Origin: a virus
Lineage: Duplodnaviria; Caudoviricetes
IMG/VR virus record: IMGVR_UViG_3300025889_000071
Length of the DNA stretch: 64,000 bases
Reading direction: 5' to 3' (one strand)
Shown: piece after piece, positions 1-64,000 of the stretch
Numbering within the stretch: position 1 is the first letter of the stretch
How the letters are laid out: each line of letters begins with the position of its first letter
Position numbers and translations under genes: made by a program
Notes under the pieces: generated by a model
The model's input: the letters and a program-made list of their open reading frames with translations, nothing else
Database searches by the model: none
What the model was told of the DNA's origin: nothing

Positions 1-2
1 CC

Positions 3-452
3 AAATATCAATTATTTTTAAATGACGTTTATTATTGGGGTTCGACAGAACTTTTATCTTATTCAATGGTAAAAACATATCTTGAAGATATTAATTTTTT
101 ACTTACTACACAAAAACAAATTAGATATAATAAGAGACAAGATAGACTTTATTTGGATATTGATTGGAATACGGTAAATGCCGGAGACTTTTTTATCATC
201 GATTGTTTTTCTGTTTTAGATCCAAATTCATATTCTGAAGTATGGAATGATTCTTTTTTGAAAAAATATGTGACTTCACTGATTAAGAAACAGTGGGGCC
301 AAAATTTAATTAAATTTCAAGGCGTAAAACTTCCCGGTGGTGTGGAGCTTAATGGAAGACAGTTATATGATGATGCTCAAAAAGAAATAGACGACCTAAT
401 GGAAAAAATGTCAAATACATACGAACTTCCTCCATTAGATATGATTGGTTAA
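3..452 (+). CDS. gp13: Neck protein gp13, 5'-truncated by window edge
   Basis: Frame is open from base 3 (KYQLFLNDVYYW...). C-terminus WLKKYxTSLIKKQWGQNLIKFQGVKLPGGVELNGRQLYDDA-like and position before gp14 match T4-like gp13. Confidence 0.9.
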   Translation, partial: KYQLFLNDVYYWGSTELLSYSMVKTYLEDINFLLTTQKQIRYNKRQDRLYLDIDWNTVNAGDFFIIDCFSVLDPNSYSEVWNDSFLKKYVTSLIKKQWGQNLIKFQGVKLPGGVELNGRQLYDDAQKEIDDLMEKMSNTYELPPLDMIG

Positions 453-456
453 TGCT

Positions 457-1878
457 ATGCTAAATCCATTTTTTCTACAAGGGTCGCAAACAGAGCAAGG
501 TCTGGTTCAAGATCTCATAAATGAGCAATTGAGAATGTATGGTGTAGAAGTACATTATATTCCTAGAAAATATGCAACTGAAAAGACAATAATCCAAGAA
601 GTCATTCAATCAAAATTTGATCAGGCTCATCCTATTGAGGCATATGTCAATAATTATGAAGGGTATGGTGATAATACAACTATCCTTTCAAAGTTTGGTA
701 TACAAGCAACAAATGAAATTGAATTGATAATTTCTAAAGAAAGATATGAGCAATATATATCACCATTACTCAAAGATAGGTCTAACGTAAAACTAACTAC
801 TCGGCCAAAAGAAGGAGACTTAATTTATTTTCCACTAGGCGATAGGATTTTTGAAATTAAGTTTGTTGAGCACGAAAAACCATTCTATCAACTTAGAAAA
901 AACTATGTTTATGTTCTGAAATGTGAACTATTCAGAATGGAACAAAATGATATCCTCGATACGGGTATTTCAGAAGTTGATGATGTTCTTACAGGAATCT
1001 CAACAAATTTAGACGATGGTTATGTCTCATTTGGTAGTGTACAAACTTTAAATATGGTTGGTGCAGGAGTGACTGCAACTGCATCCATATCTCAAGTGTT
1101 AAATGGATCAATTCAATATATTACAGTCACTAATCGTGGTGGTGGGTATTCAAGTGCACCAACAGTTGCTATATCCTCTGCACCTTCTGGAGGAACTACT
1201 GGAATAGCAACGGCAGTGATGATTAGTGGTATTGTTGTATGTACAGACAATACTAATCCTAACGCAAAGTCTGTTCAATCAGTTAATTTAGTTAATCCTG
1301 GTAGTGGTTATACCACTGCACCTGGAATTAGATTCATTGGAGGTGGTGGAAGTGGTGCAGCTGCGACTTCTATGATATCTACAGGTTCTATTGGTCCAAT
1401 TACAGTTTCGAATGCTGGATCTGGTTATACTGTTGCCCCACCTGTCACGTTTACAGGAATTTCCACAGTATCAGCCGCTGCCACTGCGGTGGTGAGTTCT
1501 GCAGGAACAATTACTGCAATTAATATTACAAATACTGGTACTGGATATACTGAAGCACCAACGGTCACCATAGGATCTCCATATTTGTCTGGAATTGGAA
1601 CTTATATTTTCAATGAAGTTATTACAGGTTCTACTAGTGGAACAACAGCAAGAGTTAGATCTTGGAATGTAAATACTAGTGTTCTTGAAATTGCTTCTGC
1701 TAGTGGAGAATTTGTTTCCGGAGAAACTGTCGTTGGTGAAGATTCTGAAGCATCTTATATGATAAGAACGATAACTGAATTTGAGGCATCAGATGGATTT
1801 AGTAGTAATGATGATATAGAGACAGAAGCTGATGCAATTATCGACTTTTCAGAGGGAAATCCTTTTGGTCAGGCATAA
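457..1878 (+). CDS. gp14: Neck protein gp14 with internal G(S/G/T)GY-x-x-AP repeat insertion
   Basis: MLNPFFLQG start, EIKFVEHEKPFYQL motif, C-terminal IIDFSEGNPFG, synteny gp13-gp14-gp15. ATG at 457 preferred over TTG at 445. Confidence 0.9.
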   Translation: MLNPFFLQGSQTEQGLVQDLINEQLRMYGVEVHYIPRKYATEKTIIQEVIQSKFDQAHPIEAYVNNYEGYGDNTTILSKFGIQATNEIELIISKERYEQYISPLLKDRSNVKLTTRPKEGDLIYFPLGDRIFEIKFVEHEKPFYQLRKNYVYVLKCELFRMEQNDILDTGISEVDDVLTGISTNLDDGYVSFGSVQTLNMVGAGVTATASISQVLNGSIQYITVTNRGGGYSSAPTVAISSAPSGGTTGIATAVMISGIVVCTDNTNPNAKSVQSVNLVNPGSGYTTAPGIRFIGGGGSGAAATSMISTGSIGPITVSNAGSGYTVAPPVTFTGISTVSAAATAVVSSAGTITAINITNTGTGYTEAPTVTIGSPYLSGIGTYIFNEVITGSTSGTTARVRSWNVNTSVLEIASASGEFVSGETVVGEDSEASYMIRTITEFEASDGFSSNDDIETEADAIIDFSEGNPFGQA

Positions 1879-1880
1879 AG

Positions 1881-1888
1881 TATAAATA
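1881..1888 (+). promoter_or_regulatory. T4-type late promoter TATAAATA
   Basis: Exact gp55 consensus 28 nt upstream of the gp15 start. Confidence 0.8.
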
Positions 1889-1916
1889 GAACTTATTGGC
1901 CCTCTAAAGTGTAGAA

Positions 1917-2921
1917 ATGTTTGATTATTTTTATCACGAAATTTTTAGAAAAACAATCATTGCTTTTGGAACATTATTCAACAGCATAGAAATTAGGCAG
2001 ACAAATTCTGCAGATTCTGTTGTTAATATAATGAAAGTGCCTCTTGCATATGGGCCCACACAGAAGTTTTTAGCAAGACTTGAGCAATCTCCGGATTTAA
2101 ATAAACCAACTCAAATGACACTACCAAGAATGTCATTTGAATTTACTGGTGTTACATATGATCCTTCTAGAAAAATTACCGCAACTCAACAATTTGTTGT
2201 AAAAAATCCAAATGATGGATCGGACGTTAAGAAATCGTTCATGCCTGTTCCATATAATATGCAGTTTGAATTGAGTATTATGACAAAACTCAATGATGAT
2301 GCTTTGCAAATAGTTGAGCAAATTCTTCCATATTTTCAACCAGCATATAATCTATCAGTGACTCTCGTAGAATCTGGAATAAATGAGAAAAGGGATATTC
2401 CCATTGTTTTAGAAAATGTCACAATGCAAGATGATTATGAGGGCGATTATTCTACAAGAAGAGTTCTTCTTTACACATTGAGGTTTAGTGCAAAGACGTA
2501 TCTTTTTGGACCTGTTTCTTCTGCATCCAAGGATATTATCAAGTCTTCAACAATCAGTTATATTACTGGTACAGATACTACAAATACCACAAGAAATCTT
2601 TCTTACACGGCCGTCCCAAGAGCAATTAAGAATTATAGTGGTGATGTATTAACCAATCTAACATCAGATATTGTAAAAACAGACACATCTATTGAAGTTG
2701 ATGATGCAAGTTCTATTACAAATAAAACGTATCTTGATTTGGAAGGAGAGCAAATATTTGTCACTCGAATTGATGGCAATACTATGACAGTGGAAAGGGG
2801 TAAAGATGGCACTACTATTACAGATCATCTTCGTGGTGCTCCGATAAAACCAATTACAGCAACCGATAATGCACTTGTCGAATTTGGAGATGATTTTGGT
2901 TTTGATGGTACTATAAGTTAA
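1917..2921 (+). CDS. gp15: Tail sheath stabiliser / tail terminator gp15
   Basis: MFDYFYHEIFRKTIIAFGTLFN, VPLAYGPTQKFLARL, LPRMSFE, QILPYFQP motifs and synteny. Confidence 0.92.
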   Translation: MFDYFYHEIFRKTIIAFGTLFNSIEIRQTNSADSVVNIMKVPLAYGPTQKFLARLEQSPDLNKPTQMTLPRMSFEFTGVTYDPSRKITATQQFVVKNPNDGSDVKKSFMPVPYNMQFELSIMTKLNDDALQIVEQILPYFQPAYNLSVTLVESGINEKRDIPIVLENVTMQDDYEGDYSTRRVLLYTLRFSAKTYLFGPVSSASKDIIKSSTISYITGTDTTNTTRNLSYTAVPRAIKNYSGDVLTNLTSDIVKTDTSIEVDDASSITNKTYLDLEGEQIFVTRIDGNTMTVERGKDGTTITDHLRGAPIKPITATDNALVEFGDDFGFDGTIS

Positions 2922-2934
2922 GTAATTAAAAAAT

Positions 2935-3363
2935 ATGACTAAAAAGTATGAAGATTTGAGCGATGCTTTTAATGTAGAAGCAGAAATAGTTCCTGAAAAA
3001 GAAAATGACATGAATGTACCTGTAATAACACCTGATGAAAAAAAGATTTCAAATGATGTTCAAAAAGATTATGAATATACGAGAGGAAATTTATATTCGA
3101 TAATTGAAAAAGGTCAAGAAGCAATTAATGGTATTCTTGAGTTAGCTCAAGAAACGGAGCAACCAAGGGCATATGAAGTTGCTGGTCAATTAATTAAAAG
3201 TGTTTCAGATGCGACAGATAAATTAATGGAACTTCAGAAAAAACTAAAGGATGTTGAGGAAGATAAAGGTTCAAAAGGTCCAACAAATGTTACTAATGCA
3301 CTCTTTGTTGGTTCTACAGCAGAATTAGCTAAACTCTTGAAAAAACAAAACGAAGATAAATAA
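2935..3363 (+). CDS. gp16: Terminase small subunit gp16
   Basis: DYEYTRGNLY, PRAYEVAGQLIK, NNALFVGSTAEL-like motifs; position after gp15. Confidence 0.92.
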   Translation: MTKKYEDLSDAFNVEAEIVPEKENDMNVPVITPDEKKISNDVQKDYEYTRGNLYSIIEKGQEAINGILELAQETEQPRAYEVAGQLIKSVSDATDKLMELQKKLKDVEEDKGSKGPTNVTNALFVGSTAELAKLLKKQNEDK

Positions 3364-3382
3364 CTAAAAATACAAGTGTGTC

Positions 3383-3715
3383 ATGGCAGCAACATCGGTA
3401 AATTTAACAATAGATAAAGGAACCGACTTTGAGGCAACTTTTAATCTAACAAATAGTGATGAATCGATTGCAAATTTGGCAAGTTCTTCAATATCTGCAA
3501 AAATTAAAAAACATCCAACAGCATCTTCTTCAGTATCTTTTGCATCAACCATAACTGAAGCAACGGGAAAAGTTATAATATCAATGGCATCCACAGTTAC
3601 TTCAGAATTAAGTTCTGGAAGAAATTACTACGATGTTTTGTTGACTGATAGTGGAGGTTCTGTATCAAAAGTTATTCAAGGTATGGTTTTAGTTAATGAT
3701 TCTGTATCATCATGA
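3383..3715 (+). CDS. Small beta-rich virion structural protein (baseplate/fibre adaptor-like)
   Basis: NLTIDKGTDF...GRNYYDVLLTD pattern common in cyanophage structural ORFs; late promoter TAAATA at 3357-3362. Confidence 0.6.
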   Translation: MAATSVNLTIDKGTDFEATFNLTNSDESIANLASSSISAKIKKHPTASSSVSFASTITEATGKVIISMASTVTSELSSGRNYYDVLLTDSGGSVSKVIQGMVLVNDSVSS

Positions 3716-4041
3716 CAGAATACAACGTATCTTTAACAAGTTCAGAATATAGCATTTCTTTAGATACCCAGTCTTCTTTAACAGTATCTAGTGTTAGTAT
3801 AGGAGCAACAGCTGTGCCTGCAAAATTTTCAGATCTTTCAGATTTTAATGGAGATTCAGTATCTGATAAGTACGTAATTATGTACAATTCGTCAACACAA
3901 ACTTATGAGGCAGTCAATCCTGATGAAATATTTACAGCTGCTGTAAATGAAACCTCATCTCCAGGAATATCTACTGTATTTTTAAATCAATTGGGAAGTG
4001 ATTTAGATAATCAAATAGATGTTGATGCTGGGACTTTCTGA
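3712..4041 (+). CDS. Hypothetical virion-associated protein
   Basis: ATGA overlap with the upstream gene; ends IDVDAGTF, a typical phage fibre-associated DxGxF motif. Confidence 0.6.
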   Translation: MTEYNVSLTSSEYSISLDTQSSLTVSSVSIGATAVPAKFSDLSDFNGDSVSDKYVIMYNSSTQTYEAVNPDEIFTAAVNETSSPGISTVFLNQLGSDLDNQIDVDAGTF

Positions 4042-4045
4042 AAGA

Positions 4046-4051
4046 TAAATA
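4046..4051 (+). promoter_or_regulatory. Late promoter TAAATA (second copy at 4084-4089)
   Basis: Intergenic, upstream of the fibre gene. Confidence 0.6.
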
Positions 4052-4108
4052 TTTTTAATGCCTGGTATATACTAGGTTTAAGGTAAATACCATCAATGAG
4101 GAAGTTGA

Positions 4109-7100
4109 ATGGCTGACCCAACGATAAGAATTAAAAGGTCTTCTGTCGCCGGAAAAATTCCGACAGGAGACCAATTATCTTTAGGAGAAATAGCCCTAAA
4201 CACATATGATGGTAAGTTTTACGCTTCTAAAAATGTTGGTATTGGAACTACAGTATTTGCAGTCAATACATGGTCTGCTGGAGTAGGGACTAATTATTAT
4301 GATACTTATTTTACTGAAGGTAATGTTGGAATAGGAACGACAATACCAACATCAAAACTTCATGTTGGTGGTGATATTTTAGTATCTGGGTTTTCGACAG
4401 TAAGTAATATTAAAATTGAAAATTCACTATATGATTCAAACAATAACGTAGGTTCATCTGGATCGGTATTAAGTTCCACAGGTTCCAATTTAATCTGGAT
4501 ATCTCAAGTTGCTGGAAATCAAGGTTTCCAAGGTGCACAAGGTAATCAAGGATATCAAGGAAACACAGGATCTCAAGGTGCCGCAGGGTCTACAGGTGCA
4601 CAGGGTTCACAAGGAACTTCAGGATCCCAAGGTAATCAAGGAAATCAGGGCGATACTGGAGTACAAGGTTCTACTGGAGCACAAGGTGCCACAGGTTCTC
4701 AAGGTGCTACTGGAGCTCAAGGTGCTACTGGTGCTCAAGGAGATGTTGGTGCACAGGGTAATCAAGGTAATCAAGGTAATCAAGGAACTTCAGGATCCCA
4801 AGGTAATCAAGGTAATCAAGGCGATACTGGTGCTCAAGGTGCACAAGGTGCCACAGGTGCTCAAGGAGACACTGGTGCTCAAGGTGCTCAAGGCGATACT
4901 GGAGCTCAAGGTAATGAAGGCGATACTGGAGCTCAAGGAGACACAGGTGCTCAAGGTAATCAAGGAGACACTGGTGCTCAAGGCAATCAAGGTAATCAAG
5001 GTAATCAAGGTGCTACAGGAACCCAAGGTAATCAAGGTAATCAAGGAGACACTGGTGCTCAAGGCAATCAAGGCGATACGGGAGCTCAAGGTGCCACAGG
5101 TGCTCAAGGAAATCAGGGCAATGATGGAAATTTTGGTGGTGCTACCTTTGATTATACATTTAGCACTACAACAACAGATTCTGATCCCGGTCAGGGAAAT
5201 TTAAGATTTAACAATGCTACTTTATCATCAGCTACATTAATGTATATTGATGATGAAGATGATAATGGAACTGACATACAATCATTTTTAAGAACTATTG
5301 ATGATTCCACTTCTACAATTAAGGGACATGTTAGAGTATCTAATAAATTAGACGCTAGTGATTTTGCACTGTTTACAATTAGTGGAACAAATGTAGAAGC
5401 AACTGGATATCATAAAGTAACTGTAACTTTTGTTTCTGGGAGTGCATCTTCATTTAGTGATAGTGAAGATATAATAGTTACCTTTGCTAGAACTGGTAAT
5501 ATTGGTGACACTGGAGCTCAAGGTGCTCAAGGTAATCAAGGTGCTACAGGCACTGGTGCTCAAGGAGACACTGGTGCTCAAGGTAATCAAGGACATCAAG
5601 GTCTTACTGGATCTGGAGCTCAAGGTGCTCAAGGAGATACAGGAGCTCAAGGTAATCAAGGCGATACGGGAGCTCAAGGTGCCACAGGTGCTCAAGGTAA
5701 TCAAGGCGATACTGGAGCTCAAGGTAATCAAGGCGATACTGGAGCTCAAGGAGACACTGGTGCTCAAGGTAATCAAGGAGATACTGGAGCACAAGGTAAT
5801 CAAGGCGATACGGGAGCTCAAGGTGCCACAGGTGCTCAAGGTGCTCAAGGAGATGTTGGTGCACAAGGTAATCAAGGACATCAAGGTGATACAGGAGCAC
5901 AAGGTAATCAAGGAGATACTGGAGCACAAGGTGCCACAGGTGCTCAAGGAAATCAAGGTAATCAAGGTAATCAAGGCAATCAAGGTAATCAAGGAAATAC
6001 TGGCGATACTGGTGCTCAAGGTGCCACAGGAAATACTGGTGCTCAAGGTGCACAAGGCAATCAAGGAAATCAGGGATATCAGGGAGATCAAGGTGATAAA
6101 GGAGGTCTTTTATATCTCTTTGATGGTGCAAGTCAGGCAAGTGACCCATCTAATGGAGATGTTAGATTTAACAATGCTACATTTGGTTCTGTAACAATAG
6201 TATATGTTGATGGACTAACATCAGATGCAGCAAATATAGAAACTTATGTTGATACTTGGGGAGATTCTACCAATACCGTTAAAGGTCATTTAATTATAAA
6301 ATCAAATACAAATTCGGATGTAACATATTGTATTTTTGAAGTTACTGGGGTTAGTGCACAAACTGGATGGACTAATATTAATGTCCAAAACCCAGTAGGG
6401 TCTGCACCATCAGATAATGAATCAATAGTTCTTGAATTTATTAGATCTGGTGATATAGGTGCTCAAGGTGCTCAAGGAGCACAGGGAAATCAAGGATATC
6501 AAGGTGATACTGGAGCTCAAGGTAATCAGGGCCATCAAGGAGACACAGGTGCTCAAGGCAATCAAGGTAATCAAGGAGACACTGGTGCTCAAGGTGCCAC
6601 AGGTGCTCAAGGAGATGTTGGTGCACAAGGTAATCAAGGTAATCAGGGAGATGTAGGTGCTCAAGGTGCACAAGGTGCCACAGGTGCTCAAGGAGATGTT
6701 GGTGCTCAAGGTAATCAAGGACATCAAGGACATCAAGGTGCCACAGGTGCTCAAGGAGACGTTGGTGCACAAGGTAATCAAGGCAATCAAGGTAATCAAG
6801 GTGCCACAGGTGCTCAAGGAGACACCGGAGCTCAAGGTAATCAAGGACATCAAGGAGACACTGGTGCTCAAGGTAATCAAGGACATCAAGGTGATACCGG
6901 AGCTCAAGGTAATCAAGGGCATCAAGGAGACACCGGAGCTCAAGGTAATCAAGGGCATCAAGGTGATACCGGAGCACAGGGAAATCAAGGATATCAAGGT
7001 GATACCGGAGCACAGGGAAATCAAGGATATCAAGGTGATACTGGAGCACAGGGTAATCAAGGACATCAAGGAGACACCGGAGCTCAAGGTAATCAAGGAC

Positions 7101-8971
7101 ATCAAGGTGATACTGGAGCACAGGGTAATCAAGGACATCAAGGAGACACCGGAGCTCAAGGTAATCAAGGTTATCAAGGCAATCAGGGCACTGAAGGTAA
7201 TTTCGGTGGTGCCACATTCTATTACACCTTTGAAACAAATACTACAGATGCCAATCCTGGTGCTGGAGATTTAAGATTAGACAACTCTACGCAAAATGCT
7301 GCAACTGGTATCTATATCTGTGATACTGATGAGAGCGGTAATGATATATCATCTTATCTACAAACTATTGATGACTCTACGAGCACTATCAAGGGCCATG
7401 TCAAAATTTCAAACAAAACAGACGCAAGTCAATTCATATTATTCACAATTTCCAGCCTGACTGACAACACTGGTTATTTTGATATTACAGTAAGTCCTGT
7501 TGACTCATCAGCAACCAATCCATTTAGTGATGGTGAAGACATTATCATTACTTTTGCTAGAACTGGTGATAAAGGAGACACTGGAGCTCAAGGCAATCAA
7601 GGTTATCAAGGTAACACTGGAGCACAAGGAGACACTGGTGCTCAAGGTAATCAAGGTAACACTGGAGCACAAGGAGACACTGGTGCTCAAGGTAATCAAG
7701 GTAATCAAGGTGATACTGGTGCTCAAGGTAATCAAGGTAATCAAGGACATCAAGGAGACACTGGTGCTCAAGGTAATCAAGGACATCAAGGTGATACCGG
7801 AGCTCAAGGTAATCAAGGTCATCAAGGAGACACCGGAGCTCAAGGTAATCAAGGGCATCAAGGAGACACTGGTGCTCAAGGTAATCAAGGACATCAAGGA
7901 GACACTGGTGCTCAAGGTAATCAAGGACATCAAGGACATCAAGGTGATACGGGTGCACAAGGAGATGTTGGTGCACAAGGTAATCAAGGACATCAAGGAC
8001 ATCAAGGTGATACGGGTGCACAAGGAGATGTTGGTGCACAAGGTAATCAAGGACATCAAGGACATCAAGGTGATACTGGTGCACAAGGTAATCAAGGACA
8101 TCAAGGACATCAAGGTGATACCGGAGCACAGGGAAATCAAGGATATCAAGGTGATACTGGAGCACAGGGTAATCAAGGACATCAAGGTGATACCGGAGCA
8201 CAGGGAAATCAAGGTTATCAAGGCGATGATGGTGCTCAAGGATTCCAAGGTGAAGCTGGAGGTGGAGGCGGCGGTGGTGGATTTGACACCGGAATCACAA
8301 CCTCTGCTTATGCTTCTTCATCGGATGATATTGATGGATTCACTGCTATTGGTGTCACTTTCCCGGCAACTGCAAGTAAGAGATATGTCATTGAAAGTGT
8401 GCACATCACAAATGTGACAGCAAGTGATTTGTATGTGACCACTAGAATGGATTATGATGGTGGACAGAATGTTCCAATCACGAATAAAATTATTGTTCCT
8501 TATCAAGGTGCACTAGAAGTTGTTGATCAACCACTGGTCGCAAATCCATCAGACAATCTTCGTTTTGCTTCTTATGCTGGTCTCGGAACTAATCCTGCAG
8601 GAGTTGCAAATGGTCTTGATTGTTGGATTACATATAAGCAAGATGATGCAACGGATTATATTGGAATCGGTTCAAATATTACTGCAACCACAGATCAAAC
8701 AGTCTTTACTTCTGTCACTAATCCATCAGTAATTAATACGATTGTGCTTGCAAATTATAGTGATACTGTAGATGTTGATGCATCTATTTCTATTTTCAGA
8801 GGTGGTTCTGTTCGTGTTGGATATCTGGCATATAATCTTACGATTCCTCAAAACAGCAATGTTCAGATTCTTCCAAGACAAAAGAGAATCGAAGCCACTG
8901 ATACAATTGTTGCCACAGCATCAGTTGCAAATGCTTTAACTGTGAATGTTGCAGGCAAATATATAACCTGA
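4109..8971 (+). CDS. Collagen-like tail fibre/spike protein, 1620 aa
   Basis: N-terminus [14 protein letters not shown]...[16 protein letters not shown] (Mtd N-terminal-like fibre anchor), [16 protein letters not shown] motif, four long Gly-X-Y tracts, three copies of a ~120-aa globular domain, C-terminal beta-rich domain. Confidence 0.85.
4517..8257 (+). repeat. Four coding Gly-X-Y tracts (approx 4517-5128, 5498-6100, 6452-7198, 7568-8257)
   Basis: 9-nt units ggtaatcaa / ggtgctcaa / ggagacact / ggacatcaa encoding [12 protein letters not shown]. Confidence 0.95.
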
Positions 8972-8998
8972 TATAATTAGAATATTTGATTTGAATAT

Positions 8999-9577
8999 AT
9001 GTTTAATATTAAACAGGGGGATATTTTTCCTACCAGGTTTTATAGTGTAGATATTTTTGAGCACGATGAAAATCAAAAATATAAAAACTTTTTGATTGAT
9101 ATGTCGAAAAAGACACCCGGAACTGTGAGGAGTAATCGTGGTGGGTGGCAGAGTGAAACAAATTTGTGGGAACATGAAGTATTCAAACCACTACTAGAAA
9201 AGACGACGGCAATTACTCAAAGTATTATTGAAAATTTATCAAAGAATCGTCCACAGATGGTGATTCGTTCAATGTGGGGTAATATAAATCCAAAAGGTGG
9301 AATGAACTTTACCCATGTTCATCCATCTGGCTGGATGAGTGGAGTTTACTATATACAATTGCCACAGGGAACAGATGTAATTAACTTTGAGGATCCAAGA
9401 CCTGCAAGAATGATGGATTTTCAAATGTCTTGTATTGTGAACGATGAATACTTTGCACACAATCCTAAAGTTGGTGAACTGCTTTTGTTTCCTTCTTGGC
9501 TTCCACACTTTGTTCTTCCAAATACATCTGATGAAGAACGAATTTCAATCTCATTTAATATCGAACTAATAGTATGA
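8999..9577 (+). CDS. 2OG-Fe(II) oxygenase, TIGR02466-like
   Basis: HVHP...SGVYY...FEDPRP...LLLFPSWLPH...RISISFN gives an HxH...H...R double-stranded beta-helix signature. Confidence 0.85.
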   Translation: MFNIKQGDIFPTRFYSVDIFEHDENQKYKNFLIDMSKKTPGTVRSNRGGWQSETNLWEHEVFKPLLEKTTAITQSIIENLSKNRPQMVIRSMWGNINPKGGMNFTHVHPSGWMSGVYYIQLPQGTDVINFEDPRPARMMDFQMSCIVNDEYFAHNPKVGELLLFPSWLPHFVLPNTSDEERISISFNIELIV

Positions 9578-10233
9578 GCGTTTTAATTGCACTGCCTTGT
9601 TATGGTGGAATCGTTAGTGATAAGACTGCCAAAGGGTTATTTAATCTTGGAAAAGAATTAAGAACAAATCAAATTGATCATGGATTAATCACTCTGGCAA
9701 ATGAGAGTTTGATTACCAAAGGTCGGTCAAGAATTGCCAACTTCTTTATCAATAACACACAATATGAATATGTAATGTTTATTGATGCGGACATTGGATT
9801 TGAACCACAAGATGTATTAAAACTTTTATCATATCAAAGAGATATTGTTTGTGGAGCTTATCCTATGAAGAGTATTCCATTACAATACAATTATAATATT
9901 TCACAACCACCATTAGCAGAGGATGGATTGATTAAGATTGATAGTATTGGATTTGGGTTTGCTCTTATTCACCGTAGAGTTTTTGATAAAATTCGTGAGA
10001 ACTATGAGGATTTAAAATATACTCCTTCACTGGGACACTCATCTTATCCAATCACAGAAGCAGAATATCATAATTCATATCATTATTTTAATGAACTCAA
10101 AAAAGATATGGCATTCTTACCAGAGGATTTTTCATTCTTTGAGAGAGCAAGTAGTGTTGGATTTACATCATGGTTAGACACAAGTATTAAATTGTGTCAT
10201 GTTGGTTCTCATGTCTTCCAGGAGAATAAATAA
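9574..10233 (+). CDS. GT-A fold glycosyltransferase (GT2-like)
   Basis: VLIALPCY, ESLITKGRSRI, MFIDADIGF (DxD), EDFSFFER, LCHVG. Confidence 0.75.
   Translation: MSVLIALPCYGGIVSDKTAKGLFNLGKELRTNQIDHGLITLANESLITKGRSRIANFFINNTQYEYVMFIDADIGFEPQDVLKLLSYQRDIVCGAYPMKSIPLQYNYNISQPPLAEDGLIKIDSIGFGFALIHRRVFDKIRENYEDLKYTPSLGHSSYPITEAEYHNSYHYFNELKKDMAFLPEDFSFFERASSVGFTSWLDTSIKLCHVGSHVFQENK
10227..10232 (+). promoter_or_regulatory. Late promoter TAAATA
   Basis: Just upstream of the first Kelch-like gene. Confidence 0.6.
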
Positions 10234-10253
10234 AAAAAATAGTGTACTGATAA

Positions 10254-12176
10254 ATGTCTGGAGTTTTTGGTTTATCGGATGTAAGAACGGAGCAAATAGA
10301 TAGAACCTGGCCAGAATTTACGAATTATGGTTATTTTGTTGGTGGTGTAGCTCCTCCTGGATTTGCAGAGTCACGTATTGATCGATTTGAGATAGCAACG
10401 GAAACAATAAGTCAACCACCTAACTTTAGTCAGTATAGCTCTGGTCAAGCAATTTCGGATGCTGTAGAAGCTTCTTCATCAGAATATGGTTATATTGCTG
10501 GAGGTGATAATAGAGGAGGTAGTCCTGCAGCGAGAAGTTATATACGTAGAATTGATTTTTCACACGAACTTGATAGTGTTGTAGGGATCACACAAATTCC
10601 TGCCACACTACCTGCGAATCAGGACAACATGGCATCAATTTCCACCCCACAATATGCATATTTTGGTGGTGGTGCTGCTCCTTATGTGTGTAATATTCAT
10701 AGACTTGAATTCTCATCAGAAACAATGTCTACAGATGCTTCAAATCTCACACAAAATAGAGGATTTCTTGCAGGTGTATCTGGTTCTCAATATGGATATT
10801 TTTGTGGAGGATTTTCCACTCCACCTCCAACCAGACATTCTACAATTGATAGGATGGATTTTTCTACAGAAACTGGAAGTGTTCCTCCTGTTGAAGGTCA
10901 ATTGACAGTTGGAAGAAGTCACCTCAATTCTTTTGAGAGTTCAGAACATGGTTATATTGTTGGTGGTTTGACACCGGTTGTTTGTACCGTTGACCGATTA
11001 GATTTTTCTTCAGAAACTGTTGCGGCAACTACAGGAGTACCTGAAATAATAGCGGCAGGAATAGATTTTTCTGTTAAAGAATATGGTTATATTGGTGGTA
11101 ATGGCCCAGGAGCAAAATCCACTATCTATAGATTTGAGTTTTCATCCGAAACATTTTCAGCACCAGGAGCAATTTTAAGTAGTGTGAGGGGTTATGGTTC
11201 TGGAGTTAGAGACAGTAGTCGTATAAAACCAAATTCACTGAAAGGAACTGATATTGATGGAGTTCCTATTTCCAGCACTTATGGATATTTTATTGGTGGT
11301 TTTTCTTTTAGTACTCCACCTCCGGTCACTAGTTATCACACTACTATTGACCGCATCAATTATTCTACCGAAACTGTATCGTCTAATATATCTCCTAGAG
11401 GATATTTATCTTCACCAGGAAGAAATGGTGCAGGAGCAGTATCTAATTTCAATTATGGGTATGTTGCTGGTGGACTTTCTCCAATTAAAACAACAGTTGA
11501 AAAGATGGATTTTACTAATGAAATTACATCATTACCGGGAAATAATTTATCTCAAGCAAGAGCATATTTAGCAGGAGTTTACAATAATAATTATGGATAT
11601 TTTTGTGGAGGATTCCATCCAACACCAGCATATTATAGCACTATTGATCGTATTGATTTTTCTACAGAATCTGTATCAACTCCTCCGGTAAAAATGAATA
11701 ATGAATTGAGTATACCTAATGGTGGAACCGTATTTAATCCAAGTTATGCATATATAACTGGATTTAACGGATATGTTTGTACTATTGACCGATTAGAATT
11801 TTCTACAGAAACAATGGTAGAACCATCCCAGCAATTAACTAGAGCGGCTTTGGGTTTTGGTACATTGCAGAATTCAAATTATGGTTATTTTTGTTCTGGA
11901 AGAACTTCACCAACTGTGCGTCCGGCAGTCATAGATCGTATGGATTTTTCAAATGAAACTGTAAGTTCACCTATTGGCAATGTGTCTCAAGCAAGACCGG
12001 GTTTAGCAGGAGTTTACAATAATAATTATGGTTATCTTGGTGGAGGAGAAATACCACCACTTAGTCCTGATTATGTCTGTACAATTGACCGATTAGAATT
12101 TTCAAATGAAACAGTATCGGAACCAAGTTCAGAATTGACAAGAAGTAGAAGCAATGCCAGAGGCCTCTCAAACTAA
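10254..12176 (+). CDS. Kelch-like beta-propeller repeat protein A (12 repeats)
   Basis: 12 repeats of YGY(F/I)xGG...IDR(L/I)(D/E)FS.ET, arranged 6+6 around a linker TDIDGVPISS. Confidence 0.75.
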   Translation: MSGVFGLSDVRTEQIDRTWPEFTNYGYFVGGVAPPGFAESRIDRFEIATETISQPPNFSQYSSGQAISDAVEASSSEYGYIAGGDNRGGSPAARSYIRRIDFSHELDSVVGITQIPATLPANQDNMASISTPQYAYFGGGAAPYVCNIHRLEFSSETMSTDASNLTQNRGFLAGVSGSQYGYFCGGFSTPPPTRHSTIDRMDFSTETGSVPPVEGQLTVGRSHLNSFESSEHGYIVGGLTPVVCTVDRLDFSSETVAATTGVPEIIAAGIDFSVKEYGYIGGNGPGAKSTIYRFEFSSETFSAPGAILSSVRGYGSGVRDSSRIKPNSLKGTDIDGVPISSTYGYFIGGFSFSTPPPVTSYHTTIDRINYSTETVSSNISPRGYLSSPGRNGAGAVSNFNYGYVAGGLSPIKTTVEKMDFTNEITSLPGNNLSQARAYLAGVYNNNYGYFCGGFHPTPAYYSTIDRIDFSTESVSTPPVKMNNELSIPNGGTVFNPSYAYITGFNGYVCTIDRLEFSTETMVEPSQQLTRAALGFGTLQNSNYGYFCSGRTSPTVRPAVIDRMDFSNETVSSPIGNVSQARPGLAGVYNNNYGYLGGGEIPPLSPDYVCTIDRLEFSNETVSEPSSELTRSRSNARGLSN

Positions 12177-12179
12177 CAC

Positions 12180-12185
12180 TAAATA
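12180..12185 (+). promoter_or_regulatory. Late promoter TAAATA
   Basis: Upstream of the GT4-FkbM gene. Confidence 0.6.
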
Positions 12186-12206
12186 ATCAAAACTACATTA
12201 TTGTAT

Positions 12207-13844
12207 ATGAAGTCCGGAGCAACTGAAAGTTCTTTTTATTATCTTGCTCAACATTATACTTTTCCAGAGAATGTTGATGTTAAGAGAACGACGAATGAAA
12301 TTATAAAGTCCAATAAACAGTATAAAATTATCTGGGCTCATGATAATTGTGACCAGATGGGACACAAAGACCTTCCACAATATGTGAATAAAATTGATGG
12401 CATTGTTTGTGTTTCGAACTGGGAACGAGAGCAGTATATAAAGTATAAAAGAGCACCAGCAGAGAAACTTCATGTAATTCCAAACGGAGTTCATGATATG
12501 TTTCGTCCTTCTGGAAAACCAAAATCAAAAACTTGTATCTTTTTTTCTGCACCACATAAAGGAGTTGCACCTTTAGTTCCAATTTGGAAGGAAGTTATTA
12601 AACATCATCCAGATGCAAAACTCAAAGTGTTTTCTTCGATGTCTCTTTATGGTGATATTCAACCAGGAGAAGGTGACAATGAAACAATCACAGGACCAAA
12701 TGGATTAGAGCCATCACCATTTATTTCTGTTTATAAAGAACTTCAGAAACTTCCTGGTGTTGAGTATTCACCTTGTATTGATCGTGAAGAGTTGCTACCT
12801 CATATTCAGGATGCAGCTTTTTATATTCATCCCAATGTTTGGGAGGAAACTTTTTGTGTATCATTAGCAGAAGCAATGTCTTGTGGATGCTTTCCAATAA
12901 CAACAGACATGGGAGCACTTCCAGAAACGGCAAATGGAATTGGAAAGTTTATTCCAATGTCAGGAAAAAACACACCAAGAGGATGGATACCTGACGAAAC
13001 ATTTCATAAAAACTTTGCCGAAGAAATGATTCGTGCTTTTCATTTCTTTGATGTTGCAAGAGATGAATATTATCAGGCATCAGAACTGATATCAAATTAT
13101 GCAATAGAAAATTATAATTGGAAAAGAGTTGCTGGACTGTGGAAAAGTTATATTGAAAAGTATGATGATTATTATGAAAGATTTTCCGAAATCTTAATGA
13201 CTCCATATGATCATATTGATTATCTCTATCAGATGAAGTATGAGCAATCAATAAATCCAAAAGTGATTTATGATATTGGTTCCAATTGTTTGCACTGGTC
13301 AAAGGTTGCACAAATGGTATGGAAAGATTCTAATATTTTTCATGTTGATGGATATGACCAATTCGAATCTCTCTATAAAAATAAGAAAGTTAATTATGCC
13401 ATTGAGGTATTAAGTTCAGTAGATGATAAAGTTGTAACTTATTTTCAGAATGCCAGAAATCATGGAGGGTGTTCTTATTATGAATTAAACTATAAGGATT
13501 TTCCTTATAATCAAAATGCATTTAGAAATCAACATTACTCTGAAGTTAAGAGAAGGACAAAGACTTTAGATACTCTAATCAGAGAGAAAGGATGGCCAAA
13601 ACCTGACTTGATTAAGATGGATGTTCAGGGATGTGAATTAGATATTATCAAAGGTGCTGTTAGTGCTATTAAATATTGTCCGAATATTATTCTTGAGTTG
13701 CAAAACAAAGAGTATATGAAAGGTGCTCCAATGAGAGATGAAGTCATTTCTTATATGAAATCGATTGGATATGTTCTGTCTTCACACTTTACACAAAACT
13801 CATCTGATGCTGATGGAGATTATCACTTCTCCAAACATAAATAA
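12207..13844 (+). CDS. Glycosyltransferase (GT-B, GT4-like) fused to FkbM-family methyltransferase
   Basis: IIWAHD, VCVSNW, HVIPNG, EETFCVSLAEAMSCGCFPIT (GT-B ExxxxxxxE); C-terminal IYDIGS...TLDTL...PDLIKMDVQGCELDIIKG. Confidence 0.85.
   Translation: MKSGATESSFYYLAQHYTFPENVDVKRTTNEIIKSNKQYKIIWAHDNCDQMGHKDLPQYVNKIDGIVCVSNWEREQYIKYKRAPAEKLHVIPNGVHDMFRPSGKPKSKTCIFFSAPHKGVAPLVPIWKEVIKHHPDAKLKVFSSMSLYGDIQPGEGDNETITGPNGLEPSPFISVYKELQKLPGVEYSPCIDREELLPHIQDAAFYIHPNVWEETFCVSLAEAMSCGCFPITTDMGALPETANGIGKFIPMSGKNTPRGWIPDETFHKNFAEEMIRAFHFFDVARDEYYQASELISNYAIENYNWKRVAGLWKSYIEKYDDYYERFSEILMTPYDHIDYLYQMKYEQSINPKVIYDIGSNCLHWSKVAQMVWKDSNIFHVDGYDQFESLYKNKKVNYAIEVLSSVDDKVVTYFQNARNHGGCSYYELNYKDFPYNQNAFRNQHYSEVKRRTKTLDTLIREKGWPKPDLIKMDVQGCELDIIKGAVSAIKYCPNIILELQNKEYMKGAPMRDEVISYMKSIGYVLSSHFTQNSSDADGDYHFSKHK
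13838..13843 (+). promoter_or_regulatory. Late promoter TAAATA
   Basis: Upstream of the 13876 ORF. Confidence 0.55.
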
Positions 13845-13875
13845 AAAAAATTGAACTGATATCTATAGGAGTTCT

Positions 13876-14721
13876 ATGTCAAATAATTATAAAGAAATTG
13901 CTCTTGCAAAATCCGATGAAGTTCTTGATGAGAGTAATGAATTTATGCTCAAGGTTCTTGCGGAGTGTGATCGTTGGAAAGAATCTGAAAGAGAACTTGC
14001 ACAAGGAAGGTCAAACTTCCAGATTGAAAAGTTTATCGTTCATGATAATTTTACCATTCCATCAGCATTCAAAGCTGCAATTATCAACCGCAAGTCTGTG
14101 GCAGAGAACCTTCTAAATGGAATTCAGGATGCAAAGAAAATTGTAAGAGAGTTTCATTATAAGTGGGAAGGTAAAGATAAAACTCAACCAATCTGGTGGA
14201 AGAATCGTGAAGGTGGTGAAGACCTTTGTTGGTATGATATTGATGAATTCAATTTTCATCGTTTTATTGATGGATTGAATGCTGGATTCAAAGCACAGAC
14301 AACTGAACTTGAATTCTTTGATAAATTGATTGAAAGATTAATCGAATTGAACGGTGGTCATCCTCCAACAAAAGAAGAATTTGATGCCGATCAACCAGTT
14401 TATTGGGAAAGAAGATTTGCCAACCAGGCTCTTGATGAACTTCTTGCTGCACAAACAGGAGTCTCTGGTGGTAATATTCGTTCTATGAGAAGAGCAACCG
14501 CACCAACAGTTCTTGAGGATGATGTGAATCGTATTAAGGAAGGCTATGCAGATCCAAGCAATTCAATCGCATTCCTTGAGAGTCTTCAGAGACATGTTGC
14601 TTCTGGTATTGAGGAAATTAGTGGACTATCAAATAATATTCTTCAAGGAAGAAAGGAGCAAACAAAACAATTAAGTGAGGAAAAAGTTTCGTTATTTAAC
14701 GAAGAACTTCGCAAAAAATAA
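13876..14721 (+). CDS. Hypothetical alpha-helical / coiled-coil protein
   Basis: Long ORF with aggag SD, charged helical composition, GRSNFQIEKFIV motif; no function recognised. Confidence 0.75.
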   Translation: MSNNYKEIALAKSDEVLDESNEFMLKVLAECDRWKESERELAQGRSNFQIEKFIVHDNFTIPSAFKAAIINRKSVAENLLNGIQDAKKIVREFHYKWEGKDKTQPIWWKNREGGEDLCWYDIDEFNFHRFIDGLNAGFKAQTTELEFFDKLIERLIELNGGHPPTKEEFDADQPVYWERRFANQALDELLAAQTGVSGGNIRSMRRATAPTVLEDDVNRIKEGYADPSNSIAFLESLQRHVASGIEEISGLSNNILQGRKEQTKQLSEEKVSLFNEELRKK

Positions 14722-14725
14722 GTAA

Positions 14726-16579
14726 ATGCCATCAGATGTTTTTGGGTTAGATGTAGTTTATGATAGACAGGTCGATTCTAATTGGCCAGAGTCTGCGAAT
14801 TATGGTTACTTTGGTGGTGGTATTGCTCCACCTTTTGTTTGTACAATAGACCGCATAGATTTTTCTAGTGAAACTGTATCGGAACCAAGTAGTGAATTAA
14901 CTCAAGCAAGATATCTGTTAGCAGCAGTTTCTAATTCTAATTATGGTTACTTTGGTGGTGGTTATGCTCCACCACCTTTTGTTTGTACAATAGACCGATT
15001 AGATTTTTCTAGTGAGACCGTAACAGCACCAAGTAGTAATTTAACTCAAGCAAGAAACGGTTTAGCGGCAGTTTCTAATTCTAATTATGGTTACTTTGCT
15101 GGTGGTTTATTTAATTCATCTTATCTTTGTACAATCGACCGTATAGATTTTTCTAGTGAAACTGTATCGGAACCAAGTAGTGAATTAACTCAAACAAGAC
15201 AGGGTTTAGCAGCAGTCTCAAATTCTAATTATGGATACTTTGCTGGTGGTACAGCTCCACCTTTTGTTTGTGCCATTGACCGACTAGATTTTTCTAGTGA
15301 GACTGTAGCAGTGCCACCAGTAGGAGATCAATTAACTCAAGCAAGATATCAATTAACAGCAGTCTCAAATTCTAATTATGGATACTTTGCTGGTGGTACA
15401 GCTCCACCTTTTGTTTGTACCATTGACCGACTAGATTTTTCTAATGAGACTGTATCGGAACCAAGTAGTGAATTAACTCAAGCAAGATATATTTTAGCAG
15501 CAGTCTCAAATTCCAATTATGGTTACTTTGCTGGTGGTAGTGTTCCAGCTATTGTTTGTACCATTGACCGTTTAGATTTTTCTAATGAAACTGTATCGGA
15601 ACCAAGCAGCAACTTAACTCAAGCAAGAAGTTATTTAGCGGCAGTTTCTGATGGAAAATCAATAAACGCAAAAGGAGTTAAAAAAGGAACTGATGTTAAT
15701 GGAGTTCCCATCTCTAGCACTTATGGATACTTTGGTGGTGGTGATGCTCCAGGTGTGGGTGTAGTATGCACCATTGATCGTATTGATTTTTCAAATGAAA
15801 CGACATCAGTTCCATCAGTTGATAATCAATTAAGTGCTGCGAGGGATGATTTAACGGCAGTTTCTAATTCTAATTATGGATATTTTGCTGGTGGTTTTTC
15901 TCCACCTTTTATTTGTACTATTGACCGTTTAGATTTTTCTAACGAAATTACATCAATACCAAGTAGTCAATTGACTAGAAAAAGGGGAGATTTATCATCA
16001 CTCTCTAATTCAAATTATGGTTATTTTGGTGGTGGTGCTAATCCACTCAGTACTTCTACTGTTGATCGTATAGATTTTTCAAATGAAACTGTATCTGAAC
16101 CTAGTTCAGATTTAACTCAAGCACGGCATGAACTTGCGGCAGTATCTAGTTCTAGTTATGGATACTTTGCCGGAGGAAATCCCCTTCGTAGCACGATTGA
16201 TAGATTAGATTTTTCTAATGAAACTATAATTGTCCCTCCAGTAGGAAATCATTTACCACAGGCTAGATCATTATTATTTGGAGTTTCTGATTCTAATTAT
16301 GGTTACTTTGCTGGTGGTTCTCCTCCAGCACATTCTACTGTTGACCGTTTGGATTTTTCTAATGAGACTACATCAGCTCCATCACCAGAATTAGGAACGA
16401 CAAGATTAGGACTTTCTGGAGTTTCTAATTCTAATTATGGTTACTTTGCTGGTGGAGATAATCCTTCCATTGGCTTTCTCAGTAGTTTTGATCGCATAGA
16501 ATTTTCTACTGAGACTATTTCAGCACCAGCAAATAATTTACCTCAACCAAGAGGTACTTTAGCAGGAGTCTCAAACTAA
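14726..16579 (+). CDS. Kelch-like beta-propeller repeat protein B (12 repeats)
   Basis: 12 repeats of SNSNYGYF(A/G)GG...CTIDR(L/I)DFS(S/N)ETV..PSS.LTQAR, arranged 6+6 around linker TDVNGVPISS. Confidence 0.8.
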   Translation: MPSDVFGLDVVYDRQVDSNWPESANYGYFGGGIAPPFVCTIDRIDFSSETVSEPSSELTQARYLLAAVSNSNYGYFGGGYAPPPFVCTIDRLDFSSETVTAPSSNLTQARNGLAAVSNSNYGYFAGGLFNSSYLCTIDRIDFSSETVSEPSSELTQTRQGLAAVSNSNYGYFAGGTAPPFVCAIDRLDFSSETVAVPPVGDQLTQARYQLTAVSNSNYGYFAGGTAPPFVCTIDRLDFSNETVSEPSSELTQARYILAAVSNSNYGYFAGGSVPAIVCTIDRLDFSNETVSEPSSNLTQARSYLAAVSDGKSINAKGVKKGTDVNGVPISSTYGYFGGGDAPGVGVVCTIDRIDFSNETTSVPSVDNQLSAARDDLTAVSNSNYGYFAGGFSPPFICTIDRLDFSNEITSIPSSQLTRKRGDLSSLSNSNYGYFGGGANPLSTSTVDRIDFSNETVSEPSSDLTQARHELAAVSSSSYGYFAGGNPLRSTIDRLDFSNETIIVPPVGNHLPQARSLLFGVSDSNYGYFAGGSPPAHSTVDRLDFSNETTSAPSPELGTTRLGLSGVSNSNYGYFAGGDNPSIGFLSSFDRIEFSTETISAPANNLPQPRGTLAGVSN

Positions 16580-18470
16580 ATACAACATAAGGAAATAGAT
16601 ATCATGCCATCAGGAGTATTTGGTTTAGAAAAAACATATAAGAAGCAAAGAAAAAAAGATTGGCCAGAGTCTGCGAATTACGGTTATTCTGTGGGAACCA
16701 CAAATCCTACACTTGCACCACCAACTGGAGGAGCTTGTATTATTGATAGACTGGATCTTTCTACAGAAGTTGTTTCTAGTCCTGGATCAATTGCGAATTA
16801 TACTTATGCCATGTTTGACATGTCATCCCTAATTGGTAGGAATTATGGATATCTTGTCGGTGGAAAATCTCCATATAGTGCTGGTGTTCATTGTACAATA
16901 GTAAGACTTGATTTTTCAAATGAAACTTTTGAGGATATTGGTACTCATTTAAATTCATCTAAACAATGGACTTCTAGTGTCAACAGTCCGGAATATGGAT
17001 ACGTTTGTAGTGGTAGAGTTCCAACTCCAGCAGACATATCTACCATAGATAGATTGGATTTTTCTAGTGAAACTTTAACGTCTTCACTATCCAATCTTAC
17101 GACATCTAGAACAAATGCTGGGTCAACTTATTCGACACAATATGGATATATTGCTGCTGGTTTTGATGGCACATCTAATGTTGCTACAATAGATCGATTT
17201 GATTTTACCAACGAATCATCATCTGTGATTTCTGGAACATTAAATAATCCAGGCAGAACCGGATTATCTCAACATATACAAAGTCAGAGTTATGGATATG
17301 TTGCTAGTGGCAGTTCATCTTATCCCACCGTAGTGGATAAAATTGATTTTTCAAATGATAGTTTTTCAAGAACAACAGATATAACTGTAGGAAGAGGTTC
17401 TGCTGGAGGAGCATCTACTTTAAATTATGGATACTTATTGGGAGGTATGTTTCCATATCGTTCTGATATGGATAGAATAGACTTTTCAACGGACAGTGTA
17501 TCAACACCTTCTTCAACACAAACTTTGAATAATAGGGGAGGTTCTACAGTAATTGCGGGTGGAATAAACAAGAGTGCAAAATCAAGAAGATATTTTCTTG
17601 ATGTTGATGCTGTCCCTATAGGAAATGCTACTGGTTACTTTGCTGGTGGTGGTGCTCCGGCTGTTGTTTGTACAATCGACCGTATAGATTTTTCTAATGA
17701 GACTGTATCGGAACCAAGTAGTGAATTAACTCAAGCAAGATATCAGTTAGCAGCAGTCTCAAATTCGAATTATGGGTACTTTGCTGGCGGTTTTGCTCCA
17801 CCTCAAGTTTGTACAATAGACCGATTAGATTTTTCTAATGAGACTGTATCAGCACCAGGTAATGATTTAACTCAAGCAAGACAGTATTTAGCATCAGTCT
17901 CTAATTCTAATTATGGTTATTTTGGTGGTGGTGCTACTACTCCATCTTATGTTTGTACTATTGACCGATTAGATTTTTCTAATGAAACTGTATCAGAACC
18001 AAGTAGCAATTTAACTCAAGCAAGAAATCAATTAGCAGCAGTCTCAAATTCGAATTATGGTTACTTTGCTGGTGGTGGTCCAGGTAATGTTTGTACTATT
18101 GACCGACTAGATTTTTCTAATGAGACTGTATCGGAACCAAGTAGTGAATTAACTCAAGCAAGAACTGCTTTAGCAGCAGTCTCTAATTCTAATTATGGAT
18201 ACTTTGCTGGTGGGTGGGCCCCACCTCAACTTTGTACAATAGACCGACTAGATTTTTCTAATGAGACTGTATCGGAACCAAGTAGTGAATTAACTCAAGC
18301 AAGAAATGGTTCAGCAGCAGTCTCTAATTCTAATTATGGATACTTTGCTGGTGGTGCTACTCCATCTTATGTTTGTACTATTGACCGACTAGATTTTTCT
18401 AATGAGACTGTATCGGAACCAAGTAGTGAATTAACTCAAACAAGATATACTGCAGCAGGAGTCTCTGGTG
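14786..18470 (+). repeat. Dispersed/tandem ~141-nt coding repeats shared by Kelch-like genes B and C
   Basis: An identical 57-mer gaccgactagatttttctaatgagactgtatcggaaccaagtagtgaattaactcaa starts at 15425, 18101, 18242 and 18383. Confidence 0.95.
16577..16582 (+). promoter_or_regulatory. Late promoter TAAATA overlapping the stop codon
   Basis: Upstream of Kelch-like gene C. Confidence 0.6.
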
Positions 18471-19174
18471 GATGGGCTACTGCACCATCAATCGGACCAA
18501 GATCTGGACCAAGAACATCTGTCAATCCTGGTGGTGAAGGTGGTGGAGGTGGTGAAGGTGGTGGAGGTGCATCATCACAAATGACATTTAAGTATTATGG
18601 TTATGGATCAAATACGGGAACTTTATCCGTTCACTGGGCACCAGGACCACCCACTTCTAATACAATCAGTGCCGCACTTCCATTTACTGCCGATGGTTCA
18701 ACAGTAACATCAATCTCCGGACAAACGCATCCAGGACCAGGACAAACTTGGAAATCTGCTACTGTAGATTTAAGTCCATTATCACCGAGCACCGGACACT
18801 TTGTATTTAAATATCGTACTGGAACAAGTTTTAGAGGAGACTTCCAACTTGATGATATGGAATTCACACACTCTGGAGGAACTGATGATTTAGATCCGGA
18901 TTTGAAGAGAACTGCATCAACCGATAATTGGCAAAAATGGAATGCTGGCCCACCAGCAACATACAATACATCTTTCTTTTCTAATGTGACAGTTTCAACT
19001 TCTGCTCCTGGTGGATGGAACTATGATGCCGGAGGAACACCATCTGGTTCTACTGGAACGACATCAGACTCTGATGGGAGTCCAACTGGATATTACATCT
19101 ATGCAGAAACTTCTTCACCAAACTATCCACAGAAATATATGTGGTTGAGAACTGCAACTCCGGTTACGATTTAG
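16604..19174 (+). CDS. Kelch-like repeat protein C (12 repeats) with Gly/Pro linker and C-terminal MAM-like domain
   Basis: 12 YGY..GG repeats, GGEGGGGGEGGGG linker, then F.YY.YG..TGTL.V, W....VDL, GDFQLDD and TPSGSTG...GYYIYAETS motifs. Confidence 0.8.
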   Translation: MPSGVFGLEKTYKKQRKKDWPESANYGYSVGTTNPTLAPPTGGACIIDRLDLSTEVVSSPGSIANYTYAMFDMSSLIGRNYGYLVGGKSPYSAGVHCTIVRLDFSNETFEDIGTHLNSSKQWTSSVNSPEYGYVCSGRVPTPADISTIDRLDFSSETLTSSLSNLTTSRTNAGSTYSTQYGYIAAGFDGTSNVATIDRFDFTNESSSVISGTLNNPGRTGLSQHIQSQSYGYVASGSSSYPTVVDKIDFSNDSFSRTTDITVGRGSAGGASTLNYGYLLGGMFPYRSDMDRIDFSTDSVSTPSSTQTLNNRGGSTVIAGGINKSAKSRRYFLDVDAVPIGNATGYFAGGGAPAVVCTIDRIDFSNETVSEPSSELTQARYQLAAVSNSNYGYFAGGFAPPQVCTIDRLDFSNETVSAPGNDLTQARQYLASVSNSNYGYFGGGATTPSYVCTIDRLDFSNETVSEPSSNLTQARNQLAAVSNSNYGYFAGGGPGNVCTIDRLDFSNETVSEPSSELTQARTALAAVSNSNYGYFAGGWAPPQLCTIDRLDFSNETVSEPSSELTQARNGSAAVSNSNYGYFAGGATPSYVCTIDRLDFSNETVSEPSSELTQTRYTAAGVSGGWATAPSIGPRSGPRTSVNPGGEGGGGGEGGGGASSQMTFKYYGYGSNTGTLSVHWAPGPPTSNTISAALPFTADGSTVTSISGQTHPGPGQTWKSATVDLSPLSPSTGHFVFKYRTGTSFRGDFQLDDMEFTHSGGTDDLDPDLKRTASTDNWQKWNAGPPATYNTSFFSNVTVSTSAPGGWNYDAGGTPSGSTGTTSDSDGSPTGYYIYAETSSPNYPQKYMWLRTATPVTI

Positions 19175-19177
19175 AAC

Positions 19178-19183
19178 TAAATA
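19178..19183 (+). promoter_or_regulatory. Late promoter TAAATA
   Basis: Upstream of the prolyl-hydroxylase-like gene. Confidence 0.6.
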
Positions 19184-19211
19184 TTTTTAAAGATTGAGAA
19201 ATTGAGTTTGA

Positions 19212-19871
19212 ATGAATCATTTACTTGGTAATATCCTTATTCAACCAAATGTTGTGACAAAGGAAGGATGTAAATATCTCACAGAATATGTAAAGAAGGC
19301 ACCCAAAATGAGGATGGGTGTTTATGATGCCGAAAAATCAAATGAAACAAAAAAGGATGAATCAAAAGTAGATCCAAATGTAAGAGATGTAGAGTGTGCC
19401 GATATACAACCAATCATGGCAGACGTTAAATCTCTTTATGATGATATGGTATATAATGTCATCAATCCTTTTTATGACTTTTATATCAACGATAGTGAAG
19501 TTCCCCAGTTTTTATATTATAGGGAAGGAGGACACTACAAACCTCATTATGATGGTGAAGCCTTATGGGTAAATCCTGATGGAACAAAGCAATGGAAAAA
19601 ATCTATTGATAGAGATATTTCTACTGTTTTATTTTTGAATGATGATTTTGAGGGTGGAGAGTTTGTATTTCCAAAATACAGAATTCGTATTAAACCAGAA
19701 CCAGGCCTTCTGATCGCATTTCCATCAACACATCATTATCTGCATGGAGTAGAACCAGTTAAATCTGGTGAGAGAATCGTCAGTGTTTGTTGGATGAGAG
19801 TAAAAGGAGTTCCAACAAAGGATGAGCAAGATAAACAGATTGCAGATAAATATGGAATAGAGGTCTATTAA
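19212..19871 (+). CDS. 2OG-Fe(II) oxygenase, prolyl 4-hydroxylase-like
   Basis: QFLYYREGGHYKPHYD, ISTVLFLNDDFEGGEFVF, LHGVEPVKSGER: HxD...H...R. Confidence 0.88.
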   Translation: MNHLLGNILIQPNVVTKEGCKYLTEYVKKAPKMRMGVYDAEKSNETKKDESKVDPNVRDVECADIQPIMADVKSLYDDMVYNVINPFYDFYINDSEVPQFLYYREGGHYKPHYDGEALWVNPDGTKQWKKSIDRDISTVLFLNDDFEGGEFVFPKYRIRIKPEPGLLIAFPSTHHYLHGVEPVKSGERIVSVCWMRVKGVPTKDEQDKQIADKYGIEVY

Positions 19872-19877
19872 TTTAAA

Positions 19878-20432
19878 ATGACACAACTTTTAAAACATTA
19901 TTGGGTAGATAGGGATAATACCAGTGTCTTTGCAATTTCTTCATCAATGTGGAGTCGTCCCAGATTTGGATATGTGGCTCCTAATATCGCAGGTCTTGAG
20001 ATCGTTCATAGAATAACTGATAGTAATGGTATTCCTTTTTGCTTATCGACTTGCCCCGATGATACTACCATCACAGAAGAAGATGGTCTTGAAATTCTGA
20101 CTCAAGCAGAATGGGATGCAGAAATTGCTACTTATGATACCGCACAAGAAACAAAAAGATATGTTGAGGTAAGAAGTATTCGAGATAAACTTCTGTCCGA
20201 GACTGATTGGATTGTCACAAAATCGTTGGAGACAGGTGTTGCTCTGTCATCAGAATTTACAACCTGGAGAACTGCTTTAAGAAATCTTCCAAATGGTTCT
20301 GAATTTCCACTTACTCTTCCTGATGCACCAGTTGCAGTTTCTGTAAGTAATGCAGAATATCTGGCACAAGTAACTCAAATTCCGATGATTAATGATCCAA
20401 ATGTTGTGGAAGAAGAATTACCTGGTGAGTAA
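19878..20432 (+). CDS. Tail fibre assembly chaperone-like protein
   Basis: VRSIRDKLLSETDWIV...WRTALRNLP matches the R.R..LL..TDW...YRQALRDLP tail-assembly chaperone pattern. Confidence 0.75.
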   Translation: MTQLLKHYWVDRDNTSVFAISSSMWSRPRFGYVAPNIAGLEIVHRITDSNGIPFCLSTCPDDTTITEEDGLEILTQAEWDAEIATYDTAQETKRYVEVRSIRDKLLSETDWIVTKSLETGVALSSEFTTWRTALRNLPNGSEFPLTLPDAPVAVSVSNAEYLAQVTQIPMINDPNVVEEELPGE

Positions 20433-20999
20433 GGAATAACACTTCTCATTTCTATCATAAGCATAGTCAGCATACTCACCATTCTTTCTGACATAGTGTA
20501 GAAAGAGTTGCATAAACCTATCGTTCTTATGTGTTCGTAGTGGTGACCTCCAGTGAGGAACGATAGTTCCAAGATATGCAACACCATGTCCAACAGGTGT
20601 CACGACCTCTCTACGCTTCCCTGTGAGGTCTTTAAGTTTAATAGGCCACTCTGCATCACCACAGATATTCATCGTTACAGAGACCTCACAGGAGGGTCTG
20701 TCAGTGTGACAATTCATCCATCCTTTATTATGATATGTTGTAGTAAACCAATATGATGGAATGAGTTCCTCTCCAAGTAGTTCTTCAAGAATAGGTTTCA
20801 TTCTCTTCACAACAAATGTGGAGGACTCTGGAGCATAACAACACATCACATTTCCTCTTTCAGGATCATAATGAGTTTTAAGACCTCCAAGATCATGAAT
20901 TGCACCCATTAGATTCTGATATTTAATTTGTATTGCTTCTTGTTTACTAATAATGTCTGGTATATAATGCCAACCTTTCTTTGCAAATGATGAAGTCAT
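20418..20999 (-). CDS. 2OG-Fe(II) oxygenase (only clear minus-strand gene)
   Basis: HTDRPSCEVSVTMNI...VPHWRSPL...QLFLHYV; minus-strand TAAATA at 21020-21025. Confidence 0.85.
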   Translation of the reverse strand: MTSSFAKKGWHYIPDIISKQEAIQIKYQNLMGAIHDLGGLKTHYDPERGNVMCCYAPESSTFVVKRMKPILEELLGEELIPSYWFTTTYHNKGWMNCHTDRPSCEVSVTMNICGDAEWPIKLKDLTGKRREVVTPVGHGVAYLGTIVPHWRSPLRTHKNDRFMQLFLHYVRKNGEYADYAYDRNEKCYSLLTR

Positions 21000-21019
21000 A
21001 TATAAATTTCATGTTATAA

Positions 21020-21025
21020 TATTTA
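21020..21025 (-). promoter_or_regulatory. Late promoter TAAATA on minus strand
   Basis: Forward tattta, 20 nt upstream of the minus-strand start codon. Confidence 0.55.
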
Positions 21026-21042
21026 GAAAAATCTTATTGATT

Positions 21043-22284
21043 ATGAATTATAAGTTTAGCATTATCACCCCAGCACACAAAAAAAATCCATACCTTGAAG
21101 AACTTTATGATAGTATTTTGGCACAAACATATTCAAATTGGGAATGGGTTCTTTGGTTGAACAATCATTTAAAAGAGCATAATATATCAGAAAGAATTAG
21201 GAATGATGATAGGGTAAAGATTTTCAGGACAGAAAATACCTCAAAAAATATTGGATATCATAAACATCATGCGTTTCATAAAGGAACGGGTGATGTTCTG
21301 GTTGAAGTTGATTATGACGATATGATTACTTCAAATTGTTTAGAAGAATTGAATAAAGCATATCAAGATGAGAATATTGGATTTGCATACAGTAATGCTA
21401 TCCAATATAACATGAAAAAGGAATTTATTCCATATAATCCGGCCCATGGTTGGTCATATTCGAAAGTCAAGTTTCGTGAAGAAGAAAGATATGTAATGAA
21501 TTCTTGGCATCCAAGTAGTCATAGTCTTTCATTTATTTGGTATGCTCCAGATCATGTGAGGTCTTGGAGATCTGATTTATATAAAAAAGTTGGAGGACAT
21601 AATCAAGAACTTGAAATATGTGATGATCATGAATTAATGATAAGGACATATTTAAATACAAATATGTATTTTATAGAAAAACCGCTTTATGTTTATAGAG
21701 TAACTGGCAACAATACTTATTTGAAAAAAAATTCACAGATTCAAAAAGAAACTGTAAGACTTGCTTATGAGAATGTTTATGCTCTTGCTGAACATGATGC
21801 TGAAAAAAATAATTTACTAAAAGTAGATCTTGGTGGAGGTTTATACCCCAGGGAAGGATATATGACAATCGATCAACATGATGCGGATATCATTTGTGAT
21901 TTAAATGATGGAATTCCTCTTCCAGATAATAGTGTTGGAGTTTTGAATGCCAGTCATGTGATTGAGCATTTGAGAGATCCAATTAAAACAATGAGAGAGA
22001 TACATCGGGTTCTTGCACATGGTGGTTGGGCTTTAATTGAAGTTCCTTCTACAGATGGACGCGGGGCATGGCAAGATCCGACTCATGTGAGTTTTTGGAA
22101 TGAACATAGTTTTTGGTATTATACTGACAAGAGTAAAGCAGAATTTATTAGGAATAAAGATATTAGATTTCAATCATATCGCCTAGATACATGGGAAATG
22201 TCTCCCCATATTCCTGTTGTTACCACAAATTTAGTTGCAATTAAAGAAGGTGGAAAAAGACTTCCAGGTATTTTAAATATTTGA
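21043..22284 (+). CDS. GT2 glycosyltransferase fused to class I SAM-dependent methyltransferase
   Basis: FSIITPAH, VEVDYDD, ICDDHELMIR; then KVDLGGG, SHVIEHL, EIHRVLAHGG, QDPTH. Confidence 0.85.
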   Translation: MNYKFSIITPAHKKNPYLEELYDSILAQTYSNWEWVLWLNNHLKEHNISERIRNDDRVKIFRTENTSKNIGYHKHHAFHKGTGDVLVEVDYDDMITSNCLEELNKAYQDENIGFAYSNAIQYNMKKEFIPYNPAHGWSYSKVKFREEERYVMNSWHPSSHSLSFIWYAPDHVRSWRSDLYKKVGGHNQELEICDDHELMIRTYLNTNMYFIEKPLYVYRVTGNNTYLKKNSQIQKETVRLAYENVYALAEHDAEKNNLLKVDLGGGLYPREGYMTIDQHDADIICDLNDGIPLPDNSVGVLNASHVIEHLRDPIKTMREIHRVLAHGGWALIEVPSTDGRGAWQDPTHVSFWNEHSFWYYTDKSKAEFIRNKDIRFQSYRLDTWEMSPHIPVVTTNLVAIKEGGKRLPGILNI

Positions 22285-22285
22285 T

Positions 22286-22876
22286 ATGAATTATTTTTTA
22301 AAGAATCAAAAACTCAATGAGTCTCCAAGTCCAACATTATGGGTTGTAGATAATTTTTATGATGATCCACATTCTATTAGAAATTTTGCATTGGAACAAA
22401 ATTTCATTTCTGACAGTGGATATAAAGGAAAGAGAACTGAACATCAATATGAAATTCCTGGAACAAAGGAAAGATTTGAGATGATTATGAATAAAAAAAT
22501 TACTGGATGGACAGACACATATACAATGTGTGGAAGATTTCAGTATTGCACTTGTGAAGACCCATTAGTATATCATGCAGATTATCAAAGATGGGCCGCT
22601 ACTGTTTACCTAACACCAGATGCTCCGTATGAGTGTGGAACATCTTTACTTGCACATAAAGAAACAAGGATTAGGCATGTTAGTGTTGAAGGATCTGATG
22701 TAATTTGGTCTAAAAAGTTTTTAGATCCTACACCTTGGGATCATATTGATGTTGTTGGCAATGTTTTTAATCGATTAGTCATATGGGATGCAAAGTGCCC
22801 TCATGCTGCGTCTAAATATTTTGGATATGATAAATATGACTCTAGATTATTCCATATGTTCTTTTTCGACACTTAA
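22286..22876 (+). CDS. 2OG-Fe(II) oxygenase-like protein (DUF6445-like)
   Basis: VVDNFYDDP, YHADYQRWAATVYLTPDAP, NVFNRLVIWD..PHAA, RLFHMFFF. Confidence 0.75.
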   Translation: MNYFLKNQKLNESPSPTLWVVDNFYDDPHSIRNFALEQNFISDSGYKGKRTEHQYEIPGTKERFEMIMNKKITGWTDTYTMCGRFQYCTCEDPLVYHADYQRWAATVYLTPDAPYECGTSLLAHKETRIRHVSVEGSDVIWSKKFLDPTPWDHIDVVGNVFNRLVIWDAKCPHAASKYFGYDKYDSRLFHMFFFDT

Positions 22877-22881
22877 AGGCA

Positions 22882-24468
22882 ATGAGTTCTCTTCAAGAAA
22901 AATGGTCAGATAAATATAAAAAGAGTATTGACTGCAATAACCCAAAGGGTTTTAGTCAGAGAGCTCACTGCCAGGGTCGCAAAAAGAAAATGAGTGAAGA
23001 AAAAAAAGATCACGAATATTCTATGGCTAGGTCAGAATTAAAGACCGTAGCAAGTGCTGTTAAACGTCTTCAAAAGAAGATGGGTAAAAAAGGTGAGGGT
23101 AATTTACAAGCCTGGGTTCAATCTAAAATTACTAAAGCAGCAGATTACATTGATACTGCAGCAGATTATGTTACTAACGAAGAAACGAAAAGTGGTGATA
23201 GTTCTTTGCGTGACTGGTTTAGCAAGAGTCGCTCTTCTGATGGCACCCCTGGTTGGGTTCAACTGGGCGGCAAGTATGCAGGAAAACCCTGTGCAAAGCA
23301 ACCAGGTCAAACAACCAAACCCAAGTGCGGTTCTTCAAAAATGAAGCGTAATCTTTCTAAAGATGAGGAAGAAGCAGCTTTTAGACGCAAGAATCGAAAA
23401 GATCCAAATCCAGATAGAAAAGGGAAGGCAATTAACGTGAAAACAGAAGAAGCAATGATCGAAGCAGCAGGTGAAAAAGATGCTTGTTATCATAAAGTAA
23501 AATCTCGTTATAAGGTTTGGCCTTCTGCATATGCTTCTGGGGCTTTAGTTAAGTGCCGTAAAAAAGGTGCTGCTAATTGGGGAAATAAAACTAAAAAAGA
23601 AGAAATTGACCTCGGTGAAAAGTGTTGGCCTGGTTATGAGAAAAAAGGTATGAAAAAAATGTTTGGAAAAAAATATCCAAATTGTGTCAAAAAAGAAGGA
23701 TATGAATTTTCTAATTGGAGAGACGATTTCAAGGCAACTGAATATGAGTTTATTGACCTCATCAAACCAGAACCTTGGAAATCAGTAAAAGAAGAATGTG
23801 GTGTTCAAAGATATTGTCCAAAATGCAAAAAGAATGAATTAAGAACCGAATGTAAGTATGGTGGTCACTATTGGGATATGTTCTCAAAACCAGCATCTTT
23901 AGCACCAGAAACTCCAGAGGATTTTGTACCATCAGAATCATCTGATGGTGGTGGTGACATTGGTGAAGCAGTAAGAGTTCCACAAAGAACTGGAAATATA
24001 ATTGTGGTAACTTTGAGTTGGAGAGGAAAGTTTTACATGATTAAGTTGTTCTTCCCACAAATTACAAAACCAAGTAGAAAAGAAGTTCAAGACCAAATTG
24101 AAAAAGTCTATCCCGGTTCAAAAGTAAATACCTATTATGTAACTGATTACAAACCAGGGGAGCAATTGCTTTATGTGTCTGAAGAAGAGGTTGATGAAGA
24201 TTGGCAATCTGTAAATCGCAAAGACAAAACCGATGGTTTAAGTCAAAAAGCAGTTGATGCCTATCGCAGAGAGAATCCAGGTTCAAAACTGAAAACTGCA
24301 GTTACTAAAAAACCATCAAAATTGAAAGCAGGTTCTAAAGATGCAAAGCGTCGCAAGTCGTTCTGCTCAAGAATGAGTGGTATGAAGAAGCGTCTCACTT
24401 CTGCTAAAACTGCTAGAGACCCAGATTCCAGAATCAATAAAGCCCTCCGTCGTTGGAACTGTAACTAA
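22882..24468 (+). CDS. Mosaic protein of short basic/Cys modules (DUF5872- and DUF6321-like segments), candidate internal head polyprotein
   Basis: Modules such as ACYHKVKSRYKVWPSAYASGALVKCRK and RRKSFCSRM separated by acidic E/EE joints. Confidence 0.7.
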   Translation: MSSLQEKWSDKYKKSIDCNNPKGFSQRAHCQGRKKKMSEEKKDHEYSMARSELKTVASAVKRLQKKMGKKGEGNLQAWVQSKITKAADYIDTAADYVTNEETKSGDSSLRDWFSKSRSSDGTPGWVQLGGKYAGKPCAKQPGQTTKPKCGSSKMKRNLSKDEEEAAFRRKNRKDPNPDRKGKAINVKTEEAMIEAAGEKDACYHKVKSRYKVWPSAYASGALVKCRKKGAANWGNKTKKEEIDLGEKCWPGYEKKGMKKMFGKKYPNCVKKEGYEFSNWRDDFKATEYEFIDLIKPEPWKSVKEECGVQRYCPKCKKNELRTECKYGGHYWDMFSKPASLAPETPEDFVPSESSDGGGDIGEAVRVPQRTGNIIVVTLSWRGKFYMIKLFFPQITKPSRKEVQDQIEKVYPGSKVNTYYVTDYKPGEQLLYVSEEEVDEDWQSVNRKDKTDGLSQKAVDAYRRENPGSKLKTAVTKKPSKLKAGSKDAKRRKSFCSRMSGMKKRLTSAKTARDPDSRINKALRRWNCN

Positions 24469-24776
24469 TGAAAAGTTTTAAACAATTTTTAACCGAAAGC
24501 ATCACCATCAATGGTGATTTCAATGGAACTCTCAATGTAGGAGGTTCTCAACCAGAACAGGCACAAGAGTCATTCTTTGCCGATGTTGTCTGGGAAGGTA
24601 AGTTATACCGTCTTGAAGTAGAAGGTAAAATGCTTTCCAAAAATGAATTGGCAGAGCAGATTCAAGGAGAATATCCAGGTGCAATTGTTCATCAAATTTA
24701 TCCAGGAAATTCTCCTTCTTCAAAAATCAAAAACGCACAAAGATATCAACCAGAAAGATTAAGTTGGAGTGACTAA
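24468..24776 (+). CDS. Hypothetical protein with capsid-targeting-like N-terminus MKSFKQFLTE
   Basis: TAATG coupling; N-terminus resembles the T4 internal-protein leader. Confidence 0.7.
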   Translation: MKSFKQFLTESITINGDFNGTLNVGGSQPEQAQESFFADVVWEGKLYRLEVEGKMLSKNELAEQIQGEYPGAIVHQIYPGNSPSSKIKNAQRYQPERLSWSD

Positions 24777-26338
24777 TGGCTCAGTGGAATAAAACTACAC
24801 AAGATTACCTCAATCAAGAGAGAAGTCTATTTGAGGTTTACATGTGTGCCGACAGATACGGCAACATTGATGGGTGCAATGGAACTGCGAGTGGTAGTGG
24901 TGCATTTGGAGAACAAATTGTATCTCAAATCACCCCAGTCCTTCAACTTGATGGTCTGTATGGTTTAAACTCAGATAGATTTGAACTCTACTCATTTGGT
25001 ACTGGTAGCACTAGTGATGCTAATAATTTGATGACTACATCAACAGGAACTGGTGCTTATGGTTATGGAGTTGTTCGTTCTAAAAGATCTGTAAGATATC
25101 GTCCAGGACAAGGTGCTCTCGCAAGATTCACAGCACAGTTTTCTGGTATTGCAACAGGATATACACAAAGAGCAGGATTCTTCACACAAGAGCAAGCACT
25201 TCAAGTTGGATACAGCACTGAAGGAAGGTTTGGTATTCTTCGTGAGAATGGTGGTAAAGCTCACATTCATAGATTTACTATCACAACACCTTCAAGTGGC
25301 ACAGAGAATATAACAGTCACTCTTGCTGGTGTCGCATCCACAGTTACTATTGGATCAGGAACAACAACACAAAACGCAACTGGTATTGGAACTCATACTT
25401 ATGCTGGTTGGATTGCCGACTATAAGAATGGTTATATTGATTTCTTATCCACAAGCGTCGGTCCAAAAACAGGCACATTCTCTATTGTAAGTAATGGTGA
25501 CCTGGTAGCTACATCAACAACTTCTCAAACAGGTGTAAATCATACAAGCAACTGGACATATCAAGAGGACTGGAACTTTGATACGATGACTGGTGTTGGT
25601 GGCACCACCAATCCATCAGGAGTTACATTAGATCCAACCAAACTGAATGTATACCAAATCAACTTCCGTTGGTTGGGTGCTGGTGAGATGAGATTTGCTA
25701 TTGAAAATCCCACAACGGGAGATATGATGCCCGTTCATCATATTCACTATACAAACAGGAATAATACTGTTCATTTAGATAATCCATCACTCAAGATTGG
25801 ATATGTGGCTGCCAATCTGGATGGTAATACTGGTGCTGGTGTAACAGTCTCTGGCGCATCTATGATGGGTGCGATTGAAGGTGTTATTAATACCACAACC
25901 CTTCCAATCGGTGCCTTTAGAACAAAGACTGGTGGAATGAATAGTACTGGCACAAAATTCCACCTGATTACCATTAAGGGCGGTATGATTGTCAATAACA
26001 AAATTAATACCAGAGAACTTATAGTAAAGAAAATTAGTGCTCTAACAACATCGGCAGGAACAGCACCTTGTTTTATCTATCTGTATATTGATCCAATAAC
26101 AGCAGATCCTTTAGATTTCACACCTCTTGGAAATGCTTCTTCATATTCAACAACTGATACAACAATCACTGGTGGAGATCCAGCAGCAGTTTTTTGTGTT
26201 ACATCGGGTGCTCCAGAAACAATTGATCTTGATGAGTTGAGAATTGTTTTACCACCACAAAGACTATTCACGCTAGCAATTTCTTCCAGTGCTGTTCTAC
26301 AAAATGCAGATGCTGCAATAACATTTGTTGAGGATTAA
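24776..26338 (+). CDS. Hypothetical beta-rich (Thr/Gly-rich) virion protein
   Basis: 520-aa ORF, TAATG coupled, composition typical of structural/fibre proteins. Confidence 0.7.
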   Translation: MAQWNKTTQDYLNQERSLFEVYMCADRYGNIDGCNGTASGSGAFGEQIVSQITPVLQLDGLYGLNSDRFELYSFGTGSTSDANNLMTTSTGTGAYGYGVVRSKRSVRYRPGQGALARFTAQFSGIATGYTQRAGFFTQEQALQVGYSTEGRFGILRENGGKAHIHRFTITTPSSGTENITVTLAGVASTVTIGSGTTTQNATGIGTHTYAGWIADYKNGYIDFLSTSVGPKTGTFSIVSNGDLVATSTTSQTGVNHTSNWTYQEDWNFDTMTGVGGTTNPSGVTLDPTKLNVYQINFRWLGAGEMRFAIENPTTGDMMPVHHIHYTNRNNTVHLDNPSLKIGYVAANLDGNTGAGVTVSGASMMGAIEGVINTTTLPIGAFRTKTGGMNSTGTKFHLITIKGGMIVNNKINTRELIVKKISALTTSAGTAPCFIYLYIDPITADPLDFTPLGNASSYSTTDTTITGGDPAAVFCVTSGAPETIDLDELRIVLPPQRLFTLAISSSAVLQNADAAITFVED

Positions 26339-26351
26339 AAGGAGTTTTGTT

Positions 26352-27230
26352 ATGAGTGACGTATATCTTGGCAATCCATTATTAAAAAAAGCAAATACTG
26401 CGATTGAATTTACTCAAGAACAGATTGAGGAGTTTATTAAATGTCAGAGTGACCCAGTATATTTTGCAAAAAATTATGTGAAGATTGTGACTCTTGATAA
26501 AGGATTACAACCTTTTGAGTTATACCCATTTCAAGAAAAGTTAGTTAATAACTTTCATAATAATAGATTTAATATCTGCAAGATGCCACGGCAGACAGGT
26601 AAATCAACAACTGTGGTTTCTTTTCTTTTACACTATGCAGTATTTAATGATAATGTCAATATAGGCATTCTAGCAAACAAAGCTGCAACCGCAAGAGAAC
26701 TTCTTGATAGGTTACAAACTGCATACGAGAACTTACCAAAGTGGATGCAGCAAGGTATCATAGCATGGAATAAAGGTAGTTTGGAGTTAGAAAATGGCAG
26801 TAAGATATTGGCAGCTTCTACATCTGCAAGTGCTGTCCGAGGCATGTCGTTCAATATCCTCTTTCTCGACGAATTCGCCTTCGTCCCTAATCACATCGCT
26901 GACTCCTTCTTTGCATCTGTTTATCCTACTATTACTTCTGGTAAAAGCACAAAAGTCATCATAGTTTCAACGCCACATGGTATGAATCATTTCTACCGTA
27001 TGTGGCACGATGCGGAAAAAGGTAAGAACGAATATATTCCCACAGATGTTCATTGGTCAGAAGTTCCAGGTAGAGATTCTAAATGGAAAGAACAGACTAT
27101 TGCAAACACATCAGAGCAGCAGTTTAAAGTTGAGTTTGAATGTTTGGATGGAAATACATCGATTGAAATTTTAGATGAGAATAATACCATTCAAAAAATT
27201 TCAATGGAAAACTTATATAAACGGTTGTGA
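26352..27230 (+). CDS. gp17: Terminase large subunit gp17 N-terminal part (ATPase) fused to split-intein N fragment
   Basis: Walker A MPRQTGKST, Walker B LFLDEFAF, motif III IVSTPHG; ends QQFKVEFE-CLDGNTSIEIL...LYKRL-stop. Confidence 0.95.
   Translation: MSDVYLGNPLLKKANTAIEFTQEQIEEFIKCQSDPVYFAKNYVKIVTLDKGLQPFELYPFQEKLVNNFHNNRFNICKMPRQTGKSTTVVSFLLHYAVFNDNVNIGILANKAATARELLDRLQTAYENLPKWMQQGIIAWNKGSLELENGSKILAASTSASAVRGMSFNILFLDEFAFVPNHIADSFFASVYPTITSGKSTKVIIVSTPHGMNHFYRMWHDAEKGKNEYIPTDVHWSEVPGRDSKWKEQTIANTSEQQFKVEFECLDGNTSIEILDENNTIQKISMENLYKRL
27141..27227 (+). mobile_element. Split intein N fragment (29 aa, CLDGNT...LYKRL)
   Basis: Intein block A (C1-L-x-G-x-T) begins exactly where gp17 similarity stops. 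Confidence 0.92.
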
Positions 27231-27241
27231 GTTTTTTGGAT

Positions 27242-27249
27242 TATAAATA
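27242..27249 (+). promoter_or_regulatory. Late promoter TATAAATA
   Basis: Exact consensus 9 nt before the endonuclease start. Confidence 0.75.
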
Positions 27250-27258
27250 ATTAAAAAA

Positions 27259-27828
27259 ATGTATTATATTTACTTTCTTAAAGACTTGGATGGAAAAGTC
27301 AAATATGTTGGACAGACTCAAAATTTAGATTCTAGAAGAAGAGAACATAAAAGAAATAAACCACCACATAAATTTGAAATAAGTGAGCAGATAGATATTT
27401 CAGAAAAAGCAAAAGAAGCAGAAATTTTTCATATAGAAAAATTTGATACTTTTAAAAATGGATGGAATAAATCTACTGGTGGAGAAGGATTTGATGACTA
27501 CGAAAGAAAAGGAATTGGTGGAGCAAAAAAGGGAACTATTCCTTGGAATAAAGGAGTCAAAAATTGTTTCTCTGAAGAGACTATAGAAAAAATGAGCAAT
27601 TCTAGAAAAGGTAGAGTTTTTAGTAGAAAAATAAATGACGATCAAATAAGAGAGATAAGGAAACTATATAATGAAAAACCAGAATTACAAAATGTCGGTG
27701 CAATTATGAAAAATGGTAAAAGATTATCATATATTCAGGCATTTTGTAAGGAATATGCAAAAGATTATAATTTAACTCCACAAGGGATAAAAAGAATTAT
27801 TTTAAAGGAATGCTGGACAAATGTTTAA
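27259..27828 (+). mobile_element. Free-standing GIY-YIG homing endonuclease with NUMOD3-like DNA-binding motif
   Basis: YYIYFL...YVGQT...R..EH...E...I...F..GWN (GIY-YIG); PWNKG...SEETIEKMSNSRKG (NUMOD3-like). Confidence 0.88.
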
Positions 27829-28129
27829 ACTTAATAAAAATATTAAAGTAAAAACTCCTAGTGGATTTAAATATTTTTCTGGAATTCAAAAAGTTTACAA
27901 ACCATTTTATCATTGGATAATATTTGATGATGGAACAGAAATAAAATGCTCTGACAATCATTCTTTTGGGAAAGAACAAATAAAAGCATCAATGATTAAA
28001 GTTGATGATTTTTTTCAGGGGAAAAAAGTAGTTTATAATGAAATAGTAGAAGAAGAAATATACCTTTATGACTTACTTGATGTTGGTGAAGATAATCTTT
28101 ATTTTTCAAATGGAATAATATCTCACAAT
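27821..28129 (+). mobile_element. Split intein C fragment (103 aa, ends SHN; Cys+1 at 28130)
   Basis: Blocks B, F and G present; terminal His-Asn followed by Cys. Confidence 0.92.
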
Positions 28130-28984
28130 TGTGAGTTTCTAGGGTCTGTTGATACACTTATTGCTCCTAGCAAATTGAGAAGTTTAATTTATGATCATCC
28201 TAAAGTAAGAAATAAAGGTCTTGATGTTTATGAAGACCCCAAAAATGACCACGACTATTTGATGACAGTTGATGTTGCTAGAGGAGTGAGTGAGGATTAC
28301 TCTGCATTCGTAGTTACTGACATAACAGAATTTCCACATAAAGTAGTTGCAAAGTATAGAAATAATGAAATCAAACCAATGCTATTTCCGAATATCATAT
28401 ATGAAGTAGCAAAAAATTATAATGGAGCCTATATTCTTTGTGAGGTAAATGATATTGGAGATCAGGTTGCAAGTATTCTTCAATATGATTTAGAGTATCA
28501 AAATCTTCTCATGTGCTCAATGAGAGGAAGAGCTGGTCAAATTGTTGGTCAAGGATTTTCTGGAAAGAAAACTCAACTGGGAGTTAAGATGTCCAAGACC
28601 GTAAAGAAGGTTGGGTCATTAAACCTCAAGACAATGATTGAGGAGGATAAATTAATCTTCAATGACTATGAAATTATTTCGGAACTTACAACTTTTATCT
28701 CAAAACATAACTCATTTGAGGCTGAAGAAGGGTGTAATGATGACCTTGCAATGTGTCTTGTTATCTATGCATGGTTGGTAGCACAAGACTACTTTAAGGA
28801 ACTTACTGATCAAGATGTTCGTAAGAGATTATATGAGGAGCAGAGAAATCAAATTGAACAAGACATGGCACCATTTGGGTTTATATCTGATGGTCTAGAT
28901 TCAAATTCATTTGTGGATGCTGAAGGTGATCGATGGTACACTGATGAATATGGTGATCGTTCATATATGTGGGATTACCTTTAA
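27821..28984 (+). CDS. gp17: Split-intein C fragment fused to gp17 C-terminal nuclease domain
   Basis: IKCSDNH (block B), LYDLLDV...YFSNGIISHN followed by CEFLGSVDTLI; nuclease DVARG, EVND, DDLAM. Confidence 0.95.
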   Translation: MFKLNKNIKVKTPSGFKYFSGIQKVYKPFYHWIIFDDGTEIKCSDNHSFGKEQIKASMIKVDDFFQGKKVVYNEIVEEEIYLYDLLDVGEDNLYFSNGIISHNCEFLGSVDTLIAPSKLRSLIYDHPKVRNKGLDVYEDPKNDHDYLMTVDVARGVSEDYSAFVVTDITEFPHKVVAKYRNNEIKPMLFPNIIYEVAKNYNGAYILCEVNDIGDQVASILQYDLEYQNLLMCSMRGRAGQIVGQGFSGKKTQLGVKMSKTVKKVGSLNLKTMIEEDKLIFNDYEIISELTTFISKHNSFEAEEGCNDDLAMCLVIYAWLVAQDYFKELTDQDVRKRLYEEQRNQIEQDMAPFGFISDGLDSNSFVDAEGDRWYTDEYGDRSYMWDYL

Positions 28985-29220
28985 TGGATTTAGATGGTCA
29001 AATAAAACTTGGTCATTTACTTTTAAATGATAGGAGATGTAGAATATGTGGAGAAACTAAAAATTTAATAGAGTCATTTTATAGAACCAGAAAAGATAGA
29101 GGAGCTGTAGCATCGTCATATTCATATGAATGTAAAGACTGCACAAAGCAAAGAATAAAGAAACAGAGAAAAAAAATTAACTCAATATCTAAAATTAAAG
29201 ACGTATATCCCGATTGGTAG
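28984..29220 (+). CDS. Small CxxC...CxxC zinc-finger-like hypothetical protein
   Basis: CRIC...CKDC; TAATG overlap with the gp17C stop. Confidence 0.65.
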   Translation: MDLDGQIKLGHLLLNDRRCRICGETKNLIESFYRTRKDRGAVASSYSYECKDCTKQRIKKQRKKINSISKIKDVYPDW

Positions 29221-29260
29221 CGTTCACGTCGAACTTCCCCAGTGTAAATTTGCTTTTTAA

Positions 29261-29266
29261 TAAATA
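29261..29266 (+). promoter_or_regulatory. Late promoter TAAATA
   Basis: Upstream of gp18. Confidence 0.7.
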
Positions 29267-29301
29267 TTTTTTAGATAAACTGAAAAAATACGGAGAGAAA
29301 A

Positions 29302-31521
29302 ATGGCAACTCCTCAATTATCTCCCGGAGTACTTACGAGAGAGGTTGACTTAACAGTAGGAAGAGTTGATAATGTTTTAGATAATATTGGTGCTATTGCA
29401 GGTCCTTTCCCTATTGGTCCAGTCGATTTTCCTATCGATATTGCTACGGAACAAGACTTAATCAATGTTTTTGGAAAACCTCTTTCAACAGATGCTCAAT
29501 ATGAATACTGGATGAGTGCATCCTCATTCTTGTCATATGGAGGAGTTCTGAAAGTTGTAAGATGTGGAGATGAAGACCTCAACAATGCAAATGCCGGTGT
29601 TGGAATTGCATCCACTAATGCACTTCAAGTTCTTAACTATGATGACTACAGTGCAAATCACTATGAGGCAACTAATTTTACATATGCTGCAAAAAATCCA
29701 GGTTCATGGGCGAATGGATTAAAAGTTTGCACAATTGATGACTTTGCAGACCAAACTATTGGAATTAGCACTGTAAGTCCGCTACTTGCCGGTGCTCAAA
29801 TTGGATATGGTGTTACCGCAGGTATTTCAACTACTCTTGCTGGAGTTGGTACAGAATCTACGCTTGGTGGTTACCTCAAAGGAATTATCGTAGGAGTTAC
29901 CACAGATGGTACAAATGGCAATTCAACGATTGATGTAAAGATTGTTTCAAGAGTTTCTGCTGGTGGAACTGAAACAGCAATAACATATGCAGAAGGTTCT
30001 CCGACCAGATCTTTTGATACTTCGGATGAATTGTATTTTGTTAATAATTCTGGTATTAATACTGGATTATCTGCGGATGTTGGAGCATACACACCAGCTA
30101 CTTCTGTTGATTGGTATGATCAACAAGTCTTGACTTTAGAAAATGCCACGATTTTCTGGAAAACTATTGCACCAAGACCAATAACCAATCAATATGTATT
30201 GGATAGAAATGGTAAAGGTGATGGATTACACCTTGCAGTTGTTGATGACTATGGACTAGTTACCGGCAATCAAGGAACACTTATTGAAAAGCATGTTGGC
30301 CTTTCAAAAGCACTTGATGCGGTTTCAACAGTAAATGCACCACAAAAAATATATTACAAGCAGTATATTGCAGATTTCTCTGCCAATGTTTATGCTGGAT
30401 ATAATCCATCACAAGCAGAAGATACATATCATGGTACTGCACCAAGAGCTGTTGGATTCTCTACAGATTTTACTGCAGTAACAACAGGAAATGGTTTGTG
30501 GGGACAAACAGCACAAGATATAACATTCTCTGCAATTGGAAATGTAACATACTCTCTTGCTGGTGGTGAAGATTATTCTTCCGGTGTTCCTGAATCTGGA
30601 TCAAATGGTAGAATGAAGGCAGATTTGGGCCAATTAATGTCTGCTTATCGTCTTTTCAGTAATAGAGACGAAATTGCGGCGGATTATTTAATCATGGGTC
30701 CTGGAGGTTCTACTGTATTTGAATCACAAGCAAAAGCAAATCAACTTATCTCTATTGCAGAAGAAAGAAAGGATTGTATAGCAGTCATTGGTCCTCACAG
30801 AACAGATCTTGTTGGCCAAACAAACACAACGACTCAAACTAATAATCTTATCAGATACTTTGGTGATATAAATTCTTCATCATATGCAGTATTTGATAGT
30901 GGTTATAAGTACACATATGATAGATTCAATAATGAGTTTAGATACATTCCAGTCAATGCTGATATTGCTGGTTTAATGTGCCGCACAAATATTACGGCAT
31001 ATCCTTGGTTCTCTCCTGCTGGACAGCAAAGAGGCATTATTAATAATGCCATTAAACTTGCATATAATCCAAATAAAGCACAAAGAGATCAACTTTATCC
31101 TAAGAGAGTTAACTCCATTATCACCAAACCTGGTGTAGGAACAATGCTTTTTGGAGATAAAACTGCTCTTGGTTATGCTTCTGCTTTTGATAAAATTAAT
31201 GTTCGTCGTCTTTTCATCACAGTTGAACAGGCACTTCAAAGAGCTGCTGAAGCACAGTTATTCGAACTTAATGATGAACTGACAAGAGCTAACTTCAGAA
31301 ATATCATTGAACCTTATCTCAGAGATATTGAAGCTAAGAGAGGAATTTATGGATTCCTTGTTGTATGTGATACAACAAACAATACTCCAGATGTCATTGA
31401 TAACAATGAATTTAGAGCAGACATCTTTCTGAAACCTGCCAAGTCTATTAATTATGTAACACTCACTTTTGTTGCAACTCGCACAGGAGTAAGTTTTGAA
31501 GAAGTAGCAGGTAGAGTTTGA
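29302..31521 (+). CDS. gp18: Tail sheath protein gp18
   Basis: QLSPGVLTREVDLT, PWFSPAG, INVRRLFI, FRADIFLKPAKSINY. Confidence 0.97.
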   Translation: MATPQLSPGVLTREVDLTVGRVDNVLDNIGAIAGPFPIGPVDFPIDIATEQDLINVFGKPLSTDAQYEYWMSASSFLSYGGVLKVVRCGDEDLNNANAGVGIASTNALQVLNYDDYSANHYEATNFTYAAKNPGSWANGLKVCTIDDFADQTIGISTVSPLLAGAQIGYGVTAGISTTLAGVGTESTLGGYLKGIIVGVTTDGTNGNSTIDVKIVSRVSAGGTETAITYAEGSPTRSFDTSDELYFVNNSGINTGLSADVGAYTPATSVDWYDQQVLTLENATIFWKTIAPRPITNQYVLDRNGKGDGLHLAVVDDYGLVTGNQGTLIEKHVGLSKALDAVSTVNAPQKIYYKQYIADFSANVYAGYNPSQAEDTYHGTAPRAVGFSTDFTAVTTGNGLWGQTAQDITFSAIGNVTYSLAGGEDYSSGVPESGSNGRMKADLGQLMSAYRLFSNRDEIAADYLIMGPGGSTVFESQAKANQLISIAEERKDCIAVIGPHRTDLVGQTNTTTQTNNLIRYFGDINSSSYAVFDSGYKYTYDRFNNEFRYIPVNADIAGLMCRTNITAYPWFSPAGQQRGIINNAIKLAYNPNKAQRDQLYPKRVNSIITKPGVGTMLFGDKTALGYASAFDKINVRRLFITVEQALQRAAEAQLFELNDELTRANFRNIIEPYLRDIEAKRGIYGFLVVCDTTNNTPDVIDNNEFRADIFLKPAKSINYVTLTFVATRTGVSFEEVAGRV

Positions 31522-31531
31522 TAATATTATC

Positions 31532-31537
31532 TAAATA
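31532..31537 (+). promoter_or_regulatory. Late promoter TAAATA
   Basis: Upstream of gp19. Confidence 0.7.
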
Positions 31538-31556
31538 AAAAAAGGAGGAAAAATCA

Positions 31557-32156
31557 ATGGCAACTTCAAGACCCAATCAATCTATCTCTCAATTTAAATC
31601 GGCTCTAATTGGGGGTGGAGCCCGTCCAAATCTATTTGAAGTGGAATTGGCAACTTTCCCAGATGCTGCTGTAAATGCAGCCTGGGATCCAAACAACTTT
31701 AGATTTATGTGTAAAGCGGCAAATCTTCCTGCTTCGAATATTGCTTCAATCGATGTTCCATTTAGAGGAAGAATTTTCAAAGTTGCTGGAGACAGGACAA
31801 TTGATACTTGGACTGTAACAGTAATTAATGATGAGAATTTTGCTGTTAGAAATTCGTTTGAGCAATGGATGCAAGGTATTGCTAGATTGGAAAATAATCT
31901 AGGAGCAACAGATCCATCAGCATATATGGCAAATGCTAAAGTATTCCAACTTGGAAGAGGTCAAACCTCATCAAGTCGTGACAGTTCTGGAGAATCAAAT
32001 ACAGTATTAAAAGAGTATGAATTTATTGACATTTTCCCAACAAATATTTCTGCAATTGATCTTTCATACGATTCCACAGACACAATTGAAGAATTCACCG
32101 TAGAATTCCAAGTTCAGTCATTTAGTCTTGCTGGAGCAGGTAGCCCCAACGGTTAA
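31557..32156 (+). CDS. gp19: Tail tube protein gp19
   Basis: GGARPNLFEV, VPFRGR..KVAGDRT...WTVTVIND, FPTNISAIDLS. Confidence 0.97.
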   Translation: MATSRPNQSISQFKSALIGGGARPNLFEVELATFPDAAVNAAWDPNNFRFMCKAANLPASNIASIDVPFRGRIFKVAGDRTIDTWTVTVINDENFAVRNSFEQWMQGIARLENNLGATDPSAYMANAKVFQLGRGQTSSSRDSSGESNTVLKEYEFIDIFPTNISAIDLSYDSTDTIEEFTVEFQVQSFSLAGAGSPNG

Positions 32157-32162
32157 TAAATA
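32157..32162 (+). promoter_or_regulatory. Late promoter TAAATA
   Basis: Upstream of gp20. Confidence 0.7.
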
Positions 32163-32184
32163 AGTAAAAAGTTCAAAATAAATT

Positions 32185-33846
32185 ATGGCAAAACTGTTTG
32201 GGTTTTCGATAGAGGATACAGAACCTCTATCACCTTCATCGGTTTCCCCCGTTCCTCCAAATAACGAGGACGGGGTTGACCATTATATGAGCAGTGGATT
32301 TTTTGGATCCTATGTTGATATTGAAGGTGTATATAGAACCGAATATGATTTAATAAAAAGATATCGTGAAATGGCACTTCACCCAGAATGTGATAGTGCC
32401 ATTGAAGATATTGTAAATGAAGCTATTGTTTCTGATACTAATGATACTCCTGTTGAAATTGAACTTTCTAATTTAAATGCAAGTGATGGTATAAAGAATA
32501 AAATAAGAAAAGAATTCAAACATATTTTAAATCTTCTCGATTTTGATAAGAAATCTCACGAAATTTATAGGAATTGGTATATTGATGGTAGAATTTATTA
32601 TCATAAAATTATAGATTTAAAAAATCCTCACGAAGGAATACAAGAATTACGGTATATTGATGCAATGAAAATGCGTCATGTACGCCAATCTAAAAATACT
32701 GAAAAAGAAAATAGAAGTCCTATAAATCTGAGAAGCAATGATCCAATGGATTATAAGTTTCCAGAAATTGAAGAGTATTACATTTACAATCCAAAAGGAA
32801 CATATCCGACTGGAAATATGAATGCAACTGGCGCAAGTCAGGGAATCAAAATTGCAAAAGATGCAATCACGTATTGCACTTCTGGTCTTGTAGATAGAAA
32901 CAAAGGTTCGGTTCTTTCATATCTTCACAAATCCATCAAATCTCTCAATCAACTTCGAATGATTGAAGATTCTTTGGTAATCTACAGATTATCAAGAGCA
33001 CCAGAACGTAGAATTTTTTATATTGATGTTGGCAATTTACCTAAAGTAAAGGCAGAACAATATCTTCGCGATGTCATGATGAGATATCGCAACAAACTTG
33101 TATATGATGCAAACACTGGAGAGATTCGCGATGACAAAAAATATATGGCAATGCTCGAAGATTTTTGGCTTCCTAGAAGAGAAGGAGGAAGGGGAACAGA
33201 AATCTCAACTCTGCCAGGAGGCCAAAACCTTGGAGAAATTACTGATATTGAATACTTTAAGAAAAAATTATTCAGGTCCCTTAATGTTCCCCCATCAAGA
33301 ATGGATGGAGAAGGTGGGTTTAACTTGGGGAGATCTTCTGAAATCTTAAGAGATGAACTCAAATTTACAAAATTTGTTGGAAGATTGAGAAAGAGATTCT
33401 CAAATATGTTTAATGATATGTTGAGAACTCAATTGATTCTCAAAAATATTATTACTCCAGAAGATTGGGAGGTTATGAGTGAGCACATTCAATATGATTT
33501 CCTTTATGATAATCACTTCTCCGAATTAAAAGAAGCTGAGATTATGAATGAAAGATTGGGTATGGTTGCAACCGCAGAACCATATGTTGGTAAGTATTTC
33601 TCTCAAGATTATGTAAGAAGAAAGATTCTTCGTCAAACAGACATTGAAATTTTAGAGCAAGATAAATTAATTGAAAAAGAAATCAAAGATGGAATTATTC
33701 CAGATCCAAGTATTCCAATTGATCCACAAACAGGTGCTCCATTAGATTCTAATGCATCAATGGATTTGGGACAACCTGTAATGGAACCGGAAATTGATGC
33801 ATCGTCAGTGGAAGCTCCTGAAATGCCCAAGGGCGGGGAAATATAA
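32185..33846 (+). CDS. gp20: Portal vertex protein gp20
   Basis: YRLSRAPERRIFYIDVGNLPK, EDFWLPRREGGRGTEISTLPGGQN. Confidence 0.98.
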   Translation: MAKLFGFSIEDTEPLSPSSVSPVPPNNEDGVDHYMSSGFFGSYVDIEGVYRTEYDLIKRYREMALHPECDSAIEDIVNEAIVSDTNDTPVEIELSNLNASDGIKNKIRKEFKHILNLLDFDKKSHEIYRNWYIDGRIYYHKIIDLKNPHEGIQELRYIDAMKMRHVRQSKNTEKENRSPINLRSNDPMDYKFPEIEEYYIYNPKGTYPTGNMNATGASQGIKIAKDAITYCTSGLVDRNKGSVLSYLHKSIKSLNQLRMIEDSLVIYRLSRAPERRIFYIDVGNLPKVKAEQYLRDVMMRYRNKLVYDANTGEIRDDKKYMAMLEDFWLPRREGGRGTEISTLPGGQNLGEITDIEYFKKKLFRSLNVPPSRMDGEGGFNLGRSSEILRDELKFTKFVGRLRKRFSNMFNDMLRTQLILKNIITPEDWEVMSEHIQYDFLYDNHFSELKEAEIMNERLGMVATAEPYVGKYFSQDYVRRKILRQTDIEILEQDKLIEKEIKDGIIPDPSIPIDPQTGAPLDSNASMDLGQPVMEPEIDASSVEAPEMPKGGEI

Positions 33847-33849
33847 ATA
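33842..33849 (+). promoter_or_regulatory. Late promoter TATAAATA
   Basis: Exact consensus before the small acidic ORF. Confidence 0.75.
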
Positions 33850-33871
33850 CTACTAGTTTTTATTAAACAAT

Positions 33872-34042
33872 ATGGATGATCTTTTAGATTTAATTGCTTC
33901 TGGTGAAAAACAATCTGATGTGAGTTCTGCTATCAAAGATATTTTATATACAAAAGCAGCAGCAAAAGTCGATTCTATCAGACCTGATGTTGCAAATTCT
34001 TTTTTTGATAATGTAGAAACAGAATCGGAAGCAGAAGAATAA
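33872..34042 (+). CDS. Small acidic prohead core protein (gp67-like), not in the ORF track
   Basis: 56 aa MDDLLDLIASGEK...ETESEAEE; located after gp20 behind a late promoter. Confidence 0.65.
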   Translation: MDDLLDLIASGEKQSDVSSAIKDILYTKAAAKVDSIRPDVANSFFDNVETESEAEE

Positions 34043-34073
34043 TAAATAACTATTAAATGAATTTCTAAAAAAA

Positions 34074-34343
34074 ATGGCAAGAATATTAGTCTCTGCTGCT
34101 GAAGTAGATATCACAGCAGGTGTTGCAAATTCTACCACTGTGAATAATGCCAGATTCGTAAGAATTTATAATAATTCTGGAGGTGTGGCAACTTTGTATG
34201 TTCAAGATGCAGGTTATAATGGAATTGGTTCTGTTTCCATTAAAGATGGTGCAGTTGAAGTAATTGAAAAGCATCAAGAAGATACAATTTATTTTGATGG
34301 AAGTGGGACAATTAAAGCAGCAAGAATAGGTATCACCGCATAA
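34074..34343 (+). CDS. Hypothetical head-region protein
   Basis: Late promoter TAAATA at 34043-34048; lies between portal and protease genes. Confidence 0.7.
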   Translation: MARILVSAAEVDITAGVANSTTVNNARFVRIYNNSGGVATLYVQDAGYNGIGSVSIKDGAVEVIEKHQEDTIYFDGSGTIKAARIGITA

Positions 34344-34349
34344 AAATCA

Positions 34350-35000
34350 ATGAAACTAATCAGAGAAGAAATCGAAAAGGTTGAAGTTGTTACTGAGAGT
34401 GTGAATGGTAAAAAGACCTTGTTTATTCAAGGACCCTTTTTACAGACCGAAAAAGAAAATAGAAATCACAGAGTTTATCGTAGACCTGTGATGGAACGTG
34501 AGGTAAAAAGATATACCGAATCTTATATTAATAAAGGTCGTGCTCTTGGTGAATTAGGCCATCCCGATGGTCCAACTATCAATCTTGATCGGGTTTCTCA
34601 TAAAATTGTTTCTCTTGAGCAAAAGGGAAATGATTTTCATGGGAAAGCACAAATCCTTTCAACACCAATGGGAAAGATTGCAGAATCTCTTCTTAAAGAA
34701 GGTGTGACACTTGGAGTTTCTTCTCGTGGAATTGGTTCTTTAAAAATGTCCAAAGAAGGATGGTCTGAAGTTGGTGAAGATTTTATGTTAGCAACTGCTG
34801 CTGATATTGTTGCCGATCCTTCTGCACCCGATGCATTTGTTTCGGGAATTATGGAAGGAAAAGAGTGGGTTTGGGAAGGTGGAATTCTTCGTGAACAACT
34901 CGCAGAAAAAACTTACAAGAGAATTAATACACTTGTAGACCAGAAAATACTTGAGGAACATAAATTGGATTTGTTTAACAATTTCCTAAATAGTCTTTGA
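34350..35000 (+). CDS. gp21: Prohead protease gp21
   Basis: ALGELGHPDGP, GVSSRGIGS, ADIVADPSAPDAFV. Confidence 0.97.
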   Translation: MKLIREEIEKVEVVTESVNGKKTLFIQGPFLQTEKENRNHRVYRRPVMEREVKRYTESYINKGRALGELGHPDGPTINLDRVSHKIVSLEQKGNDFHGKAQILSTPMGKIAESLLKEGVTLGVSSRGIGSLKMSKEGWSEVGEDFMLATAADIVADPSAPDAFVSGIMEGKEWVWEGGILREQLAEKTYKRINTLVDQKILEEHKLDLFNNFLNSL

Positions 35001-35021
35001 CTATACATAAAATAATTTAAT

Positions 35022-35033
35022 TATAAATAAATA
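35022..35033 (+). promoter_or_regulatory. Tandem late promoters TATAAATA/TAAATA
   Basis: Upstream of gp22. Confidence 0.75.
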
Positions 35034-35068
35034 TAGATTTAAAAAAATCAGGTAAACGGAGAGTTCAA

Positions 35069-36172
35069 ATGTCTAGTGACAACAATTTACAAGAGATGGA
35101 GGTAAAGACACAGCAATCCAAAACCGCTGTAAATGCCGGTGCTAAAGCTGGCGATGCAATGGATACATCGGTTGCTGGTTCTGTAGAGGATCTTGGCGGT
35201 CCAACTCCAGAAAACTACAAGCCCGATGACGATTCGGCAAAACTTAAGGAACCTTCACTTGCAACAGTTAAAGATGTTGTAAACAAGGGTGCCAAGCCTG
35301 CAATGGCAAAAGAGGAAGTTGAAGAAGAGGAAGAAGTAGTGTCCGAAGAAGAAACTTCCGAAGAAGAAGTTGTTGCAGAACAAGAAACTTCTGAAGAGGA
35401 AGAAGTAGTGTCCGAAGAAGAAACTTCCGAAGAAGAAGTTGTTGCCGAGTATGATATCGAAGAAGATGTAAATGCTCTCTTCGGTGAAGAAGAACTCTCC
35501 GAAGAATTCAAAGAGAAAGCAGCAACAATCTTTGAGGCTGCTATTAACTCGAAGGTTTCTAAAATCCAAGAGGATCTCGAAACTGCATATGCAGCAACAC
35601 TTGCTGAAGAAGTAGCAGAAATTAAATTAGAACTTACAGAAAGAATGGATTCATATCTTGAGTATGTTGCTCAAGAATGGATTCAAGAAAATGCCCTTGC
35701 AGTTGAGCAAGGACTTAAGACCGAAATGACTGAGAGCTTCCTCTCGGGCATGAAGGAACTTTTTGAAGCACATTATGTATCAATCCCTGAAGATAAGTAT
35801 GATGTTGTCAATAACATGGTAGAAAAACTTGATGAAATGGAAGCAAAACTCAATGAGCAAATAGAGAAAAATATCCATTTAAACAAGCGTCTCGCAGAGT
35901 CGGTTGCAGATGGAATTTTTGATGAAATTTCTGAGGGGCTTGCTGCTACTCAGAAAGAGAAGCTCGCTTCACTTGCCGAAAGTGTTGAGTTTGGATGTGA
36001 AGAAGAATATCGTGAAAAACTGGAGACCTTAAAGGAAGCATATTTCCCATCAAAGGTATCATCTCCAACTGCTAAGAAAGAAAATCTTTCAGAAGGTGTT
36101 GATAGTTCGCCCGAATCAATTTCAGGTTCTATGAGTGCTTATCTGAATACACTTTCTAAATTTAGCAAATAA
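35069..36172 (+). CDS. gp22: Prohead core scaffold gp22
   Basis: Glu-rich; IFEAA, DSYLEYV..EW..EN; position between gp21 and gp23. Confidence 0.93.
   Translation: MSSDNNLQEMEVKTQQSKTAVNAGAKAGDAMDTSVAGSVEDLGGPTPENYKPDDDSAKLKEPSLATVKDVVNKGAKPAMAKEEVEEEEEVVSEEETSEEEVVAEQETSEEEEVVSEEETSEEEVVAEYDIEEDVNALFGEEELSEEFKEKAATIFEAAINSKVSKIQEDLETAYAATLAEEVAEIKLELTERMDSYLEYVAQEWIQENALAVEQGLKTEMTESFLSGMKELFEAHYVSIPEDKYDVVNNMVEKLDEMEAKLNEQIEKNIHLNKRLAESVADGIFDEISEGLAATQKEKLASLAESVEFGCEEEYREKLETLKEAYFPSKVSSPTAKKENLSEGVDSSPESISGSMSAYLNTLSKFSK
35324..35445 (+). repeat. 53-nt exact direct repeat with 69-nt period inside gp22
   Basis: gaagaggaagaagtagtgtccgaagaagaaacttccgaagaagaagttgttgc at 35324 and 35393. Confidence 0.85.
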
Positions 36173-36225
36173 TTGAATTCAATATAATTCAAACAAAAAC
36201 CCGTAAACTTATTAGGTAAAAGCAA

Positions 36226-37650
36226 ATGTTCCAATCAGAGCAATTGCAGGAAAAGTGGGCACCTCTCCTCGATCATGAGGGAGGAATCAAAGATTCCCAT
36301 CGTAGAGCTGTAACAGCCGTCCTGCTCGAAAACCAAGAAAAATTCCTTCGTGAGCAAACTGCATTCAACAATGGTTCAATGCAGAACCTCATGGAAACCC
36401 CAACAAACAGTGGTAATGCTGCTGGTGGTTCTGGTGCCTTCGGTGCCGATTCTGCCGCTGCTGGTCCTACCGCTGGTTTTGACCCCGTTCTGATCTCTCT
36501 GATCAGACGTTCAATGCCTAACCTGATCGCTTATGATCTGGCTGGCGTTCAACCAATGAGTGGTCCTACTGGACTTATCTTTGCAATGCGTTCCCGCTAT
36601 GCAAATCAAAGCGGAACCGAAGCATTCTACAACGAGCCTAATTCTGCATTCTCTGGTCAAGATGCTGGCAACGATGAGTATGCTGGTCATTCTGACAGTC
36701 TTGCTGGTATGGGTACTACCACCCAGTCCGGCACTAACCCTGCTGTTCTGAACCCTGTTGGTAGTGCTTCCTCAACCGCATATGATGTCGGTCAGGGAAT
36801 GGTCACTGGTGATGCCGAGAACCTCGACGGCACTGGTGCAGATGCATTCAACGAAATGGCTTTCTCGATCGAGAAAGTTACCGTTACTGCGAAGTCAAGA
36901 GCACTGAAGGCCGAGTATTCACTCGAACTCGCTCAAGACCTCAAGGCAATCCACGGTCTGAATGCTGAAGCAGAATTGGCAAACATTCTCTCCACAGAGA
37001 TTCTTGCTGAAATCAACCGCGAAGTCATCAGAACCATCTATAAGGTCGCTGAGCAAGGTGCTGTTGCTAACACCGCTACTGCTGGCGTATTCGACCTCGA
37101 CATCGACTCCAACGGTCGCTGGTCTGTTGAGAAGTTCAAGGGTCTCCTGTTCCAAATCGAGCGTGATGCTAACGCAATCGCACAAAGAACTCGTCGCGGA
37201 AAGGGCAACATCATCATGTGCTCTGCAGACGTTGCTTCTGCACTGACCATGGCTGGTGTTCTCGACTACACCCCTGCACTCAACGCTAACCTCAACGTTG
37301 ATGACACTGGTAACACCTTCGCTGGTGTTCTCCAAGGTAAGTATCGTGTTTATATCGATCCTTATTCCTCCAACCTCACCTCTGCTAACGCATCGAACGG
37401 CAATCAGTATTACGTCGTCGGTTATAAGGGTTCTTCACCTTATGACGCCGGTCTGTTCTATTGCCCATATGTACCTCTGCAGATGGTACGTGCCGTTGGT
37501 GAGAACTCCTTCCAGCCAAAAATCGGATTTAAGACTCGCTACGGCATGGTCGCTAATCCATTCGCAGAAGGAATCAACCAAGGCCTTGGTGGTCTTAATG
37601 TTAACCAGAACCGCTACTATCGTCGCGTTGCTGTTAAGAACCTCATGTGA
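36226..37650 (+). CDS. gp23: Major capsid protein gp23
   Basis: GVQPMSGPTGLIFAMR, KSRALKAEYSLELAQDLKAIHG, FQPKIGFKTRYG. Confidence 0.99.
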   Translation: MFQSEQLQEKWAPLLDHEGGIKDSHRRAVTAVLLENQEKFLREQTAFNNGSMQNLMETPTNSGNAAGGSGAFGADSAAAGPTAGFDPVLISLIRRSMPNLIAYDLAGVQPMSGPTGLIFAMRSRYANQSGTEAFYNEPNSAFSGQDAGNDEYAGHSDSLAGMGTTTQSGTNPAVLNPVGSASSTAYDVGQGMVTGDAENLDGTGADAFNEMAFSIEKVTVTAKSRALKAEYSLELAQDLKAIHGLNAEAELANILSTEILAEINREVIRTIYKVAEQGAVANTATAGVFDLDIDSNGRWSVEKFKGLLFQIERDANAIAQRTRRGKGNIIMCSADVASALTMAGVLDYTPALNANLNVDDTGNTFAGVLQGKYRVYIDPYSSNLTSANASNGNQYYVVGYKGSSPYDAGLFYCPYVPLQMVRAVGENSFQPKIGFKTRYGMVANPFAEGINQGLGGLNVNQNRYYRRVAVKNLM

Positions 37651-37672
37651 TCCATACTCACAAGAGTTTATC

Positions 37673-37700
37673 AGAGAGTCCTTCGGGACTCTCTTTTTTT
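37673..37700 (+). terminator. Rho-independent terminator with cUUCGg tetraloop
   Basis: agagagtcc-ttcg-ggactctct followed by a T-tract. Confidence 0.92.
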
Positions 37701-37703
37701 ATC

Positions 37704-37709
37704 TAAATA
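37704..37709 (+). promoter_or_regulatory. Late promoter TAAATA
   Basis: Upstream of gp3. Confidence 0.65.
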
Positions 37710-37730
37710 TTTCAATAGTGCAGTTCCATA

Positions 37731-38285
37731 ATGGCAAACAGGGAAACACAAATAGAAAATAGAAACTTTTTATCTCCAGTAGGTTTTAAATTTGTATTGG
37801 AAAGAAGTCCAAAGGCAGTATTTTTTTGCAACCAAGCCAATATTCCAGATTTAAACTTGGGTGTAACTTTTCAACCCAATTATCTCCGTGATATTCCAAC
37901 TCCTGGTGATAAAATAGAATTTGGAGATCTTAATATTAGATTTTTAGTTGATGAAGATCTTGTAAATTATATGGAAATACAAAATTGGATTCGTGGATTA
38001 GGTTATCCCGATTCAGTTCAAGAATTTAGAGACCTTGATGTAGAAGGTAGAATCAGAGTCAATTATTCTAATAAAGGTCACAACATCTACTCTGATGGCA
38101 CTCTGCAAATTTTAAGCAGTAATATGATATCAAAATTTAATGTCATTTTTACAGATTTATTCCCATACTCATTAACTACACTCTCATTCGATGCCACCGA
38201 TACTGACATTGAATACTTTACGGCTGAGGTGTCTTTCAAGTATACTAGTTATAGAGTAGAGACACTATCCGGAACTTCCTTATGA
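37731..38285 (+). CDS. gp3: Tail completion / tube terminator gp3
   Basis: NFLSPVGFKF, ANIPDLNLG, PGDKIEFGDL..RFLVDEDL.NY; position after gp23. Confidence 0.85.
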   Translation: MANRETQIENRNFLSPVGFKFVLERSPKAVFFCNQANIPDLNLGVTFQPNYLRDIPTPGDKIEFGDLNIRFLVDEDLVNYMEIQNWIRGLGYPDSVQEFRDLDVEGRIRVNYSNKGHNIYSDGTLQILSSNMISKFNVIFTDLFPYSLTTLSFDATDTDIEYFTAEVSFKYTSYRVETLSGTSL

Positions 38286-38719
38286 GTTTTGACCTTGATA
38301 AAATACAAGAGATGTGGGAAAAAGATTCTTCTATTGACCGAGACAATTTACACGAAGAATCATTAAACATTCCTTCACTCCATGCAAAATATTTTGAAAT
38401 ATACAATACCATTTTTTTGTTAAGAAAAAAAGCAGAGCAACAAAGAAAAAATATAAGGCACGAACGATACGAATATTTTAGTGGGAAAGCAGATCCAGAT
38501 GTTTATATAGAACAACCTTTTCCCAAAAAAATTCGTGATAAAGATACCATGCAAAAATATCTTGATGCTGACGAAAAACTTTCATCAATATGCTTAAAGA
38601 TTGATTACTATGATACCATGCTGGTATACATTGAAAGTATTTTAAAGCAAATAACAAATAGAACTTATCAAATAAAAAACGCAATAGAGTTTATGAGATT
38701 CAATGCAGGTTTAGGTTAA
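38282..38719 (+). CDS. uvsY: Recombination mediator UvsY
   Basis: WEKDS.ID...ESL.IP.LHAKY, R.YQIKNAIE; adjacent to uvsW. Confidence 0.88.
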   Translation: MSFDLDKIQEMWEKDSSIDRDNLHEESLNIPSLHAKYFEIYNTIFLLRKKAEQQRKNIRHERYEYFSGKADPDVYIEQPFPKKIRDKDTMQKYLDADEKLSSICLKIDYYDTMLVYIESILKQITNRTYQIKNAIEFMRFNAGLG

Positions 38720-38907
38720 TGGAAGAAGATTCATTTGTTTTAAACTTTTCTATTGAAGATGTACATTTAATGTATCATTGTGTAAGTGAAAGATTAAAAA
38801 ATTGGGAGGGATTTCCTTCTCGACATCCTCAAGAACAAGAACATTTGAATTATTTAAAGAGTGAGTTATATAAATGTATTTTAGATTTTAAGTTTAATGA
38901 TATGTAA
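38719..38907 (+). CDS. Hypothetical protein
   Basis: TAATG-coupled 62-aa ORF. Confidence 0.6.
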   Translation: MEEDSFVLNFSIEDVHLMYHCVSERLKNWEGFPSRHPQEQEHLNYLKSELYKCILDFKFNDM

Positions 38908-38934
38908 TAAATAGATTTAGATGAATGGATCATC

Positions 38935-40416
38935 GTGATTGACACAACAGCTAATCTTGTTATATCTAAATCTAACGAAGTATTTTTAAAAATAAACACG
39001 GAACCACATATAGAATATGAACTTAGAGATCACTTTAAGTTCGAAGTTCCAAATGCAAAATTTATGCCACAGTATCGTGGTAGAAATTGGAACGGCGAAA
39101 TACATTTATATGATATGAGGTCTAAACAGATATATGTTGGCCTTTTGGATAAGATAGTTCAATTTTGTGAGAATTACGGATATACTTACAAATTTGAAGA
39201 TAATAAATTTTATGGAACTCCATATGAAGAGAACAATGGAATTTCATATGAAGGTGTAAAAGATTATATGAATTCTATTTGCACACATAAACCCAGAAAG
39301 TATCAAATAGAAGGTGTTTATGGTGCATTGAAACATAACAGAAAATTATTAATAAGTCCTACTGCATCTGGTAAATCTTTGATGATTTACTCTCTTGTGA
39401 GATACTATGTTGCTAAAGGAGAAAAAATTCTTTTAGTTGTTCCAACAACAAGTTTAGTGGAACAGATGTTTAAGGATTTTATGGATTATGGGTGGGATGC
39501 AGAATCACATTGCCACAAAATTTATTCAGGTAAAGAAAAGAGTAATAATGCACCAGTTACTATAACCACTTGGCAATCTGTTTATAAGTTAGAGAGATCA
39601 TTCTTCGAAGATTATGGTGTCATTATAGGTGATGAAGCTCATTTGTTTAAGAGCAAATCTTTAGTCTCTATCATGACTAAACTTCATCATGCAAAATATA
39701 GATTTGGATTTACTGGTACATTAGATGGCACCCAAACTCATAAATGGGTACTAGAAGGATTGTTTGGACCATCATATAAAGTCACAAGAACTGACGAATT
39801 GATGAGACAAGGACATCTTTCAACATTGGATATACAATGTATAGTATTAAAACATGAACCTCAAAAGTTCCAAACGTATGAGGATGAAATTAAGTATTTA
39901 ATTTCTCATGAACAAAGAAACAGATTTATTACAAATCTTACTTTAGATTTGAAAGGTAACACTCTGGTGCTATACAGTCGTGTTGAAACTCATGGTGCAA
40001 TACTATTTGAAAAGATAAATAATCTTAAGCGAGATAATCGCAAAGTCTACTTCGTTCATGGAGGAGTAGATGCTGAAGAACGAGAAACAATACGTGAAAT
40101 TGTTGAAAGAGAAAATAATGCAATTATTGTAGCTTCATACGGAACTTTTTCAACAGGTATTAATATTAAAAATCTTCATAATGTAATATTTGCATCTCCC
40201 AGTAAATCGAGAATTAGAAATCTACAATCGATTGGTAGAGTTTTAAGAAAAGGAAAAAACAAAACAAAAGCAAAACTTTATGATTTAGCTGACGATATTA
40301 CATATAATTCGAAAAGAAATTACACGCTAAATCATTTGATTGAAAGAATTAAAACTTATAATGAGGAGAATTTTAATTACGAAATAATCACTATAAAGAT
40401 AAAAAGAAATGATTGA
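38935..40416 (+). CDS. uvsW: SF2 DNA helicase UvsW
   Basis: SPTASGKS, GDEAH, GFTGT, QSIGRVLR. Confidence 0.96.
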   Translation: MIDTTANLVISKSNEVFLKINTEPHIEYELRDHFKFEVPNAKFMPQYRGRNWNGEIHLYDMRSKQIYVGLLDKIVQFCENYGYTYKFEDNKFYGTPYEENNGISYEGVKDYMNSICTHKPRKYQIEGVYGALKHNRKLLISPTASGKSLMIYSLVRYYVAKGEKILLVVPTTSLVEQMFKDFMDYGWDAESHCHKIYSGKEKSNNAPVTITTWQSVYKLERSFFEDYGVIIGDEAHLFKSKSLVSIMTKLHHAKYRFGFTGTLDGTQTHKWVLEGLFGPSYKVTRTDELMRQGHLSTLDIQCIVLKHEPQKFQTYEDEIKYLISHEQRNRFITNLTLDLKGNTLVLYSRVETHGAILFEKINNLKRDNRKVYFVHGGVDAEERETIREIVERENNAIIVASYGTFSTGINIKNLHNVIFASPSKSRIRNLQSIGRVLRKGKNKTKAKLYDLADDITYNSKRNYTLNHLIERIKTYNEENFNYEIITIKIKRND

Positions 40417-40822
40417 AGACGATTTTTACGCAACAATAAAATTTAAAAATGGTGAAGAGATATTTGCTAAAGTAGCTCCTTCAGAAGAAGAAGAGGAAAC
40501 TTTTTTAATTGTTTCAAATCCAATAGTAATAAGTGAAGTCAAATCTAGAATGGGAGTAGTTGGATATAAACTAGATCCTTGGTTAAAAACCTGTGATGAA
40601 GATATGCTTATTGTTAGAATGAGTGAAATATTAACCATCTCCGAATCAAAAAGTATTGAAATGATCATGATGCATCAAGCTTTCATTAGATCTAATGAAA
40701 GAGATGAAAACAATGAACCTCCAATATCAAGAGAAATGGGATACATTTCTAATGTTAATGATGCTAAAACTCTTTTAGAGAAGCTATATAATAGTAATTC
40801 TTTTCAACCTCCACAAAGGTAA
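40409..40822 (+). CDS. Hypothetical protein (possible Sm-like fold)
   Basis: IKFKNGEEIFA motif; conserved position between uvsW and gp55. Confidence 0.7.
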   Translation: MIEDDFYATIKFKNGEEIFAKVAPSEEEEETFLIVSNPIVISEVKSRMGVVGYKLDPWLKTCDEDMLIVRMSEILTISESKSIEMIMMHQAFIRSNERDENNEPPISREMGYISNVNDAKTLLEKLYNSNSFQPPQR

Positions 40823-40843
40823 TTGTACACAAATATTGAAGGG

Positions 40844-40872
40844 TTGTCAAGTAGACATATAAATGTTATTAT
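40844..40872 (+). promoter_or_regulatory. Possible sigma70-like promoter TTGTCA-17-TATTAT
   Basis: Correct 17-nt spacing upstream of gp55. Confidence 0.45.
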
Positions 40873-40897
40873 TTCTATATGATGATGGTATAAACTT

Positions 40898-41443
40898 ATG
40901 ATATCTACTAATATGTCCAAGAGAAAACGTTCAGAACATTACGTAAACAATAAAGAACTCTTGGAGGCAATGATTGTTTATCGATCCAAGGTTGAGAAAT
41001 CTTATTTGGAAGAATTCGGTAAGGATCTTAAAGAGCTTCCAAAACAAGAAAGAGCAAAGAGATGGAAAACGAAACCAAGGATACCTAGGTATATTGGAGA
41101 GTGCTTTCTTAAGATTGCAACACATTTATCGTTTAAACCAAACTTTGTAAATTATATGTTTAAAGAGGATATGATTTCTGATGGTATAGAAAATTGTGTC
41201 CAATACGTTCATAATTTTGATCCAGAAAAATCTCAAAATCCTTTTGCTTACTTCACCCAGATTATTCATTATGCTTTTCTTCGTAGAATTCAAAGAGAAA
41301 AGCGTCAGTTAGAGATTAAAAATAAAATTCTTGAGCGTTCTGGATTCTCGGAAGTTTTTGATGACAATAATACAATTGAAGGCAATAACTATAGTGACTA
41401 TAATCAAATTAAAGACAATGTTCACAGTAAGTTGAGGAGTTGA
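40898..41443 (+). CDS. gp55: Late transcription sigma factor gp55
   Basis: HYVNNKELL, DMISDGIENC, NPFAYFTQI..YAFLRRI..EK. Confidence 0.95.
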   Translation: MISTNMSKRKRSEHYVNNKELLEAMIVYRSKVEKSYLEEFGKDLKELPKQERAKRWKTKPRIPRYIGECFLKIATHLSFKPNFVNYMFKEDMISDGIENCVQYVHNFDPEKSQNPFAYFTQIIHYAFLRRIQREKRQLEIKNKILERSGFSEVFDDNNTIEGNNYSDYNQIKDNVHSKLRS

Positions 41444-41468
41444 CAAAAGACAATAATTTGATTATGAT
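41440..41468 (+). promoter_or_regulatory. sigma70-like promoter TTGACA-17-TATGAT
   Basis: Near consensus, upstream of gp47. Confidence 0.75.
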
Positions 41469-41489
41469 AGGAGCCCTAAAGTAATTAGT

Positions 41490-42530
41490 ATGAAAGTTGC
41501 CATTATTACAGACACACATTATGGGTGTAGAAAAAATTCGCAACTTTTTCATGATTATTTCAAAAAGTTTTATAATGATATTTTCTTTCCATATTTGAAA
41601 AAAGAAAATATCAAAACCATTGTCCATATGGGTGATGCTTTTGATAGTCGTAAAGGTATTGACTTTGCAGCATTAACTTGGGCGAAGGATAATATTTTTG
41701 ATACGATTAAGTCTGAAGGAATTAAACTTCATTTAATTGTTGGCAATCATGATTCTTACTATAAGAATACTAATGATGTAAATGCTGTTGACCTTCTTTT
41801 GAGGGAGTATGATAATATTGAAGTATACTCTAAACCTAAAGAAGTAAAGTTAGACAATCTAGATGTATTTTTTATACCTTGGATTAATAAAGAAAATGAA
41901 GCAGAAACTTTTAAACTTATTGAAAAGACAACTAGCAAGATCGCGATGGGGCACCTTGAACTCCAAGGATTTAGAGTTAATCGACAAATCATCATGGACC
42001 ATGGTGCTGATCGCCAGCTATTTGAGAAGTTCACCAAGGTCTACAGCGGTCACTATCACACTCGATCGGATGATGGACGGATCTATTACTTGGGAAATCC
42101 CTACGAAATGTTCTGGTCAGATGTCGGTGATAGGAGAGGATTCACCATCTTTGATACAGAAACTCTGGAACATGTTTCGATAGATAATCCTTATCGTCTG
42201 TTTTATAATATCTACTATGAAGATACAAATCATCAAACATTTGATTTTAGAGAGTATCATGGAAAAATTGTAAAACTTATTATAAGAAAAAAATCTGATA
42301 CTAAAAAGTTTGAAAAGTTCATTGATAAACTTTATAATGTTGGAGTTGCAGAATTAAAAATTGTTGATAATTTTCAACTTGAAGAAAATAAAGATTTTGA
42401 AGCTTTTGAGTCTGAAGACACTCTTTCTATTTTGAATAGATATATTGAGGAATCTGAAGTTGATTTGGAAAAATCAATTTTGAAAAATATGATTCAGGAA
42501 GTTTACAAGGAGGCTTGCGAATTGATTTAA
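41490..42530 (+). CDS. gp47: Recombination nuclease gp47 (Mre11/SbcD-like)
   Basis: ITDTHYG, GDAFD, VGNHD, GHLE, SGHYH. Confidence 0.96.
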   Translation: MKVAIITDTHYGCRKNSQLFHDYFKKFYNDIFFPYLKKENIKTIVHMGDAFDSRKGIDFAALTWAKDNIFDTIKSEGIKLHLIVGNHDSYYKNTNDVNAVDLLLREYDNIEVYSKPKEVKLDNLDVFFIPWINKENEAETFKLIEKTTSKIAMGHLELQGFRVNRQIIMDHGADRQLFEKFTKVYSGHYHTRSDDGRIYYLGNPYEMFWSDVGDRRGFTIFDTETLEHVSIDNPYRLFYNIYYEDTNHQTFDFREYHGKIVKLIIRKKSDTKKFEKFIDKLYNVGVAELKIVDNFQLEENKDFEAFESEDTLSILNRYIEESEVDLEKSILKNMIQEVYKEACELI

Positions 42531-42805
42531 TGTATATCTTAACACGCGAAGGTAAGGAAGATGAGGGTGCATATTCTGTAAGAAATGAAGTTGGGGATAA
42601 TATTCTTTACATTTTCAAAGAGAAGGATGATGCCGTTCGTTTTGCTATGATGCTGGAGGAAGATGGTTCATCTGAAATGAGTGTAATGGAAGTTGAACCA
42701 GAAATGATAATTCCAGCTTGCCAAGTGAATGGATATGAGTATATAATATTTACATCTGACGACATTGTAATACCTCCTAAAACTGTAAGAAATGATTATA
42801 TTTAA
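42530..42805 (+). CDS. Hypothetical protein (DUF3110-like)
   Basis: EGAYSV...LY.F.E.DDA.RFA.MLE; TAATG coupling favours ATG at 42530. Confidence 0.6.
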   Translation: MYILTREGKEDEGAYSVRNEVGDNILYIFKEKDDAVRFAMMLEEDGSSEMSVMEVEPEMIIPACQVNGYEYIIFTSDDIVIPPKTVRNDYI

Positions 42806-44501
42806 AAAAATTAGGTGGAAGAATTTTTTGTCTACCGGACAGCATTATACTGAAATTGATTTTCAAAAAAATAATACGACTCTTATTGTCGGTTCAAACG
42901 GTGCAGGAAAAAGCACAGTGTTGGATGCATTGACTTTTTCTTTGTTTGGAAAACCATTTAGAAAAATCAATAAACCCCAATTAGTTAATGCTATCAATGA
43001 AAAAGATTGTAGTGTAGAAATTGAATTTACAATTAACTCCATTGAATGGAAGGTTGTGCGTGGAATTAAACCAGCAATCTTTGAGATATGGAAAAACGGC
43101 TCCGTAATGGATCAAAGCTCTTCTGCGGTTGACCAACAAAAGTGGTTGGAACAGAATGTGCTTAAAATGAACTATAAGTCTTTTACACAGATTGTTGTTC
43201 TTGGTAGCAGTTCATTTGTGCCTTTTATGCAACTTTCTACATCAAATCGTCGTGATGTGATTGAAGACTTATTGGACATTAGAATTTTTTCTTCTATGAA
43301 TAATATCATTAAAGAAAAGATGAGAACACTTAAGGATGAAATTAAAACCCTTACACTGAAGAAAGAATCCTTAAGTGATAAAGTGTTGATGCAGCAGAAT
43401 TTTATTGAAGAGTTGGAGCAACTGGGTAAAAAAAATATTGAAGAGAAGGAATTAAATATTCAGAAACTTCTTGATGAAGAAAATAATTACATGCATAATA
43501 TTGATTCCTTGAATAGTGATTTCCAAACAGTTGAGGCAGAACTTGAAAAGTATTCTGGAGCTACTGAAAAACTTCGCAAACTTGGGAATCTAAAGGGTAA
43601 GATTTCTAATAAAGTAACTACTATTACAAAAGAACATAAATTTTTTACAGAGAATACGGTTTGCCCAACATGCACCCAGTCTATTGAGGAAGAGTTTAGA
43701 ATAAATAAAATTGATGACGCTCAAAATAAAGCAAAAGAGTTGCAATCTGGTTATAAAGAACTGGAGGAGGCAATTAAAGATGAGGAAGAGCGAGAGCGTC
43801 AATTTTTAACTCTTTCTAAGGAGATTACAAAACTCACGCATGAGATTTCTAAAAACAATACTAAAATCAGTGGATGTCAGAGACAAGTCCGAGATTTTGA
43901 AAATGAAATTCAAAGAATTGCCAGCCAACTTAAAAATAGAAATATTGAGCATGAGAAATTAGAAGAGTTTAAGGGGAATTTAAAAAATACTGATGTTGAA
44001 TTAGTTGAAAGGAAAGAAAATATCAACTACCTAGACTACTCATACAACCTACTAAAAGATGGTGGAGTAAAGACCAGTATTGTAAAAAAATATCTTCCAT
44101 TAATTAATCAGCAAGTAAATCGTTATTTGCAGATGATGGATTTTTATATCAACTTAAAACTTGATGAGGAGTTTAATGAAACTATTGAATCTCCAATTCA
44201 TGAAGATTTTTCATACGCATCTTTTAGTGAAGGTGAAAAAGCCAGAATTGATTTAAGTCTTTTATTTGCATGGAGGGAAGTTGCAAGACTAAAAAATTCT
44301 GTAAATTGCAATATTCTTCTTTTTGATGAAGTTTTTGATTCATCATTGGATGGATTTGGTGCGGATGAATTTCTGAAGATTATTAATTATGTGGTTGCAG
44401 ATGCAAATATTTTTGTAATTTCACATAAAACAGGATTAGAAGATAAGTTTGAAAATGTAATAAAATTTGATAAAATAAAAGGATTTAGTAAGATGTCATA
44501 A
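42792..44501 (+). CDS. gp46: Recombination ATPase gp46 (Rad50/SbcC-like)
   Basis: GSNGAGKS, CPTC zinc hook, FSEGEKARIDL, LFDEVFD. Confidence 0.97.
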   Translation: MIIFKKIRWKNFLSTGQHYTEIDFQKNNTTLIVGSNGAGKSTVLDALTFSLFGKPFRKINKPQLVNAINEKDCSVEIEFTINSIEWKVVRGIKPAIFEIWKNGSVMDQSSSAVDQQKWLEQNVLKMNYKSFTQIVVLGSSSFVPFMQLSTSNRRDVIEDLLDIRIFSSMNNIIKEKMRTLKDEIKTLTLKKESLSDKVLMQQNFIEELEQLGKKNIEEKELNIQKLLDEENNYMHNIDSLNSDFQTVEAELEKYSGATEKLRKLGNLKGKISNKVTTITKEHKFFTENTVCPTCTQSIEEEFRINKIDDAQNKAKELQSGYKELEEAIKDEEERERQFLTLSKEITKLTHEISKNNTKISGCQRQVRDFENEIQRIASQLKNRNIEHEKLEEFKGNLKNTDVELVERKENINYLDYSYNLLKDGGVKTSIVKKYLPLINQQVNRYLQMMDFYINLKLDEEFNETIESPIHEDFSYASFSEGEKARIDLSLLFAWREVARLKNSVNCNILLFDEVFDSSLDGFGADEFLKIINYVVADANIFVISHKTGLEDKFENVIKFDKIKGFSKMS

Positions 44502-44531
44502 ATATTAATGATATCTATGATATTTTAGATA

Positions 44532-44735
44532 ATGGAATATAAACCATACTCACATGAGTGGCATCGTAAAAGATATTTAAAAGAAGCATTGGACATGTAT
44601 TTAAATGAATATGTAGACAATTCTGTCATTTACAATGATATTCTTGATATTCTTTCTGATAGATCTGAATTAGCATATTCAGATTTTAATAAAACGACAG
44701 AATTGGAATACATGATTCAATCTAAAAAGTATTAA
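44532..44735 (+). CDS. Hypothetical protein
   Basis: Late promoter TAAATA at 44499-44504. Confidence 0.6.
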   Translation: MEYKPYSHEWHRKRYLKEALDMYLNEYVDNSVIYNDILDILSDRSELAYSDFNKTTELEYMIQSKKY

Positions 44736-44737
44736 AT

Positions 44738-44986
44738 ATGAATCCCCAATATTTTTGGCTAATCTTATTTTGTATCGTGGCATATGTTGTCATAACAGAT
44801 AAGAATGTAGCTCAAGCATATGATTATGTTCTTAAAATACTAAACAATAAGATTCGACATCATTGGTGGTGGATGACCAATAATCCTGCCAATCCTTTAG
44901 TAAAGTATATGATGTATCGTAAAAATCTTAAACTTGCTAAAGAATTAAGGGCAAAGATTGATAAGTATTATCAAGAAAATAAATAA
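44738..44986 (+). CDS. Hypothetical protein with N-terminal hydrophobic segment
   Basis: YFWLILFCIVAYVVI stretch. Confidence 0.6.
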   Translation: MNPQYFWLILFCIVAYVVITDKNVAQAYDYVLKILNNKIRHHWWWMTNNPANPLVKYMMYRKNLKLAKELRAKIDKYYQENK

Positions 44987-45006
44987 GAATCTATAGGAAA
45001 AAAAAT

Positions 45007-45321
45007 ATGCTTTCCACTCAATATAGGCTTCGTTTAGAATTTATTTGTAAGAAAATTGCAAATAAAGAAGAAGTTAAGTTAGAAGATATGATATGGGCAG
45101 AGAAACTTGCCAAAGCACATACTCTTGCTAGAGATTGGTTAAATAAAGCAAGACGCCAAGCTGCTCATGATATTGAAGAGGGCAGTATGGATGATTTTAT
45201 GAATAGGATGGGGTTAGGTGACCCCGACCCATCCAATTATAAGACGGGGTTTGATAGTGCAGATGAAATTGTAGATTGGTTTAAACAAGACAAACCTGAC
45301 GACTGGAGGCAACGTGACTAA
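45007..45321 (+). CDS. Conserved hypothetical phage protein
   Basis: MLSTQYRLRLEFIC...LGDPDPSN; aggaa SD; TAAATA at 44980-44985. Confidence 0.7.
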   Translation: MLSTQYRLRLEFICKKIANKEEVKLEDMIWAEKLAKAHTLARDWLNKARRQAAHDIEEGSMDDFMNRMGLGDPDPSNYKTGFDSADEIVDWFKQDKPDDWRQRD

Positions 45322-45454
45322 AAAACATGTTCCCTGGTGGAGATTGCATCAAATTGCCCAAGAAGTTGATGGTGAGCTAAAACAATTTACTATTCAAGAT
45401 AGTACTGGAAAAGTTTTTAAAAGAATTGTAATCGATTACAAGGAGGAAAACTAA
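45314..45454 (+). CDS. Small hypothetical protein, not in the ORF track
   Basis: GTG start after ggagg SD, 46 aa, TAATG coupled to the next gene. Confidence 0.5.
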   Translation: MTKKHVPWWRLHQIAQEVDGELKQFTIQDSTGKVFKRIVIDYKEEN

Positions 45455-45690
45455 TGCAAGCAGTAATCTATTCAAATGGAAGTCAAGAGTGTGAGAGAAT
45501 GACATCTCTTCTCAAAACACTTGATGCACAAATCTTGGAGTATAAATTAAATAACCATTTTACGCAACGTGCATTTGAATCTGAATTTGGTCCTGAAGCA
45601 ACATATCCACAAGTATCTCTTGGGTATAATCATATTGGAGATATGAAAGAAACTCTGAATTTTATGAAGGAGAGGGGATTGTTTGGATGA
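45454..45690 (+). CDS. Glutaredoxin-like protein (SxxC)
   Basis: VIYS...SQEC..., TYPQV, HIGD pattern of the Grx fold. Confidence 0.65.
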   Translation: MQAVIYSNGSQECERMTSLLKTLDAQILEYKLNNHFTQRAFESEFGPEATYPQVSLGYNHIGDMKETLNFMKERGLFG

Positions 45691-45875
45691 ATTTCGAACT
45701 GTCAATGGAGGATTACACTATAATCCTTAATGCTCTTCATTATTATAAAAAAGTTGAGAAGCGTGGTAATTTTTCGGACTTTGATGAGCAAAAGATTAAT
45801 GATTTGCGTGATAAGTTAGCATATCAAATTATTTGGAATAATACTGATATAGATAAATTTATAGACAAGGAGTAA
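45687..45875 (+). CDS. Hypothetical protein
   Basis: ATGA overlap; 62 aa. Confidence 0.6.
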   Translation: MNFELSMEDYTIILNALHYYKKVEKRGNFSDFDEQKINDLRDKLAYQIIWNNTDIDKFIDKE

Positions 45876-45876
45876 C

Positions 45877-46086
45877 ATGAAACCTTTAATCCTAGTTGCT
45901 TGTTTTTTACCGTTAGGCATCATTTGGATTATCATGAAACTTTCATTATGGATTTCAGCTATCAACGAAGAACAGAGTTATGTCAGAGCAGAATCCAAAA
46001 AACCACACGGACCTTATGTGGCAAACCCATATGAAGACGTTGATGAGGAGGAAGAGGAATATGGAGATCGAACAGATTATCGATGA
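45877..46086 (+). CDS. Small membrane protein
   Basis: aggag SD; hydrophobic N-terminus, acidic C-terminus. Confidence 0.6.
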   Translation: MKPLILVACFLPLGIIWIIMKLSLWISAINEEQSYVRAESKKPHGPYVANPYEDVDEEEEEYGDRTDYR

Positions 46087-46210
46087 TGCACTTTATCAGT
46101 ATTATGTGGTAGAACGTGGTGAAAAGGTTCCAAACTGGAGATACATGAAAGATGCTGATTGGTGGATAGAATATCTTAAGTCTCTGGGCATTGACCCCAA
46201 GAATCCATGA
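46061..46210 (+). CDS. Small hypothetical protein
   Basis: ATG at 46061 after gagga; MEIEQIIDDALYQYY... Confidence 0.5.
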   Translation: MEIEQIIDDALYQYYVVERGEKVPNWRYMKDADWWIEYLKSLGIDPKNP

Positions 46211-46239
46211 TGGTAAAATAGAAATCATACCAAAGAACA

Positions 46240-46413
46240 ATGCAAGTCCCAAACTGGAAGCACCATTCCAAGAAAGAACAGAAACGAAAATTAAAACCGC
46301 AAGCAATGCGAGCACGGAGAGAAGCACTGTGCCAGTTTAAAAAGCGGTACATGACCTCGCCTAAAAGGCGGGGTTCTTTTGTATTATGGCCACATACGAA
46401 AGGAAGCGAATGA
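46240..46413 (+). CDS. Small basic hypothetical protein, not in the ORF track
   Basis: MQVPNWKHHSKKEQKRKLKPQAMR..., 57 aa; its 3' part overlaps regulatory elements. Confidence 0.4.
   Translation: MQVPNWKHHSKKEQKRKLKPQAMRARREALCQFKKRYMTSPKRRGSFVLWPHTKGSE
46329..46387 (+). promoter_or_regulatory. Dyad motif GTGCCA-N10-CGGTAC(A) with -10 TATTAT
   Basis: Imperfect palindrome with A-rich spacer ending 30 nt before TATTAT (46382-46387). Confidence 0.5.
46354..46380 (+). terminator. Probable intrinsic terminator
   Basis: acctcgcct-aaa-aggcggggt followed by tctttt. Confidence 0.55.
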
Positions 46414-48575
46414 CCGTCTCTCACGAAATCAAGTCTCAACTTGCCAAACTGCTTGCCACTGAAGACTTGGTGGTGGAGCACAAGAATGTTCAAACTGCTT
46501 GCTTCAATGTTCATACTCGTGTTCTGACTCTGCCTATGTGGGATAAGGCAAGCAATGTTGTGTACGATATGCTTGTTGGTCACGAAGTCGGTCATGCTCT
46601 TTATACTCCTGATGAGAATTGGCTAAAAGAGTATAAAATTCCTCCACAGTTTGTAAATGTGGTTGAGGATGCTCGCATTGAAAAATTGATGAAACGAAAG
46701 TATCTGGGACTTGCCAAAACTTTTTATGGTGGGTATAAAGAACTTTCTGAAAAAGATTTCTTTGAACTTGAAGGTGAAGATATCAGCAAGATGAATCTTG
46801 CTGACCGAGCAAACTTGTACTTTAAAATTGGTAACTATGTAGATATTCCTTTTGATGATTATCTTGAGATGCCAATCATTCGCATGATTGAGGGCTGCGA
46901 AACTTTTGCAGATACTTTGATTGCTGCAGAAGCTTTGTATAAGTTTTGTAAGAAAAATAAAGAAGATGAAAAACTGAATGATATTCCTACTCCTCCTCAA
47001 AATTCAGGAAATTCAAACTCTGAAGAATCTGAAGAGACGAATGAAAATCCTGGCAAATCAGAGGGCTCTGGAGATTCTGAAGAAAAGAGTGATAGTAAGA
47101 ATCCTTCAAGTGATTCTCCAGAAGTAGTTTTTCAGGATGAACCTGAAGTTTCTACTGCAAATAATCTTGAGGAAAATCTTCTCGATCTAGTAGATACGAA
47201 TCCTTTTGAGAGGGAAAATGTTTATCTGGAAATTCCTAAACTGAATTTGGAAACTGTTATTGCACCAAACTCTGAAATTCATAGTACAATTGATAATTAT
47301 TTCAATGCTTTCCAAGAAAGACTTAATGAAAAAAGACTTGAAGGTGGTAGAGAAATCTTTAATCCATTTAAAGATGTAGATTCTAATTTTGCAAAATTCA
47401 AACGTTCTGCACAAAAGGAGGTAAATTATCTTGTCAAAGAATTCGAATGTCGAAAATCTGCTGATAGTTATGCTCGTGCTTCTGTATCTCGGACTGGAGT
47501 TTTGGATTGCACTAAACTCCACACTTACAAATACAATGAAGACTTGTTCAAGAAAGTAACTACTCTTGCTGATGGTAAAAATCATGGTTTGATTTTTGTG
47601 TTGGATTGGAGTGGTTCTATGGCTCAAACTCTTTTAGACACTTGTAAGCAACTGTTTAATCTTATTTGGTTCTGTAAGAAAGTGTCTATTCCATTTGATG
47701 TGTATGCTTTCACGAATGAATGGAATCGTACATACTATGATGATGAACAGCAAAAGTATATTCCTGCATCAACCACTCCACATTATGTAAAAAAGGAAGG
47801 TCTTCTTTCTGTTGGTAGTGAGTTTTCTATGTTGAATATGCTTTCCAGCAAGTCTTCATTGAAAGAACTTGAGCATCAAATGTTAAACATTTGGAGAATT
47901 GCTTGTTATTATGGAAATGTTTATAGTTGCTATTATTCTTCTCCCGAAAGATTGAGTCTTTCAGGAACTCCTCTGAATGAATCACTTGTAGCTCTCCATG
48001 AAATTCTTCCCAAATTTCAGCAAGAAAACAAACTTCAAAAAGTTCAGTGTGTTATCTTGACTGATGGTGAGGCAAATCATCTCACTCATCATGTTGAGAT
48101 TGAAAGAAAGTGGGAAGATCAACCATATATTGGAACCCGACGAATTAATCCTAACATTACTTTTATTCGTGATCGTAAACTTGGAACTACATATAAGGTT
48201 GGATATGGTTGGCACGAATTCACTGACATTCTTCTTCGCAATTTAAAAGATAAGTTTCCCTCTGTGAATTTTATTGGCATTCGAGTTCTTGCATCTCGTG
48301 ATGTGAATAGCTTTATTCGCCTTTATCACAATTCCGATGATAAAGAATTGCAATCCATTCAAACTGATTGGAAAAAACTTAAAAGTTTTAAAATTACTAA
48401 ATCTGGATATGATGCATACTTTGGGATGTCTGCAACATCATTGGCACAAGAATGTGAATTTGATGTAAAGGAAGATGCAACAAAATCTCAAATCAAAACA
48501 GCCTTTGCTAAAAGTCTTAAGGTTAAAAAACTAAATAAAAAAGTATTAGGAGAATTTATTTCTTTAGTGTCATGA
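46410..48575 (+). CDS. HExxH metallopeptidase-like plus vWA (CobT-like) protein
   Basis: HEVGH, NVVEDARIE; MIDAS DWSGS, SGTPL, LTDGE. Confidence 0.85.
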   Translation: MTVSHEIKSQLAKLLATEDLVVEHKNVQTACFNVHTRVLTLPMWDKASNVVYDMLVGHEVGHALYTPDENWLKEYKIPPQFVNVVEDARIEKLMKRKYLGLAKTFYGGYKELSEKDFFELEGEDISKMNLADRANLYFKIGNYVDIPFDDYLEMPIIRMIEGCETFADTLIAAEALYKFCKKNKEDEKLNDIPTPPQNSGNSNSEESEETNENPGKSEGSGDSEEKSDSKNPSSDSPEVVFQDEPEVSTANNLEENLLDLVDTNPFERENVYLEIPKLNLETVIAPNSEIHSTIDNYFNAFQERLNEKRLEGGREIFNPFKDVDSNFAKFKRSAQKEVNYLVKEFECRKSADSYARASVSRTGVLDCTKLHTYKYNEDLFKKVTTLADGKNHGLIFVLDWSGSMAQTLLDTCKQLFNLIWFCKKVSIPFDVYAFTNEWNRTYYDDEQQKYIPASTTPHYVKKEGLLSVGSEFSMLNMLSSKSSLKELEHQMLNIWRIACYYGNVYSCYYSSPERLSLSGTPLNESLVALHEILPKFQQENKLQKVQCVILTDGEANHLTHHVEIERKWEDQPYIGTRRINPNITFIRDRKLGTTYKVGYGWHEFTDILLRNLKDKFPSVNFIGIRVLASRDVNSFIRLYHNSDDKELQSIQTDWKKLKSFKITKSGYDAYFGMSATSLAQECEFDVKEDATKSQIKTAFAKSLKVKKLNKKVLGEFISLVS
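48532..48537 (+). promoter_or_regulatory. Late promoter TAAATA inside the 3' end of the vWA gene
   Basis: 34 nt upstream of the 48572 ORF. Confidence 0.5.
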
Positions 48576-49132
48576 AAACTTTTCAAGAATTTATGGTAGA
48601 ATGTATTTCTATACAAGAGACATCTTTAAATAGAATTCGTTCTAAATCACAGAAAGGTGGAATGGCTATCCTCTCTGGACAAAGGGGGGATAAATCTCCT
48701 AAAGAAAATAAAGAAAGAAGTAAGAGAACTGAAAGAAGAATCCGTGGTGCCGGTCTTCCTGGCCCTACAAAAGTTTCTGGAAGATACACAGAAAATCCTG
48801 GAACACCTCAAGAAAAGAAAGTGGGTGAGAAGTCTCATGTAGTTTCTTCTGGTAAGATGGGTAAGAGGAAGTTCAAAAAGACAGTTGAGAAACTGGGTAC
48901 AGAGGCTGGACTTAAGCGTAAAAAGAATGTAAAATCAGGCTCATCCAGAGATGATCAGGATTCAGTTCTGATTCAACGCAAAAAAGGAGGATCTGCTACC
49001 CTAAAAGGAACTTCCAAAACATCTTGGCCTGGTAAGGGTAAGAATGTTAAAGTTGGGAAGATGAGACCAGGACGCACTGGTGAATTTGATACTAAAGTGA
49101 AAAACAAAACATTTACTTATGAAGAAAACTAA
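48572..49132 (+). CDS. Basic protein with capsid-targeting-like leader MKTFQEFMVE
   Basis: Lys/Arg/Gly-rich; leader resembles T4 MKTYQEFIAE. Confidence 0.7.
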   Translation: MKTFQEFMVECISIQETSLNRIRSKSQKGGMAILSGQRGDKSPKENKERSKRTERRIRGAGLPGPTKVSGRYTENPGTPQEKKVGEKSHVVSSGKMGKRKFKKTVEKLGTEAGLKRKKNVKSGSSRDDQDSVLIQRKKGGSATLKGTSKTSWPGKGKNVKVGKMRPGRTGEFDTKVKNKTFTYEEN

Positions 49133-49307
49133 ATTTCCATTTCCACATCACGTTCTTGAAGAAAAAAAAGAAGTTTGGATTCTCTGCAACAGTAGCATTA
49201 CTGCTATGGGTATTCCTACCCTTGTGAAGCAATACTATCCAGGTTACATTGGCCATATTGCAAGTGAGGAGCATTTCAAACAGATTGGTGGTCAAATAAA
49301 AAACTGA
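49119..49307 (+). CDS. Hypothetical protein
   Basis: 62-aa ORF overlapping the previous stop. Confidence 0.55.
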   Translation: MKKTKFPFPHHVLEEKKEVWILCNSSITAMGIPTLVKQYYPGYIGHIASEEHFKQIGGQIKN

Positions 49308-49346
49308 CCACTCTGCCCCCGACTCTGCCCCACTCTGCCCTATAAT
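49288..49346 (+). promoter_or_regulatory. Promoter with GTGGTCA-N10-TGACCAC dyad, three ACTCTGCCC repeats and TATAAT
   Basis: Perfect dyad 49288-49311; repeats at 49310, 49322, 49332; TATAAT at 49341-49346. Confidence 0.7.
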
Positions 49347-49375
49347 AACTTCAGTTGAAACAAACAACCCACATC

Positions 49376-50464
49376 ATGTCTCTTTCCCCCGACTACATTC
49401 GCACCTCTCTCCAGTCTCTCTATGGTGAGTCTGTAGCAAGTGGCGATATTCGTGCTTGGTGCGCGATGAATGGTGCCAACTATCAGACTGTGACCAATAA
49501 ACTATCTCAATACAAAGTTGGTCGTGGCAAGTGGAATCTGGAAGTAACTCACGAAAAGGTGGAAGAAATTGAACGCACTTATCAGGCACCTGCTGCTTTG
49601 CCTGCAATTGAACAAAACCTTATTCCTGTAAAAGATGATTCCTTCGTCCGCTTTGGTAACTTCAGCGATATTCGCAAAATTATTCAATCGAAACTGTTTT
49701 ATCCAACGTTCATTACGGGCCTTTCTGGTAACGGTAAAACGTTCTCGGTTGAACAAGCATGTGCTCAATTGGGTCGGGAACTTATCCGTGTAAACATTAC
49801 TATTGAAACTGATGAAGATGATCTTATTGGTGGTTTCCGTCTTGTTAATGGCGAAACCGTCTGGCACAATGGCCCAGTCATTGAGGCACTCGAACGAGGA
49901 GCTATCTTGCTCCTTGATGAAATCGACCTCGCTAGTAACAAAATTCTCTGTCTCCAAAGCGTTCTTGAAGGAAATGGAGTCTTCCTTAAGAAAATTGGGA
50001 AGTTTGTCCGACCCAGTGCAGGTTTCAACGTCATCGCAACCGCAAACACTAAAGGTAAAGGTTCAGACGATGGACGATTCATTGGAACTAACGTGCTCAA
50101 CGAAGCATTCCTTGAGCGATTCCCAGTAACTTTTGAGCAAGAATATCCTACTGTTGCTATTGAAACCAAGATCCTCAACAAACTCTGTGCAGATGAGAAC
50201 TTCTGCAAGCGTCTTGCTGACTGGGCTGATATCATCCGTAAGACTTTCTATGACGGTGGTATTGAGGAAATCATCAGCACTCGCCGCTTGGTTCACATTG
50301 TCAAGGCATTTAACATCTTTGAAGATAAGGCAAAGGCAATTCAAGTTTGTGTGAATCGTTTTGATGATGAAACAAAGCAGGCATTCATGGAACTGTACGA
50401 TAAGGTTGATGCAGATTTCCAAATGCCTTCCGAGGATTCTATTGACGTACAAACTTTCTCTTGA
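49376..50464 (+). CDS. cobS: MoxR/CobS-like AAA+ ATPase
   Basis: GLSGNGKT, LLLDEID, FNVIATAN, LNEAFLERF, ISTRRL. Confidence 0.92.
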   Translation: MSLSPDYIRTSLQSLYGESVASGDIRAWCAMNGANYQTVTNKLSQYKVGRGKWNLEVTHEKVEEIERTYQAPAALPAIEQNLIPVKDDSFVRFGNFSDIRKIIQSKLFYPTFITGLSGNGKTFSVEQACAQLGRELIRVNITIETDEDDLIGGFRLVNGETVWHNGPVIEALERGAILLLDEIDLASNKILCLQSVLEGNGVFLKKIGKFVRPSAGFNVIATANTKGKGSDDGRFIGTNVLNEAFLERFPVTFEQEYPTVAIETKILNKLCADENFCKRLADWADIIRKTFYDGGIEEIISTRRLVHIVKAFNIFEDKAKAIQVCVNRFDDETKQAFMELYDKVDADFQMPSEDSIDVQTFS

Positions 50465-50470
50465 TATAAT
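50442..50470 (+). promoter_or_regulatory. sigma70-like promoter TTGACG-17-TATAAT
   Basis: Near-consensus with correct spacing. Confidence 0.75.
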
Positions 50471-50498
50471 GGCAGTATATAATCATATTCTTAAACTT

Positions 50499-50930
50499 AT
50501 GAGTGAAAGAGAAGAAAGTGTTGATTCTTCATCAGAAGTTCCAACCCAAAATTATCCTGGGTTTTATCCAATTTCTGATGAAATTATCAATCCTGATAAT
50601 AGTGCCTATGAATTTTTAATCTCTAACAAAATGACTGAAAACCGCAAATACAAATATAGTGAGGATTCAATTCTTAAAGAACTAAACGATTATATTGCTG
50701 GCACATATAATCAGCACTACTCTGCCGGTGACGACAAGATTCAAACTTTGGATCTGATTGAAGCTTGTGGCGATGGTGAAGCATTTTGCCGTAGTAACAT
50801 CCTCAAGTATGCCTCTCGTTATGATAAGAAAGGCACCGCACGTCGTGACATTATGAAGATTTTGCATTATGCTGTTCTTCTAATGCATTTCAATGACAAG
50901 AATGCACAACGTGAAACTTATCCGCAATGA
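50499..50930 (+). CDS. DUF3310-like protein
   Basis: HYS...IQTLDLIE...FCRSNILKYASRYDKKG...DIMK..HY; start uncertain (50469, 50499 or 50630). Confidence 0.7.
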   Translation: MSEREESVDSSSEVPTQNYPGFYPISDEIINPDNSAYEFLISNKMTENRKYKYSEDSILKELNDYIAGTYNQHYSAGDDKIQTLDLIEACGDGEAFCRSNILKYASRYDKKGTARRDIMKILHYAVLLMHFNDKNAQRETYPQ

Positions 50931-50947
50931 AACTGAAAGAACATACA

Positions 50948-51613
50948 ATGAAACTCTCTGACAAAACTATTTCTGTTCTTAAAAATTTTTCTTCCATTAA
51001 TCAATCTATTTTGTTTAAGGAAGGGAACAAACTCCGCACCATTAGTGTGATGAAAAATATTCTTGCAGAGGCAACTGTCACTGAAGAATTTTCTAAAGAT
51101 TTTGGTATCTATGACCTCAATCAATTTTTGAATGGAATGAGTCTTCATAAAAATCCTGAACTGGATTTTAGTAATGATGGATATGTTGTCATCAAAGAAG
51201 GTAAGTCTCGTACAAAGTATTTCTTTGCTGATCCTAATGTCATTGTCACTCCTCCAGAAAAAGAAATTTCCATTCCGAGTGAAGATGTTTGTTTTGAAGT
51301 GAATACTGATCAACTTACCAATCTTCTGAAAGCAGCTGCAGTTTATCAACTTCCTGATATTTCTGCTGTAGGTGAAAATGGTGTTGTCAAACTGGTTGTT
51401 CGTGATAAGAAGAACGATACTTCTAATGACTTTTCAATTGTTGTTGGAGAAACTGTAAATGAGTTCTGTTTCAACTTCAAAGTAGAAAATATTAAAGTTC
51501 TCCCTGGAACTTATGAAGTTGTTGTTTCTCAAAAACTTCTTTCACGATTTACTTCCAAGAACCATGATTTGACATATTACATTGCACTTGAACCAGATTC
51601 TACATTCAAATAA
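50948..51613 (+). CDS. gp45: Sliding clamp gp45
   Basis: MKLSDKTISVLKNFSSINQSI, FGIYDLNQFL, YYIALE. Confidence 0.95.
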   Translation: MKLSDKTISVLKNFSSINQSILFKEGNKLRTISVMKNILAEATVTEEFSKDFGIYDLNQFLNGMSLHKNPELDFSNDGYVVIKEGKSRTKYFFADPNVIVTPPEKEISIPSEDVCFEVNTDQLTNLLKAAAVYQLPDISAVGENGVVKLVVRDKKNDTSNDFSIVVGETVNEFCFNFKVENIKVLPGTYEVVVSQKLLSRFTSKNHDLTYYIALEPDSTFK

Positions 51614-51948
51614 TGAAACACATCCTTTTCACTCTTAAAGGGTGTGATAAAAATCTTTTAAATGATGAGGCAATGATAAGAGATGTTGTCTGCATGGCAT
51701 CAGTCAAATGTAAATCAACTCTTTTGGCATTAACTTCTCATAAGTTCGAACCTCAAGGTGTAACGTGCGTTGCTATGCTTGCAGAGTCTCATATCAGTAT
51801 TCATACATGGCCTGAAAAAAATATGGCAGTATGTGACGTTTTTACTTGTGGGGACCACACCACCCCTCAAGAGGGTGTAGAATCAATGAAGATGGATCTT
51901 AAAGCAAGTGACATCATTTCTCGTGAATTTACTAGGCCTTTAGAATGA
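51613..51948 (+). CDS. speD: Pyruvoyl-dependent S-adenosylmethionine decarboxylase-like proenzyme
   Basis: HKFEPQGVT...LAESHISIHTWPE...DVFTCG. Confidence 0.92.
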   Translation: MKHILFTLKGCDKNLLNDEAMIRDVVCMASVKCKSTLLALTSHKFEPQGVTCVAMLAESHISIHTWPEKNMAVCDVFTCGDHTTPQEGVESMKMDLKASDIISREFTRPLE

Positions 51949-52472
51949 ACATCTTTGTTACTTCTCCCGATCCTTGGGAATCTGCTAGGGTTCTACCCGA
52001 CAAGCACATTGTCAAGATGCCTCTGGAGACTTGTCAGATGCTTGCTATTGTATGTTCAGACAAATGGGGACATGGATTTGGCACTCTTCCTAAAGCAGAT
52101 GGTACACCCTATGCTACAGAGAAGGGTGCTTTTCGCAATCACCCATGTACAATATGGGCTTCAGAATATGTCTTGAACTGGCAGTGGTTGCTCGCTCATG
52201 GATTTGCTCTTTGTGCAGAGTATGCTGCCCGCTACGGCAAGGTTCATACGTGCTTCCTAACCCTATGTGCTGCCCGTGAGATACTGCCCACAGGAGACCC
52301 TACAGGACGCTCTGGAAAGGAGCCAACACCATTTGCACGAGCAATGCCTGACGAGTTTAAACTTGATACAAGCATCTCGACCTTTGATGCTTATAAGATG
52401 TATATTTCATCTAAACCTTGGGTAAAAGATAATTATCTTCGGTTGCCTCATCGTAAACCAGAGTGGATTTGA
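51945..52472 (+). CDS. Pyrimidine-dimer DNA glycosylase (DenV)-related family protein
   Basis: MNIF...SA..L.DKHIVKMPLET.QML, HPCTIW, ARYGK.H. Confidence 0.6.
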   Translation: MNIFVTSPDPWESARVLPDKHIVKMPLETCQMLAIVCSDKWGHGFGTLPKADGTPYATEKGAFRNHPCTIWASEYVLNWQWLLAHGFALCAEYAARYGKVHTCFLTLCAAREILPTGDPTGRSGKEPTPFARAMPDEFKLDTSISTFDAYKMYISSKPWVKDNYLRLPHRKPEWI

Positions 52473-52497
52473 TTATGAGTGATTTTATTTGAGTGTA

Positions 52498-52959
52498 ATG
52501 AAAGAATTTGATTATGGACTTGATTACAAAACTCTGGATTTTACAGAACCCGACACCAGAAGAAAGTATCGCATTGGCAGAGGGGAGCAGGGAGTGCTTC
52601 TTGTTAGGCCTTACACTAACGATATATGCGCTCATTGGAGATTCGTAAATGAGACTGCAGCTCGCAAATCTTCTAATAAGATATACTCCATGTTCTGTGC
52701 ATATAGAGACTCTGGAGACTTCATTGGAATGGACATGTCAAGGAAATTCCTTGAGATGGGTTTTACACGCGCCCGCCGGTATGCAAATCATTCTAGTGGA
52801 AGGAAATACGCTGAAGACGGTTCAATTAGACCCCAACAGGCAGATGCACTTTCTAATGTCAAGGCGAAGGCTGCAAGAATCTTCAAAGAAGTAAGAGATA
52901 TGGCTGCATATGATCCAAAATATGTTACAATGAGAAAGGAATGGAGAGCATCTGAATGA
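52498..52959 (+). CDS. DUF4385-like protein
   Basis: YRIGRGEQGVLLVRPY...HWRF, DM.RKFLEMGFTRARRYANH. Confidence 0.75.
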   Translation: MKEFDYGLDYKTLDFTEPDTRRKYRIGRGEQGVLLVRPYTNDICAHWRFVNETAARKSSNKIYSMFCAYRDSGDFIGMDMSRKFLEMGFTRARRYANHSSGRKYAEDGSIRPQQADALSNVKAKAARIFKEVRDMAAYDPKYVTMRKEWRASE

Positions 52960-53900
52960 ATAATGATTTTATTTGGGTCGAAAAATATCGGCCACAAACT
53001 ATTGAAGAATGTATTCTCCCTGAAGCAACTAAAAAAATGTTTCAGGACTTTCTAAATAGAGGTGAGATTCCCAACATGCTACTTGCGGGACCTCCTGGTA
53101 TTGGTAAGACTACAGTAGCTAAAGCACTTTGTAATCAACTTGGAGTTGACTATTATGTCATCAATGGATCCGATGAGGGACGATTCCTCGATACTGTCAG
53201 AAACAATGCGAAAAACTTCGCTTCGACCGTCTCGCTTTCGTCAACTGCTAAACACAAAGTCATCATCATTGATGAGGCAGATAACACGTCCAATGATGTA
53301 CAACTCTGCTTACGGGCATTTATTGAGGAGTTTGCTGGCAACTGTAGATTCATCTTCACCTGCAACTACAAAAACAAAATCCTTGAACCCCTCCACTCAC
53401 GATGTGCCGTCGTTGAGTTTGGAATTAAAGGAAAAGAACGTCAGGAAATTGCCGCACAATTCTTCAAACGCATCCAACAAATCTTGGGTGCAGAAGGTAT
53501 TGAATATGATAACAAGGTCCTGGTAGAACTAATCAATAAACACTTCCCTGATTGGCGTCGTGTTCTGAATGAGTTGCAACGTTATTCAGTAAGTGGTAAA
53601 ATTGATTCTGGTATTCTCGCAACATTCTCTGATGTAGCTGTCAATGATCTTATCAAAAATCTTAGGGATAAAAACTTTGCGGAAGTACGTAAGTGGATCG
53701 TTTCTAATTTGGACAATGATACTAGCGTACTTCTCCGGCGTGTGTATGATTCTCTTTACGACTCGCTGGTTCCTGGTAGTATTCCTGCTGCTGTGCTTGT
53801 TCTCGCTAAGTATCAGTATCAAGGAGCATTTGTCGCAGACCAAGAGATAAATATGCTTGCTTGTATGACAGAACTAATGGTGGAGTGTACTTTCAAATGA
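52956..53900 (+). CDS. gp44: Clamp loader ATPase subunit gp44
   Basis: WVEKYRP, GPPGIGKT, IIDEAD, PLHSRC. Confidence 0.97.
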   Translation: MNNDFIWVEKYRPQTIEECILPEATKKMFQDFLNRGEIPNMLLAGPPGIGKTTVAKALCNQLGVDYYVINGSDEGRFLDTVRNNAKNFASTVSLSSTAKHKVIIIDEADNTSNDVQLCLRAFIEEFAGNCRFIFTCNYKNKILEPLHSRCAVVEFGIKGKERQEIAAQFFKRIQQILGAEGIEYDNKVLVELINKHFPDWRRVLNELQRYSVSGKIDSGILATFSDVAVNDLIKNLRDKNFAEVRKWIVSNLDNDTSVLLRRVYDSLYDSLVPGSIPAAVLVLAKYQYQGAFVADQEINMLACMTELMVECTFK

Positions 53901-54106
53901 AAAAAGAAAAACAAAAACTTAAGGCACAAGTTAAGTCAAGGTTTTATTACGTTTTCTGGGGTATTGCAACAATTGCTGTTGTTTCTGGGCAACTTTATGT
54001 TGGAACTGGGTATCGTGTTTTGCACAAAGATATGCGTGAGCTGCTATCAAAAGTTGATGGAGTTCTGCTACACAAATCAAATCAACTTAATCTATATTCA
54101 AAATGA
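53897..54106 (+). CDS. Small membrane protein
   Basis: FYYVFWGIATIAVV hydrophobic segment; ATGA overlap. Confidence 0.6.
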   Translation: MKKEKQKLKAQVKSRFYYVFWGIATIAVVSGQLYVGTGYRVLHKDMRELLSKVDGVLLHKSNQLNLYSK

Positions 54107-54396
54107 ACGTAAAACTTTTTCGTATTATTACTGGTGAAGAAGTAGTTGCTGAACTACTTGAAGAAAATGATACTACTGTAAAAGTGCAGAATGGTTTGGT
54201 TGTTTTGCCAACATCATCTGGAACGGTGGGTTTTGCACCATGGGCTACAGTTATTGACAGGGAAAATCCTGAAATAGAAGTATCACGCAATCATATTGTT
54301 TATATTGCTGAAGTTGATGAAAGTATCAAGAACAAGTATAATGAAGTCTATGGAAGTAAGTTAGTTACTCCAGACAAGAAGAAACTTATACTTTGA
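54103..54396 (+). CDS. Hypothetical protein (possible Sm-like fold)
   Basis: VKLFRIITGEEVVAE motif. Confidence 0.7.
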   Translation: MNVKLFRIITGEEVVAELLEENDTTVKVQNGLVVLPTSSGTVGFAPWATVIDRENPEIEVSRNHIVYIAEVDESIKNKYNEVYGSKLVTPDKKKLIL

Positions 54397-54400
54397 TATA

Positions 54401-55525
54401 ATGATAATCAGTGAAAGTGATGCCGTTTGGGCTGCGGATGAGTTCATCAAATATTTTTCACAAATGGGAAATATTGAGGACTATTTGCGTTTTGTTAAAA
54501 AGGAAGTAATCAAATCTACTAATTCTCTTGCACCTTTGCATGATGAGTTCTTCAATGAAGATATTCATCCACAAGAGATGGAGTTTGATATCAAATTTGT
54601 TGGTGCTAGATTTCAACAATCTATCCAACAAGAACACTATGTAAATCTTTTAAGAGCAGTATCTTCTCATAATAATGAGAGCAATATTCCTGGTAGGGAA
54701 CTTCGTTGGATGGTATTCGAAAAGAATACTCAAAAAGTTCTTGGATTTATTCGTTTTGGTTCTCCTACAATCAATTCCAAACCAAGAAATATTTGGTTGG
54801 GTAAAGCACCAAATCTTTCAATCTTCAATCGCCATGCAGCCATGGGATTTGTGATTGTGCCATCTCAACCGTTTGGATACAACTATCTTGGAGGTAAACT
54901 CCTAGCACTTCTCTGCTGCTCTCACTATGCCCGTGAGACACTCAATGAGGTCTTTGAGAAGGATATCGCCCTCTTTGAAACTACTTCGCTGTATGGGTCT
55001 ACTACAGATGCTTCTCAATACGATGGCCTAAAACCATTCATGAGATACAAGGGATTGACTGAAAGTAAGTTTCTGCCACTTCTTCATGATGAGGCATTTC
55101 ACAAACTTCATGACAGATTTACTTTACTCAATAACAATACTCCTCTGACAGATAATAAAGCATCATCTAAAAAGATGAAGCGTCAGACAAAGATGATTTC
55201 TATCACTCGTAACTCTCTCAAAGAGTATGGTTTGAATGAACAACTAGAGCAGTTTAATACTGTAATAAACACTGCACTTGCCCTGACACAAAAGAAGAGA
55301 ACATATTTCTGCGAGTATGGTTATTCCAATGTTCGTGAAGTAATTCTCGGTGAGCAGGATGAACTTGTGCTTGGCCCTAACTGGGATAAGTTCTATCTTG
55401 AGAACATCATTGCTTGGTGGAAAAAGAAAGCAACCAAGCGATATGAAAAACTTAAGGCAGAAGATAGGTTCAGAACTAAAGTCGAACTCTGGACAGATGA
55501 TGATGACATTCAAATTATTCGCTGA
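54401..55525 (+). CDS. DUF4338 / DruA-like protein
   Basis: PGRELRWMV.E..T.KVLGFIRFGSP, IVPSQPFGYNYLGGKLLALL, FETTSLYG. Confidence 0.6.
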   Translation: MIISESDAVWAADEFIKYFSQMGNIEDYLRFVKKEVIKSTNSLAPLHDEFFNEDIHPQEMEFDIKFVGARFQQSIQQEHYVNLLRAVSSHNNESNIPGRELRWMVFEKNTQKVLGFIRFGSPTINSKPRNIWLGKAPNLSIFNRHAAMGFVIVPSQPFGYNYLGGKLLALLCCSHYARETLNEVFEKDIALFETTSLYGSTTDASQYDGLKPFMRYKGLTESKFLPLLHDEAFHKLHDRFTLLNNNTPLTDNKASSKKMKRQTKMISITRNSLKEYGLNEQLEQFNTVINTALALTQKKRTYFCEYGYSNVREVILGEQDELVLGPNWDKFYLENIIAWWKKKATKRYEKLKAEDRFRTKVELWTDDDDIQIIR

Positions 55526-55905
55526 TGGAACTCAAAGATTGGTTGAACTCAATAACCTTTAATAAGGAAAACCTTATTAAAGAAAACCCCGATATCGTTA
55601 AACAATATCCTCCATACATCATCAATCGTTGTCTTTCTGGACACATAGATTGCATAATGTTTGCTAATGAGATGAATAGAAATCATCAGTTAGATAAAGA
55701 TATGCAATATTCATTTTATCTAAATAGTTTGAGGAAAAAGAAGAGATTCTCTCCCTGGTTAAAACAAGACAAAATCAAAGACCTTGAATACGTCAAGAAA
55801 TACTATGGATATAGTAATGAAAAGGCAAAACAAGCTTTGAAAATTCTCACAAAGGAACAAATCAACTTTATTAAATCGAAATTTGAGACTGGAGGAAAAC
55901 GATGA
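55525..55905 (+). CDS. gp62: Clamp loader small subunit gp62
   Basis: WLNSI, YPPYIINR.LS, KKRFSPW, YYGYSNEKA. Confidence 0.92.
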   Translation: MELKDWLNSITFNKENLIKENPDIVKQYPPYIINRCLSGHIDCIMFANEMNRNHQLDKDMQYSFYLNSLRKKKRFSPWLKQDKIKDLEYVKKYYGYSNEKAKQALKILTKEQINFIKSKFETGGKR

Positions 55906-56339
55906 GTGGAACTATTGAACCTACCGTAGAATGGTCGGCAGATAAAATGGTAGAAGTGATTCTGGGAGAACCAGATGACTTTCTCAAGGTTCGTGAAACA
56001 TTGACAAGAATTGGTGTTGCTTCTCGCAAAGAAAAGAAACTTTATCAATCTTGCCATATTCTTCATAAGCAAGGAAGATATTATATTGTTCACTTTAAGG
56101 AATTGTTTGCACTGGATGGCAAACGTGCTAATCTTACTGTAAATGATGTCCAACGTAGGAATCGTATTACAAGATTGCTTTCTGATTGGGGATTGATTGA
56201 TATTGTAAATGAGGAATTGATTCTTGATATTGCTCCTCTTAATCAAATTAAAGTTTTGGCTTATAAAGACAAGAACGATTGGATTCTTGAGCAGAAATAC
56301 AATATTGGGAAACGAACCAAAGAGCAGGAAACCGAATAA
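55902..56339 (+). CDS. regA: Translational repressor RegA
   Basis: DDFLKVRETLTRIG, LYQSCHILHKQGRYYIVHFKELF.LDG. Confidence 0.97.
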   Translation: MSGTIEPTVEWSADKMVEVILGEPDDFLKVRETLTRIGVASRKEKKLYQSCHILHKQGRYYIVHFKELFALDGKRANLTVNDVQRRNRITRLLSDWGLIDIVNEELILDIAPLNQIKVLAYKDKNDWILEQKYNIGKRTKEQETE

Positions 56340-56345
56340 AAAGAT

Positions 56346-56370
56346 ACGGGGTTCCACACCCCGTTTTTTT
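56346..56370 (+). terminator. Intrinsic terminator after regA
   Basis: acggggt-tccac-accccgt followed by a T-tract. Confidence 0.85.
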
Positions 56371-56377
56371 ATGGAAG

Positions 56378-56386
56378 TGTTATAAT
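56378..56386 (+). promoter_or_regulatory. Extended -10 promoter TGnTATAAT for hsp20
   Basis: tgttataat about 58 nt upstream of the ATG. Confidence 0.7.
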
Positions 56387-56391
56387 TAGTA

Positions 56392-56447
56392 GTGGATGCC
56401 GTAAGGGTCCACACAACGCAATCTCGCTTTTAGGAGAGCTACAAATG
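56392..56447 (+). promoter_or_regulatory. Two-hairpin 5' UTR, ROSE-like RNA thermometer candidate
   Basis: GUAA-capped hairpin 56392-56412; UCUCGCU pairs with AGGAGA (SD) leaving a bulged G. Confidence 0.6.
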
Positions 56448-56879
56448 ACTAACTTAATGAAGTATAATGCTGCCAATTTGGATCAGCTTCTAGACCGCAT
56501 AAGTAGGAATAGCATCGGTATGGACGAATACTTTGATCGTCTATTCAACCTTCACGAAACAACATCAAACTATCCACCATATAATCTAGTCACGGTCAGC
56601 AACGTAGAATCTAGACTGGAACTAGCACTAGCAGGATTTAAAAAGAAAGAAGTCTATGTCTACACACAAGATGGTAAACTCTTTGTCGAAGGTCAGAAAG
56701 AAGACAAAGAAACGGAAACAAAATATCTTCACAAGGGTCTGGCTCAACGGTCGTTTACACGAGCGTGGACACTCTCTGAAGACACGGAAGTTAGATCAGT
56801 TGATTTTGAGGATGGGCTTTTGAGTATTGTGCTTGGAAAAGTTGTTCCCGAAGCACACAAACGTAAGGATTATCTGTAA
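56445..56879 (+). CDS. hsp20: Small heat shock protein Hsp20
   Basis: NYPPYNL, LALAGF, YLHKGLAQRSFTR, DGLL. Confidence 0.95.
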   Translation: MTNLMKYNAANLDQLLDRISRNSIGMDEYFDRLFNLHETTSNYPPYNLVTVSNVESRLELALAGFKKKEVYVYTQDGKLFVEGQKEDKETETKYLHKGLAQRSFTRAWTLSEDTEVRSVDFEDGLLSIVLGKVVPEAHKRKDYL

Positions 56880-56918
56880 ATCTTAACAATTAATTTATAA
56901 TTTAGTTGTGGTTGCTAC

Positions 56919-56947
56919 AAAAGTGTATCATAGTGATACACTTTTTT
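56919..56947. terminator. Perfect 12-bp inverted repeat, probable (bidirectional) terminator or operator
   Basis: aaaagtgtatca-tag-tgatacactttt. Confidence 0.55.
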
Positions 56948-56979
56948 CTATATAATTATGTAACAGTTTGGAGGAAACT

Positions 56980-57063
56980 ATGAACTTTACCATATCCACT
57001 TTATTATTTGGAACTGCTTCCACTCTTTTTTTCGGATGGCCAATCGCCTTCTTGGTTTCATAA
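56980..57063 (+). CDS. 27-aa hydrophobic micro-protein
   Basis: ggagg SD, TATAAT at 56951; MNFTISTLLFGTASTLFFGWPIAFLVS. Confidence 0.5.
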   Translation: MNFTISTLLFGTASTLFFGWPIAFLVS

Positions 57064-57106
57064 TACTTCCTGACTAAATAATCATCTATTAAGTATTAAT
57101 ACTCAT

Positions 57107-57193
57107 ATGGAACTTCTAGCAATCCCAGCAATCTTAACCGCAATTGGCGGATCAATCTTCGGAGCATATAAACTCACACCAAAAACCAAATAA
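57107..57193 (+). CDS. 28-aa single-TM micro-protein
   Basis: TAAATA at 57075-57080; MELLAIPAILTAIGGSIFGAYKLTPKTK. Confidence 0.5.
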   Translation: MELLAIPAILTAIGGSIFGAYKLTPKTK

Positions 57194-57220
57194 ATAAAAC
57201 TGAATATCGTCGCTGCAGAC

Positions 57221-57265
57221 GGGGAGGTAACTGGCTAAATCCAGTTGACACCTCCTCTTTTTTTT
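57221..57265 (+). terminator. Long hairpin with T-tract
   Basis: ggggaggt-aactgg-ctaaat-ccagtt-gac-acctcctc followed by T-tract. Confidence 0.7.
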
Positions 57266-57273
57266 CTTATAAT
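57245..57273 (+). promoter_or_regulatory. Perfect sigma70 consensus promoter TTGACA-17-TATAAT
   Basis: Exact consensus, upstream of the gp43 operon. Confidence 0.85.
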
Positions 57274-57296
57274 TATAAAGAGGTATAATAAAAGTA

Positions 57297-57728
57297 ATGA
57301 CTGTCAAAATTTTAATGCTTAAATCTGGCGAAGATGTGATTGCAGATGTAAGTGAAATGGTTTCTCCAGAAGAAAGACTTCTTGGATATTTCATGAAAAA
57401 ACCATATGTAGTCAAACTTCATCATAATGAATCTTTTGAAGAAAAATCTGACCCTGATAAAAAGACTGAATTTTCTATTAAATTATATCCATGGATGCCT
57501 ATTGCCAAAGAAAAAACAGTCCCTATTCCTGTTGATTGGGTTGTATCTATGGTTACTCCAATAGATAAACTGGAAGAGTTGTATGTGAATAGTTTGGGTA
57601 AAACATGTAAAGATAAAGAAGACGATATTAACGTATGGGATCCTGGTTTGGATAGAAATGAATCTAATGGAGATGGAAAAAATGTCGGAAACGAAGATGA
57701 TCAAAGTGATTCTGTTAGTGAACAGTGA
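57297..57728 (+). CDS. Hypothetical protein (possible Sm-like fold)
   Basis: VKILMLKSGEDVIAD motif. Confidence 0.7.
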   Translation: MTVKILMLKSGEDVIADVSEMVSPEERLLGYFMKKPYVVKLHHNESFEEKSDPDKKTEFSIKLYPWMPIAKEKTVPIPVDWVVSMVTPIDKLEELYVNSLGKTCKDKEDDINVWDPGLDRNESNGDGKNVGNEDDQSDSVSEQ

Positions 57729-57945
57729 AAGATTAATTAGTGAAATTGAGGAAGTTGTTGCCGATATCGGCCAACCAGATTGTAAACTGATTAAACCACA
57801 TGAAATTTGGGAAGGTCCTAATTTGTGTCCATGGATGATGGACGTTACTAAACAGGATACTTTTATGATAAGCTCTGACAAGATTCTTACTCTTGTAGAT
57901 CCAACTCCTACTCTTCTTGAAAAATACGAGGACCTTATTAAATAA
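57697..57945 (+). CDS. Hypothetical protein (possible Sm-like fold)
   Basis: MIKVILLVNSERLISEI; TAATG coupled to gp43; start may be 57682. Confidence 0.65.
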   Translation: MIKVILLVNSERLISEIEEVVADIGQPDCKLIKPHEIWEGPNLCPWMMDVTKQDTFMISSDKILTLVDPTPTLLEKYEDLIK

Positions 57946-60449
57946 TGAGTCAAGACTTTTATACTAATGTTCAACTAGTTGGTAATAATATTCTAGTTCG
58001 TGGTGTTGAGAATGGAAAAAGAATTGAAAAGCGAGAAGAGTTTTATCCAACTCTTTTCGTTAAATCTGAAAAAAGAACAAAGTATAAAACTTTAGATGGT
58101 AATTATGTAGAATCTATTAAACCTGGAACAGTTCGGGATTGTAGGGAATTTTATAAGAAGTATGAAGGTGTAGAAAATTTTAAAGTATACGGAAACGAGA
58201 GATATATCTATCAGTATATTTCTGACAAATATCCTGGTGACATTAAATTTGATACCAGTAAAATTAAAATCACAACTCTTGATATTGAGGTTGCATCAGA
58301 GAATGGATTTCCTGATGTAGAATCTGCTGCAGAAGAAGTTCTTCTAATTACAATTCAAGATTATGAGACCAAGCAAATACGTACTTGGGGTCGTGGGCCT
58401 TTTGATAATAAACAAAAGAATGTTATCTATAAAGGATTTCGTACCGAGCATGAACTTTTAAGCAGTTTCATTAACTGGTGGATGATTGAGAGCAACACAC
58501 CAGATGTTGTGACTGGATGGAATAGTGAATTGTATGACATTCCATATTTGGTTCGTCGTATTGATCGTATTCTTGGCGAAAAGTTGATGAAACGAATGTC
58601 ACCTTGGGGATTGGTGACAGAAAAGGAAACGTTCATACAAGGTCGCAAACACATTTCTTATGATGTTGGTGGCATTACACAACTTGATTACCTAAATCTT
58701 TATAAGAAGTTCACTTATAAAGCGCAGGAATCCTATCGTCTGGATTACATTGCGAGTGTAGAACTTGGTCAAAAAAAGTTGGATCACTCCGAGTTTGATA
58801 CTTTTAAAGACTTCTACACAAATGGGTGGCAAAAGTTTGTAGAATATAATATCATTGACGTGGAACTTGTTGACCGTATGGAAGACAAGATGAAACTCAT
58901 CGAACTTGCTCTTACTATGGCCTATGATGCGAAAGCAAACTATGCCGATGTTTTTTCACAAGTTCGTATGTGGGATACTATTATCTTTAATTATTTGAAA
59001 GAAAAGAATATAGTAATCCCTCAAAAAGAAGTTTCTTCCAAAAACGAAAAGTATGCAGGTGCTTATGTTAAGGAACCGATTCCAGGAAAGTATGATTGGG
59101 TTGTGTCTTTTGACCTCAACTCTCTGTATCCTCATCTTATTATGCAGTACAACATCTCCCCAGAGACGTTACGGGATTCCCGCCACCCATCAGTCACAGT
59201 TGATAAGATACTTAACGAAGAACTGACCTTTGAGATGTATAAGGACAATTCGGTATGTGCCAATGGTGCTATGTACCGTAAGGATGTTCGTGGATTTCTG
59301 CCAGAACTGATGGAGAAGATCTATAAGGATCGGACTATCTATAAAAAGAAGATGCTTCAGGCAAAGCAAGATTATGAAAAGACACCTACCAAAGCACTTG
59401 AGAAAGAGATTGCAAGATGCAACAATATTCAGATGGCTCGCAAGATTCAACTCAACTCTGCATATGGTGCTATTGGTAATCAGTACTTTAGGTACTATAA
59501 ACTGGCCAATGCGGAGGCGATTACGCTTTCTGGTCAAGTCTCTATCCGTTGGATTGAGAATCGGATGAACGAATATCTAAATAAGATTTTGCAAACGGAT
59601 GGGGAAGATTATGTCATCGCATCTGACACTGACTCAATCTATCTTAATATGGGACCTCTTGTTAATAAATTTCTTGATAGTAAGTCTGACGATAAAACAA
59701 AGATTGTTACTCTACTTGATAAGATCTGCCAAGACAAATTGGAACCATTCATCGAATCCAGTTATCAGGAACTTGCGGAGTATGTTCAGGCATATGAACA
59801 GAAAATGATCATGAAGCGTGAGAATATTGCTGATCGTGGTATTTGGACTGCGAAGAAGCGTTATATCCTCAACGTGTGGAACAGTGAAGGTGTTCAGTAT
59901 TCTGAACCAAAACTGAAAATGATGGGTATTGAGGCAGTTAAATCATCTACTCCTGCACCATGTCGGAAGATGATTAAGGATGGCCTTAAACTGATGATGA
60001 ATGGAACTGAAGATGAAGTCATTGAGTTCATTGATGAATGTCGTCGTGAATTTAAGACACTTCCCCCAGAATCTATTGCTTTTCCAAGAACAGCTTCTGA
60101 TGTTCAAAAATATAAATCTCATTCCAGCATTTATATAAAGGGAACTCCCATTCATATTCGCGGTTCTCTTCTGTTTAATCATTACATTAAAGAGAAGAAA
60201 CTTACAAATAAATATTCTCTTATTAATAATGGGGAAAAAATTAAGTTCCTATATTTGAAAAAACCAAATATTATTCATGAAAATATTATCTCATTCATTT
60301 CTGATTTTCCTAGGGAACTTGATCTTGACAGATACATAGATTATGACCTACAATTTGAAAAAAGTTTTGTTGAACCAATTAAAACAATACTTGATGCGAT
60401 TGGATGGTCTATTGAAAAAGTTGTAAGTTTGGAGGACTTCTTTTCATGA
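57945..60449 (+). CDS. gp43: Family B DNA polymerase gp43
   Basis: DIE exonuclease motif, SFDLNSLYP, KIQLNSAYG, DTDS. Confidence 0.99.
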   Translation: MSQDFYTNVQLVGNNILVRGVENGKRIEKREEFYPTLFVKSEKRTKYKTLDGNYVESIKPGTVRDCREFYKKYEGVENFKVYGNERYIYQYISDKYPGDIKFDTSKIKITTLDIEVASENGFPDVESAAEEVLLITIQDYETKQIRTWGRGPFDNKQKNVIYKGFRTEHELLSSFINWWMIESNTPDVVTGWNSELYDIPYLVRRIDRILGEKLMKRMSPWGLVTEKETFIQGRKHISYDVGGITQLDYLNLYKKFTYKAQESYRLDYIASVELGQKKLDHSEFDTFKDFYTNGWQKFVEYNIIDVELVDRMEDKMKLIELALTMAYDAKANYADVFSQVRMWDTIIFNYLKEKNIVIPQKEVSSKNEKYAGAYVKEPIPGKYDWVVSFDLNSLYPHLIMQYNISPETLRDSRHPSVTVDKILNEELTFEMYKDNSVCANGAMYRKDVRGFLPELMEKIYKDRTIYKKKMLQAKQDYEKTPTKALEKEIARCNNIQMARKIQLNSAYGAIGNQYFRYYKLANAEAITLSGQVSIRWIENRMNEYLNKILQTDGEDYVIASDTDSIYLNMGPLVNKFLDSKSDDKTKIVTLLDKICQDKLEPFIESSYQELAEYVQAYEQKMIMKRENIADRGIWTAKKRYILNVWNSEGVQYSEPKLKMMGIEAVKSSTPAPCRKMIKDGLKLMMNGTEDEVIEFIDECRREFKTLPPESIAFPRTASDVQKYKSHSSIYIKGTPIHIRGSLLFNHYIKEKKLTNKYSLINNGEKIKFLYLKKPNIIHENIISFISDFPRELDLDRYIDYDLQFEKSFVEPIKTILDAIGWSIEKVVSLEDFFS

Positions 60450-60643
60450 AGGATCAAAATTCTATTGATGATGAAGAGTCTAAACAAATTAAATGGAACA
60501 GGGGACTTGATTTATTCATTGAATCAGTTTTAAAACCGGACCATGCACTTAGAGAATGTGCACACAATCAAAAATGTTATCATGAACTAATGGATATTCG
60601 TGATGATGTACTGGAATACTTGAAAACCAAACGTTGGAACTAA
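60446..60643 (+). CDS. Hypothetical protein
   Basis: ATGA and TAATG coupled between gp43 and uvsX. Confidence 0.65.
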   Translation: MKDQNSIDDEESKQIKWNRGLDLFIESVLKPDHALRECAHNQKCYHELMDIRDDVLEYLKTKRWN

Positions 60644-61662
60644 TGGATTTTTTAAAAGATATTGTAAAAGAGATTGGTGATGATTATACCAAACTCGCAG
60701 CAGACATTGATGAGACTGAAACTTATGTTGACACAGGTTCGTACATTTTTAATGCACTGGTGTCAGGTAGTGTATTTGGTGGTGTATCTGGGAATAAGAT
60801 TACTGCTATTGCTGGAGAGTCTTCTACTGGAAAAACTTTCTTCAGTCTCGCCGTTGTTAAGAATTTTCTCGATTCCAATCCCGATGGTTATTGTCTCTAT
60901 TTTGATACTGAAGCAGCTGTCAATAAGTCACTCCTAGAAAGTCGTGGAGTTGATCTCACTCGAACTGTAGTTGTAAATGTTGTCACAGTAGAAGACTTTC
61001 GTAGCAAAGCACTCAAGGCAGTTGATATTTACTTAAAAAACCCTGAAGAAGAACGCAAACCCTGTATGTTTGTGTTAGACTCTTTAGGAATGCTTTCAAC
61101 GGAAAAGGAAATCAATGATGCTCTGAACGATAAGCAGGTTCGTGATATGACGAAATCTCAACTTATCAAAGGTGCCTTCAGGATGTTGACTTTGAAGTTG
61201 GGGCAGGCTAACATTCCTATGATTGTGACAAACCACACTTATGATGTCATCGGTTCTTATGTTCCTACTAAAGAGATGGGCGGTGGTTCTGGTCTTAAGT
61301 ATGCTGCCAGTACCATCATTTATCTCAGCAAGAAAAAAGAAAAAGATGGAACAGAAATTGTCGGAAATCTTATCAAAGCAAAGACTGCTAAGTCGCGTTT
61401 AAGTAAGGAGAACAAGGATGTTACAGTACGTCTTTATTACGATGAGCGTGGTCTTGATCGATATTATGGTCTTCTTGAACTCGGTGAGATTGGCGGACTT
61501 TGGAAAAACGTTGCTGGTCGATATGAAATGACTGTTGATGGTGAGACCAAAAAAGTATATGCCAAAGCAATTCTAAAAGAACCTGAAACTTATTTCACTC
61601 CCGAAGTGATGCAACAACTTGACGAGATCGCAAAGAAAGAATTCTCTTATGGAACGAATTGA
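60643..61662 (+). CDS. uvsX: RecA-like recombinase UvsX
   Basis: AGESSTGKT, VLDSLG, TNHTY, MGGGSGLKYAAS. Confidence 0.96.
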   Translation: MDFLKDIVKEIGDDYTKLAADIDETETYVDTGSYIFNALVSGSVFGGVSGNKITAIAGESSTGKTFFSLAVVKNFLDSNPDGYCLYFDTEAAVNKSLLESRGVDLTRTVVVNVVTVEDFRSKALKAVDIYLKNPEEERKPCMFVLDSLGMLSTEKEINDALNDKQVRDMTKSQLIKGAFRMLTLKLGQANIPMIVTNHTYDVIGSYVPTKEMGGGSGLKYAASTIIYLSKKKEKDGTEIVGNLIKAKTAKSRLSKENKDVTVRLYYDERGLDRYYGLLELGEIGGLWKNVAGRYEMTVDGETKKVYAKAILKEPETYFTPEVMQQLDEIAKKEFSYGTN

Positions 61663-63022
61663 GACCACTATTCTCAGAAACTTAATACATAATGAAGATT
61701 ATTCTCGTAAGGTCATTCCATTTATTGAACCATCTTATTTTGAGCAAAGATCCGAAAAGGTAATCTTTGAAGAGATTACCCAGTTTATTGTAAAGTATGG
61801 CTCTGCAATTACATCTGAAGCACTAAATATTGAGGTTGAGAATAGAACAGATCTGAACGAGAGTGAAATTAAAGAGACAAGAGATATTTGCAATTCTTTT
61901 AATGACTCTCCTGTAGATCATCAATGGTTGCTAGACACTACTGAAAAGTGGTGCCGTGACCGTGCGATTTATCTTGCCTTGATGGAATCGATCAGCATTG
62001 CTGATGGTCAAGATGATAAGAAGAATCGGGATGCGATTCCGAGTATTCTGTCAGATGCTCTGGCAGTTTCTTTTGATAATAATATTGGACATGATTACTT
62101 ACAAAACTACGAAGAAAGATATGACTACTATCACAAGAAGGAAGACAAGATTCCCTTTGATCTCGAATACTTTAACAAAATCACAAAAGGTGGTCTACCT
62201 AACAAGACTCTTAATGTCGCGCTCGCTGGTACAGGTGTCGGCAAGTCTCTATTCATGTGCCACGTCGCTAGCTCCGTGTTGCTCCAAGGACGGAACGTTC
62301 TCTATATTACAATGGAGATGGCAGAAGAGAAAATTGCTGAACGAATTGACGCAAACCTATTGAATGTTCCGATTCAAAACCTGACAGATCTTCCAAAGTC
62401 AATGTTTGAAAATAAAGTAACAAATCTTGCAAAGAAAACTCAAGGATCTCTTATAATTAAAGAGTATCCTACAGCATCAGCACATAGTGGACATTTTAAA
62501 GCACTTCTTAATGAACTTGCACTTAAGAAGTCATTTAGACCTGATATTATTTTCATTGATTACCTTAATATATGTGCTTCCTCCCGCTATAAGTCAGGCA
62601 TGTCTGTCAATTCATATAGCTATATTAAAGCAATTGCAGAAGAACTTAGAGGGTTGGCTGTCGAAGCCGAGGTCCCTATCGTATCTGCCACCCAGACCAC
62701 TCGTTCTGGTTATGGTAGCTCTGATGTTGACCTTACTGACACTTCTGAGTCCTTTGGTCTCCCTGCTACTGCTGATCTTATGTTTGCCCTTATTAGCACA
62801 GAGGAACTTGAACAGATTGGACAGATTATGGTGAAGCAGTTGAAGAATCGATACAATGACCCAACAGTGAATAAAAGATTTATTGTGGGTATCGATCGTG
62901 CAAAGATGCGTCTTTATGATTGTGAACAAACTGCACAAGACAACATACTTGACTCTGGGCAAGAAGAGGAGTATAATTACGAAGATAAACCTAAGAAGTC
63001 ATTTGACGGATTCAAGTTTTGA
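61649..63022 (+). CDS. gp41: Replicative helicase gp41
   Basis: AGTGVGKS, IFIDYLN, SATQTTRSG, VKQLKNRY. Confidence 0.97.
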   Translation: MERIETTILRNLIHNEDYSRKVIPFIEPSYFEQRSEKVIFEEITQFIVKYGSAITSEALNIEVENRTDLNESEIKETRDICNSFNDSPVDHQWLLDTTEKWCRDRAIYLALMESISIADGQDDKKNRDAIPSILSDALAVSFDNNIGHDYLQNYEERYDYYHKKEDKIPFDLEYFNKITKGGLPNKTLNVALAGTGVGKSLFMCHVASSVLLQGRNVLYITMEMAEEKIAERIDANLLNVPIQNLTDLPKSMFENKVTNLAKKTQGSLIIKEYPTASAHSGHFKALLNELALKKSFRPDIIFIDYLNICASSRYKSGMSVNSYSYIKAIAEELRGLAVEAEVPIVSATQTTRSGYGSSDVDLTDTSESFGLPATADLMFALISTEELEQIGQIMVKQLKNRYNDPTVNKRFIVGIDRAKMRLYDCEQTAQDNILDSGQEEEYNYEDKPKKSFDGFKF

Positions 63023-63264
63023 TTTACTATACAGTATATGATAGTAAAGGAAATAAGATTGCTGATTGTGGAAACGAAAGAGATGCTAAATGGTTAGCAG
63101 AATGTCGTAAAGGCACTTTCAAATCTAATCGTTTGGAGTGGAAAGAAACAGTCACTATTGAACCTTTGGAATCTCTAAAGATTCCTTCTATCAAAATTGG
63201 GGGTCAGGAAATCCCCCTACAGCAAAAATTACCAGACACACAACAACAACCTTTGGACTTATGA
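63019..63264 (+). CDS. Hypothetical protein
   Basis: TTG start overlapping the gp41 stop; ATGA overlap with mazG. Confidence 0.55.
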   Translation: MIYYTVYDSKGNKIADCGNERDAKWLAECRKGTFKSNRLEWKETVTIEPLESLKIPSIKIGGQEIPLQQKLPDTQQQPLDL

Positions 63265-63725
63265 CCATTTCAATTAGCAAAGAAGATACACCTGAAGGAA
63301 CTAAATTTACTATGTTTGAAAGAAAAATTGATTTTGAACGTTATCAAAAATTTGTGGATGCTGTTACTAGCGACGCCTCTACTGATTTTGTTGCCCTTAG
63401 TGATCGTCTTGTCGAACTTGACGAAAAGGGTGCCAATATTGAACGACTTCTTACTGCTGGCGTTGGAATCAATGCTGAGGGTGGTGAGTTTCTTGAAATC
63501 ATCAAGAAGATGGTTTTTCAGGGAAAACCTTGGGACGACCATAACCGTGAGCATCTTATTATTGAACTCGGTGATCTTATGTGGTATGCTGCTCAAGCCT
63601 GCATGGCACTCGGTGTTTCATTCGATGATGTGATTGCCCGCAATGTGAAGAAACTAGAAGCACGATATCCTGGTGGTGCATTTGATGTATACTATTCTGA
63701 AAATCGTGCGGAGGGAGACCTGTGA
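63261..63725 (+). CDS. mazG: MazG-like nucleotide pyrophosphohydrolase
   Basis: GINAEGGEF..IIKK, ELGDLMWY, NVKKL.ARYP. Confidence 0.93.
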   Translation: MTISISKEDTPEGTKFTMFERKIDFERYQKFVDAVTSDASTDFVALSDRLVELDEKGANIERLLTAGVGINAEGGEFLEIIKKMVFQGKPWDDHNREHLIIELGDLMWYAAQACMALGVSFDDVIARNVKKLEARYPGGAFDVYYSENRAEGDL

Positions 63726-63907
63726 GTGAAGAAAAGAAAGTAGCATTAGAACTGTCTGTATATCAGGCAGCAGCAATTCGTGAGTCTTTGTTTACCGACA
63801 CTAAACTGTATACATATGGTGATGCGTGTCCTGAACGAGTTTCTCAAATTCGTGAAGCAATCGTTCAGATTGACAATCAACTTGAAGAGATACTGAAAGA
63901 AGACTGA
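63722..63907 (+). CDS. Hypothetical protein
   Basis: GTG start overlapping the mazG stop, gaggg SD. Confidence 0.6.
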   Translation: MSEEKKVALELSVYQAAAIRESLFTDTKLYTYGDACPERVSQIREAIVQIDNQLEEILKED

Positions 63908-64000
63908 TGTATACGATTTTTAACTACTTGACAGCATTCTGGACGGTAGTTATAATGAATTGTATACAACCTGTTAACTGGCAGTATTGCTATCGGGTTG

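What the first reader, a model, noticed from the sequence alone, without database searches (positions are those of the whole stretch)
8999..22876. Candidate phage-encoded virion-protein hydroxylation/glycosylation/methylation pathway
Seen: four unrelated 2OG-Fe(II) oxygenase types (8999, 19212, 20418 minus, 22286), three glycosyltransferases (9574, 12207, 21043), two fused methyltransferases and a fibre chaperone, interleaved with the collagen and three Kelch-like genes, most behind TAAATA late promoters. Known: hydroxylation followed by glycosylation occurs on Dictyostelium Skp1, plant extensins and mimivirus collagen; such oxygenase/GT clusters recur in cyanophage hypervariable islands with unknown substrates. 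Inference: late timing and interleaving favour structural proteins over DNA as substrates. The collagen lacks Pro, but the Kelch loops are rich in PP/PPP (APPF, APPPF, STPPP), making them the likely prolyl-hydroxylase targets.
Basis: partly seen in the sequence, partly recalled or inferred. Interest (0 to 1): 0.8.

Follow-up and report, generated by a model that had tools for sequence, protein, structure and literature searches.

The report
Cyanophage fibre cassette with tailoring enzymes
A marine cyanophage carries a mobile block of genes in which tail-fibre-like adhesins are always accompanied by hydroxylases, sugar-adding enzymes and methyl-adding enzymes. This suggests, without proving it, that the phage decorates its own host-binding proteins, which would explain some very common but unexplained viral enzyme genes.

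Summary
The window is a T4-like cyanomyovirus, and 8999-22876 lies in the island between g16 and g17.

The region encodes:
- a proline-free collagen-like fibre;
- three paralogous Kelch-type double-propeller proteins;
- four sequence-unrelated 2OG-Fe(II)-oxygenase-type proteins, of which two are firm, one is confirmed by fold, and one rests on a motif only;
- three glycosyltransferases, two of them fused to methyltransferases;
- a fibre assembly chaperone;
- a conserved helical protein of unknown function.

Late-promoter-like TAAATA motifs precede 8 of the 12 module genes examined.

New here: this is a conserved, mobile cassette rather than a chance mixture. It recurs in the same gene order in more than 100 viral contigs, in phage S-SKS1, and at about 25% propeller identity in marine virus AG-345-L05, at different genome positions. 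Where enough flank was available, the P4H-like oxygenase was present in 69 of 69 loci, a propeller gene in 48 of 48, and the helical protein in 32 of 32. The periphery varies like a glycan-diversity locus.

Interpretation: partly supported. The enzymes are clearly linked to the fibre and propeller genes, but the substrate is unproven. The methyltransferases most likely methylate sugars. The PP loops are not the best-conserved prolines. The main rival is remodelling of host surface glycans. I rate it a new variant of virus-encoded structural-protein modification.

The parts
4109..8971 (+). Collagen-like fibre, 1620 aa. Gly-X-Gln/Thr triplets with no Pro in the repeats. Its C-terminal ~230 aa form the conserved 5' edge of the cassette.
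   Evidence: PF01391 at 422 bits. Triplet composition. The C-terminus is 33-65% identical in cassette loci and in S-SKS1. The N-terminus resembles the S-SCSM1 long tail fibre.
8999..9577 (+). Oxygenase 1, PF13759/TIGR02466 type. It is an optional member of the cassette.
   Evidence: Present in only a minority of loci.
9574..10233 (+). GT-A-fold glycosyltransferase with an invariant D71-x-D73. It resembles STIV A197.
   Evidence: phrog_1574. The profile hits PDB 2c0n at E 4e-6.
10254..12176 (+). Kelch-like propeller protein K1, about 12 blades.
   Evidence: phrog_19111, E 2e-106. Blade dissection.
12207..13844 (+). GT4 glycosyltransferase fused to an FkbM methyltransferase.
   Evidence: PF00534, PF13692 and PF13439 plus PF05050; TIGR01444. 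Found in 28 of 32 loci with enough flank.
13876..14721 (+). Conserved 281-aa helical protein of unknown function. In other phages it is fused to the C-terminus of a GT4.
   Evidence: No family hit. AF2 pLDDT 87, with only a prefoldin-beta-like hairpin as a lead. GT4 fusions occur in P0241, P0244, P0247 and P0264. Found in 32 of 32 loci.
14726..16579 (+). Kelch-like propeller protein K2: 12 blades of 47-48 aa arranged as two six-blade halves.
   Evidence: PF24681 at 69.7 bits, above its cut-off; phrog_19111, E 6e-190. Blades.
16604..19174 (+). Kelch-like propeller protein K3 with a Gly-rich linker and a C-terminal MAM-like domain.
   Evidence: phrog_19111, E 7e-141; PF00629 MAM at 28.2 bits. 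Sequence.
19212..19871 (+). P4H-like 2OG-Fe(II) oxygenase (H112-x-D114...H178). It always follows the last propeller gene.
   Evidence: PF13640 at 60 bits. PDB sequence hits to 5c5t, 5iax and 3itq. Found in 69 of 69 loci. It is 45% identical in AG-345-L05.
19878..20432 (+). Tail fibre assembly chaperone.
   Evidence: PF16778 at 30.8 bits, above its cut-off; phrog_4912, E 6e-27.
20418..20999 (-). PHD-type 2OG-Fe(II) oxygenase. Databases annotate it as 'ferrochelatase'. It is convergent with the chaperone gene.
   Evidence: phrog_2954. Invariant HxD...H. AF2 pLDDT 94.7. Foldseek hits 4j25/4iw3 at E 7e-10, PHD2 and 6t8m.
21043..22284 (+). GT2 glycosyltransferase fused to a class I methyltransferase. 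It belongs to the variable periphery of the cassette.
   Evidence: PF00535 at 54.6 bits and PF08241 at 36.9 bits. Found only in near-identical contigs.
22286..22876 (+). DUF6445 protein, a probable 2OG oxygenase. In other loci it is fused to FkbM, other methyltransferase or GT17 domains.
   Evidence: PF20043. Fusions. H97-x-D99...H173 invariant. Atlas lead.
10227..10232 (+). Late-promoter-like TAAATA motif. This is one example of eight; the others start at 12180, 13838, 16577, 19178, 19847 and 22274 on the plus strand and lie at 21020-21025 on the minus strand.
   Evidence: ATAAATA occurs 23 times on the plus strand and once on the minus strand of the window.

Best explanation
This is a mobile, late-expressed 'decorated adhesin' cassette of marine cyanomyoviruses.

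Composition:
- Host-binding hardware: the distal part of a collagen-like fibre; one to six paralogous double six-bladed Kelch-type propeller proteins with a shared N-terminal anchor motif; and a fibre assembly chaperone.
- A fixed core of soluble tailoring enzymes: a P4H-like oxygenase, a PHD-like oxygenase, a small GT-A glycosyltransferase, and a GT4 joined to an FkbM methyltransferase and/or a conserved helical domain.
- A variable periphery: further GTs, methyltransferases, sulfotransferases, DUF6445 oxygenase fusions and sugar-nucleotide enzymes.

Inferred mechanism: late in infection, in the cytoplasm, the oxygenases hydroxylate residues in exposed loops of the propellers and/or the fibre. 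The GTs build a short glycan, O-methylated or in some phages sulfated, on these proteins before they are assembled onto the virion. The variable periphery diversifies that glycan.

Shown: gene identities, conserved synteny, movement of the cassette as a unit, promoter motifs and solubility.

Inferred: the substrate, the modified residues and the order of reactions.
For: 1. Synteny is kept over wide divergence.
- 31 loci were found through K2 and 80 through oxygenase 3.
- Where enough flank was available, the P4H-like gene was present in 69 of 69 loci, a propeller gene in 48 of 48, the 281-aa protein in 32 of 32, and GT4-FkbM in 28 of 32.
- S-SKS1 is collinear.
- AG-345-L05 keeps the fibre C-terminus, propellers, GT-A, GT4, the 281-aa protein, DUF6445 and P4H although its propellers are only 23-27% identical.

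2. The cassette sits at different genome places.
- Between g16 and g17 in the window, upstream of g14 in L111 and L112, and beside nrdC in S-SKS1.
- The linkage is therefore not a by-product of one island.

3. Looser versions recur elsewhere.
- S-CAM4 has fibre, 2OG oxygenase, chaperone, 2OG oxygenase.
- ACG-2014f has collagen, GT, 2OG oxygenase, tail fibre.

4. Domain fusions tie the unknown proteins to glycan chemistry.
- GT4 with the 281-aa domain.
- FkbM, another methyltransferase or GT17 with DUF6445.

5. The periphery looks like a glycan-diversity locus.

6. Late-promoter-like motifs are as frequent before these genes as before canonical late genes.

7. No module protein has a membrane segment or a signal peptide.

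8. The propeller blades carry conserved loop prolines (86%, 71%) and an N-E-T triplet.

9. The oxygenases' nearest structures are protein prolyl hydroxylases.

10. A 2OG oxygenase was detected in a cyanomyovirus virion proteome (PMC12801897).
Against: - There is no direct evidence that the propeller proteins are in the virion or that any protein is modified.
- Conserved loop prolines may be purely structural.
- The GT families seen here (GT2, GT4, GT25, GT11, WavE) are typical of LPS and polysaccharide synthesis.
- Cyanomyoviruses carry many 2OG oxygenases (24 in S-SCSM1, PMC9602691), so some adjacency to fibre genes is expected by chance.
- Distant homologs (about 30% identity) of oxygenase 3 lie among replication genes.
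- The fold matches of oxygenase 3 also include small-molecule enzymes such as SnoN, SnoK and HalB.
- The GTs are absent from the S-SKS1 copy.
Confidence: 0.5

Rival explanations
1. Host-surface remodelling. The GT, methyltransferase, sulfotransferase and oxygenase genes alter the host's LPS, O-antigen or other envelope glycan during infection. This could mask receptors, stop progeny from re-adsorbing to debris, or exclude competitors. On this view they travel with the receptor-binding genes because receptor use and receptor modification co-evolve.
For: The GT families are those of LPS and polysaccharide pathways: GT2, GT4, GT25, GT11, WavE, DegT and a GFO-type oxidoreductase. Published interpretations of cyanophage GTs favour cell-wall modification (PMC12801897). 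A GT4 with a methyltransferase and a coiled-coil-like protein recalls O-antigen chain-terminating systems (my own knowledge, not tested).
Against: The cassette has no membrane protein, flippase, initiating transferase or transporter. Late-promoter-like motifs suggest expression at virion assembly. The protein-hydroxylase-like oxygenases and a fibre chaperone are fixed members. The phage has a lytic T4-like backbone.
Confidence: 0.2
2. Co-travelling but functionally separate genes. The oxygenases are general cyanophage 'auxiliary' genes serving 2-oxoglutarate drawdown and NtcA signalling, DNA repair, or hydroxylation of host translation factors. The GTs serve DNA or other targets. The cassette structure reflects only joint horizontal transfer within a recombination hot spot.
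For: Sullivan et al. 2010 proposed 2OG/NtcA and DNA-repair roles (PMC3037559). Oxygenases are numerous and scattered in cyanomyoviruses. Distant homologs of oxygenase 3 lie near gp45 and dam. The top structural match of oxygenase 3 is an EF-Tu prolyl hydroxylase.
Against: Gene order and membership are kept down to about 25% propeller identity and at three or more genome locations. Hitchhiking genes would not be expected to survive that. Each enzyme gene carries its own late-promoter-like motif. GT-methyltransferase fusions do not fit DNA glucosylation, and the Tet_JBP hit is below threshold and lies under the P4H match.
Confidence: 0.12
3. Fibre maturation without protein glycosylation. The oxygenases and the chaperone (and perhaps the prefoldin-like 281-aa protein) help fold or stabilise the propellers and the fibre. 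The GT and methyltransferase set makes a separate product, such as a free or virion-associated oligosaccharide that the propellers bind as lectins.
For: Kelch and MAM domains are common ligand-binding modules. The 281-aa protein's best structural match is prefoldin beta, though at Z 7.1 this is only a lead. The GT content varies and is missing in S-SKS1, whereas the oxygenases, the chaperone and the 281-aa protein are fixed.
Against: The 281-aa domain is fused to GT4 enzymes in other phages, which links it to glycan chemistry. GT-A and GT4 are also retained in the deeply diverged AG-345-L05 cassette.
Confidence: 0.1

Closest known systems
Chlorovirus PBCV-1: viral prolyl 4-hydroxylase (vCPH, A085R) and A064R, a GT-GT-methyltransferase protein that builds the methylated capsid glycan (my own knowledge; vCPH structure 5c5t)
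   Same: A virus encodes a small soluble P4H, and GTs fused to a sugar methyltransferase, that act in the cytoplasm on viral structural proteins. The window's P4H-like protein hits 5c5t by sequence at E 1e-7. GT-methyltransferase fusions are present.
   Different: The host is a bacterium and the virus is a tailed phage. The presumed targets are beta-propeller adhesins and a Pro-free collagen, not a capsid protein or PAPK repeats. There are three further oxygenase types. The enzymes and targets form one mobile cassette. No biochemical evidence exists here.
Mycobacteriophage virion glycosylation (Che8, Corndog and Myrna type; my own knowledge, with later papers listed)
   Same: Phage-encoded GTs located with late or structural genes decorate the phage's own virion proteins.
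   Different: There the capsid and tail-tube C-termini are glycosylated and no oxygenases are involved. Here the association is with fibre and propeller genes, and with hydroxylases and methyltransferases, and it is untested.
Mimivirus collagen modification (L230 lysyl hydroxylase/glucosyltransferase) and glycosylated fibrils; Bacillus BclA collagen-like glycoprotein; Riftia Thr-glycosylated collagen
   Same: Collagen-like surface fibres are hydroxylated and/or O-glycosylated. Thr in the Y position of Gly-X-Y can carry the sugar. The window's fibre has Thr at 72 of about 300 Y positions.
   Different: The repeats contain almost no Lys or Pro, so the classical collagen hydroxylation targets are nearly absent. 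No L230-type bifunctional enzyme is present.
Dictyostelium/Toxoplasma Skp1 pathway: PhyA prolyl hydroxylase followed by sequential cytoplasmic GTs (my own knowledge)
   Same: A soluble PHD-type hydroxylase is coupled with soluble GTs acting on a folded cytoplasmic protein. Oxygenase 3 matches the Dictyostelium PHD structure 6t8m.
   Different: No GT60 or GT77 homologs were seen. The target is different. Attachment of a sugar to Hyp is purely hypothetical here.
STIV A197 viral GT-A glycosyltransferase (PDB 2c0n)
   Same: A small viral GT-A enzyme with a DxD motif. It is the only solved relative of the 9574 gene family.
   Different: It comes from an archaeal virus. Similarity covers about 100 residues, and its substrate is also unproven.

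Membership tests
2OG-Fe(II) oxygenase superfamily (19212-19871) | Family profile above threshold, and an HxD...H iron triad | tested here: met
   PF13640 at 60.3 bits against a cut-off of 27. H112-x-D114 and H178 are present. PDB relatives are P4Hs.
2OG-Fe(II) oxygenase superfamily (20418-20999, minus strand) | Double-stranded beta-helix fold with an invariant HxD...H | tested here: met
   AF2 pLDDT 94.7. Foldseek gives E 7e-10 to 4e-7 against PPHD, PHD2 and vCPH. H98, D100 and H149 are invariant in 33 sequences.
2OG-Fe(II) oxygenase superfamily (8999-9577) | Family profile above threshold; canonical HxD/E...H triad | tested here: inconclusive
   PF13759 at 97 bits and TIGR02466 at 125 bits are both met. 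However, the likely metal motif reads H106-x-H108...H170 rather than HxD. No fold or activity test was done.
2OG-Fe(II) oxygenase superfamily (22286-22876, DUF6445) | DSBH fold with an HxD...H triad | tested here: inconclusive
   H97-x-D99...H173 is invariant in 7 sequences. The Atlas feature search leads to PF13640 clusters at 0.91-0.92. hhalign against oxygenase 3 and a PDB profile search found nothing.
Protein prolyl 4-hydroxylase | Hydroxylates peptidyl proline in a defined substrate | not testable with these tools
   Only resemblance is available. Candidate prolines are conserved in blade loops.
Virus-encoded structural-protein glycosylation system | Virus-encoded soluble GTs, some fused to sugar-tailoring domains | tested here: met
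   GT-A, GT4-FkbM and GT2-methyltransferase are present. None has a membrane segment.
Virus-encoded structural-protein glycosylation system | Glycan covalently attached to a virion protein | not testable with these tools
   This needs virion glycoproteomics.
Kelch-type beta-propeller | Tandem blades of about 44-56 aa with a GG doublet; family profile | tested here: met
   K2 scores 69.7 bits on PF24681, above its cut-off of 50. K1 scores 29.3 bits, below it, and K3 has no Kelch Pfam hit, but all three match phrog_19111. Blades of 47-48 aa have the YGYF-GG and DRLDF motifs. The fold was not modelled.
Phage tail fibre assembly chaperone (PF16778) | Family profile above threshold | tested here: met
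   30.8 bits against a cut-off of 26.6; phrog_4912, E 6e-27. Its client is unknown.
T4-type late gene | TATAAATA-like motif shortly upstream of the gene | tested here: met
   [A/C]TAAATA lies 21-38 nt upstream of 7 genes, plus one at -12. It is enriched over random positions (3.3%) and shows the same strand bias as canonical late genes. Timing itself was not measured.

The most novel reading that the evidence does not exclude
Cyanomyoviruses run a complete cytoplasmic protein hydroxylation and glycosylation pathway on their own receptor-binding proteins. PHD/P4H-type oxygenases hydroxylate conserved loop residues of the Kelch-type propeller adhesins (and perhaps Asn, Asp or Thr positions of the Pro-free collagen fibre). 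Phage GTs then build an O-methylated or sulfated glycan on them. The interchangeable GT, methyltransferase, sulfotransferase and DUF6445 periphery generates glycan 'serotypes' of the virion. This would be the first hydroxylase-coupled protein glycosylation system known in a bacteriophage. It would also assign a function to part of the very abundant, cryptic viral P4H-like and 2OG-oxygenase 'auxiliary' genes in the ocean.
Probability: 0.3. Interest if true: 0.85.

Novelty: new variant of a known kind. Interest (0 to 1): 0.62.

Why it matters
2OG-Fe(II) oxygenases and P4H-like genes are among the most common unexplained genes of marine phages.
[quoted passage not shown] - The standing hypotheses are metabolic (2OG and nitrogen signalling) or DNA repair (PMC3037559).

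This cassette gives a concrete and testable alternative for one well-defined subset: maturation or decoration of host-binding proteins. The candidate substrates are encoded next door, and a cultured phage (S-SKS1) carries the core.

If it is true, virion surface chemistry, and not only protein sequence, would take part in cyanophage host range and in escape from grazers or from binding to decoys. It would also extend virus-encoded protein glycosylation from giant viruses and mycobacteriophages to the most abundant ocean myoviruses.

Tried and rejected
- No whole genome is held for the window.
- The 281-aa protein stays unassigned:
  - No significant fold match in PDB Foldseek (best E 0.5), AFDB clusters (only uncharacterised entries) or the Atlas (TM below 0.4).
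  - VIA-align places prefoldin beta first at Z 7.1, within the range expected for any helical hairpin.
  - PDB sequence, Pfam, PHROG and NCBIfam searches gave nothing, and the Atlas feature search gave nothing.
- DUF6445 compared with oxygenase 3 by hhalign was not significant, and its profile found nothing in the PDB.
- The exact T4 late promoter TATAAATA is not enriched (4 found, 5.1 expected). Only the shorter [A/C]TAAATA core is informative.
- DNA modification was considered and set aside. The Tet_JBP match of the P4H-like protein is below threshold and lies under the stronger P4H family match. The GTs are fused to sugar-type methyltransferases.
- The collagen as a classical P4H or lysyl-hydroxylase substrate was rejected: the triplets contain no Pro and almost no Lys.
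- Megablast of the region found only S-SKS1, at 76% identity over 10% of the query.
- No paper was found that links phage tail fibres with hydroxyproline or with cyanophage P4H substrates.


Full report
**What the window is.**
- PHROG and Pfam scans show T4-like structural genes in the usual cyanomyovirus order.
  - These are neck protein gp14 (445-1878), gp15 (1917-2921) and small terminase gp16 (2935-3363), then an island.
  - After the island come large terminase gp17 (from 26325), sheath gp18, portal gp20, scaffold and major capsid protein.
- The terminase N-terminal part is 92% identical to Synechococcus phage S-SCSM1.
- No isolate genome resembles the island at the DNA level except S-SKS1, at 76% over 10% of the query.
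- The finding therefore lies in the g16-g17 island, whose flanking genes are virion proteins confirmed by mass spectrometry in S-SCSM1.

**Checking the observation.**
- The collagen-like protein (4109-8971) scores 422 bits on PF01391. About 300 triplets read Gly-(Ala/Asn/Asp/His)-(Gln/Thr), with no Pro at X or Y and only 2 Lys.
- Oxygenase 1 (8999) is PF13759/TIGR02466.
- Oxygenase 2 (19212) is PF13640. Its nearest solved relatives by sequence are the PBCV-1 viral collagen prolyl hydroxylase and Bacillus anthracis P4H.
- Oxygenase 3 (20418-20999, minus strand) has no Pfam hit and carries the database label 'ferrochelatase'.
  - An alignment of 33 homologs shows invariant H98-x-D100...H149.
  - A confident model (pLDDT 94.7) matches Pseudomonas PPHD, human PHD2, a Dictyostelium PHD and PBCV-1 vCPH. 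It also matches small-molecule oxygenases.
- The fourth protein (22286, DUF6445) has invariant H97-x-D99...H173 and a language-model lead to PF13640 clusters.
- The four proteins share no detectable pairwise similarity.
- GT 9574 is below the GT2 threshold, but its family profile hits the STIV A197 GT-A structure (E 4e-6) and it has an invariant DxD.
- 12207 is GT4 fused to an FkbM methyltransferase, and 21043 is GT2 fused to Methyltransf_11.
- 19878 is a tail fibre assembly chaperone.
- The three Kelch-like genes are paralogs in phrog_19111.
- A TAAATA core lies 12-50 nt upstream of 7 of 11 plus-strand cassette genes and of the minus-strand oxygenase. That compares with 7 of 16 canonical structural genes, 4 of 27 other genes and 3.3% of random positions. 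ATAAATA occurs 23 times on the coding strand and once on the other.

**The propeller proteins.**
- K2 consists of 12 blades of 47-48 aa in two groups of six separated by a linker. K1 and K3 are similar.
- K3 adds a Gly-rich linker and a MAM-like domain.
- All three start with the same ~20-residue motif (MPSGVFGL...WPE), as expected for alternative proteins that dock to one site.
- From 543 unique blades in 66 ORFs, the consensus is YGYF-[GA]GG, loop 1, [C/S]TIDRLDF-SNET-x-S-x-P...LTQAR..LAAVS.
It has Pro in 71% of blades and a second Pro in 41%.
- Loop 2 has Pro in 86% of blades, and the N-E-T triplet is present at 74%, 92% and 94% per position.
- Both loop prolines persist in propellers that are only about 25% identical.
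- Candidate sites therefore exist and are conserved, but conservation alone does not separate a structural role from a modification site.

**The main new result: a conserved mobile cassette.**
- S-SKS1, a different genus, carries the same genes in the same order across its record ends.
  - The order is fibre C-terminus, oxygenase 1 (67%), propellers, the 281-aa protein (68%), propellers, oxygenase 2 (in two frames in the deposit), chaperone (48%) and a convergent oxygenase 3 (80%).
  - It has no GTs but has a sulfotransferase among the propeller genes.
- In IMG/VR, 31 loci found through K2 and 80 found through oxygenase 3 show the same order.
  - With enough flank, oxygenase 2 was present in 69 of 69 loci and a propeller gene in 48 of 48.
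  - The 281-aa protein was present in 32 of 32, GT4-FkbM in 28 of 32 and GT-A in 10 of 32.
- Marine virus AG-345-L05 (Kyanoviridae) keeps the set at much deeper divergence. It has the fibre C-terminus, six propeller segments (23-27%), DUF6445 twice, GT-A (54%), GT4 (43%), the 281-aa protein (40%) and oxygenase 2 (45%).
- The cassette sits between g16 and g17 in the window, upstream of g14 in L111 and L112, and beside nrdC and thyX in S-SKS1. It therefore moves as a unit.
- Looser versions recur with other fibre types.
  - S-CAM4 has short tail fibre, 2OG oxygenase, chaperone, PF13640 oxygenase.
  - ACG-2014f has collagen protein, GT, 2OG oxygenase, tail fibre.

**What the fusions and the periphery say.**
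- The 281-aa protein is highly conserved, with 524 relatives, and is mostly helical. It has no informative fold match.
- In other phages the same domain is fused to the C-terminus of a GT4, in the place occupied here by FkbM.
- DUF6445 is elsewhere the C-terminal domain of FkbM-, methyltransferase-FkbM- and GT17-containing proteins.
- Beyond oxygenase 3, the loci carry an interchangeable set of genes:
  - FkbM methyltransferases (8 of 53 clusters);
  - GT2, GT7C, GT11, GT25 and GT47-like domains;
  - sulfotransferases, a DegT aminotransferase, a carbamoyltransferase, a GFO-type oxidoreductase and WavE;
  - further fibre genes.
- This is the signature of a locus that builds and diversifies a glycan. 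The methyltransferases are therefore best read as sugar O-methyltransferases, as in PBCV-1 A064R (my own knowledge), not as protein methyltransferases.
- No cassette protein has a membrane segment or signal peptide.

**Interpretation.**
- The comparative data make a functional link between the enzymes and the fibre and propeller genes likely.
- The most economical mechanism is cytoplasmic hydroxylation and glycosylation of these proteins before assembly. I put it at 0.5.
- Three steps are inferred rather than shown: that the propellers are virion components, which residues are modified, and whether sugar is attached to protein at all.
- The main rival is remodelling of a host surface glycan (0.2). 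The GT families and published opinion favour it. The lack of any membrane component, the late motifs, and the fixed presence of protein-hydroxylase-like enzymes and a chaperone count against it.
- Pure hitchhiking of general auxiliary genes (0.12) fits the published 2OG and DNA-repair ideas. It also fits the scattered distant homologs. It does not fit the depth and mobility of the synteny.
- A fourth option (0.1) is fibre maturation by the oxygenases with a separate, non-protein glycan product.

**Comparison with known systems and novelty.**
- Virus-encoded hydroxylation and glycosylation of structural proteins is known for chloroviruses and mimivirus. Phage-encoded virion glycosylation is known for mycobacteriophages.
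- I found nothing that links phage fibres with hydroxylases, or that assigns substrates to cyanophage oxygenases.
- I rate this a new variant of a known kind.
- Earlier notes of this scan on the same stretch made the same proposal. They are not independent evidence.

Noticed in passing
window 26325-28984: The large terminase gene is in two pieces, 26325-27230 and 27821-28984. They are 92% and 87% identical to the two halves of the intact S-SCSM1 gene. A 189-aa homing-endonuclease-like ORF (27259-27828, phrog_314) lies between them, and the first ~100 residues of the second piece do not match TerL. I did not test this.
   Followed up: no
window 18578-19174 (K3 residues ~660-856): A MAM-like adhesion domain (PF00629, 28.2 bits, matching only the second half of the profile) follows a Gly/Glu-rich linker at the end of the third propeller protein.
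   Followed up: partly
window 14665-18498: The propeller blades are 141-144-nt DNA repeats shared within and between K2 and K3, at 60-85% identity over 130-300 nt.
   Followed up: partly
L003 (S-SKS1) 31122-31783: The S-SKS1 ortholog of the P4H-like oxygenase is split over two frames and annotated as two ORFs (residues 1-141 and 141-219 of the window protein). This is either a sequencing error or a natural null allele, which matters if S-SKS1 is used for experiments.
   Followed up: no
window 20418-20999 and public annotations: This protein family (phrog_2954/3531; Sullivan's 'hyp. with ferrochelatase domain') is annotated as 'ferrochelatase' in many cyanophage records. The model and the invariant HxD...H show that it is a 2OG-Fe(II)-oxygenase fold.
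   Followed up: yes
window 3383-4041: Two small Ser/Thr-rich ORFs lie ahead of the collagen gene. The first matches phrog_3304, 'L-shaped tail fibre protein assembly'. In L061 and L110 the pair recurs directly after oxygenase 3, so it may mark the junctions of consecutive fibre cassettes.
   Followed up: no
L117 (AG-345-L05) 6309-19174: The distant propeller homologs carry N-x-T triplets at two fixed places in each blade (G-N-x-T-x-G-Y and [FY]-S-N-[DE]-T). The window proteins keep only the second. This could be a glycosylation sequon or a structural motif.
   Followed up: no

What the first reader, a model, noticed from the sequence alone, without database searches (positions are those of the whole stretch)
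10254..19174. Three paralogous double six-bladed Kelch-like propeller proteins with a shared anchor motif
Seen: each ORF has exactly 12 YGY..GG repeats arranged 6+6. All start with (S/P)x(G/D)VFGL...Q....WPE, and all have a related linker between propellers (TDIDGVPISS, TDVNGVPISS, DVDAVPIGN). Many blades keep a Cys (VCTIDR). Inference: a family of interchangeable receptor-binding tips that plug into a common site through the N-terminal motif.
Basis: partly seen in the sequence, partly recalled or inferred. Interest (0 to 1): 0.65.

Follow-up and report, generated by a model that had tools for sequence, protein, structure and literature searches.

The report
Cyanophage Kelch-propeller trio with address peptides
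An uncultured T4-like virus of marine cyanobacteria encodes three related proteins, each a chain of two six-bladed Kelch propellers, and each begins with its own conserved 14-residue tag; related phages always carry one protein of each tag type, so the three are probably complementary parts of a host-binding fibre kit, although none has yet been shown in a virus particle.

Summary
ORFs 10254-12176, 14726-16579 and 16604-19174 are collinear paralogues (41-50% identity). Each has 12 Kelch-type blades arranged 6+6. The third also carries a C-terminal MAM domain. An AlphaFold model of the middle one (pLDDT 88) shows two propellers. The first superposes on Keap1 and designed six-bladed Kelch domains (Z about 41, rmsd 1.6-1.9 A). 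The N-terminal motif and the inter-propeller linker are disordered in the model.

The first 14 residues come in three conserved types: A (GVFGL.KVYKKQ), B (FSL.EVRTEQ) and C (DVFGL..VYD.Q). All 25 related loci with three such genes hold exactly one of each. From residue 15 onward, the three proteins of one genome resemble each other more than they resemble their orthologues, which indicates concerted evolution. So the three are complementary, not interchangeable.

The genes sit between gp16 and gp17. Upstream is a collagen-like fibre whose C-terminal domain always accompanies the trio. The trio is interleaved with oxygenase and glycosyltransferase genes and is followed by a tail-fibre chaperone gene.

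My best reading is a set of virion-attached adhesins (about 50%). No virion evidence exists. The scan has already noted this cassette in other genomes; the three tag types are new here.

The parts
10254..12176 (+). K1: double Kelch-propeller protein, 640 aa, with a type-B N-terminal tag (GVFGLSDVRTEQID). Propellers at about 10326-11207 and 11280-12173.
   Evidence: PHROG 19111 at E 1.9e-106. Pfam Kelch PF24681 scores 29.3 bits, below its cut-off of 50.
14726..16579 (+). K2: double Kelch-propeller protein, 617 aa, with a type-C tag (DVFGLDVVYDRQVD). Propellers at 14801-15649 and 15722-16576.
   Evidence: AF2 pLDDT 88, with 2 x 24 strands. Residues 25-309 superpose on Keap1/SAKe6 at Z about 41, rmsd 1.6-1.9 A. 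Pfam PF24681 scores 69.7 bits, above its cut-off of 50.
16604..19174 (+). K3: double Kelch-propeller protein plus MAM domain, 856 aa, with a type-A tag (GVFGLEKTYKKQRK). Propellers at about 16679-17557 and 17630-18469. Gly-rich linker, then MAM domain at about 18581-19171.
   Evidence: Its C-terminal propeller is 84% identical in DNA (78% in protein) to the N-terminal propeller of K2.
10254..10316 (+). N-terminal address peptide of K1 (21 aa, up to WPE).
14726..14791 (+). N-terminal address peptide of K2 (22 aa). Residues 1-21 have pLDDT below 50 in the model.
16604..16669 (+). N-terminal address peptide of K3 (22 aa).
4109..8971 (+). Collagen-like fibre protein, 1620 aa. It has four G-X-Y tracts, three internal globular modules, and a C-terminal domain at 8288-8968 that always accompanies the Kelch trio.
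   Evidence: Pfam Collagen at E 2e-129. The C-terminal domain is 45-50% conserved just upstream of the cassette in 22 loci. Among phage records it occurs only in S-SKS1 and AG-345 viruses.
8999..9577 (+). 2OG-Fe(II) oxygenase (2OG-FeII_Oxy_5).
   Evidence: Conserved cassette member.
9574..10233 (+). Putative GT2-like glycosyltransferase.
   Evidence: Weak Pfam hit. Conserved at 59-73% identity in relatives.
12201..13844 (+). GT1/GT4 glycosyltransferase fused to an FkbM methyltransferase.
13876..14721 (+). Very conserved helical protein of unknown family (u281). In relatives it is fused to the C-terminus of the GT1 glycosyltransferase.
   Evidence: Alignment A2 has 77% mean identity. Fusions shown. 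Model pLDDT is 61, and the match to prefoldin beta is only a weak look-alike.
19212..19871 (+). 2OG-Fe(II) oxygenase of the prolyl-hydroxylase type (2OG-FeII_Oxy_3).
19878..20432 (+). Tail-fibre assembly chaperone-like protein (Phage_tail_APC).
   Evidence: Pfam 30.8 bits, above the cut-off of 26.6. PHROG 4912 'tail fiber assembly' at E 5.5e-27. Among phage records it occurs only with the cassette.

Best explanation
The three genes encode a complementary set of fibre-associated adhesins. SHOWN: each protein has a short unstructured N-terminal peptide followed by flexible 'beads on a string' of closed six-bladed Kelch propellers. There are two propellers per protein here, and two, three or four in relatives. 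SHOWN: the first 14 residues come in three types (A, B, C) that are orthologous across phages. F, L, Q and N are invariant in all three types, and each genome keeps one gene of each type. SHOWN: everything downstream of residue 14 is homogenised among the three genes of a genome by recombination or gene conversion. Variation is concentrated in the loop after the GG doublet and in the two residues after the conserved Arg. INFERRED: the 14-mer is an address. It either places each chain in its own socket on the virion or joins A, B and C into one complex. The most likely partner is the conserved C-terminal domain of the collagen-like fibre encoded just upstream. INFERRED: the variable B-C and D-A loops, which form the ligand face of Kelch domains such as Keap1, bind host-surface ligands. 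In K3, an added C-terminal MAM domain supplies a further adhesion head. INFERRED: the interleaved oxygenases, glycosyltransferases and (in relatives) a sulfotransferase may decorate the Pro/Ser/Thr-rich loops or the collagen fibre.
For: Fold: AF2 pLDDT 88, 24+24 strands, and the tag and linker below pLDDT 50. Foldseek TM 0.90-0.94 to six-bladed Kelch domains. VIA Z about 41, rmsd 1.6-1.9 A over 277-282 residues for model residues 25-309. Tag types: 25/25 three-gene loci (17 distinct triples) hold one A, one B and one C, and 14/14 two-gene loci hold two different types. Among the top 120 homologues the counts are A 25, B 30, C 32. By column, orthologue identity far exceeds paralogue identity in columns 0-13, and the relation reverses from column 15. 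Bodies: paralogues within a genome are 64.7% identical, same-type orthologues 55.8% and different-type proteins 55.6%. The K2 and K3 propellers are 84% identical in DNA. The tag is found only on Kelch proteins: 122 motif hits in 69 loci, all Kelch. Context: the cassette fibre-Cterm | 2OG | GT | Kelch x3 | 2OG | TFA recurs in 26 IMG/VR loci. The fibre C-terminal domain, u281 and the TFA-like protein occur in phage records only where the Kelch proteins occur. ATAAATA boxes, resembling T4 late promoters, lie 28-64 nt upstream of the fibre gene, K1, u281 and the TFA gene. Loop variability and P/S/T enrichment. MAM relatives are bacterial T9SS surface proteins. Precedent: the Kelch protein CBB_552 was found in virions by mass spectrometry (PMC5259590), and BFVD neighbours are annotated 'virion structural protein' in phiKZ-like phages.
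Against: There is no virion proteomics, imaging or binding data for any member. The only cultured carrier, S-SKS1, has a fragmented record in this region. No complex could be modelled, so the partner of the tag is a guess. Gene neighbourhood would equally fit proteins that are substrates or partners of the tailoring enzymes. The TFA-like gene is missing in some relatives (L051, L052). Unsupervised clustering separates type B cleanly, but types A and C differ at only a few positions. The assignment of the variable loops to the ligand face rests on motif correspondence with Kelch_1 and Keap1, not on inspected coordinates.
Confidence: 0.5

Rival explanations
1. The N-terminal tag is a recognition handle, like a leader peptide, for the co-encoded tailoring enzymes or a chaperone. 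It is not a virion anchor. Each tag type directs its protein to a different modification route: oxygenase/GT2, sulfotransferase, or GT1 with u281.
For: In most loci, type A follows 2OG/GT2, type B follows the sulfotransferase and type C follows GT1-MT plus u281. u281 is an accessory domain of the GT1 enzyme, as shown by fusions. The loops are rich in Pro/Ser/Thr.
Against: The pairing is not fixed. In the window, B follows GT2 and A follows C, and in L004 A follows the sulfotransferase. The window lacks the sulfotransferase yet keeps type B. This rival is also compatible with the proteins ending up on the virion.
Confidence: 0.2
2. One reading: the three proteins are interchangeable receptor-binding tips that compete for one common socket through a shared motif.
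For: The F, L, Q, N and WPE positions are shared by all three. The bodies are variable.
Against: The three tag types are conserved across divergent genomes with strict one-of-each composition. Paralogue identity is near zero at several tag positions, while orthologue identity there is 0.5-0.9.
Confidence: 0.1
3. The proteins are not virion components. They act inside the infected cell as Kelch-type adaptors that bind host proteins, as poxvirus Kelch proteins do.
For: Kelch domains are classic protein-protein interaction modules. Poxvirus Kelch proteins appear among the structural neighbours.
Against: No BTB/BACK or other intracellular effector domain is present. The position is in a structural gene block, between a fibre gene and a fibre chaperone gene. 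One member carries an extracellular-type MAM domain. The strings of 2-4 propellers and hypervariable loops are typical of adhesins.
Confidence: 0.1
4. The proteins decorate the capsid or neck (Hoc- or whisker-like) rather than the tail fibres.
For: The cassette lies between gp16 and gp17, next to the neck genes gp13 and gp15, not in the baseplate cluster.
Against: The flanking fibre protein has a tail-fibre-type N-terminus and matches tail-fibre PHROGs. A tail-fibre assembly chaperone homologue closes the cassette.
Confidence: 0.1

Closest known systems
Six-bladed Kelch beta-propeller domains (Keap1, KLHL3/12/17, Plasmodium K13, designed SAKe6)
   Same: Same fold at Z about 41 and rmsd 1.6-1.9 A. 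Same repeat logic: an R..hhhh strand, an hhhhGG strand, a loop, an h.h.D strand and a fourth strand. Variation falls in the loops that form the ligand face in Keap1.
   Different: Sequence identity is only 14-17%. The canonical Trp of strand D is replaced (E-T-V). There is no BTB/BACK domain. Two to four propellers are strung together in tandem. Blades within a propeller are nearly identical (83-86% DNA identity). The genes are viral, in a structural gene context.
Branched tailspike complex of Ackermannviridae phages (CBA120 TSP1-4; PMC8825819, PMC11414711)
   Same: The logic is the same: several receptor-binding proteins per virion, each with its own conserved, non-interchangeable N-terminal assembly part and a variable, exchangeable binding body.
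   Different: In CBA120 the N-terminal parts are folded domains of 150-335 residues and the bodies are trimeric beta-helix enzymes. Here the address is a peptide of about 14 residues and the bodies are Kelch propellers. Assembly has not been demonstrated here.
Kelch-like virion proteins of jumbo phages (CBB_552 of vB_PcaM_CBB, PMC5259590; 'virion structural proteins' of PhiPA3, Noxifer and Phabio in BFVD)
   Same: These are phage-encoded Kelch-type propellers, and at least one was detected in virions by mass spectrometry.
   Different: Similarity is at the fold level only (13-20% identity). They lack the N-terminal tag, the three-type rule and the tailoring-enzyme cassette.
PHROG 19111 and the hypothetical proteins of Synechococcus phage S-SKS1 (Llyrvirus)
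   Same: True homologues: E 1e-106 to 1e-190 to the PHROG and 56% identity to S-SKS1. S-SKS1 has the same cassette, including u281, the TFA-like protein, the fibre C-terminal domain, a sulfotransferase and a ferrochelatase-like gene.
   Different: They are annotated only as hypothetical. The S-SKS1 record is broken across these repeats, so its gene set cannot be read cleanly.
Predicted 'hydroxylate then sulfate/glycosylate' neighbourhoods of 2OG dioxygenases with collagen-like or tail-collar proteins (Iyer et al. 2010, PMC2938197)
   Same: Co-encoded dioxygenases, a sulfotransferase (in relatives; Pfam E 3e-17) and a collagen-like fibre.
   Different: That work did not describe the Kelch trio or its tags. 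No chemistry has been shown in either case.

Membership tests
Kelch-repeat beta-propeller superfamily | Tandem repeats of 44-56 residues with a hydrophobic strand plus GG doublet and a conserved Arg before the first strand | tested here: met
   12 repeats of about 47 aa per protein. Blade consensus is YGYFGGG....TIDRLDFSNETVS.P...L.QAR..LAAVS.
Kelch-repeat beta-propeller superfamily | Score above the curated cut-off of a Pfam Kelch model | tested here: inconclusive
   K2 passes (PF24681, 69.7 bits against 50). K1 scores 29.3 bits, below the cut-off. K3 has no Kelch hit at E 0.01. K1 and K3 are nevertheless collinear homologues of K2 (E 7e-145 and 2e-172).
Kelch-repeat beta-propeller superfamily | Closed six-bladed propeller of four-stranded blades | tested here: met
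   This applies to the K2 model only: 24+24 strands, pLDDT 88. Residues 25-309 cover whole Keap1 and SAKe6 domains at Z about 41 and TM 0.90-0.94. The second propeller, K1 and K3 are inferred from sequence.
Kelch-repeat beta-propeller superfamily | Canonical Tyr and Trp of the Kelch_1 motif | tested here: not met
   The Trp position reads Val or Ile (E-T-V) in the blade consensus. This is a divergent subfamily.
BTB-Kelch / Cullin-3 substrate adaptors | N-terminal BTB and BACK domains | tested here: not met
   Pfam finds no such domain. The N-terminus is a disordered peptide of about 22 residues.
Phage tail-fibre / receptor-binding proteins | Gene lies in the fibre module with a fibre-assembly chaperone | tested here: met
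   Collagen-like fibre upstream and a Phage_tail_APC / PHROG 4912 gene downstream. The layout recurs in 26 loci.
Phage tail-fibre / receptor-binding proteins | Present in the virion and binds the host surface | not testable with these tools
   No proteomic or binding data were found.
Ackermannviridae-type branched RBP complex | Folded N-terminal anchor and assembly domains (XD-type, 150-335 aa) | tested here: not met
   Only 14-25 residues precede the first blade. The resemblance is in logic, not homology.
MAM domain (C-terminus of K3) | Pfam PF00629 score above the gathering cut-off | tested here: met
   28.2 bits against 26.4. Homologues P0126-P0131 carry a precomputed PF00629 assignment.
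PHROG 19111 (unknown function) | Significant match to the family profile | tested here: met
   E 1.9e-106 (K1), 6.4e-190 (K2) and 6.5e-141 (K3).

The most novel reading that the evidence does not exclude
The A, B and C tags assemble into an obligate 1:1:1 heterotrimeric hub, with the invariant F, L, Q and N residues forming a pseudo-threefold core. This would make a three-armed fibre tip in which each arm is a chain of Kelch propellers. Phage fibres are otherwise homotrimeric, so this would be a new fibre architecture. It would also be post-translationally decorated by its own enzyme set, and its binding bodies would be kept uniform by gene conversion while selection holds the three tags apart.
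Probability: 0.25. Interest if true: 0.8.

Novelty: new variant of a known kind. Interest (0 to 1): 0.6.

Why it matters
T4-like cyanophages are among the most abundant viruses in the ocean, and how they recognise Synechococcus and Prochlorococcus is poorly understood. This family is large: more than 1,372 relatives were found in metagenomes. It is entirely unannotated and absent from nearly all cultured cyanophages. If the trio is a fibre-tip adhesin set, three things follow. It defines a host-recognition device built from a eukaryote-style interaction fold. It gives a simple sequence rule (tags A, B and C) for annotating the genes. It also shows concerted evolution of the binding bodies beside strictly preserved assembly addresses. 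One cultured carrier, S-SKS1 on Synechococcus WH7803, makes the idea directly testable.

Tried and rejected
Context came from the search for related loci instead.
2. No whole genome is held for the window.
3. I considered the tag as a T4-type capsid-targeting sequence cleaved at (L/I)xE and rejected it. The site is not conserved: K2 and the A types lack it.
4. I considered u281 as the virion adaptor for the type-C protein and rejected it. It is recurrently fused to a GT1 glycosyltransferase. Its model is poor (pLDDT 61). Its prefoldin-beta match (Z 8) is within the noise for helical hairpins. The protein Atlas gave nothing.
5. I asked whether the three internal globular modules of the collagen protein serve as three docking sites. 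They are not conserved in relatives; only the C-terminal domain is.
6. The terminator-like hairpins inside the Kelch genes are GGTGGT...CCACC repeats that encode the GG..PP residues, not terminators.
7. Exact TATAAATA late promoters are absent from the cassette. Only the 7-mer ATAAATA is found.
8. Unsupervised clustering of the 14-mers into three groups failed to split A from C, so the typing uses two explicit positions.
9. The MAM domain has no match in phage records.
10. Literature searches for Kelch or propeller proteins in cyanophage virions found nothing specific.

Full report
SETTING. The window is almost entirely coded on the + strand and has about 37% G+C. Its packaging, tail and head genes are about 77% identical in DNA to T4-like cyanomyoviruses such as S-SM2 and Bellamy. 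The genome is therefore an uncultured member of that group. No whole genome is held for it. The order of the genes identified by homology is:
- gp13-like head-closure protein (445-1878)
- gp15-like tail sheath stabiliser (1917-2921)
- gp16 small terminase (2935-3363, Pfam DNA_Packaging)
- about 23 kb of other genes
- gp17, gp18, gp19, gp20 and onward
The finding lies inside this insertion between gp16 and gp17.

THE OBSERVATION. A motif scan finds 12 repeats of about 47 residues in each, split 6+6 by a linker of about 20-25 residues. The repeat motifs occur nowhere else in the window. The proteins are collinear paralogues at 41-50% identity. Pfam's Kelch model PF24681 passes its cut-off for the middle protein only. 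All three match PHROG 19111, a family of unknown function.

An AlphaFold2 model of the middle protein was built on 76 homologues. It has mean pLDDT 88 and two blocks of 24 strands, at residues 26-308 and 333-616. The low pTM of 0.53 is consistent with two domains that have no fixed mutual orientation. Foldseek matches six-bladed Kelch domains with target TM-scores of 0.90-0.94. VIA-align places model residues 25-309 on the whole Kelch domain of Keap1 (residues 325-609) and on designed SAKe6 propellers, at Z about 41 and rmsd 1.6-1.9 A over 277-282 residues. That propeller is therefore closed and complete. The second propeller, and the other two proteins, are inferred from sequence.

Residues 1-21 (the N-terminal motif) and 312-330 (the linker) have pLDDT below 50. 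The third protein additionally carries a Gly-rich linker and a MAM domain above Pfam's cut-off. Its only relatives are two other Kelch proteins and bacterial T9SS surface proteins.

THE FAMILY AND ITS NEIGHBOURHOOD. A word-seeded search found more than 1,372 relatives in marine and other metagenomes, and all are unnamed. Among 50,697 phage records, only Synechococcus phage S-SKS1 and three single-cell 'Marine virus AG-345' contigs carry them. Family members have 12, 18 or 24 blades, that is two, three or four propellers. The number is usually the same for the three genes of one genome.

In 26 longer IMG/VR loci the same cassette recurs:
- a fibre gene
- a 2OG oxygenase
- often a GT2
- three Kelch genes, interleaved with a sulfotransferase (Pfam E 3e-17; absent from this window), a GT1-methyltransferase and a conserved 280-aa protein here called u281
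- a second oxygenase
- usually a Phage_tail_APC chaperone homologue
- a ferrochelatase-like gene on the other strand

The length of the upstream fibre gene varies from 295 to 2,101 residues. Its last 230 or so residues are always conserved at 45-50% identity. That domain, u281 and the chaperone homologue occur in phage records only where the Kelch genes occur.

u281 turned out to be an accessory domain of the glycosyltransferase. It is fused to a GT1 domain in AG-345-L05 and in at least five metagenomic proteins. ATAAATA boxes, which resemble T4 late promoters, lie 28-64 nt upstream of the fibre gene, K1, u281 and the chaperone gene. This suggests late expression but does not prove it.

THE N-TERMINAL MOTIF. 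This part is new here. In the 76-sequence alignment the motif is the most conserved segment: F6 and L8 are invariant, and Q15, W20 and E22 exceed 90%. In 69 loci, all 122 occurrences of the motif head Kelch proteins, two of which are truncated. It is therefore not a general adaptor shared with other kinds of tip.

The first 14 residues fall into three types:
- A: G-[IV]-F-G-L-x-[KR]-V-Y-K-K-Q
- B: [IV]-F-S-L-x-E-V-R-T-E-Q
- C: D-[IV]-F-G-L-x-x-[VI]-Y-[DE]-x-Q

By this rule, all 25 loci with three genes (17 distinct triples) hold exactly one of each type. All 14 loci with two genes hold two different types. Among the top 120 database relatives the three types are about equally common, at 25, 30 and 32. 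The window has B (K1), C (K2) and A (K3). This BCA order was seen only here; the other loci are ABC (13) or ACB (11).

Unsupervised clustering separates B cleanly, but it does not separate A from C at the top level. The A/C distinction therefore rests on few positions. However, the column-wise test is independent of my rule for those columns. In columns 0-13, identity between same-type proteins of different genomes is 0.4-0.9, while identity between the paralogues of one genome is 0-0.5. From column 15 onward the relation reverses.

Over the propeller bodies, paralogues of one genome are 64.7% identical. Same-type orthologues (55.8%) are no closer than different-type proteins (55.6%). In the window, the first propeller of K2 and the second propeller of K3 share 84% DNA identity over 853 nt, and their blades are 83-86% identical to each other. 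The bodies are thus homogenised within a genome, while three distinct N-terminal peptides have been preserved through all that exchange. This argues strongly that the three tags are functionally non-equivalent and all are required.

WHERE VARIATION SITS. Across 400 sampled blades, the highest entropy and most of the indels are in the loop after the GG doublet. Entropy is also high in the two residues after the conserved Arg and at one position of the S-x-P turn. By correspondence with the Kelch_1 motif, these are the B-C loop and the end of the D-A loop. Those loops form the ligand-binding face in Keap1. This step rests on established knowledge of Kelch domains, not on inspected coordinates. 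The B-C loops are enriched in Pro, Ser and Thr (0.36-0.47 against 0.28-0.31 overall). That would suit hydroxylation and glycosylation by the neighbouring enzymes. This idea matches earlier predictions for collagen-like and tail-collar proteins (PMC2938197), but it is untested.

INTERPRETATION. The best-supported reading is a complementary trio of fibre-associated adhesins. A short address peptide docks or assembles each chain, most plausibly at the conserved C-terminal domain of the collagen-like fibre. The chains of propellers present variable binding faces, and one chain carries an extra MAM head. I put this at about 0.5.

The closest functional analogy is the branched tailspike complex of CBA120-like phages. 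There, each tailspike has its own non-interchangeable N-terminal assembly part and a variable body (PMC8825819, PMC11414711). This is a likeness of logic, not homology. Kelch proteins are known in virions of jumbo phages (CBB_552, PMC5259590; BFVD neighbours).

The rival readings are as follows:
- The tag is a recognition handle for the tailoring enzymes or a chaperone (0.2).
- Intracellular adaptors (0.1).
- Head or neck decoration (0.1).

A more novel variant, an obligate A:B:C heterotrimeric hub, is not excluded (0.25). It would be compatible with the invariant F, L, Q and N positions and with the usually equal number of propellers per chain.

LIMITS. There is no experimental evidence for any member. 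Only one of the three proteins was modelled, and no complex was modelled.

Earlier notes of this scan describe the same cassette in other genomes and the near-identical blades in this one. I re-measured the blades at 83-86% DNA identity, which is not full identity. None of the notes shown mentions the three tag types.

Noticed in passing
window 13876-14721; L070:14464-16356; P0132, P0134, P0139, P0152, P0187: The very conserved 281-aa protein upstream of K2 is a free-standing version of a domain that is fused to the C-terminus of a GT1/GT4 glycosyltransferase in relatives. The family is small (116 clusters at 50% identity). Its core is a helix, beta-hairpin, helix unit that resembles prefoldin beta only weakly (Z 8).
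   Followed up: partly
window 8288-8968 (last 227 aa of the collagen-like protein): This C-terminal fibre domain has no Pfam family. It is the one part of the upstream fibre gene that always accompanies the Kelch cassette, in proteins from 295 to 2,101 aa long. Among phage records it occurs only in S-SKS1 and AG-345 viruses.
   Followed up: partly
window 2935-3363 to 26352: The whole fibre, tailoring and Kelch block (about 23 kb) is inserted between the small (gp16) and large (gp17) terminase genes, which are adjacent in T4.
   Followed up: no
window 18581-19171: The MAM domain at the end of K3 is rare in the family: only two other Kelch proteins carry it. Its other relatives are T9SS-sorted surface proteins of Bacteroidota, which suggests domain capture from bacteria.
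   Followed up: partly
window 5144-5494, 6110-6448, 7214-7564: Three globular modules of about 115 aa interrupt the collagen tracts. They give a weak DUF5077 hit (23 bits, just below the cut-off). A similar module occurs in second collagen genes of some relatives (L022, L027).
   Followed up: partly
window 3356, 4045, 10226, 13837, 19846: All five ATAAATA heptamers in 3-21 kb lie just upstream of gene starts (28-64 nt for the fibre gene, K1, u281 and the TFA-like gene), like T4-type late promoters.
   Followed up: partly
window 14816-15906 and 18350-18366: The terminator-like hairpins reported inside the Kelch genes are the repeated GGTGGT...CCACC codons for GG..PP. They are an artefact of the repeats.
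   Followed up: yes
L001/L002 (S-SKS1, NC_020851.1, bases 1-1226 and 203159-207940): The only cultured carrier has its cassette split across the ends of the linear record. It shows truncated Kelch ORFs and unannotated gaps, probably from assembly collapse in the repeats.
   Followed up: partly
window 12176-14726 compared with relatives: The window lacks the 275-aa sulfotransferase gene that precedes one Kelch gene in most relatives. Its tag order (B, C, A) was not seen in any other locus.
   Followed up: partly
L070 (Marine virus AG-345-L05, locus 6582-19588): This distant Kyanoviridae relative also has three Kelch-like proteins of about 920-970 aa, with divergent tags (RGTFRLKNVRQE, RGVWSLENVELK, RGTWSLSEAWAEK). 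The first follows the fibre gene directly.
   Followed up: partly

What the first reader, a model, noticed from the sequence alone, without database searches (positions are those of the whole stretch)
14786..18470. Blade cassettes are DNA-identical across two genes while two loops are hypervariable: a recombinational repertoire?
Seen: a 57-nt sequence is identical at 15425 (gene B) and at 18101, 18242 and 18383 (gene C, exact 141-nt period). Genes B and C also share ttggccagagtctgcgaatta near their 5' ends. Variation concentrates after GG (IAPPF, YAPPPF, LFNSSY, TAPPF, SVPAI, GAPAV, FAPPQ, ATTPSY, GPGN, WAPPQ) and after TQ(A/T)R (YLL, NGL, QGL, YQL, YIL, SYL, QYL, NQL, TAL, NGS). Known: these positions map to the ligand-binding face in Kelch propellers, and T4-like phages have strong UvsX/Y/W recombination. 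Inference: constant frameworks allow blade shuffling and gene conversion, diversifying host recognition without a reverse transcriptase, loosely like VLR cassette assembly.
Basis: partly seen in the sequence, partly recalled or inferred. Interest (0 to 1): 0.7.

Follow-up and report, generated by a model that had tools for sequence, protein, structure and literature searches.

The report
Shuffled hypervariable Kelch propellers in cyanophage
A marine T4-like cyanophage carries three paralogous double-propeller (Kelch) genes whose blades are nearly identical in DNA except for two surface loops, and close relatives show whole propellers and blade blocks swapped, so this looks like a recombination-driven way to vary a binding surface without a reverse transcriptase.

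Summary
The 57-nt stretch is exact at 15425, 18101, 18242 and 18383, and the 21-mer is exact at 14782 and 16660.

- **Architecture:** genes A (10254-12176), B (14726-16579) and C (16604-19174) each encode 12 Kelch blades (6+6). Blades B1-6 and C7-12 form one homogenised pool.
- **Shared pool:** identical residues use the same codon in 82% of pairs, against 44% expected from codon usage. Blades cluster neither by gene (P=0.40) nor by genome (P=0.54).
- **Variation:** it sits in the loop after GG and the two residues after TQAR. There pN is 0.57 against pS 0.26.
- **Family:** the same two positions are the entropy peaks in 1145 unique blades from over 100 cyanophage contigs.
- **Module swaps:** four haplotypes with 94-99% identical flanks carry different propellers in the same slots, with sharp borders. 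One two-blade block sits in propeller 1 here and in propeller 2 in a relative.
- **Excluded:** the variation does not fit a diversity-generating retroelement, and no reverse transcriptase was found in relatives.

Evolutionary recombinational shuffling with diversifying loops is supported. VLR-like programmed assembly and a host-recognition role are not shown. The closest analogues are Podospora HNWD WD40 repeats and T-even gp38. Other first-stage notes of this scan cover the same stretch.

The parts
10254..12176 (+). Kelch gene A, 640 aa, 12 blades (6+6), all diverged in this phage
   Evidence: Pfam PF24681/PF13415 weak hits; PHROG 19111 E 1.9e-106; blade segmentation. In relative L026 its second propeller (equivalent to W 11269-12087) is replaced by homogenised blades.
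13876..14721 (+). 281-aa ORF of no known family, always just upstream of a Kelch gene
   Evidence: No PHROG hit and only a sub-threshold Pfam hit. The search that seeded on it recovered over 100 cyanophage contigs and S-SKS1.
14726..16579 (+). Kelch gene B, 617 aa, two six-bladed propellers joined by a linker
   Evidence: PF24681 69.7 bits (cut-off 50), PF13415 53.5 bits; AF2 model pLDDT 81; Foldseek TM 0.9 to KLHL3/Keap1/SAKe Kelch domains.
14782..14802 (+). 21-mer (WPESANY) shared with gene C; left border of the exchangeable propeller module
   Evidence: Exact copies at 14782 and 16660. Identity to L026 breaks just downstream of the encoded WPE.
14801..15658 (+). Blades B1-B6, homogenised pool. 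HV1 loops at 14822-14836, 14963-14980, 15107-15124, 15251-15265, 15398-15412, 15539-15553. HV2 at 14912-14917, 15056-15061, 15200-15205, 15347-15352, 15488-15493, 15629-15634
15425..15481 (+). 57-nt exact repeat copy in blade B5 (encodes DRLDFSNETVSEPSSELTQ, the framework between the two loops)
15722..16576 (+). Blades B7-B12, semi-diverged second propeller of B
   Evidence: 22-31 of 114-120 framework nt differ from the nearest homogenised blade. The slot holds homogenised blades in L003, L026 and L136.
16604..19174 (+). Kelch gene C, 856 aa: propeller of old blades, propeller of homogenised blades, Gly-rich spacer, MAM-like C-terminal domain
   Evidence: PHROG 19111; Pfam MAM 33.8 bits on residues 620-856.
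16679..17560 (+). Blades C1-C6, old diverged propeller, 90-99% identical to L026 (mostly 96-99%) but replaced by homogenised blades in L003
17630..18475 (+). Blades C7-C12, homogenised pool. Holds the 57-nt copies at 18101-18157, 18242-18298 and 18383-18439. HV1 at 17651-17665, 17792-17806, 17933-17950, 18077-18088, 18215-18229, 18356-18370. HV2 at 17741-17746, 17882-17887, 18026-18031, 18164-18169, 18305-18310, 18446-18451
   Evidence: The slot is only 56-68% identical to L026.
19878..20432 (+). Tail-fibre assembly chaperone-like gene downstream (context for a virion role)
   Evidence: Pfam Phage_tail_APC 30.8 bits; PHROG 4912 'tail fiber assembly' E 5.5e-27.
60634..61662 (+). UvsX-like recombinase (candidate engine of the exchanges, with gp46/47-like genes at 41490-44501 and a UvsW-like helicase at 38935-40416)
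   Evidence: PHROG 97 E 4e-102; PHROG 100, 77 and 16.

Best explanation
Genes A, B and C belong to a large, apparently phage-restricted family (PHROG 19111, function unknown). Members are double six-bladed Kelch-type beta-propeller proteins encoded in the fibre and virion-modification island of T4-like cyanomyoviruses. A pool of about 47-residue blades with a nearly constant DNA framework is shared among blades, propellers, paralogues and closely related phage strains. Homologous recombination at the constant frameworks and at conserved module borders moves two-blade blocks and whole six-blade propellers between slots. Those borders are WPES-NYGYF, the inter-propeller linker and the AGVSN-stop end. 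The exchange could be unequal crossing-over or gene conversion within a genome, or exchange between co-infecting phages, run by the phage's own UvsX/gp46/47 machinery. The B-C loop after GG and the two residues after TQAR ring one face of each propeller. They change faster than synonymous sites, most likely under diversifying selection. Together this gives a combinatorial repertoire of binding faces. Shown: the anatomy, the shared pool, the hypervariable positions, the module swaps. Inferred: the recombination mechanism, positive selection, and that the ligand is on the host cell surface.
For: Twelve blades per gene, split 6+6. Kelch fold. Same-codon use is 0.82 against 0.44 expected, and is equal within and between genes. 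Framework pS is 0.26 within B, 0.21 within C and 0.24 between them. Label permutation shows no clustering by gene (P=0.40) or by genome (P=0.54). In hypervariable codons pN is 0.57 and pS 0.26, giving dN/dS about 3.4 against 0.27 in the framework. A column-wise scan of 43 blades picks out the loop columns 7, 8, 29 and 64, 67 plus one E/N dimorphic framework column (58). Family-wide entropy peaks of 3.5-3.8 bits fall at blade positions 8, 9, 12 and 38, 39 in 1145 unique blades. There are 1051 distinct HV1 loops and 203 HV2 dipeptides. W against L026 and L003: flanks are 96-99% identical but propeller slots only 40-86%, with borders exactly at module edges. W_B3/B4 equals L003_B9/B10 (140/144 and 137/147 nt), a block shifted by one propeller. 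L136 is a fourth haplotype. Mosaicism tests: PHI-like P=0.018; Sawyer-type run statistic 395080 against 297230 +/- 17219. Exact shared stretches of 40 nt or more between blades occur in 59 of 81 family ORFs. Recombination genes lie in the window.
Against: No reads or long molecules could be examined, so the rate of exchange is unknown. The same pattern could arise from old, balanced propeller alleles moved between phages by ordinary recombination. Relatives are metagenome contigs, and repeats of 60-110 nt could mislead short-read assemblers. L026 and L113 agree at 99.9% over 12.3 kb, but they could derive from the same sample. The dN/dS contrast uses few, post hoc chosen sites. If conversion tracts stop at mismatched loops, old neutral loop divergence could mimic positive selection. 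The unsaturated pS in loop codons argues against this only weakly. Virion location and ligand are untested. The family is 'unknown function' in PHROGs, and all 1394+ relatives found are unnamed or labelled 'hypothetical protein'.
Confidence: 0.65

Rival explanations
1. Only whole-propeller alleles are exchanged. Each propeller is an old allele kept by frequency-dependent selection and moved between co-infecting phages by ordinary homologous recombination at module borders. There is no blade-level shuffling or gene conversion inside a genome.
For: Swap borders lie at propeller edges. Blades do not cluster by genome, so the pool belongs to the population. Pool divergence (pS about 0.26) is older than flank divergence (1-4% nt).
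Against: The two-blade block W_B3-B4 = L003_B9-B10 is embedded among non-matching blades. B1-6 and C7-12 in one genome are as alike as blades within one propeller. Differences along blades are mosaic.
Confidence: 0.15
2. One-off recent amplification. A single blade was amplified to six or twelve copies and copied once into gene C. Since then only point substitutions, fastest in the loops, have occurred.
For: High internal symmetry is what freshly amplified propellers look like. The 141/144-nt tandem arrays fit this.
Against: There is no positional correspondence between B1-6 and C7-12 (matrix). Different slots are homogenised in different, nearly identical phages. The same feature occurs in 59 of 81 family ORFs, which would require countless independent amplifications.
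Confidence: 0.07
3. Targeted hypermutation, by a diversity-generating retroelement or another mutator aimed at the loops.
For: Extreme variation is confined to a few codons in a binding protein, as in DGR targets.
Against: No RVT_1 match in the complete S-SKS1 genome or in four related contigs. All three codon positions vary with all four bases, and the loops vary in length. This does not fit adenine-specific mutagenesis of a template repeat. No non-coding template copy was seen. The window's own ORFs were not scanned exhaustively for a reverse transcriptase.
Confidence: 0.02
4. Assembly artefact: collapsed or mis-ordered repeats in the window's assembly.
For: The S-SKS1 record starts and ends inside Kelch genes, which hints that these repeats trouble assemblers.
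Against: Both ORFs are intact with exactly 12 blades, the modal number in the family (55 of 167 ORFs). Each blade has its own loops. The longest exact repeat is 71 nt, shorter than ordinary reads. Independent contigs show the same architecture.
Confidence: 0.03
5. Same genetics, different job. The propellers are not adhesins but bind intracellular host proteins or defence factors, as Kelch proteins of poxviruses do.
For: Kelch domains are usually protein-protein adaptors. Foldseek hits include poxvirus Kelch proteins. No virion evidence exists.
Against: The genes lie in the late structural block between gp15 and the terminase. Neighbours are a collagen-like fibre gene, a tail-fibre chaperone-like gene and glycosyl- and methyltransferases. 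Gene C ends in a MAM-like adhesion domain. Loop composition is rich in Tyr, Ser, Gly and Asn.
Confidence: 0.15

Closest known systems
Podospora anserina HNWD / het-d, het-e WD40-repeat NLR genes (Paoletti, Saupe & Clave 2007, PMC1805685; Chevanne et al. 2010, PMC2873952)
   Same: Beta-propeller repeats are highly conserved in DNA within and between paralogues. Repeat units are exchanged within and between loci. A few residues per repeat on the interaction face are under diversifying selection. The result is a recognition repertoire.
   Different: WD40 rather than Kelch. A fungal intracellular immune receptor rather than a phage protein. RIP contributes there. Repeat number is polymorphic there, whereas close haplotypes here keep 6+6 blades. 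Here whole six-blade propellers are also swapped between phage strains.
gp38 adhesins of T-even phages: glycine-rich motifs alternating with hypervariable segments (Trojet et al. 2011, PMC3157838, citing Tetart et al. 1996, 1998)
   Same: T4-superfamily phage. Conserved framework motifs alternate with hypervariable segments. Genetic exchanges that change specificity occur in or near the conserved motifs.
   Different: No sequence or fold relation. gp38 is a small single-domain protein at the fibre tip, with receptor binding shown. Here there are 12-24 tandem blades in three paralogues, and the role is unproven.
Kelch-repeat propellers such as Keap1 and KLHL3 (PDB 2flu, 4ch9) and the designed symmetric SAKe proteins (8pjx)
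   Same: Six-bladed fold with TM about 0.9. GG doublet and conserved Arg. The variable positions align with the B-C and D-A loop residues, which in Keap1 contact ligand (own knowledge).
   Different: About 16% sequence identity. The Kelch Trp is not conserved. Tandem double propeller with near-identical blades. No BTB/BACK domain.
Diversity-generating retroelements (Bordetella phage BPP-1 Mtd)
   Same: A phage uses a constant scaffold with a few hypervariable surface residues to vary ligand binding.
   Different: No reverse transcriptase was found, there is no template repeat and no adenine bias. Here variation is spread over 12 or more repeated units and moved by recombination.
Lamprey VLR assembly
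   Same: Repeat modules with constant frameworks and variable concave-face residues are combined into receptors.
   Different: VLR uses silent flanking cassettes copied into an incomplete germline gene in somatic cells. Here all blades sit in complete expressed-looking ORFs, and nothing indicates programmed assembly.

Membership tests
Kelch-repeat beta-propeller | Score above Pfam gathering threshold for a Kelch family | tested here: met
   Gene B: PF24681 69.7 bits (cut-off 50) and PF13415 53.5 bits (cut-off 22). Genes A and C fall below or lack Kelch cut-offs, but all three match PHROG 19111.
Kelch-repeat beta-propeller | Repeats of 44-56 residues with a hydrophobic strand followed by a GG doublet, and a conserved Arg before strand A | tested here: met
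   47-49-residue units YGYF(A/G)GG ... TQAR. G7 is 99% and R18/R37 are 98%/79% conserved in 1145 blades.
Kelch-repeat beta-propeller | Six four-stranded blades forming a closed propeller | tested here: met
   AF2 model, pLDDT 81, two propellers. Foldseek TM 0.88-0.93 to Keap1, KLHL3 and SAKe. This is a prediction, not an experiment.
Kelch-repeat beta-propeller | Conserved Trp of the classical Kelch motif | tested here: not met
   The position aligned to the Trp of the SAKe repeat unit is Val/Thr.
Concertedly evolving hypervariable repeat receptors (HNWD type) | Repeats highly similar in DNA within and between paralogues, not clustering by gene | tested here: met
   Same-codon fraction 0.82 against 0.44 expected. 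Permutation P=0.40.
Concertedly evolving hypervariable repeat receptors (HNWD type) | A few positions per repeat with dN>dS, lying on the interaction face | tested here: met
   dN/dS about 3.4 at loop codons, with a column scan. The face was assigned from strand topology and the alignment to the SAKe Kelch repeat unit. No recombination-aware codon model was run.
Concertedly evolving hypervariable repeat receptors (HNWD type) | Repeat-number polymorphism between alleles | tested here: inconclusive
   Family ORFs have 12, 18, 24 or 27 blades. The four close haplotypes all keep about 12.
Diversity-generating retroelement target | Reverse transcriptase and a template repeat, with variation only at template adenines | tested here: not met
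   No RVT_1 in S-SKS1 or four contigs. All bases and codon positions vary and indels occur. The rest of this phage's genome is not available.
gp38-type modular adhesin | Homology to gp38 | tested here: not met
   No gp38 family among Pfam or PHROG hits.
gp38-type modular adhesin | Demonstrated receptor binding at the fibre tip | not testable with these tools
   Only gene context is available.
VLR-like programmed cassette assembly | Incomplete recipient gene plus silent donor cassettes | tested here: not met
   All 36 blades lie in three intact ORFs. No blade copies were found in the repeat scan of 13000-20500 outside the Kelch genes.
VLR-like programmed cassette assembly | Assembly within the lifetime of an individual or infection | not testable with these tools

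The most novel reading that the evidence does not exclude
The constant blade frameworks act as built-in recombination substrates. T4-type recombination-dependent replication would then produce blade-shuffled and loop-recombined variants of genes B and C at high frequency within single infections. A clonal lysate would already be a library of binding faces: a reverse-transcriptase-free, recombinational counterpart of a DGR in some of the ocean's most abundant phages.
Probability: 0.15. Interest if true: 0.85.

Novelty: new variant of a known kind. Interest (0 to 1): 0.62.

Why it matters
T4-like cyanophages are major killers of marine Synechococcus and Prochlorococcus, yet how they keep pace with host surface variation is poorly understood. 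This family has at least 1394 relatives in the searched protein collection, all unnamed or labelled hypothetical, and nearly all are singleton clusters at 90% identity. It offers a concrete, testable candidate for that role. It has a defined scaffold, defined hypervariable positions and natural module swaps among near-identical phages. If binding to host cells is shown, it would extend a principle to phages. That principle, repeat homogenisation plus diversifying selection, is known from fungal immune receptors, and in simpler form from T-even gp38. It would also give a natural symmetric Kelch scaffold with thousands of loop variants. The papers I searched described nothing like it in cyanophages.

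Tried and rejected
- **Whole genome:** not held for this window, so a reverse transcriptase or further paralogues elsewhere could not be sought.
- **Sequencing runs and read laying:** Population variation was therefore taken from related contigs only.
- **Near search in phage records:** only S-SKS1 matched the Kelch region, at 76% nt. tblastn found five records.
- **Alignment-based scan of genome contigs:** The single-protein scan found no relative in 185,579 prokaryote species genomes. It relies on close peptide patterns, so absence is weak evidence.
- **Two align_proteins calls:** failed on stop codons in tblastn ranges and were fixed.
- **Literature searches:** cyanophage + Kelch/propeller, S-SKS1, and phage + Kelch + gene conversion gave nothing on this family. 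PMC2938197 and PMC7159879 were read and proved irrelevant to the blades.
- **Longest matching run between blade pairs:** the maximum was not significant (P=0.40). Only the summed run statistic was.
- **Model coordinates:** not available to scripts, so loop positions were placed by topology and alignment, not by measured distances.
- **Considered and rejected:** codon bias as the cause of DNA identity, a DGR and assembly collapse.
Full report
**What is there**

The window is a T4-like cyanomyovirus. PHROG hits identify a gp13/14-like neck protein, gp15, gp18 sheath, gp20 portal, gp23 capsid and gp46, and also gp47, a UvsW-like helicase, gp43 and UvsX. Core genes are about 78% identical to Synechococcus phages SynMITS9220M01 and S-SCSM1. 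The phage itself is not in the phage collection.

Between gp15 and the terminase lie several genes. These are a collagen-like fibre gene, 2OG-Fe(II) oxygenases, glycosyl- and methyltransferases, a tail-fibre-chaperone-like gene and three paralogous genes:
- Gene A, 10254-12176.
- Gene B, 14726-16579.
- Gene C, 16604-19174.

Each gene encodes a short conserved head (..VFGL..Y..Q....WPES), six blades of about 47 residues, a linker, and six more blades. Gene C adds a Gly-rich spacer and a MAM-like domain.

Gene B passes the Pfam Kelch thresholds. All three match PHROG 19111, 'unknown function'. An AlphaFold2 model of B (19-sequence alignment, pLDDT 81) gives two six-bladed propellers. Foldseek matches Keap1, KLHL3 and the designed symmetric SAKe Kelch proteins at TM about 0.9.

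**Checking the observation**

- The 57-nt string is exact at 15425, 18101, 18242 and 18383. Pairwise exact runs reach 71 nt. The 21-mer is exact at 14782 and 16660.
- Tandem arrays of period 144 and 141 cover 14798-15628 and 17632-18466.
- Blades B1-B6 and C7-C12 form one homogenised set. B7-B12 are semi-diverged. C1-C6 and all of A are old, diverged blades.
- The DNA identity is not a by-product of protein conservation. Where two homogenised blades have the same residue, they use the same codon in 82% of cases. The window's codon usage predicts 44%, and old blades show 50-58%.
- The 57-nt piece is the framework segment DRLDFSNETVSEPSSELTQ between the two variable loops. Given about 11% framework divergence, one such run is not by itself proof of a conversion tract.

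**Where the variation is**

Variation among the 12 blades is concentrated in two places:
- The loop after GG (HV1, 4-6 residues, variable in length).
- The two residues after TQ(A/T)R (HV2).

Nei-Gojobori counts give pS 0.24 and pN 0.07 in the framework. The hypervariable codons give pS 0.26 and pN 0.57. After correction, dN/dS is about 0.27 and about 3.4 respectively.

An unbiased column scan used 43 homogenised blades from three phages. It flags the loop columns plus one E/N dimorphic site.

I built a blade HMM and searched all ORFs of the fetched loci. That gave 1611 blades in 167 ORFs, with 12 blades as the modal number and some ORFs holding 18, 24 or 27. In 1145 unique full-length blades:
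- Entropy peaks at positions 8, 9, 12 and 38, 39 (3.5-3.8 bits).
- Insertions occur only in HV1.
- There are 1051 distinct HV1 loops and 203 distinct HV2 dipeptides.
- The loops are rich in Tyr, Ser, Gly, Asn and Phe.

In the model, the strand order per blade is A (AAVS), B (YGYFG), C (TIDRLD), D (ETV). HV1 is therefore the B-C loop and HV2 is the end of the D-A loop, both on the same face. The HMMER alignment to the SAKe repeat unit puts HV1 on GG-YDGQDQ and HV2 on RR-SA. From my own knowledge, that unit corresponds to Keap1 blade 5 and these are Nrf2-contact positions (Y525, Q530, S555).

**Do blades cluster by gene?**

No.
- Framework distance within genes is 0.111 and between genes 0.112 (permutation P=0.40).
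- There is no positional correspondence between B1-6 and C7-12.
- Blades do not cluster by genome among W, L003 and L026 (P=0.54). The pool is therefore shared across closely related phages.
- A PHI-type test gives P=0.018.
- A Sawyer-type sum of squared matching runs on framework polymorphic sites is 395080, against 297230 +/- 17219 in permutations. This points to mosaic blades.

**Population variants**

IMG/VR and JGI metagenomes hold relatives whose flanks are 94-99% identical to the window. They are L026 and L113 (99.9% identical to each other over 12.3 kb), L003 and L136.

Sliding identity shows sharp mosaic borders.
- Against L026, A1-A6, the genes between A and B, the head of B, C1-C6 and the MAM domain are mostly 95-99% identical. 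A7-A12, all of B, and C7-C12 are 37-70%.
- Against L003, flanks are 96-100%, B1-B6 80-91%, B7-B12 60-74%, the C1-C6 slot 46-60% and C7-C12 72-82%.

Which slot carries homogenised blades differs between phages:
- A propeller 2: L026 only (the L003 contig starts downstream of gene A, so its slot is unknown).
- B propeller 1: W and L003.
- B propeller 2: L003, L026 and L136.
- C propeller 1: L003 only.
- C propeller 2: W and, in part, L003.

The breakpoints sit at WPE just before the first blade, at GVPISSTYG in the linker, and at AGVSN-stop.

W_B3 and W_B4 match L003_B9 and L003_B10 at 140/144 and 137/147 nt, loops included. Neighbouring blades match at only 83-87%. So a two-blade block lies in propeller 1 in one phage and in propeller 2 in another.

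Long exact stretches shared between blades are the rule in the family. The median is 50 nt, and 59 of 81 ORFs have 40 nt or more.

**What it is not**

- **Not a DGR:** no RVT_1 match in the complete S-SKS1 genome or four related contigs. All codon positions and bases vary, and loop lengths vary. The window's own ORFs were not scanned for a reverse transcriptase.
- **Not VLR-like assembly:** all blades are in intact ORFs, with no silent cassettes.
- **Probably not an assembly collapse:** ORFs are intact, blade number is the family mode, loops are unique, and the longest exact repeat is 71 nt. Reads could not be checked.

**Interpretation**

The best reading has three parts:
- A pool of blade cassettes shares a recent common origin.
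- Homologous recombination re-sorts that pool at several scales, from blade patches through two-blade blocks to whole propellers. This happens within genomes, between co-infecting phages, or both.
- The two loops are under diversifying selection.

Two uncertainties remain:
- The rate is unknown, so the pattern could also reflect old balanced alleles.
- Function is unproven. A virion adhesin is favoured by the structural-module context, the tail-fibre chaperone neighbour, the MAM-like tail of C and the paratope-like loop composition. No experiment supports it yet.

**Comparison with known systems**

- The closest analogue in mechanism is the Podospora HNWD WD40 family. There, repeats undergo concerted evolution within and between loci, and four surface residues per repeat are under positive selection (PMC1805685; PMC2873952).
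- Within the T4 superfamily, the nearest analogue is gp38. There, conserved glycine-rich motifs separate hypervariable segments, and specificity-changing exchanges occur in or near the conserved motifs (PMC3157838).
- The cyanophage Kelch family is related to neither in sequence. It appears to be phage-restricted (weak evidence), and all detected relatives are unnamed or labelled hypothetical.

I found no description of it in the searchable literature. I therefore rate it a new variant of a known kind of system.

Noticed in passing
window 26325-28984: The terminase large subunit is split. The Terminase_6N ATPase half is at 26325-27230 and the Terminase_6C nuclease half at 27821-28984. A GIY-YIG/NUMOD3 homing-endonuclease-like ORF (27259-27828) lies between them.
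   Followed up: partly
L001/L002 (S-SKS1, NC_020851.1: record 1-1226, about 201816-203180, 204948-207940): The S-SKS1 record begins and ends inside Kelch genes (SWZG_00001 is flagged incomplete). It also has an unannotated Kelch ORF of about 455 aa in the gap between SWZG_00286 and SWZG_00287. The repeats probably troubled assembly and annotation.
   Followed up: partly
window 13876-14721: A 281-aa ORF with no Pfam or PHROG family sits just upstream of a Kelch gene here, in S-SKS1 and in the related contigs inspected, and has relatives in over 100 cyanophage contigs. It may be an accessory or partner of the propeller proteins.
   Followed up: partly
window 14726-14800, 16604-16678, 10254-10325: All three Kelch genes, and the family at large, start with a conserved head of about 25 residues (..VFGL..Y..Q....WPES). 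It lies outside the propeller and is modelled with low confidence. It could be a docking motif.
   Followed up: no
L004 and L005 (IMGVR_UViG_3300023170_004678, 3300023180_008734): Relatives carry three genes of 1246 to over 1362 aa with about 24 blades each (four propellers). Distinct linkers recur at blades 6, 12 and 18.
   Followed up: no
window 18530-18569: A 9/18-nt tandem repeat (GGTGGTGAA) encodes the Gly/Glu spacer between the second propeller and the MAM-like domain of gene C. Its sequence differs slightly in L026.
   Followed up: no
window 4109-8971: A 1620-aa collagen-like tail-fibre gene (many PHROG tail-fibre families) lies upstream of the Kelch cluster.
   Followed up: no
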